Assembly (NCBI GenBank): GCA_964390045.1
Contig: CAYMGP010000035.1
Location: forward strand, 1 to 39,342
Length of the DNA: 39,342 nucleotides
Reading direction: 5' to 3'
DNA from: an uncultured Spirochaetaceae bacterium
GTDB taxonomy: Bacteria; Spirochaetota; Spirochaetia; SZUA-6; DRHE01
In this document: piece by piece, positions 1-39,342 of the stretch
Position numbering within the stretch: position 1 is the stretch's first letter
How the letters are laid out: each line of letters opens with the position of its first letter
Position numbers and translations under genes: made by a program
Notes under the pieces: model-generated
Databases searched by the model: none
Told to the model about the DNA's origin: nothing
What the model saw: only the letters and a program-made list of their open reading frames with translations

Positions 1-1281
1 TTCTACTGGGAAATGCCGGTGCTGATCCAGCGGCTCTGCGGTATCTGTCCGGTCAGCCATCATCTGTGCGCCGCCAAGGCCACGGATGTGATCGTCGGGG
101 CCGACAAGATCCCCGTCACGGCGGAGAAGATGCGGCGCCTGATGCACTTCGGGCAGACCTTTCAGTCCCACGCCCTGCACTTCTTCCACCTCTGCTCTCC
201 TGACTTCCTGTTCGGATTCGATGCCGATCCGGCGATCCGCAATGTGATCGGAGTGGCAGAGAAGCACCCGGACCTGGCCAGGATGGCCATCCTGATGCGC
301 AAGTACGGCCAGGAGGTAATCAAGGCCACAGCGGGCAAGAAGATCCACGGCACCGGCGCGATTCCGGGCGGGATCAACAAAAACCTCACGATTGAAGAGC
401 GGGATTTTCTGAAGAAAGACGCAGACCAGATGGTCCAGTGGTCGATCGACGGCCTCGAGCTGTTCAAGAAGATACTGCATGAAAACCTCGAATACCTGGT
501 TAATTTCGCAGCCTTCGACTCCAACCATCTCAGCCTGGTGCGGGCCGACGGCTGTCTCGACATCTACGACGGGGTATTGAGAGCCAAGAGCGCCGACGGG
601 AAGATCATCTTCGATCAGGTTCAGCCCAAGGACTATCTCGAGTACATCCGCGAGGAGGTCCGGCCCTGGAGCTACATGAAGTTCCCCTTTATAACGAGCC
701 TGGGCATGGAGAAGGGCTGGTACCGCGTCGGACCGCTGGCCCGGATCAACAACTGCGATTTCATTGACACCCCGCTTGCGGAAAAGGAACGCCAGGAGCT
801 CATGAGTCTGACCGGCGGCAAGCCCAACAACTCCACGTTGGCCTATCACTGGGCGCGGCTGATCGAGGTGTTGTACTGCGCGGAAAAGATCAAGGAGCTG
901 CTGGACGACAAGGATCTTCAGGGCACGGACCTGGTCACCGAGGGTAAGCACCGGGACGAGGGCATTGCCATTCTCGAGGCGCCCCGGGGGACGTTGTTCC
1001 ATCACTACAGGATCAATGACACCGATCAGGTCACCATGGCCAACCTGATCGTCTCTACGACGAACAACAACGAGCCGATGAACCAGGCGGTGGAGTGGGT
1101 GGCCAGAAACGAGCTCGAGGGTCAGAAGATCACAGAAGGGCTGCTCAACCATGTGGAGGTGGCCATCAGGGCCTACGATCCCTGTCTGAGTTGCGCGACC
1201 CACGCCGTGGGACAGATGCCGTTGATCGTGCGATTGGAAGGACACGACGGCGATTTGATCCACGAGCGTATAAAGGAATAG
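1..1281 (+). CDS. [NiFe]-hydrogenase large subunit, 5' end outside window (group 3 / MvhA-like)
   Basis: The frame is open from the window edge. Near the N-terminus there is the RxCGxCxxxH nickel-site motif (RLCGICPVSHH). Near the C-terminus there is DPCLSCATH, followed by a tail of about 25 aa of the kind removed by the maturation protease. A protease gene lies immediately downstream. Confidence 0.85.
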   Translation, partial: FYWEMPVLIQRLCGICPVSHHLCAAKATDVIVGADKIPVTAEKMRRLMHFGQTFQSHALHFFHLCSPDFLFGFDADPAIRNVIGVAEKHPDLARMAILMRKYGQEVIKATAGKKIHGTGAIPGGINKNLTIEERDFLKKDADQMVQWSIDGLELFKKILHENLEYLVNFAAFDSNHLSLVRADGCLDIYDGVLRAKSADGKIIFDQVQPKDYLEYIREEVRPWSYMKFPFITSLGMEKGWYRVGPLARINNCDFIDTPLAEKERQELMSLTGGKPNNSTLAYHWARLIEVLYCAEKIKELLDDKDLQGTDLVTEGKHRDEGIAILEAPRGTLFHHYRINDTDQVTMANLIVSTTNNNEPMNQAVEWVARNELEGQKITEGLLNHVEVAIRAYDPCLSCATHAVGQMPLIVRLEGHDGDLIHERIKE

Positions 1282-1361
1282 GCAGGGGCTGGCGATTGGC
1301 CGGATGGCGTGCCGATGGCGAGTCAAAGGCCTGTCGGGCGCGGCAATCGAGGCGTTGGCAG

Positions 1362-2249
1362 TTGAAGGATAACAGCGGTGCGCCGAGCGGTGCGCCGAAC
1401 GGTGCGCCGAACGGTGCGCTGCGGATCTTGATCCTGGGCTACGGAAATCCGGGAAGGCAGGATGACGGCCTGGGTCCGGCGATAGTCGATGCGATAGAGC
1501 GGCTCGATTTGCCGGCGGTTGCGGTCGAAGCGGACTATCAGCTGGTCATCGAGCATGCGGCCGACCTGGCCGAGGCCGATGCGGTAGTATTCGTAGATGC
1601 AGCGGCCACAGGGCCCGAACCCTTTGAGGTGAAGCGGCTGGAGCCCTTGCTGGCGATCGAGTTTACGACCCACACGATTGGGCCGGAATCGGTGCTCGCC
1701 ATCTGCGAGGACACCTACGGGTGCAGGCCCGAAGCCTTGCTGGTGGCGGTCAGGGGCTACTCCTTCGAGTTCGCCGAAGGCCTCACAGAGGGGGCCCACC
1801 GGAACGAGAGCGAGGCTCTGGAGTTTATAAAACTACTTATCGATCAGTGGAGAGGGAAAAACATGGCAGGTGAAACCGGAAAAACGATCCTCATAATCGA
1901 CGACGATCCGGACATCCGCGCGGCTACGCGTATCGTCCTGGAGTCCGCAGGATTTGTCGTGGGTGAGGCTTCCACGGGGGAGGAAGGATTGAAAACGGCT
2001 CGCAAGATCAAGCCGGATGCCATCCTCCTGGACCTGATGATGGAAACCGTGGACGCGGGCAGCAAGGTCTCTACTCAGCTCAAGGACGCGGGCTTTGCGG
2101 CCCCGATATTCCTGCTGAGCTCCGTCGGAGATGCGGTGCGCTACAACATCGATGCGAAGGAGCTCGGTCTGGCCGGGATCTTTCAGAAGCCGATCGATCA
2201 TAAGACACTGCTGACGACCTTAAAAGCGGAGCTTGGTATCAAGGGCTGA
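1362..2249 (+). CDS. Hydrogenase maturation endopeptidase (HycI/HybD/FrhD family) fused in frame to a CheY-like receiver (REC) domain
   Basis: The protease core is LRILILGYGNPGRQDDGLGP ... FTTHTIGP, with the conserved GN..DDG metal site and a conserved His. The same frame continues with no stop into MAGETGKTILIIDDDPD ... ILLDLMM ... LLSSVGD ... FQKP, which is a complete REC domain with all conserved residues. The start is uncertain: TTG at about 1362 with GAGGCG upstream, or a CTG/TTG near 1419-1428. The longer ATG-initiated ORF from 1095 overlaps the hydrogenase 3' end and is unlikely. Confidence 0.55.
   Translation: MKDNSGAPSGAPNGAPNGALRILILGYGNPGRQDDGLGPAIVDAIERLDLPAVAVEADYQLVIEHAADLAEADAVVFVDAAATGPEPFEVKRLEPLLAIEFTTHTIGPESVLAICEDTYGCRPEALLVAVRGYSFEFAEGLTEGAHRNESEALEFIKLLIDQWRGKNMAGETGKTILIIDDDPDIRAATRIVLESAGFVVGEASTGEEGLKTARKIKPDAILLDLMMETVDAGSKVSTQLKDAGFAAPIFLLSSVGDAVRYNIDAKELGLAGIFQKPIDHKTLLTTLKAELGIKG
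1376..1423 (+). repeat. Tandem 12-nt repeat (R-CGGTGCGCCGA), about 3.7 copies, encoding (GAPS/GAPN)n
   Basis: Direct reading gives gcggtgcgccga / gcggtgcgccga / acggtgcgccga / acggtgcgctgc. Confidence 0.8.
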
Positions 2250-2271
2250 AAAAGCCGCCCGACGAGGACGA

Positions 2272-2682
2272 TCAATCCTTTTTTGAAGAAATTTTCTCTT
2301 CCAGCTCCCTGAGCCTTTTGGTCATCAAATTTATCTGGAACTCGATCGAGTTGAGAACCCAGAACTGGAAATGGTCGACCTTGCTCTGCCGGTGGATCAT
2401 CCAGATGATTTTGAGGGAGACGAGCAGCAGGGCCAACTCCATAGAGAGAAAACGGGGCAGGGTCGACACGACTACGCTGAAGACCTCTCTCACGATATCG
2501 AACATAAACAGGCTCAGCACGACGACTAGAAAGATGATGTTTATCAGGCGATCCTGGCGCTTTGAGGTTTTTCCTCCTATCTGGCCGAGGATCTTGCGAA
2601 CCCTTTCTTTCTCGTCTTTGTAGTGCTCCAGCTCTTGTCGAAGTATTTCTGCTTCGTCCATAGAAACCAAGGTAGTATTCAT
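2272..2682 (-). CDS. Hypothetical small membrane protein (coiled-coil termini, two central TM helices)
   Basis: 136-aa ORF with central hydrophobic stretches (IIFLVVVLSLFMF, LALLLVSLKIIWMI) and charged, heptad-like termini. It has lower GC than its neighbours. I recognise no family. Confidence 0.4.
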   Translation of the reverse strand: MNTTLVSMDEAEILRQELEHYKDEKERVRKILGQIGGKTSKRQDRLINIIFLVVVLSLFMFDIVREVFSVVVSTLPRFLSMELALLLVSLKIIWMIHRQSKVDHFQFWVLNSIEFQINLMTKRLRELEEKISSKKD

Positions 2683-2803
2683 TCCCGGCTTTCGTCAAGG
2701 TTCGTTCGCCGCAGGCTCGAGCTGCAGGCTCGAGCCGCAGGCAGTCATATTTTTCTTGATTCTGATCTCCGAATTCAGTTTATTTTCAGGTAAGGAGGCG
2801 GAC

Positions 2804-5725
2804 ATGCTCATGAAAAATATGCGTAGGAACGGGTTTTTCGCGGCAAGCCTGTTCATCTTGCTGACTGCCGCGATCGCGCTGCTGGCCGGTTGTGCGGGGC
2901 AGGCAGCGGCTGAAACAGAATCACGGCAATCTCAACCTTCATTCGAGCAGGAGGCTGAGCAGGAGGCTGAGCGGAGCGTCGAGCTTTCACCTGCAGCCGC
3001 TATCCCTGTGGATCCCGAGGTGCGCGGGGGCAGGCTGGCCAACGGCCTGCAGTACTATGTGCGGCCCAACGGCAAGCCTGAAAACCGAGCCGAGCTTCGT
3101 CTGGTCGTCGACGCGGGCAGTATTCTCGAGGACGAGGACCAGCTCGGTCTGGCCCACTTCGTGGAGCACATGGCATTCAACGGGACGGAGCACTTCGAAA
3201 AGCAGGAGATCGTCGACTATCTCGAATCCATAGGCATGTCCTTCGGTCCGGAGGTCAACGCCTACACGAGCTACGATGAAACCGTGTATATGCTGCAGGT
3301 TCCCACGGACGATCCCGAAGTGATGGAAACGGCGGTCCAGATCCTCGAGGATTGGGCGCATCTGATCAGCTTCGAGCCCGAGGAGGTGGAGAAGGAGAGG
3401 CCGATCATCATCGAGGAATGGCGTCTAGGCAGGGGAGCGGAGGCCCGCATGAGGGACAAGCAGTTTCCCATCCTGTTCAAGGATTCCCGCTACGCCGAGA
3501 GGCGGCCGATCGGCAAGGTGGAGATCATCGAGTCGGCAGGCGTGGAGACCCTGCGCCGTTTCTACAGGGACTGGTACCGGCCCGATCTGATGGCCGTGAT
3601 CGCGGTGGGAGATTTCGATGCCGAGTGGATGGAGGATCTCGTTCGCAGGTACTTCGGCAGGATCGAGGCTCCTGAGAAAGTGCGGGAACGCAAGCTCTAC
3701 CCTGTGCCGCCGCATGAGGGCACCCTGTACGCTCCGGCAACGGACCCCGAAGCCACCTCGACCCGGGTAAGCCTGTACGTGAAAACCGATCCCGAGCCCA
3801 TCGAGACGATCGCCGATTATCGACGTGACATCGTAGAATCTATGTACAACGGGATGTTGAACGAGCGCTTTCAAGAGCTGGCCAAGCAAGCCGCTGCTCC
3901 CTTCGTGGCGGCGGGCTCTTTGAGCCGCAGATTCATCCGCAGCCAGGAGGCCTACGTGCTGGCGGCCATGGTGCGGGAGGAAAAGATACTGGAATCCCTG
4001 CATGTGCTCCTCTCAGAGTCGGAGCGGGTAAAGCGCTACGGCTTTACCGATTCGGAGCTGGAGCGCATGAAAGAGCGTTTCCTGGCCTGGATCGAGCAGG
4101 CATACCTGGACCGGGAGAACATCGAGTCCGAAATCCTGGCCGATGCTTTTAGAGACAACTTCCTCGAGGGGGAGCCCATTCCCGCCATCGAGTTCGAATA
4201 CAGGCTGTTCCAGCGCTACGTTCCCCAAATTAGCTTGGAGGAGGTCAATGCCAAGGCAGAGGAGCTGCTGCGCGCCGACAATCGGGTGGTGCTGGTCAAC
4301 GCCCCGGAGAGCGAGATCCCCGGCGTGCCCGAAGAGGCGGAGCTGCAGGCTCTGTTTGCCGGCCTGTCCTCGGAAACGCTTTCTCCCTACGAAGACAAAA
4401 CGGTGCAGCAGCCTCTCTTCACAGCCCGGCTCGAGGCGCCGGAGGTCGAGGAGAGAACGACCATAGCCGAATTAGGAGTCCATGAGCTGCTTCTGTCAAA
4501 CGGAGTCCGCCTCGTGCTCAAAGCCACGGATTTCAAAGAGGAGGAAATCCTCTTCGGGGCCTTCAGCCCCGGCGGTCATTCCCTCGTTCCCGATGAGGCC
4601 TACGTGGCCGCTGTCACCGCCTCTGCGATCGTTGCCGAAGGCGGGCTCGACGGATTTGACGCCATCTCCCTGCAGAAGAAACTGGCAGGTAAGAACGTTG
4701 CCGTGGATCCCTGGATCGGGGAGCTGTACGAGGGAATGCGGGGCAGCACCCGGCCTCAGGATCTGGAGACGCTCCTGCAGCTGATTTACCTGTACTTCAC
4801 GGAGCCCCGCCTGGACAGGGAAGCCTTCCTGGCCTACAAGGAACGGCTCAAAGCCCAGGTCGCGAACAGGGAATCCTCACCTACGGCCGTATTCTGGGAT
4901 ACGGTACGTCTGGCCCTTTCCCAAGAACATTTTCGTTCCCGGCCCTGGACCCAGGAGGTGCTCGAGGAAATGGACCTGGAGCTCTCACTCGGAGTGTACC
5001 GGGAGCGCTTCGCCGAAGCTGGGGATTTCACCTTTGTGTTTGTGGGTAATTTCGAGCCGCAGCAGATCGAGCCTTTGCTCGTCAGATACCTGGGATCTCT
5101 GCCGGCGGCGGGAAGAGTCGAATCCTGGCAGGATCTGGAAATCGATCCGCCTGCCGGGATCGTGGAAAAAGAGGTGAGGAAGGGACTCGAGCCGCAAAGC
5201 CGGGTACAGATCGTGTTCAGCGGTGCCGCGCAGTGGTCACTGCAGCGAAGGTTGCAGCTCGAAGCTCTCAAACAGGTGCTCGACATAGCCTTGCGGGAGA
5301 ATGTTCGCGAGGAGGCGGGCGGCTCCTACGACGTGGGGGTGGATGCCGAGCTGAGCCGCTATCCCGACGAGGAGTATTTCTTCTACATCGGTTTCGGCTG
5401 TGCTCCCGAACAGGTGGAGACTCTGACGGCCCTGGTGTTCGATCAGGTTCGACAGCTGCGGGAGCAGGGACCGAAGGAAAAAAACGTGGAAAAGGTCAGG
5501 GAGATCCTGCGGCGGGATCACGAGCAGAACCTGAGGGAAAACGACTACTGGCGGGGTATCCTGCAGATGGCGTACCTAAACGATCTCGAGCCTCGCGTCC
5601 TGTTGGATTTTGACACGAGACTTGAAAGCATTACAGCCGCCGGCCTGCAACTGCTGGCCGGACAACTGCTCAGGTCCGAAGATTACCTGCGGGTCGTGCT
5701 CTACCCGGAAGATTTTCCAGATTGA
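2804..5725 (+). CDS. M16 (pitrilysin/insulinase) family zinc peptidase, two-domain, lipoprotein
   Basis: Inverted zincin motif HFVEHMAFNGTEHF (HxxEH). GGAGG sits 7 nt before ATG 2804. The signal peptide ends in a canonical lipobox LLAGC. Its length is consistent with an active N-terminal plus inactive C-terminal M16 domain pair. A short QEAEQEAE linker is encoded by a 12-nt tandem duplication. Confidence 0.85.
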   Translation: MLMKNMRRNGFFAASLFILLTAAIALLAGCAGQAAAETESRQSQPSFEQEAEQEAERSVELSPAAAIPVDPEVRGGRLANGLQYYVRPNGKPENRAELRLVVDAGSILEDEDQLGLAHFVEHMAFNGTEHFEKQEIVDYLESIGMSFGPEVNAYTSYDETVYMLQVPTDDPEVMETAVQILEDWAHLISFEPEEVEKERPIIIEEWRLGRGAEARMRDKQFPILFKDSRYAERRPIGKVEIIESAGVETLRRFYRDWYRPDLMAVIAVGDFDAEWMEDLVRRYFGRIEAPEKVRERKLYPVPPHEGTLYAPATDPEATSTRVSLYVKTDPEPIETIADYRRDIVESMYNGMLNERFQELAKQAAAPFVAAGSLSRRFIRSQEAYVLAAMVREEKILESLHVLLSESERVKRYGFTDSELERMKERFLAWIEQAYLDRENIESEILADAFRDNFLEGEPIPAIEFEYRLFQRYVPQISLEEVNAKAEELLRADNRVVLVNAPESEIPGVPEEAELQALFAGLSSETLSPYEDKTVQQPLFTARLEAPEVEERTTIAELGVHELLLSNGVRLVLKATDFKEEEILFGAFSPGGHSLVPDEAYVAAVTASAIVAEGGLDGFDAISLQKKLAGKNVAVDPWIGELYEGMRGSTRPQDLETLLQLIYLYFTEPRLDREAFLAYKERLKAQVANRESSPTAVFWDTVRLALSQEHFRSRPWTQEVLEEMDLELSLGVYRERFAEAGDFTFVFVGNFEPQQIEPLLVRYLGSLPAAGRVESWQDLEIDPPAGIVEKEVRKGLEPQSRVQIVFSGAAQWSLQRRLQLEALKQVLDIALRENVREEAGGSYDVGVDAELSRYPDEEYFFYIGFGCAPEQVETLTALVFDQVRQLREQGPKEKNVEKVREILRRDHEQNLRENDYWRGILQMAYLNDLEPRVLLDFDTRLESITAAGLQLLAGQLLRSEDYLRVVLYPEDFPD
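2948..2971 (+). repeat. 12-nt tandem duplication caggaggctgag x2 (QEAE-QEAE) in the lipoprotein linker
   Basis: Read directly from the sequence. Confidence 0.7.
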
Positions 5726-5746
5726 TTGGCCCTCAGCCCCCCAATC

Positions 5747-5775
5747 CCCCGGCCCGCCGGTTCTCCGAGCCGGGG
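5747..5775 (+). terminator. Possible weak bidirectional terminator between the convergent M16 and lipoprotein genes
   Basis: A 7-bp GC stem (CCCCGGC ... GCCGGGG) with a 15-nt loop. The T-run (cttttt) lies about 18 nt downstream, so it is a poor intrinsic terminator. Confidence 0.3.
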
Positions 5776-5800
5776 AGACTTTGGGGTGCAACTTTTTGTT

Positions 5801-6760
5801 TCAATCGGGATACAGCAGGGTATCGGGGTGGAAGGCGTACCAGGCGAACCAGAAATCCCGCTCTTTGACGATTTCCCGCTGCGAGCTCAGGTCCGTGACG
5901 GTGACGATGCCCGCCTCATCCCGGGTGATGCGGATCTTTGTACCGGCCACCGTGTCCTCGATCGTGCCCTGTTCCAGCAGATCCTCCTCCTTGTACGCCT
6001 TGTAAACCCCGTTTACCTCGATGCCGAAAATCACGGTCTTGGGATGAACCCGTTGGTCCGAGTTTTCAACGGGAAACATCATCCGGGAATCCACGTAGTA
6101 GCTGCCGTAGGGGTCCCTGCCGTAGGGCCGGGAGAAGCCCGTATCCCGGCTCAGCACCTCGGAGTCGGGATGTAGATTTTTCCACTGACCCCAGGTCACC
6201 GTGTCGATGGAAACCGCGGTGAGCTCTCTGCCCGTCAGCTCGCCCACGATGGCTTTTCCGTCTATCTGCGACCACCAGGTGTCCGTTCGGCGGTCGTACA
6301 TTACCAGGTTCGAGTTGTACAGCTTCCCCGTGGTTCCGAACTCCACAGCCTGACCGTCGATGCGCCGCTGGTAGGCGATCCCCGAGCCGCAGAGCGGACA
6401 GTAGGTGACCAGAATCGGATCTCCGGCGATCGTGTCATTGACGATCTCGTGCCAGACGAGGATCTGAAAGGGATATACCCGTTTCACGCCCTTGTGGACG
6501 ATGGCCAGAACCAGCTCGTTGTCCTCGATCCAGGAATCCGCCTCGGAGAGCGGCACAAATTTGGGATTGTCTAGCGAAGGGATCCCGTCCTTGGGAGGCC
6601 CGCCGCCGAGGATCTTATCGGGATCCACCAGATACTTGACTCCCCTGGAGTCGGTTTTTATATCAGAATTCTCATCCTGCGTGCCGCTGCTGTTCTGTTG
6701 GGAACAGCCTATAAATGCAGCCAGGGTGAGCACGCCTGCAATCATGAGCAATCGTTTCAT
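5801..6760 (-). CDS. Secreted lipoprotein, DUF3179-like
   Basis: Signal peptide with a lipobox (LAAFIGC). Motifs DGIPSLDNPKF, VWHEIVND, YCPLCGSG and WFAWYAFHPDT match what I recall of DUF3179. I am not certain of the family assignment. Confidence 0.55.
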   Translation of the reverse strand: MKRLLMIAGVLTLAAFIGCSQQNSSGTQDENSDIKTDSRGVKYLVDPDKILGGGPPKDGIPSLDNPKFVPLSEADSWIEDNELVLAIVHKGVKRVYPFQILVWHEIVNDTIAGDPILVTYCPLCGSGIAYQRRIDGQAVEFGTTGKLYNSNLVMYDRRTDTWWSQIDGKAIVGELTGRELTAVSIDTVTWGQWKNLHPDSEVLSRDTGFSRPYGRDPYGSYYVDSRMMFPVENSDQRVHPKTVIFGIEVNGVYKAYKEEDLLEQGTIEDTVAGTKIRITRDEAGIVTVTDLSSQREIVKERDFWFAWYAFHPDTLLYPD

Positions 6761-6829
6761 AATAGCTGCCTCCTATCTGATAGTGGGACGCAGCTTGATT
6801 TATTAATCTTACTTTTTTAGTAATCTTCA

Positions 6830-6849
6830 ATCGACCAACATCGACCAAC
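6830..6849. repeat. Tandem 10-bp repeat ATCGACCAAC x2 in the divergent promoter region
   Basis: Read directly. It lies about 60-80 nt upstream of the ECF sigma factor start. Confidence 0.7.
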
Positions 6850-6910
6850 CGCCTCAGATCTCCTGATGCCTGTTGCAGCATGGATAGTTACAGATTACTA
6901 TCAATAACAG

Positions 6911-7540
6911 ATGGTGCAACGGCGCAACGAAGACTGGTTGAGAGAGCTGAAGAGCTCCGGCCCGGTTCGGGAGCAGGCCCTTGCCGACCTGCGGGCGATA
7001 CTGGTGCGCGGGCTCGGCTATGCTCTGCGGGGTTGGCGGAGAAGGACGGGCGGGGACTTCGAGGCTCTGACTGAGGATTTCTGCCAGGAAGCGCTGCTCC
7101 GCATCCTGGGAAACCTCGACAGCTTCGAGGGGCGAAGCCGTTTCACAACCTGGGCCCATAAGATCGCCGTGCGGGTTGCCCTGACCGAGCTCAGGCGCAA
7201 ACGCTGGCGGGATGTTTCTTTGGACAAACTGGTGGACGAAGAGGGCGGGGAGTCGATGATGGCCGACAGCGAGACCGGCCCGGAATCCGCCGCTCAGCGA
7301 TCCGATCTGGTTTCCTGGATGAAACGCCTCATGTCCGAGGAGCTGACCGAGAAGCAGCGTACCGCCATTACGGCCATTGCCTTCGCCGGGATGCCCATAG
7401 AAGAGGTTGCCCGCCGCCTGGATACCAACAGAAATGCTCTTTACAAACTGCTGCACGACGGCCGGCTGCGCCTGAAGCGCCGCCTGGCGCAGGAGGGAAT
7501 GAGCCCGCAGGACATCCTGGAAAGCATGAGCGGAAGGTAA
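6911..7540 (+). CDS. ECF-type RNA polymerase sigma factor (sigma-70 family, regions 2 and 4)
   Basis: Region-2-like EALLRILGNLDSFEGRSRFTTWAHKIAVRVALTELRR. Region-4 HTH IEEVARRLDTNRNALYKLLHDGRLRLKRRL. Confidence 0.8.
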   Translation: MVQRRNEDWLRELKSSGPVREQALADLRAILVRGLGYALRGWRRRTGGDFEALTEDFCQEALLRILGNLDSFEGRSRFTTWAHKIAVRVALTELRRKRWRDVSLDKLVDEEGGESMMADSETGPESAAQRSDLVSWMKRLMSEELTEKQRTAITAIAFAGMPIEEVARRLDTNRNALYKLLHDGRLRLKRRLAQEGMSPQDILESMSGR

Positions 7541-7584
7541 GAAATGAGCGGGCCGCTTCATCAAATAGGGGAGAGCGAGTACAG

Positions 7585-7896
7585 ATGAGCTTCTTTGCGA
7601 AAGTAGGAAAATTTTTACGGTCCCTGTTTTTGGCGCGAGCCGGGCGGGCCGTTGACGAAATCGAACGGCTCAAGGGCATGATCCAAATGATAGAGGCCAC
7701 GGAAGACACAGAGATCGCCTGCGGAGAAGCGTATCGTCTGCTCGACCAGTTCGCCGACATGCTGCTGCGCGGCGAAGATGCGGCGGCGCTCATGCCTCAG
7801 GTGCAGCATCATCTGGAGATCTGCATGGACTGCCGCGAAGAGCTGGAGGCCCTGCTCGACGCCCTGCGCGCGACACGCGCAACGGGAGCGGCCTGA
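7585..7896 (+). CDS. Putative cytoplasmic zinc-binding (ZAS-type) anti-sigma factor
   Basis: C-x29-H-x3-C-x2-C (C46 ... HLEICMDC), reminiscent of RsrA-type anti-sigma factors. There is no TM segment. It sits immediately downstream of the ECF sigma gene. The true start may be an internal ATG near 7678-7687, which would place the first Cys at about residue 12 as in RsrA. Confidence 0.5.
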   Translation: MSFFAKVGKFLRSLFLARAGRAVDEIERLKGMIQMIEATEDTEIACGEAYRLLDQFADMLLRGEDAAALMPQVQHHLEICMDCREELEALLDALRATRATGAA

Positions 7897-7957
7897 GCTG
7901 CCTGATCGATCGAAGCACTCGGAGCAGTGGAAGCAGCGTCTGTCTGGAAATAAAAAA

Positions 7958-7992
7958 GGCCGTTCCGGAAGGTAAACTTTTCCGGAACAGCC
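7958..7992. terminator. Bidirectional intrinsic terminator between the convergent anti-sigma and hsp20 genes
   Basis: Perfect 9-bp stem GTTCCGGAA / TTCCGGAAC with a 9-nt loop. On the minus strand it is followed by TTTTTTATTT. On the plus strand it is followed by a moderately T-rich stretch. Confidence 0.6.
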
Positions 7993-8016
7993 GTTGTTCT
8001 GTTTGACTGAGAAACC

Positions 8017-8439
8017 TTAGGCCTTCTTCACGTCGATTGTGCGTGGTTTGGCTTCGGGCTTCTTGGGAATGGTTACTACGAGCATCCCGTTGTTGAACTC
8101 AGCGTTGATTTTCTCGCGATCGGCATCTTTGGGCAGGACGAAAGTCCTGGCGAACTCTTTGGTCCGTCGTTCGCGAATCAGGTATCCGTTGCCCTGCTCT
8201 TCCTTTTTCTCCTCTTTCTTGGAGGAGAGAGTCAGAATGTTGTCCTCCACTTTCAGGTCGATGTCCTCTTCTGTAAGCCCGGGCAGCTCGGCTTCCATCA
8301 GGTAGCCGTCCTCGTTCTCCCGAACATCCACGGCCGGAGTTCTGCTTTTCCAGACCGGTGTATCGGTAAAGAAATCGTCGAGCAGATTGTCGAAGTCAAA
8401 CAGCTCGTTCGGTCTCGTGTATCTGATAAGTCCTTTCAT
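8017..8439 (-). CDS. Hsp20 / alpha-crystallin small heat-shock protein
   Basis: Alpha-crystallin domain (GYLMEAELPGLTEEDIDLKVEDNILTLS ... FARTFVLP ... AEFNNGMLVVTIPK). I start it at the internal ATG (MKGLIRYTRPNELFDFDN), which has AGGAGG 6 nt upstream. The longer ORF starting at 8511 would run through the promoter. Confidence 0.85.
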   Translation of the reverse strand: MKGLIRYTRPNELFDFDNLLDDFFTDTPVWKSRTPAVDVRENEDGYLMEAELPGLTEEDIDLKVEDNILTLSSKKEEKKEEQGNGYLIRERRTKEFARTFVLPKDADREKINAEFNNGMLVVTIPKKPEAKPRTIDVKKA

Positions 8440-8477
8440 CTCGCACCTCCTGTGTTTCTTACGTACATTAATATAAA

Positions 8478-8494
8478 TGCATATTTCGTGCCAA
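8478..8494 (-). promoter_or_regulatory. Sigma-54 (RpoN) -24/-12 promoter for hsp20
   Basis: The minus strand reads TGGCACGAAATATGCA, with GG and GC at exact consensus spacing (consensus TGGCACG-N4-TTGCW). It lies about 40 nt upstream of the hsp20 ATG. Confidence 0.5.
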
Positions 8495-8549
8495 ATCTGA
8501 GAGAAATCCAATGATCTTTTTAATTATATATATAATAAACAATTAAAAC

Positions 8550-8569
8550 GAAACAGAGAGATTTGTTTC
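8550..8569. promoter_or_regulatory. Inverted repeat GAAACA-N8-TGTTTC, about 70 nt upstream of the sigma-54 promoter (candidate enhancer/UAS)
   Basis: Read directly. It sits in an AT-rich region that also contains a (TA)5 run at about 8525-8535. Confidence 0.3.
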
Positions 8570-8647
8570 AAACAGGGCAAATTTGGGAATGGGTCAATAT
8601 TACACTATGTGTCATAATAGCCCTAATTTTGGGTTAAATTGATACGA

Positions 8648-9151
8648 TCAAGGAAGATCGGGCAGGAGGTCTTTGACCGCCTGGATCGCTTCCGCCGGGC
8701 TCTGTACCTCCCTGGTGAACAGGGCCTGACCGCGATTACGGTCCGGATCCAAGCGCCAGGAATGCAGTCCCACCACGGGGATACCGGCGGCTGCGGCCAG
8801 GGCGATCTCGGAAAGGGTGCCGTAGGAACCGGAAACGGCGACCAGTACCCGGCTGCTCTTGACGACCAGCACGTTGCGGGCCTCTCCCATTCCCGTGACC
8901 ACCGAGCAGCTCAGGTAGGGGTTGGCTCCTTGCCGCGAGTTTCCGGGCAGAATCCCCAGGGTCGTTCCCCCCTGCGATCTGGCTCCTCTGCAGGCCTGTT
9001 CCATCACCCCGCCCAGACCGCCGCAGACCAGGGTCCATCCCTGCTCGGCGATCAGGCGGCCCAATTCGTAGGCCAGTGCGGCGACATTGCGGTCGCAGCG
9101 CCGGGCTCCGATCACCCCTGCGTACAGCGGACTCTGCGCGTGTTTGGCCAA
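8648..9151 (-). CDS. LOG/TIGR00725-family Rossmann-fold protein (lysine-decarboxylase-like)
   Basis: GVIGARRCD ... LVCGGLGGVMEQACRGA ... GILPG ... VVTGMGEARNVLVV ... GSYGTLSEIALAAAAGIPVVGL. I start it at TTG, with GGAGG 5 nt upstream. The ATG-initiated ORF from 9229 would overlap leuB by 29 nt and carry a non-conserved leader. Confidence 0.6.
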   Translation of the reverse strand: MAKHAQSPLYAGVIGARRCDRNVAALAYELGRLIAEQGWTLVCGGLGGVMEQACRGARSQGGTTLGILPGNSRQGANPYLSCSVVTGMGEARNVLVVKSSRVLVAVSGSYGTLSEIALAAAAGIPVVGLHSWRLDPDRNRGQALFTREVQSPAEAIQAVKDLLPDLP

Positions 9152-9200
9152 CCTTTCCTCCGGTTGTCTCCCTGCAGCCCTGCAGGGTGCAGGCGGCGGT

Positions 9201-10250
9201 TCAGCCGAGGCCCTGCACCACCATGTCACCGATTTCCGAGGTGCTGTAGCCCATCTTGCCGGCGTTCATGCTCTTCATCTTAGCGATTGTTTTCACTACC
9301 GAGCGCTCCACGGCCTCCGCCGCCTCGTTTTCACCGAGGACCTGGAGCATCATATGGGTCGCCAGGATGGCGGCAATCGGGTTGATGACACCCTGGCCCG
9401 CATACTTTGGGGCGGAACCGCCTATAGGCTCGAACATGGAAACACCTTCGGGATTGATATTGGCGCCCGCGGCCACGCCCATGCCGCCCTGAATCATGGC
9501 CCCGAGGTCAGTTATAATGTCTCCGAACATGTTTGTGGTCACAATCACGTCGAACCACTCGGGATTTTTCACCATCCACATGGTGATGGCGTCTACATGG
9601 GCGTAGTCGGCCTCGATGTCCGGGTATTCACCACTGACCTCGTTGAAGGTGCGCATCCACAGGTCGTGGGCGTAGGTCAGCACATTGGTTTTGGCACAGA
9701 GGGTGAGCTTCTTCATCCTGTCTCGTTTCCGGGTGTACTCGAAGGCGTAGCGAATACAGCGTTCCACACCTTTGCGTGTGTTGATCATCTGCTGAACGGC
9801 GACCTCCTCGGCGGTGCCCTTTTTCAGGAACCCCCCGATTCCGGCGTACAGGCCTTCCGTGTTTTCCCTCACCACGACGAAGTCGATGTCCTCCGCCGTT
9901 TTTCCGGCCAGTGGAGTCTCCACGTTTTTGTACAGCTTCACGGGACGCAGGTTTATATACTGGTCCAGGGCGAAGCGCAGGTACAGCAGGATTCCCTTCT
10001 CCAGTATCCCCGGTTTGACATCGGGATGTCCGATGGCCCCCAGATAGATGGCGTCGAATCTCCGCAGCGTGTCGACGGCATCGTCGGGAAGTACTTCCCC
10101 CGTATCCAGATAGTGCTGCCCCCCGTAGTCGAATCTGGTGAAGCGGAAGCGAACGTTAAAGTGTTCGCTGACCGCCTCCAGTACCTTGAGACCCTCCTGA
10201 ATCACCTCCGGACCGGTTGCGTCTCCCGGGATCACTGCGATTTCATACAT
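9201..10250 (-). CDS. leuB: 3-isopropylmalate dehydrogenase-like beta-decarboxylating dehydrogenase
   Basis: [19 protein letters not shown], and the substrate/metal site GSAP ... [14 protein letters not shown] ... NPIAAILA. The length is 349 aa. It could alternatively be a homoisocitrate or tartrate dehydrogenase. No leuACD genes are adjacent. Confidence 0.7.
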
Positions 10251-10321
10251 GCAATTTCGGTTTCCTTCCCCGATTCGATTTTGCCCTGAAGCTTAGCCGG
10301 AGGGCCTTTTCCTGTCAACAA

Positions 10322-11137
10322 TCACCGCCGTGTGCGCCCCCTACCGGGGGCGGGAGTCAATGCTTGGGCCGTGTTGTAGCGCCTGGCCAAGCGCTGCAGA
10401 CAGGTGCTGCGGGATCGCTGGCAGGCGTCGTTCCAGCGGTCATAGTGGGCGAGGAACTCTGCGGCGGGCACAATGGTCAAACGCGATGAGGCAAAGAAGA
10501 TCCGCCTCCCGGGGTAGAGCACGAATCCCGCCTGGATGATATCCTGCGCCTGGGCGCGCTTGAGGTGGCTCCAACAGCGTCTTGAGTTCGGGCTCTGCGG
10601 AACAAAGATGAAACCGATACGTTTCGCTCCGGCCTCTACGATCAGCTCCACGTGCCTCTTGCCGTATCCTCCATGATAGAAGAATCTGCTGTCCGGACGC
10701 AGATCCCTTTCCATTCTGCAGATCGCGGCGATCATACGGGCCTGAAAGGGCAGTGCAGCGCGCGCAGCGCGTACAGCGCGCATAGCGCACACAGCAAGCT
10801 CCGGCGGGCGTCCCGGCGGCTGCGGCGAATCGGTAGCCGGGACGAAGTACAACTTGGGTGATTTGCAGGTGTGCCGCCGTTCACTGGGAAGAGGATCGAG
10901 AAGCCTGATGATTTCCGCTTCGGCCAGGCTGGAGACCCTTTTTTTCGCCGCGGATGCGGAAATACAGAGCTCCCTGCCCAGCGTGGCGTAGTTCAGGGGC
11001 TTTCCCTGCCAGGCTGATAAGACGGCTATGGTGGGCTGCAGCTCTTCCACACTAATAACAACGGACCTGTCGACAGCTTTGCTTTTAAGGCCATTGCGAG
11101 GTTGCGGATATCCGTATATGATTGAAGCAACCTGCAC
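10322..11137 (-). pseudogene. N-terminally truncated DUF4143-type AAA+ ATPase (COG1373) remnant
   Basis: Only the C-terminal DUF4143-like part is present (LNYATLGRELCISASAAKKRVSSLAEAEIIRLL, KSPKLYFVPATDS, FFYHGGYGKRHVELIVEAGAK). There is no P-loop/AAA part. The upstream space is occupied by the methyltransferase gene on the other strand. It has a GTG start and an odd low-complexity C-terminus. Confidence 0.45.
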
Positions 11138-13134
11138 GATCGGGAGAGGATGTCATTTCACGCCAGCGCCCCGCGATACAGGCCGAACTGCCGCTGATGT
11201 TTCCCGTTCTACCCCAGAACCGCAAATATCTCGGCTCCAAATTCCGGCTTCTAGATTTTCTCAAAGAGACGATCCTCTCGCGGGCCGGACGCTTCGAGGT
11301 ATTCGCCGACCTTTTTGCAGGCACCGGAATCGTGGGCAAATGTTTCAACAACCGCGACTGCAGAGTCATCGCCAATGACCTCCTGTACTCCAACTACGTG
11401 GTGAACAGGGCTTTTCTCACCTCCCGAGGCGACAACGTCGATCTCGAGAGGCTGGGCGATCTGACGCCTGAGCTCAACGCCAGCCCTCCGATCGAGGGCT
11501 ACGTTTTCCACAGCTACGGCGGTACCTATTTCAGCCGCGACAACGCGGCCAAGATCGACGCGGTTCGCCAAGCCATCGACCGTGTCTATGAAGCCGGACG
11601 CTGCAGCGAGCAGGAGCGGTATGTGCTGCTCGCCGGCCTGCTGCTCGCCGTGGACAAGGTGGCCAACACGGTTGGCCAGTATGACGCCTTCCTGAAGCAT
11701 ATCGACAGGGAGGATCTGAACAGTTCCGAAAGGCACCTGCGCGACAGCAATGTCGACAAGCCCCTCAGGCTGCTGCTGCCTGCGCTGGACATCGACGCGA
11801 ACGGCGGCAACGAGGTCTACAATACGGACGCCAATCTCCTGGTCCGCGACCTGGAGGCCGATGTCCTTTATCTCGATCCCCCCTATAACACGCGCCAGTA
11901 TGTGGACTGCTATCACGTCCTGGAGAATATCATGCGCTGGGAAAAGCCCAGGCTGTACGGAAAGACGAAGAAGTTTCAAAGGGACAACCTGAAGAGCCGC
12001 TTTTCCAGAAAAAGCGAGGCGTTCCAGGCTCTCTCGGAGCTAATCGAGGCGGCCCGGGCCGAGCACATCTTCCTGAGCTACAACAGCGAGGGGGTTATCG
12101 ACGCCGAGGCGATCGCCGGGATCTTCAGGGAGAAGGGAAGGTTGGAAGTATTTGAGAAGGAGTACCCCGTGTTCGGCAATGGGGCGGGCAGCTCCCGTAA
12201 GCGAACCGTGACGGAAAGGATTTTTTACTGCAGAAACGGGGGGGGCGGCGGCGGAAAACGCTCGCAGCAGAAGATCGAGCTGTTTACGGAGACGGGGGAA
12301 AGCCGGGGGTTTTACTCGCCGCGCAACCGCCTCAACGATCTTACGGGAAAAGAGTGGGTCTACTGGAGCAAGAGTGTCATCAACAAGCCCTATCCTCCCA
12401 ACCTGCAGCACAGCCTGCGCAGCCGTCACGGGGGCCAGAAACCTCCCGACCTGTGCGGAGATCTGATAGAGGTTTTCAGCAAACGCGGGCAGTGGGTTCT
12501 GGATCCCTTCGCCGGGGTGGGAGGAACCCTGCTCGGAGCCTCGCTGCGCGGCAGGCAGGCCCTGGGCATCGAGATCAATCCGGAGTGGATCGATATCTAC
12601 AGGCAGGTATGCTCTCTGGAAAAAATCGAGGAGCAGAGAACGATCTGCGGCGACAGTCGGGTCGAGCTCGATCGACTCGCCGCGAAGAACTGGCTCTGCG
12701 ACCTCATCCTTACAGATGTCCCCTTTTGGAGCATGGACAAGGCGAAACGGAGCAGGGGTGAGTTCAAGAGGGTGGGAGAACAGCAGCACAAACGGCGCCG
12801 CTCCAAGCTCGGCACCTTCAACGATACCACCTACGGCTCGAAGGAGCAGTGGCTCGCCGAGATGAAAGTAATTTTCGAAGCGGCATTGCCCCTTCTCAAA
12901 GACCGGGGGTATGTTGTTGTTTTCATAGGCGAGATGTACCAGGGCGGCCGCTATCATTTTCTCAGCGCCGAGCTGGGGTCCGTGCTCTCAGAGCTCGGGC
13001 TGACCGCCAAGGCCAACCTCGTCTGGTACGACGTGAGCAAATCCCTGCACATCTACGGCTACCAGTACGAGTACATTCCCTCGCTGATACACCAGAATAT
13101 CCTGGTGTACCGGAAAGACAGTACGAAGCTGTGA
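11122..13134 (+). CDS. Two-domain DNA methyltransferase: N-terminal Dam-like (D12 class) N6-adenine MTase and C-terminal N6/N4-type MTase domain
   Basis: The N-terminal domain has RKYLGSKFRLLDFL ... VFADLFAGTGIV ... LYLDPPYNTRQY (FxGxG before DPPY, the alpha-class order). The C-terminal domain has HGGQKPPDLCGDLIEVFSKRGQWVLDPFAGVGGTLLGA ... GIEINPEW ... LILTDVPF. The true start may be the internal ATG (MFPVLPQNRKYLGSKF). No endonuclease gene is adjacent. Confidence 0.8.
   Translation: MKQPARSGEDVISRQRPAIQAELPLMFPVLPQNRKYLGSKFRLLDFLKETILSRAGRFEVFADLFAGTGIVGKCFNNRDCRVIANDLLYSNYVVNRAFLTSRGDNVDLERLGDLTPELNASPPIEGYVFHSYGGTYFSRDNAAKIDAVRQAIDRVYEAGRCSEQERYVLLAGLLLAVDKVANTVGQYDAFLKHIDREDLNSSERHLRDSNVDKPLRLLLPALDIDANGGNEVYNTDANLLVRDLEADVLYLDPPYNTRQYVDCYHVLENIMRWEKPRLYGKTKKFQRDNLKSRFSRKSEAFQALSELIEAARAEHIFLSYNSEGVIDAEAIAGIFREKGRLEVFEKEYPVFGNGAGSSRKRTVTERIFYCRNGGGGGGKRSQQKIELFTETGESRGFYSPRNRLNDLTGKEWVYWSKSVINKPYPPNLQHSLRSRHGGQKPPDLCGDLIEVFSKRGQWVLDPFAGVGGTLLGASLRGRQALGIEINPEWIDIYRQVCSLEKIEEQRTICGDSRVELDRLAAKNWLCDLILTDVPFWSMDKAKRSRGEFKRVGEQQHKRRRSKLGTFNDTTYGSKEQWLAEMKVIFEAALPLLKDRGYVVVFIGEMYQGGRYHFLSAELGSVLSELGLTAKANLVWYDVSKSLHIYGYQYEYIPSLIHQNILVYRKDSTKL
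12237..12244 (+). repeat. Homopolymeric G8 tract, followed by (GGC)3, inside the MTase inter-domain linker (RNGGGGGGKR)
   Basis: Read directly: aacggggggggcggcggcgga. Confidence 0.85.
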
Positions 13135-13189
13135 AATCCGGGGCGAAGCCTATATAATGGGTAATGAGGCTACGAAAAAGGATTGACAG

Positions 13190-14554
13190 ATGGCGGGAAT
13201 ATTCAAGACGTACGATATCCGGGGCATTTACGGCAAAGGTATAGATACAGCCCTGGCCTACAAGGTTGGCAGGGCTTTCTCCCGTTTCCTGAAGCAAGAT
13301 ACCTTCATGATCGGCTACGATGCCCGCACCTACTCCGAGGAGCTGTACCAGTCCGTCGGGCACGGTCTGGTGGCCGAGGGGAAAAAGGTTCTGGGCATCG
13401 GACTGGTGACCACCCCGCAGCTGCACTTCTACCAGATTAGAGAAGGGTACGGCGGTGCGGTCATGGTTACAGCCTCCCACAATCCTCCCGAATACCACGG
13501 TTTCAAGCTCTTCGACAGCCGGGGAGGCTCGATCAGCTTCGGCAAGGGACTCGAGCAGATCGAGAAGCTCGTTGCCGGAATGAGTGACGAGCCGCCCCTT
13601 AGGGGGGGTTCCATCGAAGAGGCCGACCGCCTCGAAGAATATCTAGATTTCGTTACCGGACCTCTGGAAGGCCGGACGGTGCACGGGGATGTCGTCATCG
13701 ATGTGGGCAGCGGTTCCGCCGGCAGGGTCTTTCGCAGCCTCAGCGAGAGATTGGGGATTCGCTGCCATATACTCAACGAGCAGCCCGACGGCTCTTTTCT
13801 CAACAGGGACCCGAATCCCCTCAAAGCGGAGAGCAGAGTGCATGCGGCGGCCAAGGTGCACGAGTACGGATCCGATCTGGGCGCTCTGCTAGATGGAGAC
13901 GGCGACAGGGTGGTCTTTCTCGATGAGCACGGTGAAAGTGTGGCCAACTACTACATAGCGGCGCTGATCGCCGAGCAGATCCTGGCAGGCGAGCCCGGGG
14001 CCGCTATCGTGTACGACTTGATCTCCTCCCGGGCGCTTCCCGAGCGTATCGAGGAATTGGGGGGCAAAGCGATCGTTTCCCGCGTGGGCTATACCCATCT
14101 CTACGACGCCATGGTCGCCGGGGGGGCTCTGTTTGGAGCCGAGACCTCGGGTCATGTGTATTTCAAGGTGACGGACAGCTATTACACGGAATCGGCGGCT
14201 TACGCGCTGGTCGTGCTGCTCAAGCTGCTCAACGAACGCGGCAAGCCCCTTTCCGAGCTCCTCGCGCCGCTGCGGCGGCGTTACTTTCAGTCGGAGGAGA
14301 TCAACGTGGAGATCGCAGACAAAGAAAGGGTTTTGCAGGAGATGGAGAGCCACTTCGCCTCCCTCGGAGGCAGGATCGAAAAGCTCGACGGCGTGAGCGT
14401 CGAGTTTGCCGACCACTGGTTCAATGTTCGTCCCAGCAACACGGAACCGCTGATCCGCCTGCGCTTGGAAGCCACAAGCCGGGAAACAGCGGAGAAGAAA
14501 TCCGCGGAAATAACCACTTTTTTGCAGGGTTGTGCCGCAAAAAACCGCCAATGA
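13190..14554 (+). CDS. Phosphomannomutase/phosphoglucomutase (alpha-D-phosphohexomutase family)
   Basis: Active-site loop TASHNPPEYHGFK. Four-domain length of 454 aa. GIYGKGIDTALAYKVGRAF at the N-terminus. Confidence 0.85.
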   Translation: MAGIFKTYDIRGIYGKGIDTALAYKVGRAFSRFLKQDTFMIGYDARTYSEELYQSVGHGLVAEGKKVLGIGLVTTPQLHFYQIREGYGGAVMVTASHNPPEYHGFKLFDSRGGSISFGKGLEQIEKLVAGMSDEPPLRGGSIEEADRLEEYLDFVTGPLEGRTVHGDVVIDVGSGSAGRVFRSLSERLGIRCHILNEQPDGSFLNRDPNPLKAESRVHAAAKVHEYGSDLGALLDGDGDRVVFLDEHGESVANYYIAALIAEQILAGEPGAAIVYDLISSRALPERIEELGGKAIVSRVGYTHLYDAMVAGGALFGAETSGHVYFKVTDSYYTESAAYALVVLLKLLNERGKPLSELLAPLRRRYFQSEEINVEIADKERVLQEMESHFASLGGRIEKLDGVSVEFADHWFNVRPSNTEPLIRLRLEATSRETAEKKSAEITTFLQGCAAKNRQ

Positions 14555-16524
14555 ACGATATCAACTTCGAGAACAGCTCGCAGAGCAACGATGAATCCCC
14601 TCGAAAGAACCCGGGCACGCCCGCCGTTCGCGAGCTCGAGCAGATACTTCAGGCCTCCCTCGAAGCTACGGCCGACGGGATCCTCGTGGTCGACAACAAT
14701 GGGCGGCTCATCCTCTCCAACGAGAGATTTGCCGAGATGTGGTGCATTCCCGAGCAGCTGATACAGGACAAGGACGATCTACGGATCCGCGAATACGTCA
14801 TGAATCATCTCGTCGATCCCGAAGCCTATATCGAGATGACCGAGCAGCTGTACGGCAGGGAGGATTCAGTAACAGACGAGGTGCGCTTCAAGGACGGCCG
14901 GACCTTCGAGCGCTTCTCCTCCCCCCTGATCATATCGGGAAAGATCGTTGGCCGGGTCTGGAGCTTCCGTGATACTACCACCATCCGAGAGACGCAGAGC
15001 CGTCTGGAGCGCAGCGAAGAGACGTACAGGGACTTAGTGGAAAACGCCAACAGCATCATTCTGCGCTGGGATTGTAGCGGCGTGATTTCGTTCATCAACG
15101 ATTACGGACAGCAGCTTCTAGGCTACAGTGCCGAGGATCTGGTCGGCAAGTCTATCATCGGTACGATCGTTCCCGAAAGAGAGTCCTCGGGGCGGGACCT
15201 GGTGGCCATGGTCGAAGGGATCACGAATAGGCCGGATGAGTTCCTATACAACGAGAACGAGAACACCACCAAGGACGGCCGATCTATTTGGGTTTCCTGG
15301 TCCAACAAGCCGATCTACGACACCGGCGGCCGGGTGGTCGAGATTTTGAGCATCGGGAATGACATCACCGAGCGCAAGAGACTGGAACAGCAGCTTTTTC
15401 AGGCACAGAAGATGGAAGCGGTAGGCCAGTTGGCGGGGGGCATCGCCCACGATTTCAACAACTTGCTCATGGTGATCAACGGCTACTGCGAGCTGCTGCT
15501 CGACGGGCCCGTCGTGGGCGATTCGGTGCGCCGGGATATCGAACTGATAAAGAATACCTCGGTACGGGCGGCGGCTCTGACCCGCCAGCTCCTCGCTTTC
15601 GGCCGCCGCCAGGTGGTTCAACCCAAGGTGATCGATCTCAACAGGCTCATGCAGGAAATGCTGGATATGGTGACCAAGCTCGTGGGGCCAACCGTGGTGC
15701 TCGATCTACGCGCCGCTCCCGGTCCCTTGAATATTTTCGCCGATCCGATTCAAGTAGAGCAGGTGCTTCTCAACCTTGCCGCCAATGCGAGGGACGCGAT
15801 GCCCGAAGGGGGAGAGCTTGTCCTGGAAACCCGTCAGGTGGATATAGACAGTGCAGGCAAGGGCGAGTTGTATATGGTCAAGACGGGACGGTACGCACTC
15901 TGCTCTGTAACGGATACGGGGACAGGAATTCCTCAGGAAATTCTGGAACATATCTTCGAGCCTTTTTTTACGACCAAGGAGTCGGGAAAGGGCACGGGCC
16001 TCGGCCTGTCCACGGTCTACGGGATCGTTAAGCAGAACGACGGCTACATTTTCGCTCGCAGCAAGCCCGGCGGGGGCAGCAGTTTCAGCGTGTATTTTCC
16101 TCTGGTCGTTGAAGAGGAGTTGATCCGGGGTGCGACAGCCAGGATTTCTGGAGAGAAGCTGCTGGGAAACGAGAGGATCCTTCTCGTAGAGGCGGAAGCC
16201 CAATTGCTTCGCTACACGAAGACGGTGCTCGAGCGTTACGGATACAGGGTGATTGCCGCCGAAAGCGCCGCCGATGCCCTGGCCCTGTGCAAAACGCTCG
16301 AGGGCAAGGTAGATCTCCTGATGACATCCGTGGGAATCGCCGAGACCGAGGACGGCGATCTGGCAGAGAAAATTAAAGAGATACAGCCCGATATACACGT
16401 GCTGCTCATCTCGGCGGCCAGCGGGGCGGAGCTTCCCGAGCGCTACTCGGCGATCAGGAAACCGTTCACCAGCGAAGCTCTGGCACGCAAGATTCGCTCG
16501 ATCTTAGACGACACGAGCGCTTGA
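14551..16524 (+). CDS. PAS-domain hybrid sensor histidine kinase with a degenerate C-terminal receiver
   Basis: Two PAS domains. H-box HDFNNLLMVINGYCELLL. HATPase N/G boxes (LNLAANARDAMPEGG, GTGLGLSTVYGIV). The C-terminal REC-like domain has the acidic pocket and acceptor altered (LLVEAEAQ; DLLMTSV). The start ATG overlaps the upstream stop (ATGA). Confidence 0.85.
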   Translation: MNDINFENSSQSNDESPRKNPGTPAVRELEQILQASLEATADGILVVDNNGRLILSNERFAEMWCIPEQLIQDKDDLRIREYVMNHLVDPEAYIEMTEQLYGREDSVTDEVRFKDGRTFERFSSPLIISGKIVGRVWSFRDTTTIRETQSRLERSEETYRDLVENANSIILRWDCSGVISFINDYGQQLLGYSAEDLVGKSIIGTIVPERESSGRDLVAMVEGITNRPDEFLYNENENTTKDGRSIWVSWSNKPIYDTGGRVVEILSIGNDITERKRLEQQLFQAQKMEAVGQLAGGIAHDFNNLLMVINGYCELLLDGPVVGDSVRRDIELIKNTSVRAAALTRQLLAFGRRQVVQPKVIDLNRLMQEMLDMVTKLVGPTVVLDLRAAPGPLNIFADPIQVEQVLLNLAANARDAMPEGGELVLETRQVDIDSAGKGELYMVKTGRYALCSVTDTGTGIPQEILEHIFEPFFTTKESGKGTGLGLSTVYGIVKQNDGYIFARSKPGGGSSFSVYFPLVVEEELIRGATARISGEKLLGNERILLVEAEAQLLRYTKTVLERYGYRVIAAESAADALALCKTLEGKVDLLMTSVGIAETEDGDLAEKIKEIQPDIHVLLISAASGAELPERYSAIRKPFTSEALARKIRSILDDTSA

Positions 16525-16555
16525 CAATTCTTCGGGCGATCCGTACCGTAGGCGC

Positions 16556-17116
16556 ATGCATATTCGCTACAACGCGCCCGTGATTCTAACCTTGACGCTG
16601 CTGGCTACCGCGGTGTTGGTCATCAACCAAGTTGCGGGCGGCTTCACGGAAAGGTTTTTCGTATCCTACCCATCCTTCGAGCCGACCCTTGTCGGCTTCT
16701 TCCGTCTGTTTTCCCACGTTCTGGGACACAGGAATTGGATTCACCTGATGAGCAACTTCAGTTTCATCCTGCTCATCGGACCGGTTCTCGAGGAGAAGTA
16801 CCGCTCGGGCCCCATCCTGCTCATGGTTCTGGTGACGTCCCTGATTACGGGAGTCCTGAATGTGCTCTTTTTCTCGACGGGGCTGATGGGAGCCAGCGGG
16901 ATCGTGTTCATGCTCATCCTGCTGAGCTCGTTTACCAACATCCGCTCGGGGGAGATCCCTCTAACATTTGTCCTGATCGTGGTTTTGTTCCTGGTACGGG
17001 AGTTCATCGACGCCTTTTCACAGGACAACATCTCCCAATTCGCCCATATCATCGGAGGTATCTGCGGCAGCCTGTTCGGATTTTTCTTCACCAGGACGAG
17101 GCGCAGCCCTGCCTGA
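16556..17116 (+). CDS. Rhomboid-family intramembrane serine protease (core six TM)
   Basis: HRNWIHLMSNFSFIL (the H..N motif), catalytic GASGIVF (GxSG) and AHIIGG (His), and six hydrophobic helices. Confidence 0.7.
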   Translation: MHIRYNAPVILTLTLLATAVLVINQVAGGFTERFFVSYPSFEPTLVGFFRLFSHVLGHRNWIHLMSNFSFILLIGPVLEEKYRSGPILLMVLVTSLITGVLNVLFFSTGLMGASGIVFMLILLSSFTNIRSGEIPLTFVLIVVLFLVREFIDAFSQDNISQFAHIIGGICGSLFGFFFTRTRRSPA

Positions 17117-17266
17117 GGCTGCCTGAGGGCACAATCCGATTGTGGGGGCGCGCTACACCAATGTGACCGCGCAATCCCGTGCCTTGTGCACAGATCCGCA
17201 AAGACCGGCGCTGATTGAAAGGGCACCTCTTTTTTGGTACCTTTAGCAGCAGAATGAGAGAATACC

Positions 17267-18337
17267 ATGTTCGCCAAGCTTGAAAAGATGATGGAACGAC
17301 ACCAGGAGCTCCAGGGCCTGGTTTCAGACCCGGCGGTGATCAAGGATCAGGCCCGCTACAAGGAGCTGATGCAGGAGCTGGCCAACCTGGATGATATCGC
17401 CGCCGAATACACCCGTTACAAGCGGCTGGAATCCGAGATAACGGACGCCGAGCAGATGATCGAGGAGGGGGCGGAGGGCGAGATCGTCGACCTGGCCCGC
17501 GAGGAGCTCGAGGAACTGAGGCAGAGAGAGCAGATGTCTCTCGGGCAGCTGAAGGTGCTGCTCATTCCCAGGGATCCGATGGACCTGAAGAACATCATCA
17601 TGGAAATCCGGGCCGGCACGGGGGGGGAAGAAGCGGCCCTTTTCGCCGCCGACCTTTTTCGCATGTATTCGAAGTACGCGGAATCCCGACGCTGGAACAT
17701 TGAGGTGCTGTCCTCTCATCAAACCGAGATCGGGGGCTTCAAGGAAATCATTTTTTCTATATCGGGAAAGAACGTGTACGAGAGCCTGCGCTACGAAAGC
17801 GGCGTACACAGGGTGCAGCGGGTTCCCGTAACCGAGGCGGGGGGGCGTATTCACACCTCGGCGGTGACCGTGGCGGTGCTGCCCGAAGCGGAGGCTACCG
17901 AGGTCGAGATCCGGCCCGAAACCCTGCGGATCGATGTCTACCGGTCTTCGGGCCCGGGCGGGCAGAGCGTCAATACCACGGACTCGGCTGTACGGATTAC
18001 CCATATACCCTCGGGATTGGTGGTTACCTGTCAGGACGAAAAATCGCAGCATAAAAACAAGGCCAAGGCCCTGCGGGTTCTGCGGGCCCGTCTTTTCGAG
18101 CAGGAGGAAGAGAAGAAGCACGCCGAGCGGGCGGCCTCCCGAAGGATGCAGGTGGGTTCGGGAGACCGTTCGCAGCGGATCCGAACGTATAACTTTCCCC
18201 AGAATCGAATCACGGATCATCGTGTCAATCTGACCCTCTACCGCCTCGAGGAGGCCTTGCTCGGAGACCTGGAGGAGATCTTACAGGCTCTCAAGCTCAG
18301 CGCCCGCGAGGAGTACCTCAAAAAGCTGGCCATATGA
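17267..18337 (+). CDS. prfA: Peptide chain release factor 1
   Basis: GGQ motif ([23 protein letters not shown]) and the RF1-type PVT tripeptide ([14 protein letters not shown]). Confidence 0.9.
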
Positions 18338-19182
18338 CCGTTGCCCGTGCTCTGCAGCAAGGAAAGAGCCTTCTCTTCTACGCCGAAGTGGAAACTCCGC
18401 TTCTCGATGCCACGGTTCTGCTTTCCGAAGCCCTCGGAACGAGTAAGGAGAGCCTGCTGGCCTCGCTGCCCGATCCGGTCAGCGAGCAAGGGTGGCAGCG
18501 CTACAAAGATTTTCTCGATATGCGCTGCTCGGGACTGCCCGTCTCCTACATTCGCCGCCGGAAGGAGTTCTTCAGCCTCGTCTTCTACGTGGATGAGCGG
18601 GTGCTGGTTCCCAGGCCCGATACGGAGCTGCTGGTGGAAGAGGCCCTTCGCATTTTGGAGGCAGAGCCCGGGCTCAAGAGAGTACACGACGCCTGTACGG
18701 GAAGCGGTTGTGTGGCCGTGGCCGTGAAACACAGTCGGCCGGATCTCGAGGTCTCGGCTTCGGACAATGATGGGGAAGCCCTGGAGGTGGCAGCCTTCAA
18801 TGCCAAATGTTTGCTCGCGGTCGGTTCCCGGAAGCCGATACGCCTCTATCGCTCCGATCTTCTTTCCAGGGTTCCGGGCCGCTACGACCTGATCACGGCC
18901 AATCCCCCCTATCTGACGGACGGCGAGGTAGACAACCTGAAGAAGGTGGGTTGGCCTGAACCGGAAGCCGCCCTGCGCGGCGGTCCCGACGGCATGGATC
19001 TGCTGACCCGTCTGATCCGCCAGGCGCCTGCCAAGCTCCGCTCCCCGGGGCACCTGCTTCTGGAAGCCGACCCAAAACAGATGGAAGCCCTGGGAACCGC
19101 ACTCACGGATCAGGGATTCAGCGATGTAGCCGTTTCAGCGGACCTATCCGGACGCCGGCGGGTGATCCGGGCGTGGCGATGA
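18334..19182 (+). CDS. prmC: Release-factor glutamine N5-methyltransferase (HemK/PrmC)
   Basis: NPPY motif ([10 protein letters not shown]). ATGA overlap with prfA. The arrangement matches the classic prfA-prmC operon. Confidence 0.85.
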
Positions 19183-19185
19183 GGC

Positions 19186-21237
19186 ATGGCTAAGAGCATG
19201 GACAATGTAGGCAGCCTGATCCGCGATTTTTCGAGCAAGCTCGACCGCTATCCGGAGCCGGAGCGCAAAAAGATCGCTTCGGCCCTGCGCTGGGGCAAGG
19301 GACTGCATCACAGCCAGAAGCGGGCCAGCGGCGAGCCCTTTTTCATTCATCCCTTGAGCGTGGCCGATATCCTGGTCGACGCCCACCTCGACTACCAGAC
19401 AGTGATCGCCGCTCTGCTGCACGATGCGCTGGAAGATACGGGGCTGTCGGCCCGTGAGCTGCGCCGCGAATATGGAAAAGAGGTTGAGGCTCTGGTTCAG
19501 GGAGTGACCAAGATTTCCGTGATCCGAGGCCGCAGCAAAACGACCCAGGCCGCCGCTACGATTCGCAAGATGCTCTTCGCCATGGTCAAGGACATCCGGG
19601 TCATCATGATCAAGCTGGCAGACAAGCTGCACAACATGCGCACTTTGGGGTATCTCGATCCCAAGAGTCAGAAGCGCATCGCCGACGAGTGCCTGGAGAT
19701 ATATGCTCCCCTGGCCGGTAGACTAGGAATGTCGAGGATCAAGAGCGAGCTGGAGGATCTGGCCCTAACGGTGCTCCATCCGCGGGTCTACGAGCAGATC
19801 ACCCATTTCGTGGAGGAGAAAGAGGAGGACCTCAACGATTTCCTGAGCTCCATGGAGCAGAGCATCGGCGAAGCGGCCGGTCGGGCCAAGATCAAGATCG
19901 ACATGGAGAGCCGGGTCAAGCACTACTACTCCATGTACAGGAAGATGAAGAAGAAGGGCAAGATCATCGACGAGATCTACGACCTGGCCGGAATGCGCAT
20001 CCTCTGCGAAACCCCGGGCCAGTGCTACGAGCTTCTCGGCATCCTGCACAGTCTTTGGAAGCCGATCGAGGGGCGTTTCAAAGACTATATAGCCATGCCT
20101 AAGTCCAACCTCTACCAGAGCCTGCACACCACGGTGATGGGTCCCGGCGGCAAGATGCTGGAAATACAGATACGCACCCGCCAGATGCACCGTACGGCCG
20201 AGGAAGGCATTGCGGCCCACTGGCTGTACAAACGGGAGCACGTGGGGGAGGGCTTCAAGCCGGAGCAGCTGACGATCATCAATATGCTGAAAAGCTGGGA
20301 CTCCTCGAGCGTCACCTCGCCCGATTTCCTCGAGGAGATCAAGCGGGAGCTTCTCAAGGACTCGCTCTACGTGTTCACGCCTCAGGGGGACATCATCGAG
20401 CTGCCACGGGGTGCGACCCCCCTGGATTTCGCCTACCACATCCATACAGAGATAGGCAATCACTGCAAGGGCGCCAAGGCGGACGGCAATCTTACCAGGC
20501 TAAACGAAGAGCTGAAAAACACACAGGTCATCGAAATCCTCACAGCCCCTTCGGCCCATCCCCACCTGAACTGGCTGCGCATGGTCAAGACCTCCCGGGC
20601 CCGCTCCAAGATCCGCCACTGGCTGGTGCAGAACGAGCCCAACCTGATCATCGATAGAAATATCGTGGCCAAGAAGAGGGCGGGCGGCGAAGCGGACAAA
20701 GCAGAAGCGGGCAGGAGGGCCCACCTGGAGCCCCGGACAGGCCGTCGCTGGCGGGGGCGCATGGAATCGGAGAGGCGGGTGCGGGATGCCACCAAGGTGG
20801 GCATACGCATCGGCGAGGAGCGGAACATGATGATCCGCCTGGCCGGCTGCTGCCAGCCCGCTGCGGGCGATCAAATCGTGGGCTACATCTCCCGCGGGCG
20901 GGGCATCATCGTGCACAAGGCAAATTGCCCGAACCTAAAATACATAAAAGACTTCGATCAGCGGCATTTAGAAGTGGAATGGGAGACGGTCAGCCCAAAA
21001 GCCACCCGTCGCTTCGAGGTCACGGCCCGCACCACGACCAACCTCTTCTCCGAGGTCGAGGGGGCGATCAAAAAGTTCCACGGCCACCTGATCGAAGGCA
21101 AGCTCGAGGAGAACATCCCGGAAACCCTGCAGGGCTTCTTCACGGTGGAGCTGGACAGCGGCGAGGATTTCTCCAGAGTGCTGAAGAGCCTGCGTACCAT
21201 TCCCTCGGTTCTGCAGATCCGCAGCACCGGCGGCTGA
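19186..21237 (+). CDS. rel: Bifunctional (p)ppGpp synthetase/hydrolase (RelA/SpoT homologue)
   Basis: HD hydrolase motif (HDALEDT), synthetase region (DLAGMRILCETPGQCY ... RFKDYIAMPKSNLYQSLHTTV), TGS (DSLYVFTPQGDIIELPRGATPLDFAY) and C-terminal ACT-like regions. Confidence 0.9.
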   Translation: MAKSMDNVGSLIRDFSSKLDRYPEPERKKIASALRWGKGLHHSQKRASGEPFFIHPLSVADILVDAHLDYQTVIAALLHDALEDTGLSARELRREYGKEVEALVQGVTKISVIRGRSKTTQAAATIRKMLFAMVKDIRVIMIKLADKLHNMRTLGYLDPKSQKRIADECLEIYAPLAGRLGMSRIKSELEDLALTVLHPRVYEQITHFVEEKEEDLNDFLSSMEQSIGEAAGRAKIKIDMESRVKHYYSMYRKMKKKGKIIDEIYDLAGMRILCETPGQCYELLGILHSLWKPIEGRFKDYIAMPKSNLYQSLHTTVMGPGGKMLEIQIRTRQMHRTAEEGIAAHWLYKREHVGEGFKPEQLTIINMLKSWDSSSVTSPDFLEEIKRELLKDSLYVFTPQGDIIELPRGATPLDFAYHIHTEIGNHCKGAKADGNLTRLNEELKNTQVIEILTAPSAHPHLNWLRMVKTSRARSKIRHWLVQNEPNLIIDRNIVAKKRAGGEADKAEAGRRAHLEPRTGRRWRGRMESERRVRDATKVGIRIGEERNMMIRLAGCCQPAAGDQIVGYISRGRGIIVHKANCPNLKYIKDFDQRHLEVEWETVSPKATRRFEVTARTTTNLFSEVEGAIKKFHGHLIEGKLEENIPETLQGFFTVELDSGEDFSRVLKSLRTIPSVLQIRSTGG

Positions 21238-21509
21238 AGCCGCCCGGCTCTCACGTCACCTCAGTCACGCAAAAATTTAAAAAAAACCTGAATTACCACC
21301 CGCATTGTGGTATCCATTGTAAGGTTTGGGCGAATCAACGTCCTGATGTACATGAGTAGCCCAGCCCCCCGACATTAAATAGATAAAAGTCAACTACGAA
21401 ACGCGATCCCTGCCGAAAAAAACATTGTAGGAAGGCAGGAGAGGCGATTTCAGCGCGTACACCGAGAGGGAAGGGCGGTCAAGCGCGTCGAAGGGAGAGA
21501 CGTGGGAAG

Positions 21510-24500
21510 ATGAAGACTTGGACCAAGAGAGCCTCCATTACGATACTCCTTATAAGCGTATTACTGGCCGCCGTTAACTGTAAGAATCCGTTCACTCAGA
21601 TCGGCCTGGGCGACAAGGTCGATCTGGAGGTTCCGGACCTCGCCGTAACCAGCCACGGCAATGGAGGGTATGTCGGCGGGACAATTGCACTGACCGGTAC
21701 CTATGCCGACGACATCGATGTGGCGAGCATCCGAATTTCAATCGCCGGCGAGGCTTTCGCCGAGGCCACGGTCAACCCGAACAACACGTGGAGTTTCACA
21801 ATTGACACCACGACTTTTACAGATGGTGAAAAGGAGCTGGTCATTTTGGTAGAGGATTCCTCGGCAAAGGTGATCGAAAAACGCCTACTTCTGTTTTTCG
21901 ACAACAAGCCGCCCCTCGTGCTGGTCAGCGTTCCCTTCAACTACGACCCGGCCAACAACGCCTTCAACGGGACTTTCAGTATCAAGGGCGACGCCTACGA
22001 CGCCTTCGGGATCCAGGAGGTCACCGTCGAGCTGAGGGATATCACCGATCCGGCCAACAAGATCGTGGCCGCCGCGGCCGGCACAAACAGCTGGAGCGCG
22101 ACCTTCGACAGTACGACCCTCTCACCCCAGAACGGCGATTTCTACGTCATCGTCACGGCCAAAGACAAATCGGACAACGCCAACAGCTATGTTTTCCACT
22201 CCTACGACATCTACGATTGGTACGAGACCAATCATCCGAGCAATATAGAGACCGTTACGGTGGAACAGCTGTACAGCATGGACCAGGGCGTGGACGAGGG
22301 CCTTCTGCTGAAGCCCGCCGATCTGCCCGCCCTGCAGAAACTTCCGCCTGTCTCCGGATCGGAGCTGATAATCAAGATCGACCAGGCGGAAGACCTTCCC
22401 AAGTTTGTGATAAGCAACCCGGATGAGAACTCCTCCCCGGCCGAAAACATCATCGGGGCCAGCGCCAATGCCATCGGCATCGTGGAGGACGATGACGGGG
22501 TGAATCCGAGCACAATCGAGATCAGCATCGACGGAGGTGCCTGGGAGTCTCCCACCCAGATCATTCCGAACACGGGATATCCGCTCTCGGTTCGCTGGCA
22601 GTACGATTTGCCCGCTCTTAGCGAAGGGCTGCACGACATACAGGTGCGGGCTCAGGATATGTACGCGAAGTCGAGTTCCAGCCCGCTGGTGGGATTCACC
22701 ATCGATACAGGCGCCCCGGCCGTAGCGGTTGATACCCCGGATCAGGGCAGCTATCACAGCGGCGACTTCCTGATTACGGGAACGGCCTCCGATCCCCAGG
22801 GTGTGACCGAGGTGAAGGTCAGCACGGACGGGGGTAGCAGCTACAACGATGCCAACGGCCTGGGTTCCTGGGACTACCTGGTAACCGTGCCCGGCGACGG
22901 CTCGTGGGACGGGAACCAAACGATCAAGGTGCTGGCCAAGGACGGCTCGGGAAAAACGGCCTACACCAACCTGCAGGTTATTATCGACACGGAAGACCCG
23001 ATCGTGAGCTTCCTCACCCCGGGCAACTCCGCCACGGTGAACGGAGAGGTTTTACTCAAGGGGGTTTCTTCAGACAACACCCAGGTGAGCAAGGTTGAGC
23101 TCAAGATCGGCAAGGTTGATCCCTGGATCGAGATGAGCGGCACCTACAACTGGGAGTACACGATAGACAGCGTGAGCTACGCCAACGACACCCACTCCGA
23201 CCAAACCCCGCCGGCCAGCGGCGTCTGGAAGCTGAACATTCAGGCCCGGTCCACCGACGTGGCCGGCAACGTCACAGTGCTCGGCAACTACAACCTGTTC
23301 ATCGACAATGACATGGACAAGCCTACGGTCAACATCGTTTCTCCGGCCGACCTGCAGAACATAGGCGGTTCGGTGCTGGTCAACGGCACGGCCTTCGACG
23401 ACGATGCCGTGCAGAAGGTGCAGATGAAGCTCGATCTGGACAACGACGGACTGTTCACCAATCAATACAGCCTGAACGGAGACGCGGACTACGACGATCC
23501 GTTCGAAAAGGAAACCGAGTGGTACGATATCAGCGGGATCACCACCTGGACCCAGGAGCTGAACACGGCCGGCGAGCTCTACCAGACCGACGGCAACAAT
23601 GACGGCTGGATCACGGTGCGGGTGCGCGCGGTGGACATCAACACGGTGGAAGGCAATCCTCAGGAAATCAAGATCCACTTCGACGACACGATTCCCCGCT
23701 TCGAGAACATCAGCCACGCTTCGGGCGACTACGTCAAACAGACCTTCAACCTGACAGCCGATGTTCTGGACGACGTCGCGGTGGCCGATATCTACATCAG
23801 CTACGACGGCGGGGTAAACTACGACGATGTGCTCAACGATCCGAGCTACAGCGGGATGTTCAGCGTGATCCCCGACGGCTACCACATCGACATTCCCATC
23901 GACACCTCGGCGACCTCGAGCGGCATTCTCTACCTGCGCCTCAAGGTAGTGGACAATGCCAACTTCCAGAAACTGAACTACATCAACCTCAATGTTGATA
24001 ACGTATATCCAACAGGCGCCTATCCGGGCGACAGCATGGACATCTACGGCGCCGACATATTTTCCCGTGTTCAGGGCACGGCCGAAGATACGGGCAGCGT
24101 CAGCGGGATCGAGGAGATCCACGTCTACTTCGTCCGCGGCGCGAATGTTTACAATCCTCTGACCGGAGCGACAAGCGCCTGGGTACTCAATGACTTCGGT
24201 GTCGACGGCGGCGGAAATGCGCCGTACACGACGGATCCGAGCTTCAAGATCCTCATCGACAACCGCTACGAGCTCGGAGACGACAACGGCAGCTTCGGCG
24301 ATCTCGACGGTCACGACGAGTCCCTGACGGTCGGCGGATCGACGTACAACTGGTGGGCGGAGTTCGACTCCACCAAGATAAGCGACGGCACGATCGACAT
24401 CCACTATGTGGTCTTCGACAACGCCGGCAACGGACATCACTATCTGAAGCCCGGATTTATCAAGAACCACAAGCCCTCGATCACCTCACTGACGGTGGGC

Positions 24501-26906
24501 AGCGATGTGGACATGAGCAATGACGTTGAGGTTGATGAGCGGTTTCCATACGTGGGATCGTTTACAGCCCGCAACAAGATGTATATCGCGATCGTCGCCG
24601 ACGACAACAATCCTCCCGGCCTCAGCTACGAGATCATCCACAATCCGGCCGGCTATAACAACACGGTCTTTACGTCTTCCTCCGGGCAGTTCTTTATCAC
24701 CGCCTCGCCCGAGTACGATGACGGACCCACGGATTTCCTCTGCAGGGTCACGGACAGCGACGGCATCGTGGTGGAAACGACGATCCTGGCCACGATCGAG
24801 AACGAGGATGCAGTGGATCCGGCGGTAACCATCGAAGCCCTGGTGGACGGTGACGCCCCGACGGGACACATTGAGCTATACGACGACAGCCTGTTCGACG
24901 GTCCTCCGGACGCCGATGTCAGCGGCACGATCGTGCTGCACGGCACGGCAAGCGACAACCAGCGGATCCAGTCGATCCAGGTCAAGATTACGAATTTCGA
25001 CGCGGGCAATGGTCCGGGCAATTACCACCCAGTGGCCACCTGGTCCGGCGGCCATCTCGATGATTCCGGCGATGACAATTTCACCATCATCGACCCGGAG
25101 CTTTCCGAAGCGGTCGGGCACCAGATAAAATGGGAATACTCGTGGGATACGAGCGGGGTGACCAATTCGGCGGCCAAGAACATAAGCGTGGAGTTCAAGG
25201 TGACGGACTTCGCCGCGCCGGTGCGAACCAAAAGCGACACCAAGTACTACGACGTGGTGCCCTACATCGCCGCGGTTTCAACCCAGACGGGCGGAATCAA
25301 GGACGGCAACATCCGGGCCGCCTCCGGAAACTACTCGATCCGCCAGAACCTGGTAGACAACTCGGATCTGATTACCTTGACGGGCTACAACCTGCAGCCT
25401 ATCACCGGGGGTGTGCGCGTTTCCAGCGATCCCGATGGATTGGTCGGCACCACCCTGCAGGGAACCTCCCTTACGGTGGACAGCTCGGGCATACCCTGGG
25501 AGGTGCTGGTGGTGCGCAAGGACACCGATCGATCCGGGTACCTGACAGTTGTAGCCGGAACGGCCGCCGATCCGATTCCCAGCCTGAACAACGTCAACGA
25601 CAACTCGCAGAGCTACAATCAGGAACCGGACATCTACTCCAAGAACGATCTGCTGACCGACGACCGCTACCTGCGTCTGTTCGAGGTCACGGAAACGGGC
25701 TACGACAACGGCTACTATCCCGCCATGATCATGAACGGGGATAATCCCGTGTTCGCCTACTGCGAGGACAACAGCGGGGAAGCCCGCAGAAACGCTACGA
25801 CTATGGGCGAGGGGTGGTACCACAGGATGAGCGCCTTGACCCGCGACGGCGTGGACAACTACTATCAGGTTTCCGTGCACGACGCCTTCGGCAACAGCCG
25901 ACACGGCCACCTCAACATCTTCTACAACAACTACGGGGGGCGTATCTATCCCAACAACTGGCCGGAGTCGGCCGGGGACGGCAACAATGTCATCGCCCTG
26001 GACAACATCACGTACAGTGGTACCAAACTCAACCGCTTCCACTACCCGCGCTTGATCGCGGTGGGCGACGACACAAAAGCTCAGGTATATCTGAGCTACT
26101 ACGACGACGAACCGTCGATCGAGGATCTTATCATCCGCGTCTTCCAGATAGGCACCAACTGCGACGGCACCGAGCTGACCAATCTGGCCGCCGGCGTGGA
26201 CAGCAATCAGAACGAAGCCAACGGCGACGGAACCGCTCCAGGAAGGAACACGCTGGCCGGTTCGGCGAGCAAATACTTCGACATGGGGTTGACCTCGGGC
26301 GGGGACCTGGTCGTAGCCTACTACGACGAGATGGCCAATCGATTGAAGGTCACCTACAATGAGGATCCCGTCAACGCCTCCGGTCTGTACGGCGGAAGCT
26401 TTCCGATTCATACGAGCATGGACACGACGTACAACGGGGCCCACGTATCCCTGGCCGTGGACACCGCGGATCACATCCATATCGCCTACTACGATTCGGC
26501 CAGCGCCGATCTCAAGTACATCTACCTCGACAGCTACAACGACAGCACCCCGGACATCGCACGGGTCGATGCCTATCACTCGGTAGGCTTGTGGACCGAC
26601 ATCCAGGTCGATTCTTCGGGAATACCCTACATCGCCTATTACAACAACTCGGAGAACGGCACGGTGGATTCGATAAAACTGGCTTACTTCCTCGGCAGTC
26701 TGCCCACGGTCACCGACGGAGTGGACGGCTCGGGCAACATCACGGGGAACTGGGAATGTATGACCGTTCCCGTAACGGGTGTGCCCCGCGGCGGCCTGCC
26801 CCAGTTCAACAGGGTAAGTCTGGGCTTCGACGCCTCGGGCGATCCGCTGCTGGGCTACCTGGCCGATGATATCGAGTATTCGAGGATGCTTCCCGAGCTT
26901 CCCTAG
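21510..26906 (+). CDS. Giant (1798 aa) surface lipoprotein with many Ig-like (Big-type) repeat domains and a C-terminal repeat region
   Basis: Signal peptide plus a Cys (LLAAVNC). Recurring domain signature G[TA]xDdxxVxxVxv. The C-terminal approximately 200 aa contain repeated (I/V)AYYD ... LK(V/Y) strand-like units. Confidence 0.6.
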   Translation: MKTWTKRASITILLISVLLAAVNCKNPFTQIGLGDKVDLEVPDLAVTSHGNGGYVGGTIALTGTYADDIDVASIRISIAGEAFAEATVNPNNTWSFTIDTTTFTDGEKELVILVEDSSAKVIEKRLLLFFDNKPPLVLVSVPFNYDPANNAFNGTFSIKGDAYDAFGIQEVTVELRDITDPANKIVAAAAGTNSWSATFDSTTLSPQNGDFYVIVTAKDKSDNANSYVFHSYDIYDWYETNHPSNIETVTVEQLYSMDQGVDEGLLLKPADLPALQKLPPVSGSELIIKIDQAEDLPKFVISNPDENSSPAENIIGASANAIGIVEDDDGVNPSTIEISIDGGAWESPTQIIPNTGYPLSVRWQYDLPALSEGLHDIQVRAQDMYAKSSSSPLVGFTIDTGAPAVAVDTPDQGSYHSGDFLITGTASDPQGVTEVKVSTDGGSSYNDANGLGSWDYLVTVPGDGSWDGNQTIKVLAKDGSGKTAYTNLQVIIDTEDPIVSFLTPGNSATVNGEVLLKGVSSDNTQVSKVELKIGKVDPWIEMSGTYNWEYTIDSVSYANDTHSDQTPPASGVWKLNIQARSTDVAGNVTVLGNYNLFIDNDMDKPTVNIVSPADLQNIGGSVLVNGTAFDDDAVQKVQMKLDLDNDGLFTNQYSLNGDADYDDPFEKETEWYDISGITTWTQELNTAGELYQTDGNNDGWITVRVRAVDINTVEGNPQEIKIHFDDTIPRFENISHASGDYVKQTFNLTADVLDDVAVADIYISYDGGVNYDDVLNDPSYSGMFSVIPDGYHIDIPIDTSATSSGILYLRLKVVDNANFQKLNYINLNVDNVYPTGAYPGDSMDIYGADIFSRVQGTAEDTGSVSGIEEIHVYFVRGANVYNPLTGATSAWVLNDFGVDGGGNAPYTTDPSFKILIDNRYELGDDNGSFGDLDGHDESLTVGGSTYNWWAEFDSTKISDGTIDIHYVVFDNAGNGHHYLKPGFIKNHKPSITSLTVGSDVDMSNDVEVDERFPYVGSFTARNKMYIAIVADDNNPPGLSYEIIHNPAGYNNTVFTSSSGQFFITASPEYDDGPTDFLCRVTDSDGIVVETTILATIENEDAVDPAVTIEALVDGDAPTGHIELYDDSLFDGPPDADVSGTIVLHGTASDNQRIQSIQVKITNFDAGNGPGNYHPVATWSGGHLDDSGDDNFTIIDPELSEAVGHQIKWEYSWDTSGVTNSAAKNISVEFKVTDFAAPVRTKSDTKYYDVVPYIAAVSTQTGGIKDGNIRAASGNYSIRQNLVDNSDLITLTGYNLQPITGGVRVSSDPDGLVGTTLQGTSLTVDSSGIPWEVLVVRKDTDRSGYLTVVAGTAADPIPSLNNVNDNSQSYNQEPDIYSKNDLLTDDRYLRLFEVTETGYDNGYYPAMIMNGDNPVFAYCEDNSGEARRNATTMGEGWYHRMSALTRDGVDNYYQVSVHDAFGNSRHGHLNIFYNNYGGRIYPNNWPESAGDGNNVIALDNITYSGTKLNRFHYPRLIAVGDDTKAQVYLSYYDDEPSIEDLIIRVFQIGTNCDGTELTNLAAGVDSNQNEANGDGTAPGRNTLAGSASKYFDMGLTSGGDLVVAYYDEMANRLKVTYNEDPVNASGLYGGSFPIHTSMDTTYNGAHVSLAVDTADHIHIAYYDSASADLKYIYLDSYNDSTPDIARVDAYHSVGLWTDIQVDSSGIPYIAYYNNSENGTVDSIKLAYFLGSLPTVTDGVDGSGNITGNWECMTVPVTGVPRGGLPQFNRVSLGFDASGDPLLGYLADDIEYSRMLPELP

Positions 26907-26959
26907 AACAACCGGTTGGCGGATTGCATGATGGCTTTGCAGATTAGATAGGAGGCAGG

Positions 26960-29900
26960 ATGAAGCAGATCGCTATTGCAGCTCTTGTTTTTATTGCAGC
27001 GGCTTTCTGGGCGTTCGGACTTGGCGATCCCGAGGCGGGAGAATACGAAGCAGTCAACGGCTTGGAGAACTGGGACCACAGCATCGATATATCCGAATAC
27101 GAGGAGGGGAAGTACAACCTGATCATCCGCGGCACCGATGCGGCGGGAAACATCCAATACCAGGGTCCGTACAACGTATTCGTGGATCCGGCATCCGACC
27201 TGCCCGTGCTGCGTATTTCCAATCCGACGCCTGAAATGAGGGTGGGCGGCAGCCTCAATATAGTTGGCGCGAGCATCGATGACGACGGTGTACAAAGGGT
27301 TGAGATCCAGCTCGATGAGGGCGAGACCCGCACCGCGGAGGGCGCGGAGTTTTGGTCCCTTCGTCTCGATCTGGAGGGAATGGCCGACGGACGGCATACG
27401 ATCCGGGCCTGGGCGGTGGACGTCAACGGCAACGCCGGGGAGCCTCAGGAGGTCGCATTTCATCTCGACAGGCGGGCACCGCTGGTCGAGGTCGTCTCTC
27501 ACCAGAACAGCGCCCTGGTTTCCGGGACGGTTGTTCTCGAGGGTTACTTGCGCGACGCCAACGGCGTGAGCTCTCTGGCTTACAGCAGGCAGCGAGACGG
27601 TGCCTACGAGCCTCTCAAGATCTCCTACGATAAATCCGAGAAGCGATACAGCTTTGATTTGAAGATAGACACGGAAGAGCTGGTGGACGGTCCGCAAGTT
27701 TTCTGGTTTCGGGCCCAGGATACGACGGGATCAACAGCCTACCTGGCTTTCGCTCTGTTTGTAAACAATGAGAAGCCGCAGCTCGAGATCCTCTCACCGC
27801 AACAGGATAAAACCGTGAACGGCAGGATTCTGGTAGTGGGCAGGGCCCGCGACAGAATCGGCCTGAAATCCCTTTCCTACGATCTGGGTGGCGGGGAGAG
27901 CGGGGAGATCGAGCTGGTGCCTGGGAATCCTTTCTGGACCCAGGAGTTCGATTTGACGGGACGAAAGGCAGGAAACCTGCAGATAGCCTTCTCTTTAGAA
28001 AATCTGACAGGAGGAAGGAGCAACGAGAAACTCAAAGTCCGTCTGGATCCCGAATCGGACAGGCCGCGGGTTCTTTTCGCCGCACCGAAGCAGGACAGTG
28101 TTCAACCCGCGTCGTTCGAGGCCAGCGGCCACGTTCTCGATGACGACGGTGTACAGAGCATAGAAATCTCATTGGATGGATCAAATCCCAAGACAGTCTC
28201 TACAGAGGGTGCTTTCAGCGTCCCCTTTTCCGAGATCCCGGCGGGTCGCCATACTCTGATGGCTCGCGCAGTGGATATCCACGGGACGGCGGGCGAAGCG
28301 GCGGAACTCCAGTTCACAGTACGAGGAGAAAAACCTGTTATCGCCTTGACGGAGGTGAAAATCGCCGACGCCACGCACTCTTTTACCCCCGGTTTTCTCA
28401 TCGCTGCCGAACAAAAAGCAGCGCTCAGCGGCGAGATACGCTTTGCCGGGACCTCGATCAAGGCGGAGTACAGCCTGGGCGGCCGCGATTTCAAAGGATT
28501 GAGCCTGCGTAAGGCGGCGGAGGCGGACAGAAGGACTTTCGAAATCCCCCTGCCCAAGGATTTCGCTCCCGGCAGAGTCGATGTCCACATCCGTGCCACG
28601 GACGGCGTCGATGCGGCAGGAGAGTACAAAGGATTTGTTTTTCTGGGAAGCATCGAGGAGGCGCCCGCCGAGGTGATGTTCGTCGATGCCCGGATCGATG
28701 AGGAGGGCAGGGTTGCGCTGGACAGCGGACAGCCTCTGATCGGTTTCGTCCCCGGTTCGGTTGGCTCGGTCACGATCGAGCCGGAAACGGACCTGCTCCG
28801 GGTGAGTGCAGAAGGCTCGCTGGTGCGTATCGATGCGGTCAAGCCCGGGGTGAGCGAGCCCTTGAAGGTAAAGGCTGAGATCGGAAGTACCACGGTGAGC
28901 TCGGCGGCTCTGCGCTTCGTTACCGATGGTGAGCCTCCCGCAATGCAGGTCGCCCAGCCGGTAGTTGGATCTTGGTTGGGACAGAGCATGGTGCTCGAGG
29001 GAACGGTGAGCGATGCCAGCGGCGTTCGCAGCCTCGAATACACGCTCGGAGAAGATGAGTCTTTTACGGCGCTCGAGTTGAGCGCAACCGAGCCGGCAAC
29101 CAGCTTCTCAACGACAATTTCGTTGGGAGCGGTGGCTGAAGGGGCGTTTCTGTTCGTGTTAAGAGCCGTCGATCAGGCGGGCAATACAGCTATTGAGCGT
29201 ATACCCCTGTACAAAGACATCACCCGGCCGCTGCTGACCCTCGTCGCTCCGGGGACCGAGGATGAGCTCAATGGGTTGATTACTCTCGTCGGACAGGTAG
29301 AGGAGGAGGGAAGAATCGCAGCGGTGGAGTACAGCGAGGACGGCAGTACGTACAACAAGATTGCTGCATCCGGCGATTTTCACTTTGACATCAATCTGTC
29401 TCGATTCGAGTCCTTTCCGGAAAGCTTCGAGCTGCGCGCCGTGGACGCGGCGGGCAATGTCGGTACCCTGGTTCCGGCGCTTACCGTGAACAGAGAGGCT
29501 GACAAGCCGGTAGTCGAAATACAGATTCCCGGGGACGGTGAGGTGATCAAAAACGATTTTTTCATATCCGGAATGGTTTTTGACGACGATCAGGTCGCCG
29601 GGATTTCCTACAGCCTGGACGGCGGCGAGTTTCAGGACCTGCCGCCCGGCAACAACTTCACGGTCCCCCTTTCCATCGAGAGCATCAGCGACAATGAGCA
29701 TGTCATCGAGGTACGGGCCCAGGATAGCGGCGGACTTGCCGGCGATGTAGTATCCTCGACCTTCCTTGTCTCGACCTCGGAGCCCGAATCCACCCTGCTC
29801 AGCCCGGGCATCGACCAGCATGTCCGCGGCGTGATAGAGCTTTCAGGAGAGAGCGAAGATCCAAACGGTATCGATACAGTTTTTATATCCTTCGACAATG

Positions 29901-31612
29901 GGCACAGCTTTCAGCTCGCCGAGGGAGCGGAGCAGTGGCGCTACCGGCTGGACACCCGGCTGTTGGCGGACGGCACTCATGCTCTACTCATAAAAGCAGT
30001 TGACAACACAGGCACCGAAGGACTTTTTTCTTCGACGATAAACACAGACAACCAAGCTCCGCAGATCATCGTAGATACACCCTCCGACGGAGAGGTTTTC
30101 ACAGAGAGCCTGCATCTCGACGGACGATCCACGGACAATATAGCTCTCATGTCTCTCACGGCTAGGTTGATGCTGGCAATCACGGCTTCCGAGCTCGGCG
30201 GGGATATACGGGAGTACGATCTCTCTACAGAGGGAATCATCAACAGAGAGCTGGACATCGCAGAGCTTGCCGGCGGATGGTACAATCTCAACCTGGCGGC
30301 GCTGGATGCAGCGGGCAACGAGAGCTATGTTTCCCGAAACATCCTGATACAGCAGAGCCCGGATGTCGAAAGGGTAGATCTGATGTTCCCGACCCCCGGC
30401 GAGACGCTGGCAGGCACCTTTTCTGTCAGCGGTCGCGTCGTGTCCGAGGAAACGACGCCCAGCGTGCTCGTGCTGCTCGACGGCACGATGCTCGATTCGG
30501 CGCCGGTCAATGAAAACGGATTTTTCTCTCTGGATCTCGGACCGGAATCAGTAGAACAGGGACTGCATACGCTGCAGGTGCAGGTGCCGCGGTCGCAAAG
30601 CTTTGCGCTCGTTTCAGAGGAACAAACGATACTGTACAGGCGTAGCGGTTCGTGGGTACAGATCACCAGCGCGGCGGGTGGAGATTTTATTAGCGGGCGG
30701 CCGCTGCTGGAAGGCCGGGCAGGGTACTTCCTCGATCCCGTGGATTCTGAAGACGGTGAGGAGCTCAAAGCACACAAGCGCGAGCTCGTTGAGCATGCCG
30801 TGAAAAGAGTCGAAGTAAGCTTCGACAACGGCAAAACATTTCAACGGGCCGACGGCAAAGAATCGTGGCGCTTCCGTGTGGAGACGCAGCAGCTGGAGAA
30901 CGGCTCCCTCGGGGTGCTGGTAAAAGCGTCGTTTGCCGACGGAGCCAGCGCCGTGACCAGGACGCAGCTTCAGGTGGATACCGAAGAGCCCAAGATCGTT
31001 CTACTCAGCCCCAGAGAAGGGGAGCGATTCAATGAGGAAATTCAGCTGCGGGGCACGGCCGACGATGATGAAACAGGGCTGCAGAGCGTAGAGATCAGTC
31101 TCAGGGAGGGAGACAAAAGCCGCTACGGCGTGCCGAAATTCATCCAGGGATTGTATCTCGACATCCATGCCATGGGCGCCACCTACGCCGACGTCGGTTT
31201 GGGGCTGACCTTTTTCGACGACAATGTAAAGCTACAGTTTCAAACGGGCATATCCCCTCCCGGACGGTTTTCCGGACTGGTAATAGGCGCCAAGTTGCTG
31301 GCAAATATAGCCTCCGTGCCGTTCGGCTATTTTTTCGGGCCCTCGTGGGATTTCTTTTCCATGTCGTTCGCCCTGGGCGCCGACTTTTCTTATTTCACTA
31401 TGTCCGGCGACAGCATCGCCTTCACTGGAGACGGTCTGGTTCTGGCCGCGGTGTTGGCACAGCTCGAGTTTGCCCGTTTCGAGCTTCGAGACTGGCGTTT
31501 CTTCGGAAGCTATTCGCTTTACAGCGAGATCCAGCTCTGGTTTATCTCCTCCGATGTGGAGGCTGGCCTGGCTCCGCGCCTCAGCTTCGGTTTCCGCATG
31601 GGCTTGTTATAG
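26960..31612 (+). CDS. Giant (1550 aa) secreted Ig-like-repeat protein, paralogous to the upstream gene, with a C-terminal beta-rich putative membrane-anchor domain
   Basis: RBS taGGAGGcagg. Signal peptide. At least 10 repeats of the G.a.DDDGVq.vEi.lDgG type. The last approximately 170 aa show an alternating hydrophobic pattern ending in FGFRMGLL. Confidence 0.6.
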   Translation: MKQIAIAALVFIAAAFWAFGLGDPEAGEYEAVNGLENWDHSIDISEYEEGKYNLIIRGTDAAGNIQYQGPYNVFVDPASDLPVLRISNPTPEMRVGGSLNIVGASIDDDGVQRVEIQLDEGETRTAEGAEFWSLRLDLEGMADGRHTIRAWAVDVNGNAGEPQEVAFHLDRRAPLVEVVSHQNSALVSGTVVLEGYLRDANGVSSLAYSRQRDGAYEPLKISYDKSEKRYSFDLKIDTEELVDGPQVFWFRAQDTTGSTAYLAFALFVNNEKPQLEILSPQQDKTVNGRILVVGRARDRIGLKSLSYDLGGGESGEIELVPGNPFWTQEFDLTGRKAGNLQIAFSLENLTGGRSNEKLKVRLDPESDRPRVLFAAPKQDSVQPASFEASGHVLDDDGVQSIEISLDGSNPKTVSTEGAFSVPFSEIPAGRHTLMARAVDIHGTAGEAAELQFTVRGEKPVIALTEVKIADATHSFTPGFLIAAEQKAALSGEIRFAGTSIKAEYSLGGRDFKGLSLRKAAEADRRTFEIPLPKDFAPGRVDVHIRATDGVDAAGEYKGFVFLGSIEEAPAEVMFVDARIDEEGRVALDSGQPLIGFVPGSVGSVTIEPETDLLRVSAEGSLVRIDAVKPGVSEPLKVKAEIGSTTVSSAALRFVTDGEPPAMQVAQPVVGSWLGQSMVLEGTVSDASGVRSLEYTLGEDESFTALELSATEPATSFSTTISLGAVAEGAFLFVLRAVDQAGNTAIERIPLYKDITRPLLTLVAPGTEDELNGLITLVGQVEEEGRIAAVEYSEDGSTYNKIAASGDFHFDINLSRFESFPESFELRAVDAAGNVGTLVPALTVNREADKPVVEIQIPGDGEVIKNDFFISGMVFDDDQVAGISYSLDGGEFQDLPPGNNFTVPLSIESISDNEHVIEVRAQDSGGLAGDVVSSTFLVSTSEPESTLLSPGIDQHVRGVIELSGESEDPNGIDTVFISFDNGHSFQLAEGAEQWRYRLDTRLLADGTHALLIKAVDNTGTEGLFSSTINTDNQAPQIIVDTPSDGEVFTESLHLDGRSTDNIALMSLTARLMLAITASELGGDIREYDLSTEGIINRELDIAELAGGWYNLNLAALDAAGNESYVSRNILIQQSPDVERVDLMFPTPGETLAGTFSVSGRVVSEETTPSVLVLLDGTMLDSAPVNENGFFSLDLGPESVEQGLHTLQVQVPRSQSFALVSEEQTILYRRSGSWVQITSAAGGDFISGRPLLEGRAGYFLDPVDSEDGEELKAHKRELVEHAVKRVEVSFDNGKTFQRADGKESWRFRVETQQLENGSLGVLVKASFADGASAVTRTQLQVDTEEPKIVLLSPREGERFNEEIQLRGTADDDETGLQSVEISLREGDKSRYGVPKFIQGLYLDIHAMGATYADVGLGLTFFDDNVKLQFQTGISPPGRFSGLVIGAKLLANIASVPFGYFFGPSWDFFSMSFALGADFSYFTMSGDSIAFTGDGLVLAAVLAQLEFARFELRDWRFFGSYSLYSEIQLWFISSDVEAGLAPRLSFGFRMGLL

Positions 31613-31631
31613 GACCACAGGCAACGCTATA
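31602..31631 (+). promoter_or_regulatory. Sigma-70-like promoter TTGTTA-N18-TATAAT, overlapping the stop of the upstream giant gene
   Basis: Read directly. It lies about 35 nt upstream of the acylase GTG start. An 8-bp inverted repeat AATCTCCA-N10-TGGAGATT starts inside the -10 box. Confidence 0.35.
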
Positions 31632-31666
31632 ATCTCCAGGCCGTTGATTGGAGATTCCTGAAAGCC

Positions 31667-34156
31667 GTGGTTGTTCTGTACATCCTGGTCGCAGCACTCC
31701 TTTTTTTCTGTCTCTATCTTCTCTACAGGTTCCGCCGTCCCCTGCCCAAGATCAAAGGCAGGCTGGAGATTGCCGGATTGAAACAGACCGTCGAGGTGAT
31801 CCGCGACCGCTGGGGCGTACCCCACATCTATGCCGCCGACCTTCACGACCTTTTCTTCGCGCAAGGCTACGTCCAGGCTCAGGACAGGCTCTGGCAGATG
31901 GAGCTCAACCGCAGGCTGGCCACGGGCAGGCTGAGCGAGATCTTCGGGCAACAAGCCTTCGAGGCGGATCGTTTCGTGCTCACCGTGGGGCTGAAGCGGG
32001 CCGCGGAGAACGACCTGGCCTGCATGTCCCCGGAAAATCGCACACTGCTTGATGCGTATCTGCGGGGTGTTAATGCCTTCATCGCAGCAAACCGGAGCAA
32101 GCTGCCGTTGGAATTCGCGCTGCTGGGCCTCAAACCGGAGCCCTGGCAGCCGATCGAAAGCCTGGCCTGGGTCAGGATGCAGGCCTGGCAGCTGTCGGAG
32201 AATTGGGACACGGAGCTCCTGCACGCCGCGTTGATAGCCAAGCTGGGTCCGGAGAGGGCCGCCGGACTGCACGGATGCTACCCTCGGATCAATCCCGTCA
32301 TCCTGGCCGAGCAGACCGTGATCGAGGCGGCCGAAAGGGTTCTCGAGTCCTTTCGCCATGCTGAGAAATGGTTTCCCGCCTGCGCTCTCCAAGGCATGAG
32401 CAACAGCTGGGCGGTGAGCGGCGAGCGGTCCCGGACGGGAAACGCCCTGTATGCCTACGATCCCCACCTCGGCCTGCACGTGCCTTCGCTCTGGCACGAA
32501 GTGCATCTGGTCTGCCCGCAGTTGCAGGCATCCGGTGCCACTTTTCCCGGTGTGCCCGGTGTGATCGTGGGGCACAACGAGCATATCACCTTCGGCTTCA
32601 CCAATTCATTTGCCGATGTTCAGGATCTTTATCTCGAACGTTTCAACCCGGACAATTCTATCGAGTACAGGGATCGCGGCAAGTGGCGGAAAGCAGAGAT
32701 TATCGTCGAAGAAATCAAGGTCAGGGGCGAGCGGGAGCCGCGCAGGATCGAGGTGGTTGTGACGCGGCACGGACCGGTGATCGGAGGGCTGCACAGCCTC
32801 GGCTCTCAATTCGAGGAAGGCCGCTTCGCCCTGCGCTGGGCCGGGTTCGACGGATTTGATGTCCTCGAAGCCCTGCTGCGCATGGATCGGGCCCGGAACT
32901 GGTCCGAGTTCTGCGCCGCCATGTCTGTTTGGGACACGCCCCCTGCCAGCGCCCTGTACGCCGATAAGGAAGGCAACATCGGCTACACCTTGACGGGTAA
33001 GATTCCTGTGCGCGGAGCGGGCAGCGGACTGGTTCCGGCGCCCGGATGGAGCGACGAGTATGAATGGCAGGGCTGGATTCCCTGGGAGCAGATGCCCAGG
33101 GAGTACAATCCTCAGAGGGGATACCTGGTCACGGCGAACAACCAGGTCGGAGGCCGGGAGTACCCCCACTACATCGGATTGGGAACCTGCAACGGCAACC
33201 GGGCCGCCCGGATCGCAGCCCTGATCGAGGGTAGGGATAAGCTCTCGCTGGAGGATTTCGCCCGTATGCAGGTCGACCTGTACTCAGAGCCGGCCCGGCG
33301 TTTTGCCGCCCTCCTCGATTCACTCGGAGCCGCGATCCTGGGGCAGGAAGTGCTCGCCCCGCTTCGGAACCGGGCAGAGCAGGCCCTCGCCCTGTTCGCC
33401 GGCTGGGACGGGGAAATGACCGCCTCCTCCTCAGCCGCGGCGCTCTATGCCGTTGCCGAGTACTTCTGCAAACGAAGGTTGTTCGAGCCCTGGCTGGGCG
33501 AGTTGACCGATCATTACTGCGGGGTGGGGCTGCACGTGTTCAGCTCGGTTTCCCTGTACAGGGAGTACAGCCACCTGCTGGCCCTCGAGATTCTTGAGAA
33601 TGAAGATCGGCGCTGGCTGGACACACCGGAGGGTGGGAAACGAAGCCGGGAGCAGGTACTGGCCGCGGCCCTGAAGGACGCCATCGTATTTCTCGTTGGT
33701 CGCCTCGGAAAAAATCAGAATAAGTGGAAGTATGGAAGCATACACAAGGCACGGTTCCACCATCCCTTGGGCAGCAGAAAACCGCTGCACCTGATCTTCA
33801 ATCCCAAACCTGTTCCCTATGGCGGCAGCGGGGATACGGTCTGGCAGGGTAAGCCTTTGGTGAAAATCCCTCCCGACAGGGGAGGCAGCTACAGTGCCAG
33901 CTGGCGTCAGCTTATCGATCTCTCCGATTGGGAAAAAGCGCAGGCGATTCATCCCCCCGGGCAGTCTGGCCATCCGGCCAGCCGGCACTACAAGGATTTT
34001 ACGGCTCTCTGGAGCTCGGGCGGATATCACCCCATGCTCTGGGGCAGGGAGCGGGTCGAGTCCGAGGCCGAAGCCAGGCTGCTGCTCGCGCCGGCAGGAA
34101 AGGAAGCGGGGAGAGAGGCAGCAAAGACAAAGCCCGGTTCGAAACGGGACATTTAA
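31667..34156 (+). CDS. Penicillin amidase / acyl-homoserine-lactone acylase family (Ntn-hydrolase, S45), N-terminal membrane anchor
   Basis: Alpha-subunit hallmark GVPHIYA ... DLFFAQGYVQAQDRLWQMEL. Beta-subunit N-terminal nucleophile region GMSNSWAVSGERS. The length is 829 aa. The hydrophobic N-terminus is VVVLYILVAALLFFCLYLLY. Confidence 0.85.
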   Translation: MVVLYILVAALLFFCLYLLYRFRRPLPKIKGRLEIAGLKQTVEVIRDRWGVPHIYAADLHDLFFAQGYVQAQDRLWQMELNRRLATGRLSEIFGQQAFEADRFVLTVGLKRAAENDLACMSPENRTLLDAYLRGVNAFIAANRSKLPLEFALLGLKPEPWQPIESLAWVRMQAWQLSENWDTELLHAALIAKLGPERAAGLHGCYPRINPVILAEQTVIEAAERVLESFRHAEKWFPACALQGMSNSWAVSGERSRTGNALYAYDPHLGLHVPSLWHEVHLVCPQLQASGATFPGVPGVIVGHNEHITFGFTNSFADVQDLYLERFNPDNSIEYRDRGKWRKAEIIVEEIKVRGEREPRRIEVVVTRHGPVIGGLHSLGSQFEEGRFALRWAGFDGFDVLEALLRMDRARNWSEFCAAMSVWDTPPASALYADKEGNIGYTLTGKIPVRGAGSGLVPAPGWSDEYEWQGWIPWEQMPREYNPQRGYLVTANNQVGGREYPHYIGLGTCNGNRAARIAALIEGRDKLSLEDFARMQVDLYSEPARRFAALLDSLGAAILGQEVLAPLRNRAEQALALFAGWDGEMTASSSAAALYAVAEYFCKRRLFEPWLGELTDHYCGVGLHVFSSVSLYREYSHLLALEILENEDRRWLDTPEGGKRSREQVLAAALKDAIVFLVGRLGKNQNKWKYGSIHKARFHHPLGSRKPLHLIFNPKPVPYGGSGDTVWQGKPLVKIPPDRGGSYSASWRQLIDLSDWEKAQAIHPPGQSGHPASRHYKDFTALWSSGGYHPMLWGRERVESEAEARLLLAPAGKEAGREAAKTKPGSKRDI

Positions 34157-34198
34157 AGCAGCTACGCCTGAAAAATCTTTAAAAAACCCTTGCCAGAC

Positions 34199-34253
34199 TT
34201 GTATTATTGTACTATACTTATATTGTATTAGATCATTAGTACAAGTCGTACAA
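34199..34253 (+). promoter_or_regulatory. Cluster of TTGTAYTA repeats (three direct copies plus inverted TAGTACAA/GTACAA) with embedded -10-like TATACT: putative promoter/operator of the GntR operon
   Basis: Read directly: cttgtattattgtactatacttatattgtattagatcattagtacaagtcgtacaa, immediately upstream of the RBS aaggagagg. Confidence 0.4.
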
Positions 34254-34264
34254 GGAGAGGTCTT

Positions 34265-34654
34265 GTGGAACCGGCGCTGCAGTTTTCCCTCGATGCTACC
34301 AACGGGGTACCGTTCTACAAGCAGATCATTCTGCAGGTGGAGATGGCCATCGCCGACGGCCGGATCAGCACGGGAGATCAGCTTCCCACGGTACGCAGCC
34401 TGGCTGTAGACCTGCAGGTCAATCCCAACACTGTAGCCCGGGCCTACAGCGAGCTGGAGATCCGGGGGATCGTCAACACCCAGCAGGGCACCGGTACGTT
34501 TATCAGCGACCACAAGGTTGAGATTTCCGAAGTGGAACGGGAGAAGATCCTGGCAGAGATCACCCGTTCTTTTGTCAGCCACGCCGTTTCCTACGGCTTT
34601 TCCCTGAACGATATCAGCTCCTATCTCAGCGAGCTGGAGAGAGGAGAGAGTTAA
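34265..34654 (+). CDS. GntR-family transcriptional regulator (short YtrA-like subfamily)
   Basis: wHTH region DQLPTVRSLAVDLQVNPNTVARAYSELEIRGIV. The length is 129 aa. GTG start with a strong SD. Confidence 0.8.
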   Translation: MEPALQFSLDATNGVPFYKQIILQVEMAIADGRISTGDQLPTVRSLAVDLQVNPNTVARAYSELEIRGIVNTQQGTGTFISDHKVEISEVEREKILAEITRSFVSHAVSYGFSLNDISSYLSELERGES

Positions 34655-34657
34655 GCC

Positions 34658-35788
34658 ATGTATCGAATCAAAGCCTTTGATAGAATCCGCAATCTTCCCA
34701 AATCGGTATTGCCCCGGGATTTTCGGCTGAGCCCCTTGGCACTGCTGATCCTGGCTCTCTTTCTGGGAGCCGGGGTCTTCTGGCAGGTGACTGTCGGCCT
34801 GACCGTGCCGCCGATCGAGCTGGCCTACATCACCGTAGAGGTGATCATCGGTGCCGTGCTGCTGATGCTGCTTCCTTCCTGGGCGCTGGTTCTGGTTCTT
34901 CTTGTGGGCCTGTGGATCGGTATGTTCGCCCGCTACGGCAGTATCATGTTCCCTTTGACGGTGATGATCTCAGGCGGTTACCTCATCGCCCCGGTATTTC
35001 AACTGGCCCATCACTGGGAGAAAGTGGTAATTCTGCGCCTTGGAAAGTACCACAGGCTGCGGGGGCCGGGAATCTTCCTGATTTTTCCCGTCATCGACCG
35101 GGTGACCCGCTTCGTGGACACCCGTATCCGGGCCACCGACTTCAGCGCTGAGAAGACGATCACCATGGACACGGTGCCGGTCCACGTGGACGCCCTGGCC
35201 TTCTGGATGATCTGGGACGCCACCAAGGCGATCCTTGAGGTGGAAAACTTCCTGGAAGCGGTTGTGCTGTCCGCCCAGACGGCGTTGCGGGATGCCATCG
35301 GCCGCCACGATCTTGCCGACCTTCTGGCCGAACGGGAGAAAATCGGCAAGGAGATCCAGAAGGTCCTGGACCGCAAGACCAATCCCTGGGGCATCACCAT
35401 CCTCTCCATCGAGTTCACCGATATCGTGATCCCCAAGGAGCTGGAGGACGCCATGAGCAAGCGGGCCCAGGCCGAACGGGAGCGCCAGTCCCGGGTCATC
35501 CTGGGTACGGCGGAGATCGAAATCTCAGACAAGTTCGTAGAGGCGGCCAAACGCTACAAGAACGATCCCACGGCCCTGCACCTGCGGGGTATGAACATGA
35601 TTTACGAAGGGATCAAGCAGCGGGGCACCATCGTGCTGCTGCCCTCCGGCGGCCTCGCCTCCATGTCCCTGGGATCGGTTCTGGATGATCTGGCCCAGGG
35701 CAAGCTTGGAGACGCCAAGGCGGCTAATGCAGGTACGGCGGCGCAGAGCTATGAATCAACCACTGAGAGCAAAGGAGAAGAGATATGA
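34658..35788 (+). CDS. SPFH/Band-7 (stomatin-like) protein with an extended multi-TM N-terminus
   Basis: SPFH core (KVVILRLGKYHRLRGPGIFLIFPVIDRV ... TMDTVPVHVDALAFWMI ... ITILSIEFTDIVIPKELEDAMSKRAQAERE). Three to four hydrophobic helices precede it. Confidence 0.8.
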   Translation: MYRIKAFDRIRNLPKSVLPRDFRLSPLALLILALFLGAGVFWQVTVGLTVPPIELAYITVEVIIGAVLLMLLPSWALVLVLLVGLWIGMFARYGSIMFPLTVMISGGYLIAPVFQLAHHWEKVVILRLGKYHRLRGPGIFLIFPVIDRVTRFVDTRIRATDFSAEKTITMDTVPVHVDALAFWMIWDATKAILEVENFLEAVVLSAQTALRDAIGRHDLADLLAEREKIGKEIQKVLDRKTNPWGITILSIEFTDIVIPKELEDAMSKRAQAERERQSRVILGTAEIEISDKFVEAAKRYKNDPTALHLRGMNMIYEGIKQRGTIVLLPSGGLASMSLGSVLDDLAQGKLGDAKAANAGTAAQSYESTTESKGEEI

Positions 35789-36468
35789 TCAAAGTCGAAA
35801 ACGTAACCAAAGACTACAAAGTCGGCCAGAGTGTAGTCCACGCTTTGCGGGGGGTATCCTTAAGCATCGAGAAGGGGGAGTTTCTCTCCATCGCCGGACC
35901 CTCCGGCTCGGGCAAAACGACTCTGCTAAACTTGATCGGCTGTCTGGACAAAGCCACCAGCGGGGAGATCTATATCGTGGGTGAGGCGGTCTCCTCCAAG
36001 AACAAGAAAGAGCTGGCCCTGCTGCGCCGGCAGAGGCTGGGCTTCGTGTTTCAGTCCTTCAATCTCATTCCCGTGCTCACCGCCTACGAGAATGTATCCT
36101 TCGCCCTGTCCCTGCTCGGCATCAACGGTACCGAAATCAAAGAACGGACCTACGCTCTTTTGGAGGAGGTGGGGCTCAAAGGGATGGAAAGCCGGAAGCC
36201 CGGAGAACTTTCCGGTGGACAGCAGCAGCGGGTAGCCGTGGCCCGGGCCCTGATCAAGGAGCCGGACATGGTGCTGGCAGACGAGCCCACGGCCAACCTG
36301 GACTCCGATACGGGTCATGAAATTCTCGACCTGATGATGGCCTTGAACGAGAAACACGGAACCACCTTCGTGTTTTCCACCCACGACCAGATGGTGATGG
36401 ACTACGCCCACAGGCTTGTGAGGCTGCACGACGGCGAGGTAACCAGTGATATGAGGGGGGAGTCATGA
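35785..36468 (+). CDS. ABC transporter ATP-binding protein (MacB/LolD type)
   Basis: Walker [10 protein letters not shown], signature [15 protein letters not shown], Walker [17 protein letters not shown] overlap with the SPFH gene. Confidence 0.9.
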
Positions 36469-37697
36469 GCTTTCTGCTAACCCTTGCCTGGAAAAACCTT
36501 TCCCGTTACAAACGGCGAACCCTGATCACAGCCTGCGCCCTGGCCTTTGGGATCGCCTTGTTTCTCTTTATGGACGGTATGCTGCAGGGGGTGGAGCGAG
36601 AGTCGGAACGTAATATAATCCGGTACGAAGCCGGTTCTGCAAAAATCATGACAACGGAATACCTGGAGGATATCAAGAGCATGCCCCTCAAACACGTTCT
36701 CGAAGATCCTCGGGCCGTGGAACAGGCCCTGGAAGGAGCCGGAGTCACCACCACACGTCGGACGGTTTTTGCCGGGGAGATCTTCTACGGCGAGGGCTCG
36801 ATGTACGTCAAGGTCATCGCCATCGATCCGCAGACCGACGAAAAGATCTATCGGCTCTCCGATACCCTGGCTCAAGGCAGATACCTGGAAACCGGCGAGT
36901 CCGGAGTCGTTTTGGGCGAGTGGCTGGCCCAAGATCTCGGCGTCGAGGTGGGGGATGAGATCACCATCCGCACCCGCACCCGCTATGGGGCCTTTCAGAC
37001 CCTCGAGCTGATCGTGGTTGGTGTATTGAACAGTCCCAACCCGGTGATCAACAAGGGCACGGCCTACGTTCCCCTGTCCCTGGCCGACGAGGCCCTGGAG
37101 ATGGAGGGGGCGGTTACCGAGATCACCCTGTTCTTTCCCGAATGGCAGGACCCCGAGGTCAAGGTAGAGAGCCTGCGATCCCGACTGTCCTCTTTCCCCG
37201 GAATCACGGTGGAGAGTTGGAAGGAGCTGGCCCGCGATTTCCTGATGTTCGCCCAGATGAAAAGCGCGGGCAGCAGCATCATCCTCTTCCTGGTTTTCAT
37301 CATTGCCGCGGTGGGCATCTCCAACACCATGCTCATGGCGGTATACGAACGGGTCCGGGAGATCGGGATGATGCGGGCCATGGGCATGAAGGACGGTGCC
37401 ATCCGTACGGCTTTTCTCTTCGAAGCCGGCGGGATCGGTGTGATCGGCACCCTGGCCGGTATTGTCATCGGTTTGGTGGCCAACTGGTTCATGGTCAACT
37501 ATGGTCTCGACTTTTCCGGTCTCATGGGAGAGATGGATATCGGCTACCGGGTAACCGGCATATTCCACAGCGCCTGGCACCCCCAGGCCTTCGTGGGCGG
37601 GTTCATTTTCGGGGTCTTCGCAGCCATGGTGTTCTCCTTTATTCCCTCATCACGGGCTTTGAAGATGCAGATCACCGAATGTCTCCGTTACGAATAA
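36465..37697 (+). CDS. ABC transporter permease, FtsX/MacB-LolC/E type (4 TM plus a large periplasmic domain)
   Basis: N-terminal TM, a periplasmic domain of about 220 aa, and a C-terminal three-TM FtsX-like region (ISNTMLMAVYERVREIGMMRAMG). ATGA overlap with the ATPase gene. Confidence 0.8.
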   Translation: MSFLLTLAWKNLSRYKRRTLITACALAFGIALFLFMDGMLQGVERESERNIIRYEAGSAKIMTTEYLEDIKSMPLKHVLEDPRAVEQALEGAGVTTTRRTVFAGEIFYGEGSMYVKVIAIDPQTDEKIYRLSDTLAQGRYLETGESGVVLGEWLAQDLGVEVGDEITIRTRTRYGAFQTLELIVVGVLNSPNPVINKGTAYVPLSLADEALEMEGAVTEITLFFPEWQDPEVKVESLRSRLSSFPGITVESWKELARDFLMFAQMKSAGSSIILFLVFIIAAVGISNTMLMAVYERVREIGMMRAMGMKDGAIRTAFLFEAGGIGVIGTLAGIVIGLVANWFMVNYGLDFSGLMGEMDIGYRVTGIFHSAWHPQAFVGGFIFGVFAAMVFSFIPSSRALKMQITECLRYE

Positions 37698-37712
37698 TCT
37701 GAGGAGAAATTA

Positions 37713-38945
37713 ATGAAATTAGGTAGGATAGCCTTTAGAAATATCAGGCGAAACAAACGCCGCAGCCTGCTCTCCGGAACGGCCATTATGATAGCCACCA
37801 TGTTCATCACCTTCATGTTTTCGCTGATCGCCGGAATGCTGGGTGATCTTGAATCCAACGTCGTACGCTATGTATCCGGACACGTCCGTATCCGCCACGT
37901 GGAGTACGACGAGAACGAAGAGCTCAATCCGCTGCACCTCAGTGTGACCGAGTATGAAGAAGTGGTGCGAAGGATGGAATCTGTACCGGAAGTGGCGGCG
38001 GTCGTACCCCGTACCCGCTTTTTCACGGCCATCTACCGCAACGACCGTACCTACGGAGGCATGGGTCTCGGAGTGGATTTCGAGCGGGAAAAAACTGTGA
38101 TGAAGATCCAGGACGCTATCGAACAGGGACGCCTGCCCCAAATGGGGCAGAGGGAGATGGTCCTGTCCGCCGGTCTGGCCGAGGAGCTGGACCTGGACGT
38201 CGGCGAGAAGCTCACCCTGCTCACCAAGAACAAGTACATGGGGATGTCCGGCATGACCTTCACCGTGACCGGAATCGTACGCTTCCTGGTAGCCGGATTC
38301 AACGAGAGCTTCTTCCTCATGCCCATCGATACGACGGCCCGTTTTCTCAAGATGAGCGATGAAGTCACCGAGGTGCTGGTTGTGCTCAACGATTCCAAAG
38401 GGATCGATGAGTTTGTCGAGAAGGCGACGGGGATCCTCGCCGGCATGGATCGAGACAATCTTTCCGCCCAGCCCTGGAACAGGATCGGCTTCGCCGCCGG
38501 CTATATGCAGATGGCCCAAACCGCCTACGACGTGATCGCTCTGGTCTTCTTTATTCTCGCTTCCACGGTCATCGTCAACACCACCATGATGGTCATCTAT
38601 GAGCGCATGCGGGAGATCGGCACCGTAGCGGCCATGGGCATGACCCCGCAGGAGATAGTCCGTCTGTTCTTTCTGGAAGCCTTCTATATCGGTGCGATCG
38701 CCGCTTTTATCGGAGTGTTGCTCGGAATCGGCATCACCATACCTCTGTCCAAAGTGGGGATCGATCTGACCCAGTCCATGGAGGGCGTTGATCTGGAAAT
38801 CAATCCGGTGGTCTACCCCCAGCTGAACATCCGTTCCACGGTATTTGTCTTCTTCTATTCCACGATCATCGCTTCGCTGGCCTCGTTTATCCCCTCCCGG
38901 AGAGCGGCCAAGATCGAACCTGTGGAAGCGCTGCGGGCGATATAG
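37713..38945 (+). CDS. Second ABC transporter permease, FtsX/MacB-LolC/E type
   Basis: Same architecture (VNTTMMVIYERMREIGTVAAMG). GAGGAG RBS. Confidence 0.8.
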   Translation: MKLGRIAFRNIRRNKRRSLLSGTAIMIATMFITFMFSLIAGMLGDLESNVVRYVSGHVRIRHVEYDENEELNPLHLSVTEYEEVVRRMESVPEVAAVVPRTRFFTAIYRNDRTYGGMGLGVDFEREKTVMKIQDAIEQGRLPQMGQREMVLSAGLAEELDLDVGEKLTLLTKNKYMGMSGMTFTVTGIVRFLVAGFNESFFLMPIDTTARFLKMSDEVTEVLVVLNDSKGIDEFVEKATGILAGMDRDNLSAQPWNRIGFAAGYMQMAQTAYDVIALVFFILASTVIVNTTMMVIYERMREIGTVAAMGMTPQEIVRLFFLEAFYIGAIAAFIGVLLGIGITIPLSKVGIDLTQSMEGVDLEINPVVYPQLNIRSTVFVFFYSTIIASLASFIPSRRAAKIEPVEALRAI

Positions 38946-38969
38946 AGAAACCATGGAGGTGAATCCATC

Positions 38970-39342
38970 ATGAAACGATTTATTCTTCTTATAGCTGCAC
39001 TCGGCCTGATCGGAGGCCTGAATGCGGCGGCCATCACGGCCGAGCAGATCGTCGAGGCTGTGCAGGATAACGAGATCCACGGGTCGGAGAGAGTGGAAGG
39101 CTCGATGACCATCAGCGACCGTTTTGGTTCCCGGATCAAGACCTTCGTCAGCTACGCCTCCGGGTCGGACAAGATGCTCCTCGAGTTCACGAATCCCGAA
39201 GAAAGAGGACAGAAGATCCTGCGTCTCGAGGACGAGATCTATCTCTACTTTCCCGAGGCGGAGGAGATCATTCATCTTCAGGGATCCGCTCTCAAAGAAT
39301 CTGTGATGGGCTCGGATTTTTCCTACGAAGACATGACCGGCG
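38970..39342 (+). CDS. LolA-like / outer-membrane lipoprotein-sorting-protein-like periplasmic protein (3' end outside window)
   Basis: GGAGGTG RBS and signal peptide MKRFILLIAALGLIGGLNAAA. The N-terminal sequence (ITAEQIVEAVQDN ... MTISDRFGSRIKTFVSYASGSDKMLLEF) recalls the LolA-like fold family that commonly partners with FtsX-type ABC systems. Confidence 0.5.
   Translation, partial: MKRFILLIAALGLIGGLNAAAITAEQIVEAVQDNEIHGSERVEGSMTISDRFGSRIKTFVSYASGSDKMLLEFTNPEERGQKILRLEDEIYLYFPEAEEIIHLQGSALKESVMGSDFSYEDMTG

Follow-up and report, generated by a model that had tools for sequence, protein, structure and literature searches.

In an uncultured Spirochaetaceae bacterium, the gene that closes a bidirectional [NiFe]-hydrogenase operon joins a HoxW-type maturation protease to a complete single-domain response regulator (REC) in one reading frame, and this fusion is real and conserved. 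The same fusion was found in more than 120 protein clusters (clusters at 90% identity), at 56-100% identity, and in 34 of 48 species-level genomes; the other 14 carry two genes, cut exactly at the junction. From nucleotide signatures around this junction, we strongly infer that the fused genes retain a functional internal ribosome-binding site, formed by a Shine-Dalgarno (SD) run at 1849-1856 and an ATG at 1863 within unstructured, A/T-rich mRNA, so that HoxW-REC and free REC are probably both produced. The window, i.e., the whole stretch of 39,342 nucleotides that was analysed, presents the following features at this locus:

1 to 1281, plus strand: 3' part of hoxH, the [NiFe]-hydrogenase large subunit (PF00374, 106 bits); the window begins within this gene
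1204 to 1278, plus strand: C-terminal 25-aa extension of HoxH, AVGQMPLIVRLEGHDGDLIHERIKE, straight after DPCLSCATH, read from the translation
1362 to 2249, plus strand: fused hoxW::REC open reading frame of 295 aa, with a TTG start at 1362 and a stop at 2247-2249
1376 to 1419, plus strand: 12-nt tandem repeat in 3.7 copies, encoding the GAP[S/N] repeats of a disordered N-terminal tail
1422 to 1862, plus strand: HoxW/HybD-type endopeptidase domain (aa 21-167)
1464 to 1466, 1596 to 1598 and 1671 to 1673, plus strand: codons of the protease metal ligands D35, D79 and H104, from the alignment to HybD
1863 to 2249, plus strand: receiver frame from the internal ATG (Met168), 128 aa, PF00072
2031 to 2033, 2118 to 2120 and 2187 to 2189, plus strand: codons of the receiver residues D224 (the acceptor), S253 and K276

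The initial annotation had described a protease core with a GN..DDG site and a conserved His, lying directly downstream of a [NiFe] large subunit and reading without a stop into a receiver with a DDD pocket, a DLMM acceptor Asp, a Ser and a Lys, and this description is borne out throughout. The protease half (aa 23-157) matches the NCBIfam model TIGR00072 "hydrogenase maturation protease" with 82.2 bits (cutoff 47.45) over model positions 1-142 of 145, and the Pfam HycI model (PF01750) gives 18.3 bits on this half, under its cutoff of 23. The motif GNPGRQDDG is present, and residues E16, D62 and H93 of HybD (1cfz) align onto D35, D79 and H104, which are invariant across 75 homologues. The AlphaFold2 model has a pLDDT above 90 in the protease domain and below 50 for aa 1-16, and Foldseek matched this domain to 5zby, 5ttx and 1cfz (E about 1e-9 to 1e-10, probability 1.0) with a TM to target of 0.69, pointing to a HybD-like alpha/beta fold. 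Similarly, the receiver half (aa 176-287) matches the Pfam Response_reg model PF00072 with 70.6 bits (gathering cutoff 30.2) over model positions 1-110 of 111. The reference residues of CheY are the acidic pocket D12/D13, the acceptor D57, T87 and K109; here D180-D182, D224 (in DLMME), S253 and K276-P277 are invariant in 75 sequences. The receiver model shows five strands with alternating helices, that is a (beta-alpha)5 fold, with a TM to target of 0.85-0.92 against solved receivers. Both halves are intact and keep all catalytic and phospho-acceptor residues. The REC subfamily, for which no NCBIfam equivalog model attains its cutoff, carries the signature DLMMETVDAG...SSVGD.VRYN...GIFQKPID.

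The two domains are separated by a linker of about 13 aa (161-173) that is disordered in the AlphaFold2 model, Met168 lying in a segment with a pLDDT below 50. The model of the whole protein exhibited no docking of the two domains (pTM 0.60, no confident interface), and no solved structure searched by Foldseek spans both (best TM to query 0.40). At its other end, the gene starts at a TTG with a weak SD (-5.9 kcal/mol) and structured mRNA (-18.8 kcal/mol), and the 12-nt repeat that follows is missing from a 96%-identical relative (P0002). A promoter and terminator scan of 1200-2800 found nothing above chance inside the fused gene. An independently recorded contig, although unlike the window in other places, has exactly the same sequence for 1362-2249, and JGI lists the same gene call (P0001).

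Of the operon genes before the protease, the window contains only the 3' part of hoxH, which ends 80 nt ahead of the fused gene, and the others were seen in the contig with the identical gene copy and in relatives. That contig carries hoxEF, hoxU and hoxY, then HoxH (PF27537), and there as in all relatives were identified a PF27537 HoxH, an Oxidored_q6 protein, a HoxU-like Fer2/NADH-G protein and a fused 2Fe-2S_thioredx+Complex1_51K gene. Indeed, hoxEF-U-Y-H lies upstream of the fusion or the pair in every locus with sufficient flank. On this gene order, the adjoining hydrogenase is a Hox enzyme (group 3d-like), and not Mvh. Proteases of this family, peptidase A31, cut the large subunit after the His/Arg of DPCxxCxx[HR], and the 25-aa tail of HoxH, of about 2.8 kDa, is expected to be the substrate. 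Neither hyp genes nor a kinase were found close to the locus in the window, the remainder of which is housekeeping save a hybrid PAS kinase at 14530-16524, about 13 kb off, which is the kinase nearest to the fused gene. No kinase occurs within about 10 kb of the locus in the window or in the closest relatives; histidine kinases adjoin the locus in at least 14 relatives, and the adjoining kinase of Nitrospirales has a sensor domain resembling [FeFe] hydrogenase. One such neighbour in a relative is the Fe_hyd_lg_C-HisKA kinase at 2131-4149 of L058. DNA-binding regulators do not recur consistently around the locus.

The junction itself presents two further features:

1821 to 1895, plus strand: initiation-like region, with A/T-rich synonymous sites and weak mRNA structure around the ATG
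1849 to 1856, plus strand: Shine-Dalgarno-like GGAGAGGG, 6 nt before ATG 1863 (anti-SD duplex -7.2 kcal/mol)

The SD and its spacing were thus as initially reported, as were a TAA in the +1 frame (at 1828-1830) and the low-GC, spacer-like composition of the junction. In the window gene, the 14 codons before the ATG have a GC3 of 0.43 (the 1st percentile) and the downstream side one of 0.40, compared to 0.73 for the whole gene, and the amino-acid-corrected deficits amount to -0.41 upstream and -0.38 downstream. The 60-nt folding energy is -7.9 kcal/mol at the ATG compared to -19.1 +/- 4.3 kcal/mol elsewhere in the gene. Similarly, the fused family shows -7.8 kcal/mol at the ATG against -17.1 elsewhere in the same genes, and a corrected GC3 deficit of -0.25 on both sides of the ATG against -0.01 elsewhere, the deficit being negative upstream in 30 and downstream in 32 of the 34 fused loci. 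Mean SD strength at the junction ATG is -8.2 kcal/mol in fused and -8.6 in split loci, with a background of -4.0, and ranges from -8.4 to -9.5 kcal/mol at the true hoxH/Y/U starts. When the 7 codons upstream of the ATG were reshuffled synonymously, the null was -6.5 kcal/mol versus -8.2 observed (median p 0.35), and by this measure the SD-like run is largely explained by the encoded residues (W-R/K-G/E). Since the reshuffling was not significant, the SD alone was not taken as proof and the GC3 and folding-energy tests were used instead. Taken together, SD strength, folding energy and GC3 deficit at the junction ATG match those of real hox start sites: a start-like profile was found at 47-85% of junction ATGs versus 0.6-2.2% of 1010 other internal in-frame hox ATGs, and the signal is absent from the older boundary between the HoxE and HoxF domains. 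Of 115 sequences, 114 retain Met168, with variable residues around it and a linker of variable length. Programmed frameshifting at the A-run of the junction was rejected by inspection, as GGG AAA AAC lies outside the X XXY YYZ register, and is also needless, the fused form requiring no shift.

The fusion-bearing genomes are all metagenome-assembled genomes (MAGs) and belong to Spirochaetota, Nitrospirales and Hydrogenedentota. At the junctions of the 14 split loci, the two genes either overlap (by 34, 17, 11 or 8 nt) or lie 3 to 102 nt apart, and some of these split calls could be assembly indels in such a MAG-only sample. The separate REC gene of split loci starts at the ATG equivalent to 1863. 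Split loci are scattered on the tree, where parsimony places 8-11 fusion/fission events, and distant relatives (protease identity 40-47%) are also split pairs, among them L063, with a GTGA overlap, and L062, with a 52-nt gap containing AGGAG. Such frequent fission shows that the two parts do not require a covalent link. Translationally coupled protease and REC genes are found side by side in at least four phyla, down to 40% protease identity. When 1.84 billion cluster representatives were searched with the full fusion, P0121 alone covered both domains. A candidate independent protease-REC fusion, P0177, was rejected as it is a REC-REC tandem, and the stand-alone REC representatives P0144 and P0187 lie on short contigs with little context. 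Among the alternatives of the initial annotation, a genuine fusion is correct as a description of the gene. The evidence is best approached by the option of a recent gene fusion through loss of a stop codon, in which both products persist: the split relatives and the start signature at synonymous sites agree with it, except for its age, as the fusion, to judge from its clade-wide occurrence down to about 55% identity, is not recent.

As a whole, we consider it fairly probable that the locus is best explained by a hoxW-REC fusion with an internal start and a REC that acts on maturation. In such a scheme, hoxW is fused in frame to the single-domain response-regulator gene located just downstream in these hox operons, and HoxW would trim the C-terminal tail of HoxH once nickel is inserted. 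A small amount of HoxW-REC of about 32 kDa, small because the TTG start is weak, would be produced along with a free 128-aa REC of about 14 kDa. REC would be phosphorylated on D224 by a histidine kinase, whose gene adjoins the locus in many relatives and presumably sits elsewhere in this organism. It is then tentatively proposed, with less assurance than the scheme as a whole, that REC or phosphorylated REC acts by protein-protein contact on HoxW or on pre-HoxH, so that a redox or H2 signal would gate the final, irreversible stage of hydrogenase maturation. Fusion would be simply one means of keeping together two partners that are also able to function unlinked. Control of HoxH maturation by phosphorylation is a plausible hypothesis. 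The broader proposal, that two-component signalling gates [NiFe]-hydrogenase maturation post-translationally, with a kinase acting through REC to permit or block cleavage of the HoxH tail, is possible though rather doubtful; the gating kinase would in some lineages carry an [FeFe]-hydrogenase-like H2/redox sensor domain. If true, cells could store nickel-loaded, unprocessed hydrogenase and activate it on signal, and their physical partnership would have left its mark in the genomes as the recurrent joining and splitting of hoxW and REC.

These conclusions have to be weighed against three other readings. A sequencing error is refuted by the recurrence of the in-frame junction in independent assemblies (34 species-level genomes and more than 120 clusters), and it is very improbable that a sequencing or assembly error hides a stop or a frameshift, or that the stop loss is very recent and lineage-specific. 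With one more A in the run at 1857-1861, the reading frame would be broken in two by a TGA at 1871-1873 in the +1 frame, and the close relative L036 has exactly this extra A in the junction A-run. However, L002, L005 and L007 have exactly the same junction nucleotides in the same frame, the identical gene recurs in the independently recorded contig mentioned above, and the fused state is common to several phyla. The initial annotation had asked if close homologues all have two separate genes; the closest ones (72-96% identity) are all fused, in the same frame. It also seems quite unlikely that the full-length fusion is the sole product, forming an enzyme-output regulator of reversed domain order whose phosphorylated REC allosterically switches the endopeptidase, with Met168 and the SD-like run as evolutionary leftovers or with a role at the protein level. 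This reading agrees with the uninterrupted ORF conserved in 34 species, with an SD mostly due to amino-acid choice and with the shortness of the linker (about 13 aa), but against it speak the GC3 deficit and the lost mRNA structure exactly at the ATG, as at true starts, which are missing at the HoxE/HoxF boundary and rare at other internal ATGs, as well as the near-invariance of Met168 in a disordered, length-variable linker and the split relatives, which work without a tether.

The third reading, improbable on balance but clearly more credible than the two others, considers REC as a hox-linked single-domain response regulator whose target is not the protease and the fusions as neutral. REC might then act on the Hox enzyme itself or on its diaphorase, or take part, as phosphorelay or phosphate sink, in a route leading to transcription, and would follow hoxW only since hoxW ends the operon, trivial indels at overlapping stop and start codons producing the fusions. 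REC orthologues are indeed hox-linked away from the protease in two distant relatives, L049, in a REC+GAF-kinase operon on the opposite strand, and L050, upstream of hoxEF, which suggests that the target of REC may instead be the hydrogenase or its expression. REC is also better conserved than the protease (for example 86-87% versus 60-65% identity in L039-L041), the retained internal start implies that free REC matters, and the 8-11 fusion/fission events and the absence of interdomain docking by AlphaFold2 point the same way. On the contrary, adjacency and coupling persist over at least four phyla to 40% protease identity, a permanently tethered REC in 34 of 48 genomes is compatible with function as partners would be, and DNA-binding regulators are not consistently present near the locus.

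The favoured reading, i.e., a fusion with an internal start whose REC acts on maturation, combines elements of several known systems. HoxW, reportedly described by Thiemermann et al. in 1996 (J Bacteriol 178:2368, as cited in PMC5513912) as the C-terminal processing endopeptidase of the NAD-linked, bidirectional [NiFe] hydrogenase of Cupriavidus necator, is also present in cyanobacteria, and the HoxW proteins described to our knowledge are stand-alone, of about 150-180 aa. The protease studied here similarly belongs to the TIGR00072 superfamily, follows hoxH in a hoxEFUYH-type operon, keeps the three metal-ligand residues and has a cognate HoxH with a removable tail after DPCxxCxxH, but it is fused to a receiver (coupled in relatives) with an internal start at the junction. 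The HybD/HycI structures, namely 1cfz and 2kml of E. coli, HycI of Thermococcus (5zby) and 5ttx, share its fold and aligned ligands (HybD E16/D62/H93), whereas identity is only 22-26%. Single-domain response regulators act via protein-protein contact, and phosphorylation is linked to proteolysis by CpdR and RssB. REC resembles CheY, Spo0F, DivK and CpdR by its DD pocket, acceptor Asp, Ser/Thr and Lys-Pro and by the lack of a DNA-binding output, but it would be paired with an endopeptidase for metalloenzyme maturation, and not with a motor, a kinase or ClpXP. As in CheB, PleD and RpfG, the receiver is covalently joined to an enzyme domain; unlike in these proteins, it is C-terminal, it can do without the link (14 of 48 split) and it is probably also produced in free form, which places HoxW-REC outside the classical CheB type with an N-terminal REC on an obligate polypeptide.

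Signalling dedicated to hydrogenase is known from HoxBC-HoxJ-HoxA and HupUV-HupT-HupR, where H2-sensing two-component control ends in an NtrC-type transcription factor. Some relatives of the present locus likewise have a kinase with a hydrogenase-like sensor, but the receiver bears no DNA-binding domain and is attached to a maturation protease, and the Nitrospirales sensor resembles [FeFe] enzymes and not the [NiFe] sensors of group 2b. Second products from internal in-frame starts occur in cheA (long/short), clpB and infB, which share with the fused gene an SD and ATG within the ORF that would give a full-length and a C-terminal product; here, by contrast, the internal start was inherited from a gene that used to be separate, and still is elsewhere, and whose start codon has been preserved.

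A full-text literature search found no paper on the protease-receiver arrangement, generic mentions only. As far as we know, control of [NiFe] hydrogenases has been described at transcription and cofactor supply, and the final proteolysis treated as an unregulated consequence of nickel insertion. A phosphorylatable receiver fused or coupled to the maturation protease in several uncultured phyla suggests that signalling enters at the proteolytic step or close to it, and the locus ties two-component signalling to hydrogenase maturation in a combination of known parts for which no published description was found. It provides a concrete, testable protein pair, with candidate kinases in relatives. 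It is also a clean natural case of two genes that have switched many times between being joined and being separate while an internal ribosome-binding site is retained, which bears on the annotation of fusion genes. In databases, these fusion proteins are labelled only "hydrogenase maturation protease", and their precomputed Pfam entries usually show the receiver alone.

On the forward strand, an open reading frame of 295 aa begins at TTG 1362 and ends with the stop at 2247-2249; it has two recognizable domains:

aa 23-157, hydrogenase maturation protease domain (NCBIfam TIGR00072, 82.2 bits, cutoff 47.45)
aa 176-287, receiver domain, REC (Pfam Response_reg, 70.6 bits, cutoff 30.2)

Pfam HycI on its own reached 18.3 bits, under its cutoff of 23. 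In an alignment of 75 homologues, G28, N29, P30, G31, R32, D34, D35, G38, D79 and H104 of the protease are invariant, as are D180-D182, the acceptor D224 (DLMME), S253 and K276-P277 of the receiver. When the protein is aligned to E. coli HybD (1cfz), D35, D79 and H104 match its metal ligands E16, D62 and H93. The AlphaFold2 model of the fused protein (mean pLDDT 87) consists of two confident domains and a linker in which pLDDT drops under 50 at residues 167-169; pTM is just 0.60, so that no fixed docking of protease and REC is predicted. With Foldseek, HycI 5zby, 5ttx and HybD 1cfz matched the N-terminal domain and many receivers the C-terminal one, and no solved chain spanned both. Both domains are ordinary members of their own families. 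A 12-nt tandem repeat, CGGTGCGCCGAA, at 1376-1419 (3.7 copies, 96% matches) encodes GAPS/GAPN units in the protease N-terminal tail, modelled as disordered; it is missing from P0002, a homologue at 96% identity.

The fused protease-REC gene is genuine, conserved and unstudied; every carrier found is uncultured. At least 120 clusters match the fused protein in a search of 5.8 billion proteins, the best 120 with 56-100% identity over about 92% of the query and lengths of 255-299 aa, except for one 219-aa fragment. Clustered at 50%, the fused family reduces to one representative and thus forms one compact clade. A scan of one genome per species gave 53 related loci, all metagenome-assembled, mainly from Spirochaetota/Spirochaetaceae and also from Nitrospirales, Hydrogenedentota, Acidobacteriota and one alphaproteobacterium. 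The nearest relatives (72-96% identity) share the frame and almost all junction nucleotides, which excludes the sequencing error considered in the initial annotation and confirms, as gene structure, the genuine fusion that it had proposed as another option.

Upstream, positions 1-1281 encode a [NiFe] large subunit in which DPCLSCATH is followed by 25 residues; residues beyond such a DPCxxC-type end are the usual removable tail. The gene at 1362-2249 is identical in a separately recorded contig, JGI Ga0309839_1002073 (L055), a different assembly that diverges from the window elsewhere (five substitutions in hoxH at 774-807, indels from 2961 onward). There, the operon reads hoxEF (a fused 2Fe-2S_thioredx and Complex1_51K protein), hoxU, hoxY, hoxH (PF27537) and the fused gene, an order repeated in every related locus with enough flank. 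This order makes the hydrogenase a bidirectional enzyme of Hox type (group 3d-like) and the protease a HoxW, not a partner of Mvh or Frh.

Two separate genes were found in 14 of the 48 loci with adjacent protease and REC, alongside 34 fused ones; two of the split loci, L038 and L042, appear degenerate and are less certain. By tblastn, protease and REC lie in different frames in 12 loci, where the frame changes either between query residues 139 and 170 or within a short intergenic gap. In L029 an in-frame TGA stands two codons ahead of the REC ATG; L038 was likewise scored as split. Protease stop and REC start overlap by 34, 17, 11 or 8 nt or are separated by 3, 4, 10, 40 or 102 nt, and several of these geometries repeat across independent assemblies (e.g., L039, L040, L041). 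Split loci are dispersed over the neighbour-joining tree, with 11 state changes by Fitch parsimony (8-11 across 30 column resamplings). Since remoter pairs (protease 40-47% identity) are split too, for instance L063, where the genes overlap at GTGA and a convergent kinase follows, and L062, whose 52-nt spacer contains AGGAG, the ancestral state was probably a separate, translationally coupled pair; fusion arises easily and can be reversed. If the run at 1857-1861 gained one A, the protease frame would terminate at TGA 1871-1873, and the close relative L036 (8421-8450) has precisely one A more (A6 vs. A5 in the window); this run could be a mutational toggle between the two states. The 11-nt overlap that such a +1 shift would produce resembles those of L036 and L037. 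A single MAG (MFD04492.bin.2.86) holds two copies, one fused behind a complete hox operon (L028) and one split by a 40-nt gap behind a partial hoxH only, with no hoxEF/U/Y match (L042); the latter may be a duplicate in decay or an artefact of binning or assembly.

ATG 1863 (Met168), the REC start codon of split loci, is retained in 114 of 115 fused sequences despite variable neighbours, variable linker length and its position in a disordered linker. Its surroundings compare as follows:

Initiation signals at the junction ATG
SD/anti-SD duplex energy: fused genes, -8.2 kcal/mol; split loci, -8.6
The same, comparisons: true hoxY/H/U starts, -8.4 to -9.5; background, -4.0 kcal/mol
60-nt mRNA folding energy: fused genes, -7.8 kcal/mol; elsewhere in genes, -17.1 (mean z +2.3)
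The same, true starts: -6.0 to -9.2 kcal/mol
The same, window gene: -7.9 vs. -19.1 +/- 4.3 kcal/mol
GC3, fused genes: upstream 0.48 (14 codons), downstream 0.46 (10 codons); gene mean 0.68
GC3 deficit corrected for codon usage by amino acid: -0.25 upstream and downstream alike; -0.01 elsewhere

The corrected deficit is negative upstream in 30 and downstream in 32 of 34 loci, and the older HoxE/HoxF domain boundary, taken as control, has no such relaxation. Synonymous reshuffling still gives -6.5 kcal/mol (median p 0.35), so the SD signal is mostly explained by the encoded residues and the argument relies on GC3 and folding. A comparable SD with weak structure occurs at 0.6-2.2% of 1010 other internal in-frame ATGs of hox genes vs. 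47-85% of junction ATGs. Such a pattern, here visible at synonymous sites, is what a used ribosome-binding site normally shows. We infer that the fused gene would yield both HoxW-REC and free REC. The earlier suggestion that both products are still made is supported by this retained signature; that the fusion is recent is contradicted by its sharing across a clade down to about 55% identity, with 8-11 state changes. For the protease, no ATG start exists in 1282-1430; the SD of TTG 1362 is weak (-5.9 kcal/mol) and the mRNA around it structured (-18.8 kcal/mol), and TTG 1296 and TTG 1428 are in-frame alternatives. As a site of initiation, ATG 1863 far surpasses the start of the gene itself, from which one may speculate that free REC is the more abundant product.

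The REC has all residues required for phosphorylation and no output domain, and should for these reasons act via protein contacts. Histidine kinases directly flank the locus in at least 14 relatives, with varied sensors (PAS, GAF, HAMP, PilS-like membrane domain). Three Nitrospirales loci encode, next to the hox operon and divergent from it, a kinase that combines ferredoxin-like domains with an [FeFe]-hydrogenase H-cluster-like one (Fe_hyd_lg_C-HisKA-HATPase_c), followed by a REC-HisKA-HATPase protein:

L058, 2131-4149 (-)
L014, 1117-3132
L020, 776-2755

The H-cluster-like domain points to H2 or redox state as a signal in this lineage, and the kinase is a candidate sensor whose output would reach the REC linked to HoxW. 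The conserved coupling and the repeated fusions to hoxW are consistent with a REC that would physically partner HoxW or pre-HoxH, through which the last hydrogenase maturation step would be phospho-gated; that REC regulates the protease step is our tentative reading, at less than even odds. Several observations speak against this particular target: REC is not predicted to dock on the protease, the clade of the window lacks a kinase close to the locus (the nearest in the window is a hybrid PAS kinase at 14530-16524), the orthologous REC of two distant relatives (L049, L050) is hox-linked without adjoining the protease, and in L051 the protease occurs but no REC is close by. A different hox-related target is only slightly less probable. 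P0177, a 251-aa tandem REC-REC protein of the same unusual subfamily (…MME..D.G…QKPID), has Arg for the acceptor Asp in both copies (LVRLMME / LVRLIME), which are therefore likely pseudo-receivers.

HoxJ/HoxA and HupT/HupR are known H2-responsive two-component systems that end in transcription factors, not at a maturation protease. Unlike in a classical response regulator, REC is here C-terminal, is tied to the protease by a dispensable link and is probably made in free form too. Full-text literature searches returned generic mentions only, none describing protease and receiver as a fusion or a pair; databases annotate the fused proteins simply as hydrogenase maturation proteases, the name that clusters carry where sources give any. 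A regulatory meaning of the fused gene is plausible.

The remaining window content is housekeeping, with no hyp genes. A 670-aa frame at 11122-13134 joins D12-class N6-adenine methylase and N6_N4 methylase domains where L055 has two overlapping gene calls, which may be another fusion/split difference. Two adjacent giant frames, at 21510-26906 (1798 aa) and 26960-31612 (1550 aa), are composed of bacterial Ig-like repeats (Big_7, Big_13, Big_3_3) and probably encode surface proteins.

Follow-up and report, generated by a model that had tools for sequence, protein, structure and literature searches.

How is a small heat-shock gene transcribed in an uncultured Spirochaetaceae bacterium, and which DNA sites control it? 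The gene, hsp20, lies on the minus strand of a single 39-kb contig, whose full 39,342 nt were analyzed here and are called the window. A preliminary description of this DNA had proposed a sigma-54 promoter for hsp20, with a palindromic enhancer further upstream in AT-rich DNA. Sigma-54 holoenzyme forms a closed complex that opens only through an upstream hexameric AAA+ enhancer-binding protein (EBP), which makes contact by DNA looping. A proposal of this kind thus concerns both a promoter and an enhancer, and the two fared differently in our analysis. The gene, its translation signal, its upstream neighbor and its terminator are as follows.

8017–8439, minus strand: hsp20 coding sequence, 140 aa, Hsp20/alpha-crystallin family (Pfam PF00011, E 6.6e-27)
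8446–8451, minus strand: Shine-Dalgarno sequence AGGAGG, 6 nt before the ATG, invariant in orthologs
8648–9229, minus strand: SLOG/TIGR00725-family gene, upstream of hsp20
7948–7992, minus strand: hsp20 intrinsic terminator, with a GC-rich stem of 13 bp and then UUUUUUAUUU (U run)

The PF00011 alpha-crystallin domain spans residues 38–138 of the product, with the entire profile covered, and NCBIfam Hsp18/Hsp20 models also match, every score lying under its curated cut-off. More than 100 orthologs, all from uncultured Spirochaetaceae/Spirochaetia, share 71–82% identity and a length of ~140 aa. This uniform length, an MKGL start in the examples read and the preceding AGGAGG together identify the ATG at 8439 as the true start. 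At the other end of the gene, the terminator has a minimum free energy of −23.5 kcal/mol (z −5.06), a stability equaled by none of 200 shuffled sequences, which indicates that the hsp20 unit is monocistronic. A convergent pair of ECF sigma and anti-sigma genes was considered as a partner of hsp20 and rejected, as several orthologous loci do not carry it. The intergenic region between the SLOG gene and hsp20 (8440–8647) measures 208 nt and has 31% GC, versus 58% for the window, in agreement with the AT-rich region of about 200 nt, containing a (TA)5 run, that had been noted initially. Within it lies a sequence with the features of a sigma-54 promoter.

8478–8493, minus strand: sigma-54 −24/−12 element TGGCACGAAATATGCA, with GG at 8491–8492 and GC at 8479–8480
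8465–8469, minus strand: predicted transcription start, at about 8467 if the GC is taken as −13/−12, giving a leader of ~28 nt

On the same strand as hsp20, TGGCACGAAATATGCA sits 38 nt before the ATG, and its −24 G is 52 nt before it. The GG and GC doublets are exactly ten bases apart within TGGCAC-N5-TTGCW, and the single deviation from consensus is an A in place of the first T of TTGC; the preliminary description had the box right in its spacing, its one deviation and its distance of ~40 nt from the start codon. No other sequence in the 39 kb matches TGGCACG-N4-TTGCW with at most one mismatch, where 0.31 matches are expected. For a quantitative measure, both strands of the window were scanned with a position-specific scoring matrix (PSSM) built from 18 known E. 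coli promoters tabulated in PMC2831329. On this matrix, which is E. coli-derived and not spirochaetal and whose training promoters range from 9.8 to 22.5 bits, TGGCACGAAATATGCA reaches 22.1 bits, level with the best of those promoters. The second-best site in the window has 14.3 bits and the highest score in 40 Markov-shuffled windows is 17.8, so that the PSSM scan suggested as a check in the preliminary description singles out this one site. By the rule that places the GC at −13/−12, transcription would begin near 8467. The predicted 28-nt leader gave no sign of an RNA thermometer or structured leader, folding at −5.2 kcal/mol with a non-significant z of 0.44, and neither the leader nor the intergenic region has an Rfam match at E ≤ 1. 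A search of the window for the CIRCE element, TTAGCACTC-N9-GAGTGCTAA, with up to three mismatches, was also negative.

Nine non-redundant orthologous loci were fetched for comparison, one of them in CP070696.1, a complete 4.84-Mb MAG genome. The gene order Iso_dh–SLOG–hsp20 is common to all nine, as is the sequence TTTGGCAC-N5-TGCA, whose −24 G lies 50–64 nt before the ATG. In the ortholog alignment, mean column identity reaches 0.96 in TTTGGCAC and 0.91 in nTGCA but only 0.41–0.49 in the adjoining spacers. The box is near-invariant in these nine loci and in six more distant Spirochaetia lineages, while the flanking DNA diverges, and related loci carrying it number 15 overall. Among the distant loci are L007 (Sediminispirochaetaceae), L041, L040 (from Treponema primitia ZAS-1, a cultured species), L043 and L044 (Spirochaetia), L045 (Treponemataceae), L046 and L014; here, boxes of 15.5–21.7 bits precede hsp20 homologs of only ~40–66% identity in unrelated gene neighborhoods. 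Among the sites scoring at least 15 bits in the 347 kb fetched, a single one is not directly upstream of an hsp20 gene. Some hsp20 genes are without the box: that of L002 has a sigma-70-like TTGACC-N17-TAAAAT instead, and those of L003 (Leptospirales) and L015 have CIRCE. The PSSM score and the strong phylogenetic footprint thus uphold the proposal that a sigma-54 promoter drives hsp20, and within what sequence analysis can show we take this promoter to be established.

Further upstream, three dyads occupy the end of the intergenic region nearest the SLOG gene.

8631–8645, minus strand: dyad 1 (promoter-distal), GTATCAATTTAACCC, score 17.4, center at −147 from the −24 G, identity 0.73
8609–8623, minus strand: dyad 2 (middle), GGGCTATTATGACAC, score 14.9, center at −125, identity 0.71
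8591–8605, minus strand: dyad 3 (promoter-proximal), GTGTAATATTGACCC, score 17.3, center at −107, identity 0.83

Identities are mean column identities over the nine orthologs. The scores come from a symmetrized position weight matrix (PWM) whose training sites were picked by eye from the window's clade alone, a selection for which testing in independent lineages guards against circularity only partly. The symmetrized 15-bp consensus is GTGTCA-AAT-TGACAC (GTGTCA-N3-TGACAC), and the spacing in the window is 22 bp from dyad 1 to dyad 2, 18 bp from dyad 2 to dyad 3 and 40 bp from dyad 1 to dyad 3. Dyad 1 begins 3 nt past the stop codon of the SLOG/TIGR00725 gene. Dyad 2 is the weaker site, its right half-site TGACAC being the conserved part; it falls under the threshold of 7 in several loci, and a middle site at its offset scores at least 7 in L033, L037, L040 and L045.

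When the clade-trained PWM was applied to L007, L040, L041 and L043, the top-ranking 15-mer anywhere in the locus (1–16 kb) lay ~100–150 bp upstream of the −24 G in every case, and in three of the four the second-best did so as well. The same upstream pattern recurs in L045 and L046, and L014 has a weaker dyad signal at the same distance. Of the 14 loci in which two outer dyads were detected, 13 have them 39–40 bp apart (L031 has 23 bp), and the middle dyad, where seen, is 22 bp from the distal one. No dyads were found at the three hsp20 loci without a sigma-54 box (L002, L003 and L015); across loci, dyads and box occur either together or not at all. Moreover, the dyads follow the hsp20 promoter where the upstream gene differs or diverges, which assigns them to the promoter rather than to SLOG. 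In the window, eight sequences match the dyad consensus loosely against 11.4 expected, a count not above chance, and the case for the dyads is therefore carried by cross-lineage conservation and by clustering, three of those eight matches falling within 55 bp (P ~3.6e-4). A joint search of the 347 kb with the dyad PWM and the sigma-54 PSSM returned no second dyad-plus-promoter module. One lone dyad lies inside prfA (18222–18236), with no promoter nearby. Position and conservation suggest that an EBP binds the dyads at 8591–8645, which are likely the upstream activator sequence of hsp20.

Between these dyads and the promoter, one further stretch is conserved.

8518–8548, minus strand: AT-rich block TAATT...TATATAtAATTA, which includes the (TA)5 run at 8525–8534

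Identity within the block is 0.72, as against 0.41–0.49 for the stretches on either side. A comparison by eye with the IHF consensus WATCAA-N4-TTR gave no clear match, and the block may be an intrinsic bend or a site for an IHF/HU-type protein. The general geometry first proposed for this region, with an upstream enhancer, an AT-rich bendable segment and a promoter, holds.

The preliminary description had also stated that no EBP gene lies in the window, and our searches agree. EBP and RpoN signatures (GAFTGA, Walker A and RpoN box) are present in no frame of the window, and no Sigma54_activat domain was detected in the 26 probable genes scanned among its 61 ORFs of at least 150 aa. The search took in Pfam scans of the window's probable genes and of the L001 and L007 neighbors, motif regular expressions over the window and L001–L039, and precomputed Pfam tables for 16 further loci. 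Within 3–10 kb of hsp20, the related loci inspected hold no EBP gene, and the loci searched share with the window the absence of an RpoN box. In L045 and L046, a 493-aa ORF that diverges from hsp20 and has a PTS EIIA-2 gene after it was considered as a candidate RpoN; its lack of any Pfam or NCBIfam hit gave this idea no support. Spirochaetes are known to possess sigma-54 together with one to two EBPs on average (PMC3162934).

From these observations we consider it highly probable that hsp20 is a monocistronic unit dependent on sigma-54 and an EBP, with the three dyads as its enhancer. RNA polymerase containing sigma-54 would occupy the −24/−12 box (8478–8493) as a closed complex, and an EBP encoded elsewhere in the genome would bind the three 15-bp dyads (8591–8645) as dimers, the three dimers supplying the six subunits of an active AAA+ ring. 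Bending of the DNA at the AT-rich block, by the block alone or with an IHF/HU-type protein, would allow the ring to touch sigma-54, and ATP hydrolysis would then open the promoter. The resulting transcript would begin with a leader of ~28 nt containing a strong Shine-Dalgarno sequence and would end at a strong terminator. The function of hsp20, together with a resemblance of the dyads to NorR boxes, suggests that the inducing signal may be some proteotoxic or redox/nitrosative stress.

This resemblance is to the norVW control region of E. coli. There, the enhancer consists of three GT-N7-AC dyads bound by NorR, with an IHF site and then the sigma-54 promoter downstream; none of the three dyads is dispensable, and three dimers have been proposed to form the hexamer (PMC2831303). 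In the E. coli norR-norV intergenic region we located the boxes GTCAATTTGAC, GTCATATCGAC and GTCATTTTGAC, spaced by 21 and 24 bp and followed by an AT-rich region and then by TGGCACGCAATCTGCA, which scores 22.4 bits. Both systems have three tandem dyads at a spacing of roughly two helical turns (21/24 bp in E. coli and 22/18 bp at hsp20), an AT-rich region between enhancer and promoter, and a near-consensus −24/−12 box (22.4 and 22.1 bits, respectively). The dyads of the window fit G-x-G/A-T-x-A-N3-T-x-A-C-x-C. The spirochaete consensus GTGTCA-N3-TGACAC has GT-N7-AC inside it, and its inner 11 bp are the same as the core of the E. coli boxes, GTCA-N3-TGAC. In contrast, positions G1 and C15, strongly conserved in the spirochaetes, differ in E. 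coli, and because these outer bases are not shared the E. coli boxes score only 5.9–9.4 on the spirochaete PWM. The dyad centers also lie further from the −24 G at hsp20 (−107 to −147) than in E. coli (−63 to −108), no regulator gene adjoins hsp20, and the target is a small heat-shock protein and not an NO-detoxifying enzyme (norVW, hmp, norB or hcp). Phylogeny differs as well: reports of NorR orthologs are confined to some beta- and gamma-proteobacteria, where norR usually sits beside its NO-detoxifying targets (PMC1274295), whereas the hsp20 lineage belongs to the Spirochaetia. No gene of norR type (GAF + Sigma54_activat + HTH) was found in the window or, at the related loci, within 3–10 kb of hsp20. 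On this comparison, the hsp20 dyads likely work as the NorR enhancer does; membership in a NorR regulon is a separate claim.

That separate claim can be put in a sharper form, in which the activator is a true NorR-family protein that combines an iron-containing GAF sensor with AAA+ and HTH domains, and hsp20 is induced by NO or nitrosative stress and not by heat. The inner 11 bp shared with all three E. coli NorR boxes speak for it, as do the GT-N7-AC motif, the three tandem sites and the AT-rich region, which together reproduce the published NorR layout (PMC2831303; PMC1274295). However, the reported distribution of NorR orthologs and their usual position next to NO-detoxifying genes, the chaperone as target, the absence of an EBP gene nearby, and the divergence at G1 and C15 with its low PWM scores all count against a NorR-family activator, and unrelated HTH domains can share short palindromic cores. 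We therefore hold this form of the model to be unlikely, though specific. Equally tentative is its extension to a NorR-type EBP present in both free-living and termite-gut Spirochaetia, with the small heat-shock protein as conserved target.

An enhancer of another kind was put forward in the preliminary description, namely an inverted repeat located between the AT-rich block and the dyads.

8550–8569, minus strand: exact inverted repeat GAAACA-N8-TGTTTC, outside the conserved module

The palindrome is physically present as described, and an EBP bound to it, ~92 bp upstream of the predicted start, would be at a usable distance for activating the sigma-54 promoter. Yet these 20 bp fall where the intergenic region varies most between orthologs, with a mean column identity of 0.48 and indels, and the repeat is missing both from L001, the closest ortholog found in the genome collection (82% protein identity), and from all other lineages compared. 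Nor is such a repeat unusual in DNA of this composition: 82% of shuffled versions of the AT-rich region hold at least one perfect 6+6 inverted repeat (loop 0–20 nt), averaging 2.5 per shuffle. One further match exists in the window; it requires two mismatches and has no sigma-54 site nearby. The role of enhancer given to this palindrome at the outset is thus not sustained; activation from it appears very improbable, and the sequence is probably a chance inverted repeat, at most forming a weak hairpin (−5.0 kcal/mol).

A different objection is that the conserved boxes serve some other form of control, with TTGGCA acting as a sigma-70 −35 element and the dyads as operators of a classical repressor or activator. 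TTGGCA does fit TTGACA at five of six positions, the TTGACNC half-sites of the dyads resemble −35 hexamers, and an AT-rich, TATTAAT-like stretch follows the box. A consensus scan of 7900–8750, however, detected no sigma-70-type promoter, and the positions that are conserved are those of sigma-54, the GG and the GC ten bases on in TTTGGCAC-N5-TGCA, whereas the would-be −10 varies. The dyads, at 100–150 bp upstream, are too far away for a repressor operator and have no −10 partner, and they are present or missing in concert with the sigma-54 box. There is accordingly only a slim chance that sigma-70 control accounts for these sites. That the box is a functionless chance match in AT-rich DNA can be practically dismissed: consensus matches with two mismatches allowed do occur in the window at chance level (7 versus 5.5 expected), but the score of the box is far beyond the null distribution and its sequence is near-invariant across family-level lineages whose neighboring DNA diverges.

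An EBP-dependent sigma-54 promoter with three dyads as enhancer thus remains our preferred account of hsp20, and it has counterparts elsewhere. [quoted passage not shown] The kinship between the proteins is distant, with NCBIfam IbpA/IbpB models giving 24–28 bits against cut-offs of 207–212. In Flavobacterium psychrophilum, sigma-54-type promoters (SM4) assigned to mapped transcription starts precede groESL, dnaK, grpE-dnaJ, htpG, clpB and lon (PMC9723704). A 2025 survey predicted chaperones, including IbpA/COG0071, to be enriched in the sigma-54 regulons of Bacteroidota and Planctomycetota, and did not list Spirochaetia in this respect (PMC12316311); the spirochaete sigma-54 target set examined here comprises hsp20. 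The Bacteroidota thus resemble our system in placing chaperone and protease genes behind −24/−12 promoters, and the Bacteroidota and Segatella hsp20 genes that we fetched carry boxes of 15–19 bits. They belong to a different phylum, however, and the fetched loci have long leaders (~190–260 nt) and no GTGTCA-N3-TGACAC dyads. In view of ibpB, F. psychrophilum and the 2025 survey, the remark in the preliminary description that heat-shock genes under RpoN control are uncommon is overstated.

Within spirochaete-like lineages, the alternative to this arrangement is HrcA/CIRCE, which governs the hsp20 homologs of L003 and L015. That system represses a sigma-70 promoter, in contrast to the activation of a sigma-54 promoter, and its element is absent from the window. 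That sigma-54 can control a small heat-shock gene was known in principle, and the type of mechanism is not new either. Our literature searches turned up no spirochaete in which hsp20 is described as sigma-54-dependent or this enhancer motif is reported.

To our knowledge, the roles of sigma-54 in spirochaetes are little known outside the Rrp2-RpoN-RpoS cascade of Borrelia. The hsp20 gene provides a concrete and conserved sigma-54 target in this group, with a defined dyad motif of fixed spacing that can be used in complete genomes to find the remaining regulon and, via the regulon, the activator. Because Treponema primitia is cultivable, direct testing of the prediction is possible. Spirochaetia would thereby join E. 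coli (through ibpB), Bacteroidota and Planctomycetota as bacteria that place genes of protein quality control under enhancer-dependent transcription. The NorR-like boxes further suggest a specific and checkable idea about the inducing signal. If a NorR-type activator were indeed responsible, the small heat-shock protein would be a dedicated nitrosative/redox-stress chaperone expressed via sigma-54, and not the product of a classical heat-shock gene, and the NorR family, regarded as a near single-target NO sensor, would reach beyond the beta- and gamma-proteobacteria.

Further features of the window are as follows.

Features of the window
6911-7540, plus strand: ECF sigma factor gene
7585-7896, plus strand: 103-aa ORF downstream of the ECF sigma gene, with an HxxxCxxC motif (HLEICMDC)
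11122-13134, plus strand: 670-aa fusion of a D12-class N6-adenine DNA methyltransferase and an N6_N4_Mtase domain
18222-18236: enhancer-dyad match GTGTCAATCTGACCC, a single site with 1 mismatch to the consensus
21510-26906, plus strand: giant protein of 1798 aa made up of bacterial Ig-like repeats
26960-31612, plus strand: giant protein of 1550 aa made up of bacterial Ig-like repeats

HxxxCxxC is a typical motif of zinc-binding anti-sigma factors, and the 103-aa ORF that carries it returned no family match. Together with the ECF sigma gene, this ORF is convergent with hsp20; the pair is found in only some of the orthologous loci and is therefore not tied to hsp20. The methyltransferase fusion gene retains its location near hsp20 in most orthologous loci. 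Further along, the two Ig-like-repeat genes adjoin each other and probably encode surface proteins or adhesins; the repeats in this pair are of the Big_7 and Big_13 types.

The lone dyad match falls within the 3′ end of prfA, ~100 bp ahead of prmC, and is probably due to chance, because no sigma-54 box lies near it. At hsp20 itself, the stretch that separates the AT block from the dyads (8549-8590 in the window) is highly variable in sequence across the window and loci L001, L007, L031, L033 and L041, with some short inverted repeat in several of them, followed in L001 and L007 by a T run. Conceivably, this repeat could act as a putative weak terminator shielding hsp20 from read-through. The leader also differs in L014, a more distant locus: at ~81 nt (370-450), it contains a pair of GC-rich hairpins, downstream of the sigma-54 promoter and ahead of the Shine-Dalgarno sequence. 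These hairpins are missing from the other lineages and may represent an inserted element or post-transcriptional control.

In two Treponemataceae-like loci, a gene divergent from hsp20 is followed by a PTS EIIA-2 (PtsN-like) gene and then transketolase.

Gene divergent from hsp20, encoding a 493-498-aa protein
L045 8207-9688, minus strand
L046 8146-9642, minus strand

Neither Pfam nor NCBIfam gave a match for this protein; a possible identity as a divergent RpoN was checked and found no support.

At 3830-3920 on the low-GC contig L023, ahead of a distantly related hsp20 homologue, the palindrome TGACAAGTTGTC occurs twice, 31 bp apart, with a weak sigma-54-like box, TTGGCAAAAGTTTTGT, directly downstream (15.6 bits on the E. 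coli-derived PSSM). [quoted passage not shown] Sigma-54-type boxes were also located at hsp20 homologues from a Flexilinea genome and from Bacteroidota, among them Segatella copri and contigs from the human gut.

Sigma-54-type boxes at hsp20 homologues
L004 2887
L008 2741
L009 2855
L018 3745
L024 1534
L025 1943
L026 1560

These score 15-19 bits on the same PSSM, and none of the loci contains GTGTCA-N3-TGACAC dyads. In the Segatella and gut loci the box lies ~260 nt ahead of the matched hsp20 region, implying long leaders. The Bacteroidota boxes agree with the published sigma-54 proteostasis regulon of that phylum (PMC9723704, PMC12316311).

Follow-up and report, generated by a model that had tools for sequence, protein, structure and literature searches.

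Two neighbouring giant genes in a spirochaete genome, each encoding a chain of immunoglobulin (Ig)-like modules, raise the question of what envelope structure their products build and on which side of the outer membrane it lies. The genes, here called P1 and P2, are found in a window of 39,342 nucleotides (the whole stretch of DNA that was analysed) from an uncultured Spirochaetaceae bacterium. A preliminary description of this DNA had read them as ancient paralogues forming an adhesin or S-layer-like surface system, upstream of a secreted acylase.

Results

Two tandem genes encode exported Ig-repeat proteins

The two open reading frames proved exact in position and length (Table 1); they lie 53 nt apart on the same strand, and an AGGAGG Shine-Dalgarno sequence precedes P2. 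The domain search proposed in the preliminary description assigned the modules of both proteins to the bacterial Ig-like families Big_7 (P1, 3e-35, 121 bits; P2, 8e-58, 193 bits; gathering cut-off 24.1) and Big_13 (P1, 1e-10, 42 bits; P2, 2e-26, 93 bits; cut-off 27), and P2 also matched the OmpL47-type domain (4e-22) and Ca_tandemer (8e-20) in NCBIfam. Nine modules in P1 and 13 in P2 were detected by a 91-position HMM that we built from the modules themselves. The repeat signature noted previously corresponds to the N-terminal part of the Big_7 module but was one residue short, the corrected form being G-[TA]-x-[SD]-D-x-x-x-V-x-x-V. No enzyme fold in Pfam or NCBIfam accounts for the repeats, and the view of P1 and P2 as exported giant envelope proteins is supported.

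Modules of P1 and P2 are 22–27% identical, and repetition at the DNA level within the gene pair is limited to three-copy motif echoes of 29–32 nt, so the duplication is not a recent one. To that extent the idea of ancient paralogues holds, but it is too narrow, as the two proteins form a conserved heterotypic pair with differing anchors and end domains.

Table 1 Features of the P1/P2 locus (positions in the window).
Feature	Positions	Strand	Length or basis
P1 open reading frame	21510-26906	+	1798 aa
P1 lipoprotein signal peptide, lipobox AAVN/C (Cys24)	21510-21581	+	translation
P1 Ig-module array, residues 42-1214	21633-25151	+	Pfam Big_7/Big_13, module HMM
P1 IPT/Ig-like beta-sandwich before propeller, ~residues 1250-1360	25257-25589	+	AF2 model
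P1 C-terminal 7-bladed beta-propeller, ~residues 1386-1798	25665-26903	+	(I/V)AYYD...LKY blade motif
P2 open reading frame	26960-31612	+	1550 aa
P2 Sec signal peptide, no Cys	26960-27019	+	translation; similar N-termini in homologues
P2 half Ig module at the N-terminus, residues 20-77 (covers only module-HMM positions 42-90)	27017-27190	+	module HMM
P2 intact Ig-module array, residues 82-1341 (divergent stretch 457-659)	27203-30982	+	Pfam, NCBIfam, module HMM
P2 half Ig module before the barrel, residues 1344-1386 (covers only module-HMM positions 1-43)	30989-31117	+	module HMM
P2 linker motif R-x-GDK-x2-Y-x-VP-x-FIQGLYLD, pre-barrel half-module to strand 1	31103-31162	+	alignment
P2 C-terminal 8-stranded outer-membrane beta-barrel, ~residues 1395-1548	31142-31609	+	AF2 pLDDT >90
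Acylase, penicillin-amidase family, neighbour outside the conserved module	31667-34156	+	Pfam 1.5e-226, 755 bits

P1 is a predicted lipoprotein ending in a beta-propeller

The signal sequence of P1 (...LLISVLLAAVN/C) is that of a bacterial lipoprotein, and lipidation is predicted. The preliminary description recognised this lipobox and thought it unusual; however, the cysteine is invariant in 32 complete P1-like homologues, among which residue -1 is T, S, A, N, G or D, so that Asn is ordinary there. Thirty of the 32 have L, F or V at position -3, and the cysteine is followed by a conserved motif, x(2-6)-GLG-x2-VD-x3-P. The nine modules found in the array by the HMM are accompanied by divergent stretches at residues 235–304 and 832–1126. 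Beyond the array lies an IPT-like domain, whose strands occupy residues 12–117 of the 558-aa fragment modelled with AF2 and whose motif DVVPYI...NIR.A.G.YSI is conserved in the homologue alignment. The propeller-like repeats reported earlier at 26.29–26.70 kb are real but belong to a larger and complete propeller, with seven four-stranded blades arranged round a central axis. Invariant Tyr, Asp and Gly residues in the family alignment belong to the blade repeat, which has distant relatives in T9SS-sorted and MYXO-CTERM proteins, and the propeller is likely to be a binding head. P1-like proteins vary in length between 1500 and over 3400 aa, and one is encoded in the cultured species Treponema primitia.

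P2 ends in an eight-stranded barrel

The signal peptide of P2 lacks a cysteine, and P2 is therefore not a lipoprotein. Its end of about 170 residues, correctly described before as rich in beta-strands, is a closed antiparallel eight-stranded barrel with an OmpA/OmpW/OmpX-like fold, in which all strands are contiguous and loops are 4–13 residues long. The 160-aa barrel matched no Pfam family at E<=1 (OmpA_membrane, OmpW and OMP_b-brl among them) and no sequence in the PDB. It occupies the extreme C-terminus in all 150 representative clusters listed (of 242 matches), and its family consensus closes with ...FGxRxxxF, a candidate aromatic beta-signal for BAM, but this P2 ends in ...FGFRMGLL. The linker that leads into strand 1 is nearly invariant, its columns reaching 90% conservation or more when 83 sequences are aligned. 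P2-like proteins carry 10–17 modules.

An Ig module is split between the two ends of P2

P2 contains a conserved Ig module whose halves stand at opposite ends of the chain, a new finding: the mature protein opens with the C-terminal half of a module, and an N-terminal half stands just ahead of the barrel. Among 189 P2-like proteins, 146, spread across orders, have both halves with break points that match, and in these 146 homologues the HMM coverage of the halves is complementary (columns 1–41 and 47–90). Pfam scored the N-terminal segment as Big_13 positions 62–101 of 102 and the pre-barrel segment alone as Big_7 positions 1–39 of 70, while a chimera of the two matched Big_7 positions 1–68 of 70 with 29.9 bits, exceeding the 27.4 bits of an intact P2 module. 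The pre-barrel half had an AF2 pLDDT of only 49–68, whereas both the barrel and the adjoining intact module exceeded 90. The split had escaped the earlier reading of the sequence.

Coevolution of the halves was assessed by defining contacts with DCA on 1275 intact modules (predicted pairs include 22-53 and 34-72) and scoring covariation between the halves by MI-APC. The AUC for the top 10, 20 and 30 contacts was 0.92, 0.72 and 0.71, against means of 0.87, 0.79 and 0.76 for the positive controls and of 0.71, 0.64 and 0.59 (maxima 0.83, 0.73 and 0.68) for 42 negative controls; this was a single test with about 130 effective sequences, in which the negative baseline already stands at 0.6–0.7. The split halves fell within the positive-control range, exceeded all negatives at n = 10, 25, 30 and 40 and all 30 shuffled pairings, and had their value reached by three of the 42 negatives at n = 20. 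The halves thus appear to covary at intramodule contacts to much the same degree as intact modules, and most likely come together as one Ig domain beside the barrel. That they do not pair, being degenerate remnants or halves completed or stabilised by something else (P1, or the adjacent barrel or linker), would be consistent with the high negative baseline and with the three controls that match the test at n = 20, but is unlikely given the retention of both halves with the same break points, the full-module score of the joined halves and the covariation at the other contact numbers.

The pair is conserved in Spirochaetota and the acylase is not part of it

Searching GTDB species genomes for the P2-type barrel gave 328 stretches that carry it, and 79 of the best 80 loci are labelled Spirochaetota, the remaining one being 'uncultured bacterium'. 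In about 34 of these 80, a P1-like gene, defined by the invariant Cys and GLGxxVD motif, Ig modules and propeller, directly adjoins the P2-like gene (14 upstream, 20 downstream); in several others it lies nearby or in divergent orientation. P1 and P2 are therefore a conserved heterotypic pair across Spirochaetota, in either gene order, and probably constitute an operon and a two-gene envelope module specific to this phylum. The pair usually occupies a single locus, with tandem P2-like duplicates in three, and its carriers include free-living, hypersaline, termite-gut and rumen lineages. Homologues are all annotated 'hypothetical' or 'Ig-like domain-containing', and nearly all come from uncultured organisms.

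No third gene family recurs around the pair in the related loci compared. The acylase announced downstream is indeed a penicillin-amidase-family gene, with an N-terminal hydrophobic anchor, but its synteny with the pair is confined to the four closest relatives (loci L001-L004); it is absent from L005 and all more distant loci, and has a promoter-like site of its own at 31604-31633.

Discussion

We tentatively propose, at somewhat less than even chances, that P1 and P2 form a periplasmic scaffold or tether anchored in the outer membrane, rather than an exposed adhesin. Sec would export P1, which would receive its lipid anchor at Cys24; some 11 Ig-type modules and then the IPT-like domain separate this anchor from the propeller at the far end. 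P2, likewise exported by Sec, would have its OmpA/OmpW-like barrel inserted into the outer membrane by BAM, with about 12 intact Ig modules suspended from it. Barrels of the OmpA/OmpX/OmpW type have both termini in the periplasm, and spirochaetal Tpr/Msp proteins likewise carry a periplasmic domain ahead of a C-terminal barrel; because a contiguous eight-stranded barrel is pore-less, we infer that the P2 chain lies beneath the outer membrane. The paired halves could close this chain as a loop in cis or join neighbours head to tail in trans. Gene adjacency suggests that P1 and P2 may interact. Several precedents count against a periplasmic scaffold: giant Ig-repeat proteins, and spirochaetal Ig-repeat lipoproteins such as LigA and LigB, are usually surface-exposed; T9SS-sorted and MYXO-CTERM proteins, which contain distant relatives of the propeller repeat, are extracellular; and OmpL47 of Leptospira, which carries the same module type, is surface-exposed (PMC2698987). 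Furthermore, the lengths of both chains vary widely and far exceed the periplasmic width, which argues against a tether of fixed distance. In a bolder and rather improbable version of the scaffold, the split module would turn the 12-module chain of P2, which we take to be about 50 nm long, into a topological loop or a head-to-tail polymer, building with P1 a spirochaete-specific periplasmic mesh. Such an outer-membrane-attached mesh would be previously unrecognised and could organise the unusual periplasm of spirochaetes, for instance as a hold on the outer membrane or a guide for the periplasmic flagella.

A surface fibrillar adhesin system, close to the preliminary description, is a serious but somewhat less probable explanation. 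Here P1 would be a LigB-like surface lipoprotein, its Ig stalk holding out a lectin-like propeller for contact with substrates, hosts or other cells, and P2 would be either a second, barrel-held fibre or an outer-membrane platform for P1. The surface-exposed precedents above speak for it, but a contiguous, pore-less barrel offers no known outward route to an N-terminal chain of 1390 residues, and if P1 alone were outside it would meet P2 only through barrel loops of 4–13 residues, a poor fit with strict co-conservation. Conservation across such different lifestyles resembles that of a housekeeping envelope component more than that of an adhesin tied to one niche, and the split module is given no role. 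The same topological problem burdens an S-layer-like lattice of P1 and P2, also suggested at first: two abundant-looking giant beta-rich proteins encoded together, and a P2 that could in principle polymerise by head-to-tail complementation, might build one, yet neither Pfam nor NCBIfam revealed SLH, S-layer or other known lattice domains, each protein has its own membrane anchor, and long flexible Ig chains are atypical building blocks, making a lattice very improbable. Hardly more probable is an exported enzyme system, in which Ig chains would position a lyase- or glycosidase-like propeller, perhaps together with the acylase. Sequence identity of the propeller to such enzymes is only 9–12%, and non-catalytic WD40s and lectins score equally; no enzyme family was matched in Pfam or NCBIfam, the invariant blade residues form no obvious catalytic set, and the acylase is a neighbour in the closest relatives only.

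In its components the pair resembles several known systems. P1 shares with LigB the logic of anchor, stalk and head, both being spirochaetal lipoproteins with a long tandem Ig array and, in LigB, a large non-repeat C-terminal domain. However, the modules of P1 and P2 are Big_7/Big_13, with no match to Big_2 (PF02368), the Lig module type, at E<=0.01 in either protein, and P1 ends in a seven-bladed propeller and is paired with a barrel-anchored partner. In OmpA and OprF the barrel is N-terminal and followed by a periplasmic peptidoglycan-binding domain, whereas the P2 barrel sits at the C-terminus, anchors a 1390-aa Ig chain and, despite a fold like that of OmpA-, OprF-N-, NspA-, OmpW- and PagL-type barrels, matches no Pfam sequence family at E<=1.

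Type V autotransporters, intimin and invasin similarly join a barrel anchor and a long repetitive extension (Ig-rich in intimin and invasin) in one polypeptide, but their barrels are 12-stranded with a linker through the pore, that of intimin being N-terminal, while the P2 barrel is eight-stranded, contiguous, pore-less and C-terminal. Classification of P2 as a classical autotransporter (T5aSS) was rejected, with no Autotransporter match and no 12-stranded barrel holding an alpha-helical linker in its pore, as was that of an inverse autotransporter (T5eSS), with the barrel at the extreme C-terminus and no Big_1 match. Helicobacter Hop adhesins (BabA/SabA) have an eight-stranded barrel anchor and a domain built from both polypeptide ends; in this family the barrel itself is interrupted, with its first strand at the N-terminus and strands 2–8 beyond the ectodomain, and a large middle region becomes an extracellular loop. 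A Hop-type interrupted barrel was also rejected for P2, whose strands are contiguous and whose N-terminal segment is an Ig half-module rather than a barrel strand: P2 splits an Ig module, on the N-terminal and presumably periplasmic side of strand 1.

The proposed completion of an unfinished Ig fold from elsewhere recalls donor-strand complementation in chaperone-usher and type V pili, in which pilins lacking one strand receive it from the next subunit and very stable polymers or caps result. P2, by contrast, offers or needs about half a domain (3–4 strands), with both pieces in the same polypeptide, and neighbourhood comparison found no usher or chaperone gene near the pair. OmpM/SlpA- and Tpr/Msp-type proteins, also with an N-terminal periplasmic part and a C-terminal barrel, are topological precedents for outer-membrane-anchored periplasmic extensions, including in spirochaetes. 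No SLH, coiled-coil or MOSP domains were found in P1 or P2 with Pfam and NCBIfam; compared with these proteins, the P2 barrel is much smaller and carries as its extension an Ig chain that varies in length.

The gene pair and its Ig modules

The two giant genes of the window, which encode the lipoprotein P1 and the Sec-exported protein P2, lie exactly where the preliminary description had placed them. They are separated by 53 nt, no terminator-like site was found between them and an AGGAGG ribosome-binding site precedes P2. Both proteins match the bacterial Ig families Big_7 (Pfam; 3e-35 for P1 and 8e-58 for P2) and Big_13, in agreement with the Ig-like repeats first described. NCBIfam models matched P2 with an OmpL47-type domain and Ca_tandemer repeats, and with nothing beyond the level of the module, while searches of PDB sequences with full-length P1 and P2 returned zero matches. 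A module HMM of 91 positions, built from the window's own sequences, detected nine modules in P1 and 13 in P2. The signature motif originally proposed for the repeats corresponds to the strand region at the N-terminal end of the module, but is one residue short as written.

P1 and P2 can be aligned through their Ig modules alone, with 22–27% identity, and the sole recurrences at the DNA level are 29–32-nt echoes of a motif coding for DDDGV. An origin of the pair by recent duplication or from DNA repeats is thereby ruled out, and the old relationship that had been suggested holds at the level of the module. Two stretches inside the Ig arrays that fall outside the module HMM may be divergent modules or hinges.

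Features of the gene pair and of neighbouring regions of the window
Feature	Window position	Strand	Length or residues	Remarks
P1 ORF	21510-26906	+	1798 aa	
P2 ORF	26960-31612	+	1550 aa	
Post-Cys GLG motif of P1	21579-21640			
Stretch outside module HMM, P1	24000-24890		P1 residues 832-1126	Inside Ig array; no Pfam match at E ≤ 1
Stretch outside module HMM, P2	28325-28940		P2 residues 457-659	Inside Ig array; no Pfam match at E ≤ 1
Conserved linker of P2	31103-31162		P2 residues 1382-1401	R-x-GDK-x2-Y-x-VP-x-FIQGLYLD; between half-module and barrel strand 1
Acylase	31604-34156			Penicillin-amidase family; weak similarity to PvdQ; interval includes the promoter-like site
Lol-like cluster	34658-38945			Band7/HflK-like gene, then LolD-like ABC ATPase (230 bits; cut-off 308) and a pair of LolC/E-like FtsX permeases
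Methyltransferase ORF	11122-13134		670 aa	D12-class (Dam-like) adenine methyltransferase domain fused to N6_N4 methylase domain
Hydrogenase-like ORF	13-1281			Matches C-terminal part of NiFe-hydrogenase large-subunit model
ORF	6854-7564	-	236 aa	No Pfam match
ORF	10322-11137	-	271 aa	No Pfam match

Terminal domains of P2 and P1

The C-terminal regions of both proteins, which had been described as β-strand-rich in P2 and propeller-like in P1, can now be assigned to folds, an eight-stranded barrel and a seven-bladed propeller, respectively. Neither domain matched a Pfam family at E ≤ 1, and the same was true of three unassigned inter-module stretches. P2 is a Sec substrate in which an Ig chain and a split module are joined to the eight-stranded barrel; in P1, a lipoprotein-type precursor, the Ig chain leads to a propeller at the distal end.

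When 1.84 billion representative proteins were searched with the barrel using HMMER, only 242 clusters were recovered. Among the matches listed the barrel is found at the extreme C-terminus in every case, and the full-length entries measure 1200–2600 aa. The family that the barrel characterises is small and sharply delimited. Its loops and turns measure 4–13 residues on both sides, lengths which do not indicate its orientation. The most conserved stretch of the family is the linker that precedes the barrel, with at least 90% conservation at most positions; because this exceeds the conservation of the barrel itself, the sequences suggest that the linker could be an interaction site.

In all 32 complete P1-like ORFs (from loci L001–L079) the signal peptide ends in an invariant Cys, preceded at position -1 by T, S, A, N, G or D (with one further, doubtful ORF start), and therefore the Asn of the window's lipobox, initially regarded as unusual, is ordinary among these proteins. 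Directly after the Cys, all 32 complete proteins carry the motif x(2-6)-GLG-x2-VD-x3-P, which is similar to the last strand and linker found ahead of every Ig module. Mature P2 of the window also starts with GLGD.

The propeller family is scarcer in the protein database than that of the barrel, with 11 matches to a single sequence and 27 to a profile. Treponema primitia is among these, in a contig that begins within the P1-like gene and whose gene neighbours are uninformative. The blade repeat (xxISYYDxxxxDLKYA) recurs in long multi-propeller proteins from other phyla (P0008–P0010 and P0145–P0154), some of which bear T9SS sorting domains (PF18962) or MYXO-CTERM tags, with one labelled BNR_4. 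Apparently, the blade repeat represents a type of propeller repeat for which there is no existing model.

An Ig module split between the ends of P2

Just after the signal peptide of P2, only positions 42–90 of the 91-position module HMM are matched, and the last module, which abuts the barrel, matches positions 1–43 alone; this pre-barrel half is the segment which AF2 failed to place confidently. Both halves are present in 146 of 189 non-identical P2-like proteins, most of the others being N-terminally truncated ORFs, with 100% occupancy in columns 1–41 of the pre-barrel piece and columns 47–90 of the N-terminal piece. Taken alone, the former matches Big_7 positions 1–39 of 70 and the latter Big_13 positions 62–101 of 102. 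Once joined, the halves give a continuous Big_7 match (positions 1–68 of 70) scoring 29.9 bits, versus 27.4 for an intact P2 module.

Contacts between the halves were defined by mean-field DCA on 1275 intact modules, in which the inter-half couplings show β-ladder patterns (e.g. 34-72, 36-70, 32-74 and 22-53, 19-56). APC-corrected mutual information between the split halves of 146 orthologues recovered these contacts with AUC values of 0.92, 0.77, 0.72, 0.74, 0.71 and 0.70 for the top 10, 15, 20, 25, 30 and 40, respectively. Across the same series, the mean AUC went from 0.87 to 0.75 for six intact orthologous modules (positive controls) and from 0.71 to 0.59 for 42 mismatched pairs of halves from the same proteins (negative controls). 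None of the 42 negatives reached the split-half value at 10, 25, 30 or 40 contacts, and 30 of 30 random re-pairings fell below it. The covariation is supportive, rather than conclusive, of two halves that behave evolutionarily as one domain, since a single family underlies it, the effective number of sequences is approximately 130 and the baseline is non-trivial. It fits pairing in cis and in trans alike and does not tell them apart.

Conservation of the pair in Spirochaetota

The barrel is encoded in 328 stretches of GTDB species genomes. All but one of the best 80 are labelled Spirochaetota (79 loci, the other being merely "uncultured bacterium"), and they include Spirochaetaceae, Treponema/Treponemataceae, Breznakiellaceae, Sediminispirochaeta, Oceanispirochaeta, Alkalispirochaeta and Salinispira, with sediments, salt lakes, termite guts and the rumen as source habitats. 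Within these best 80 of 328 loci, the P2-like gene is immediately preceded by a P1-like gene in 14 and immediately followed by one in 20, and in several more a P1-like gene is nearby or divergently oriented, showing that the two genes are co-conserved. The downstream partner often exceeds 3200 aa, nearly twice the size of P1 of the window, in many Treponematales and Spirochaetales (loci L018, L023, L027, L033, L035, L036, L038, L045, L054, L063, L076 and L079); most of these ORFs run past the fetched 10-kb flank, and the C-terminus is visible only in L079 and, in part, in L076, whose ORF likewise extends past the flank. Clustering of all ORFs from the best 80 of the 328 loci revealed no third conserved gene, be it an usher, a chaperone or a secretion component, and the next commonest ORF family after the pair occurs in only 10 of them.

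The P2-like barrel gene is duplicated in tandem in L044 (824-9318), L047 (6644-14980) and L052 (3-8431), and L077 (8092-17666) has two P1-like genes; if the halves of the split module pair in trans, paralogues at these four loci could make mixed chains. In L007 (6188-10810), from Spirochaetes bacterium RBG_16_67_19, there is no P1-like gene between RelA/SpoT and the P2-like gene, and a run of unknown residues lies near the start of the latter. This probably reflects an assembly gap or collapse and not true absence.

Possible organisation in the cell envelope

Both termini of eight-stranded barrels are periplasmic, and the lumen of such barrels is too small for any polypeptide. For these reasons the N-terminal Ig chain of P2 would be expected to stay beneath the outer membrane, an arrangement with precedents in spirochaetal Tpr/Msp proteins and in OmpM/SlpA tethers, which combine a periplasmic N-terminal part with a C-terminal barrel. 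The barrel would be a substrate of BAM, judging from the family consensus, which ends in Phe, although P2 of the window ends in LL. Gene adjacency suggests that P1 and P2 interact, in which case both would act in the periplasm, where the split module could close P2 into a loop or chain P2 molecules together. We therefore tentatively favour, at somewhat below even chances, a periplasmic scaffold anchored in the outer membrane and looped or chained through the split module; that it forms a mesh specific to spirochaetes seems unlikely.

The main rival is a system of surface fibres or adhesins resembling Leptospira LigB, close to what the preliminary description had proposed, and we consider it only a little less probable. 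Giant Ig-repeat proteins are as a rule external, the propeller has lectin-like matches and its repeat has secreted relatives, and the stalks vary in length (10–17 modules; 1500 to >3400 aa), all of which agree with such a role. However, P2 would have no route across the outer membrane, and the split module would be left without a role. Two further readings find little support: that the proteins are exported enzymes is improbable, and an S-layer, also raised at the outset, is more improbable still; P1 and P2 are not members of the SLH or S-layer proteins.

The modules are of a known kind (Big_7/Big_13 repeats), as are the anchors and the head at fold level. P1 and P2 differ from the Lig family in having no Big_2, and P2 differs from autotransporters and intimins, whose barrels have 12 strands and a linker helix; in intimin the barrel is moreover at the opposite end of the protein. 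Nor does P2 belong with the Hop-type interrupted barrels, as its own is contiguous. What appears to be new is the combination of a C-terminal eight-stranded barrel anchoring a long Ig chain with a conserved, propeller-tipped lipoprotein partner, together with the restriction to Spirochaetota among the best 80 of 328 loci and the division of an Ig domain between the chain ends. A full-text literature search found no description of a spirochaetal system of Ig modules, barrel and propeller, and none of the names used in the source databases is informative: "hypothetical", "Ig-like domain-containing", "large repetitive protein" and a spurious "neuraminidase".

The spirochaete envelope is unusual, with a loosely attached outer membrane and flagella inside the periplasm. 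We know of no Lpp-type tether in spirochaetes and, to our knowledge, few structural proteins of their envelope have been described outside pathogens. The locus provides two giant envelope proteins that form a conserved, lineage-specific pair and to which no function is annotated. Their two terminal domains, for which no models exist, represent new families, one of eight-stranded barrels and one of propellers. Dividing an Ig domain between the two ends of a long chain is an unusual design principle; should the halves assemble, it would be a new bacterial way to closed or polymeric protein tethers and would parallel in nature the engineered split-domain ligation tools.

Neighbouring genes

The context of the pair is chromosomal. 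Genes for PGM, a histidine kinase, a rhomboid protein, RF-1, PrmC and RelA/SpoT lie upstream, and the pair is followed by genes for an acylase and a Band7 protein and by LolCDE-like genes. The Lol-like cluster lies a few kb beyond the giant lipoprotein gene and probably encodes a lipoprotein-release system. Its synteny is limited to the closest relatives (L001, L004 and L005), and its proximity to P1 is therefore probably coincidental.

The association with the acylase made in the preliminary description did not extend beyond the closest relatives: among the best 80 of 328 loci, members of the acylase family are confined to the four nearest (L001–L004), and in L005, which lacks it, the Band7 and Lol-like genes come directly next. 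The acylase has a promoter-like site of its own (10/12 sigma-70-like match, TTGTTA-18-TATAAT), which overlaps the P2 stop codon. On these observations, covering the best 80 of 328 loci, a functional link between acylase and pair is rejected. In its N-terminus (VVVLYILVAALLFFCLYLLYRFRRP) the acylase seems to have a membrane anchor, not a signal peptide that is cleaved off.
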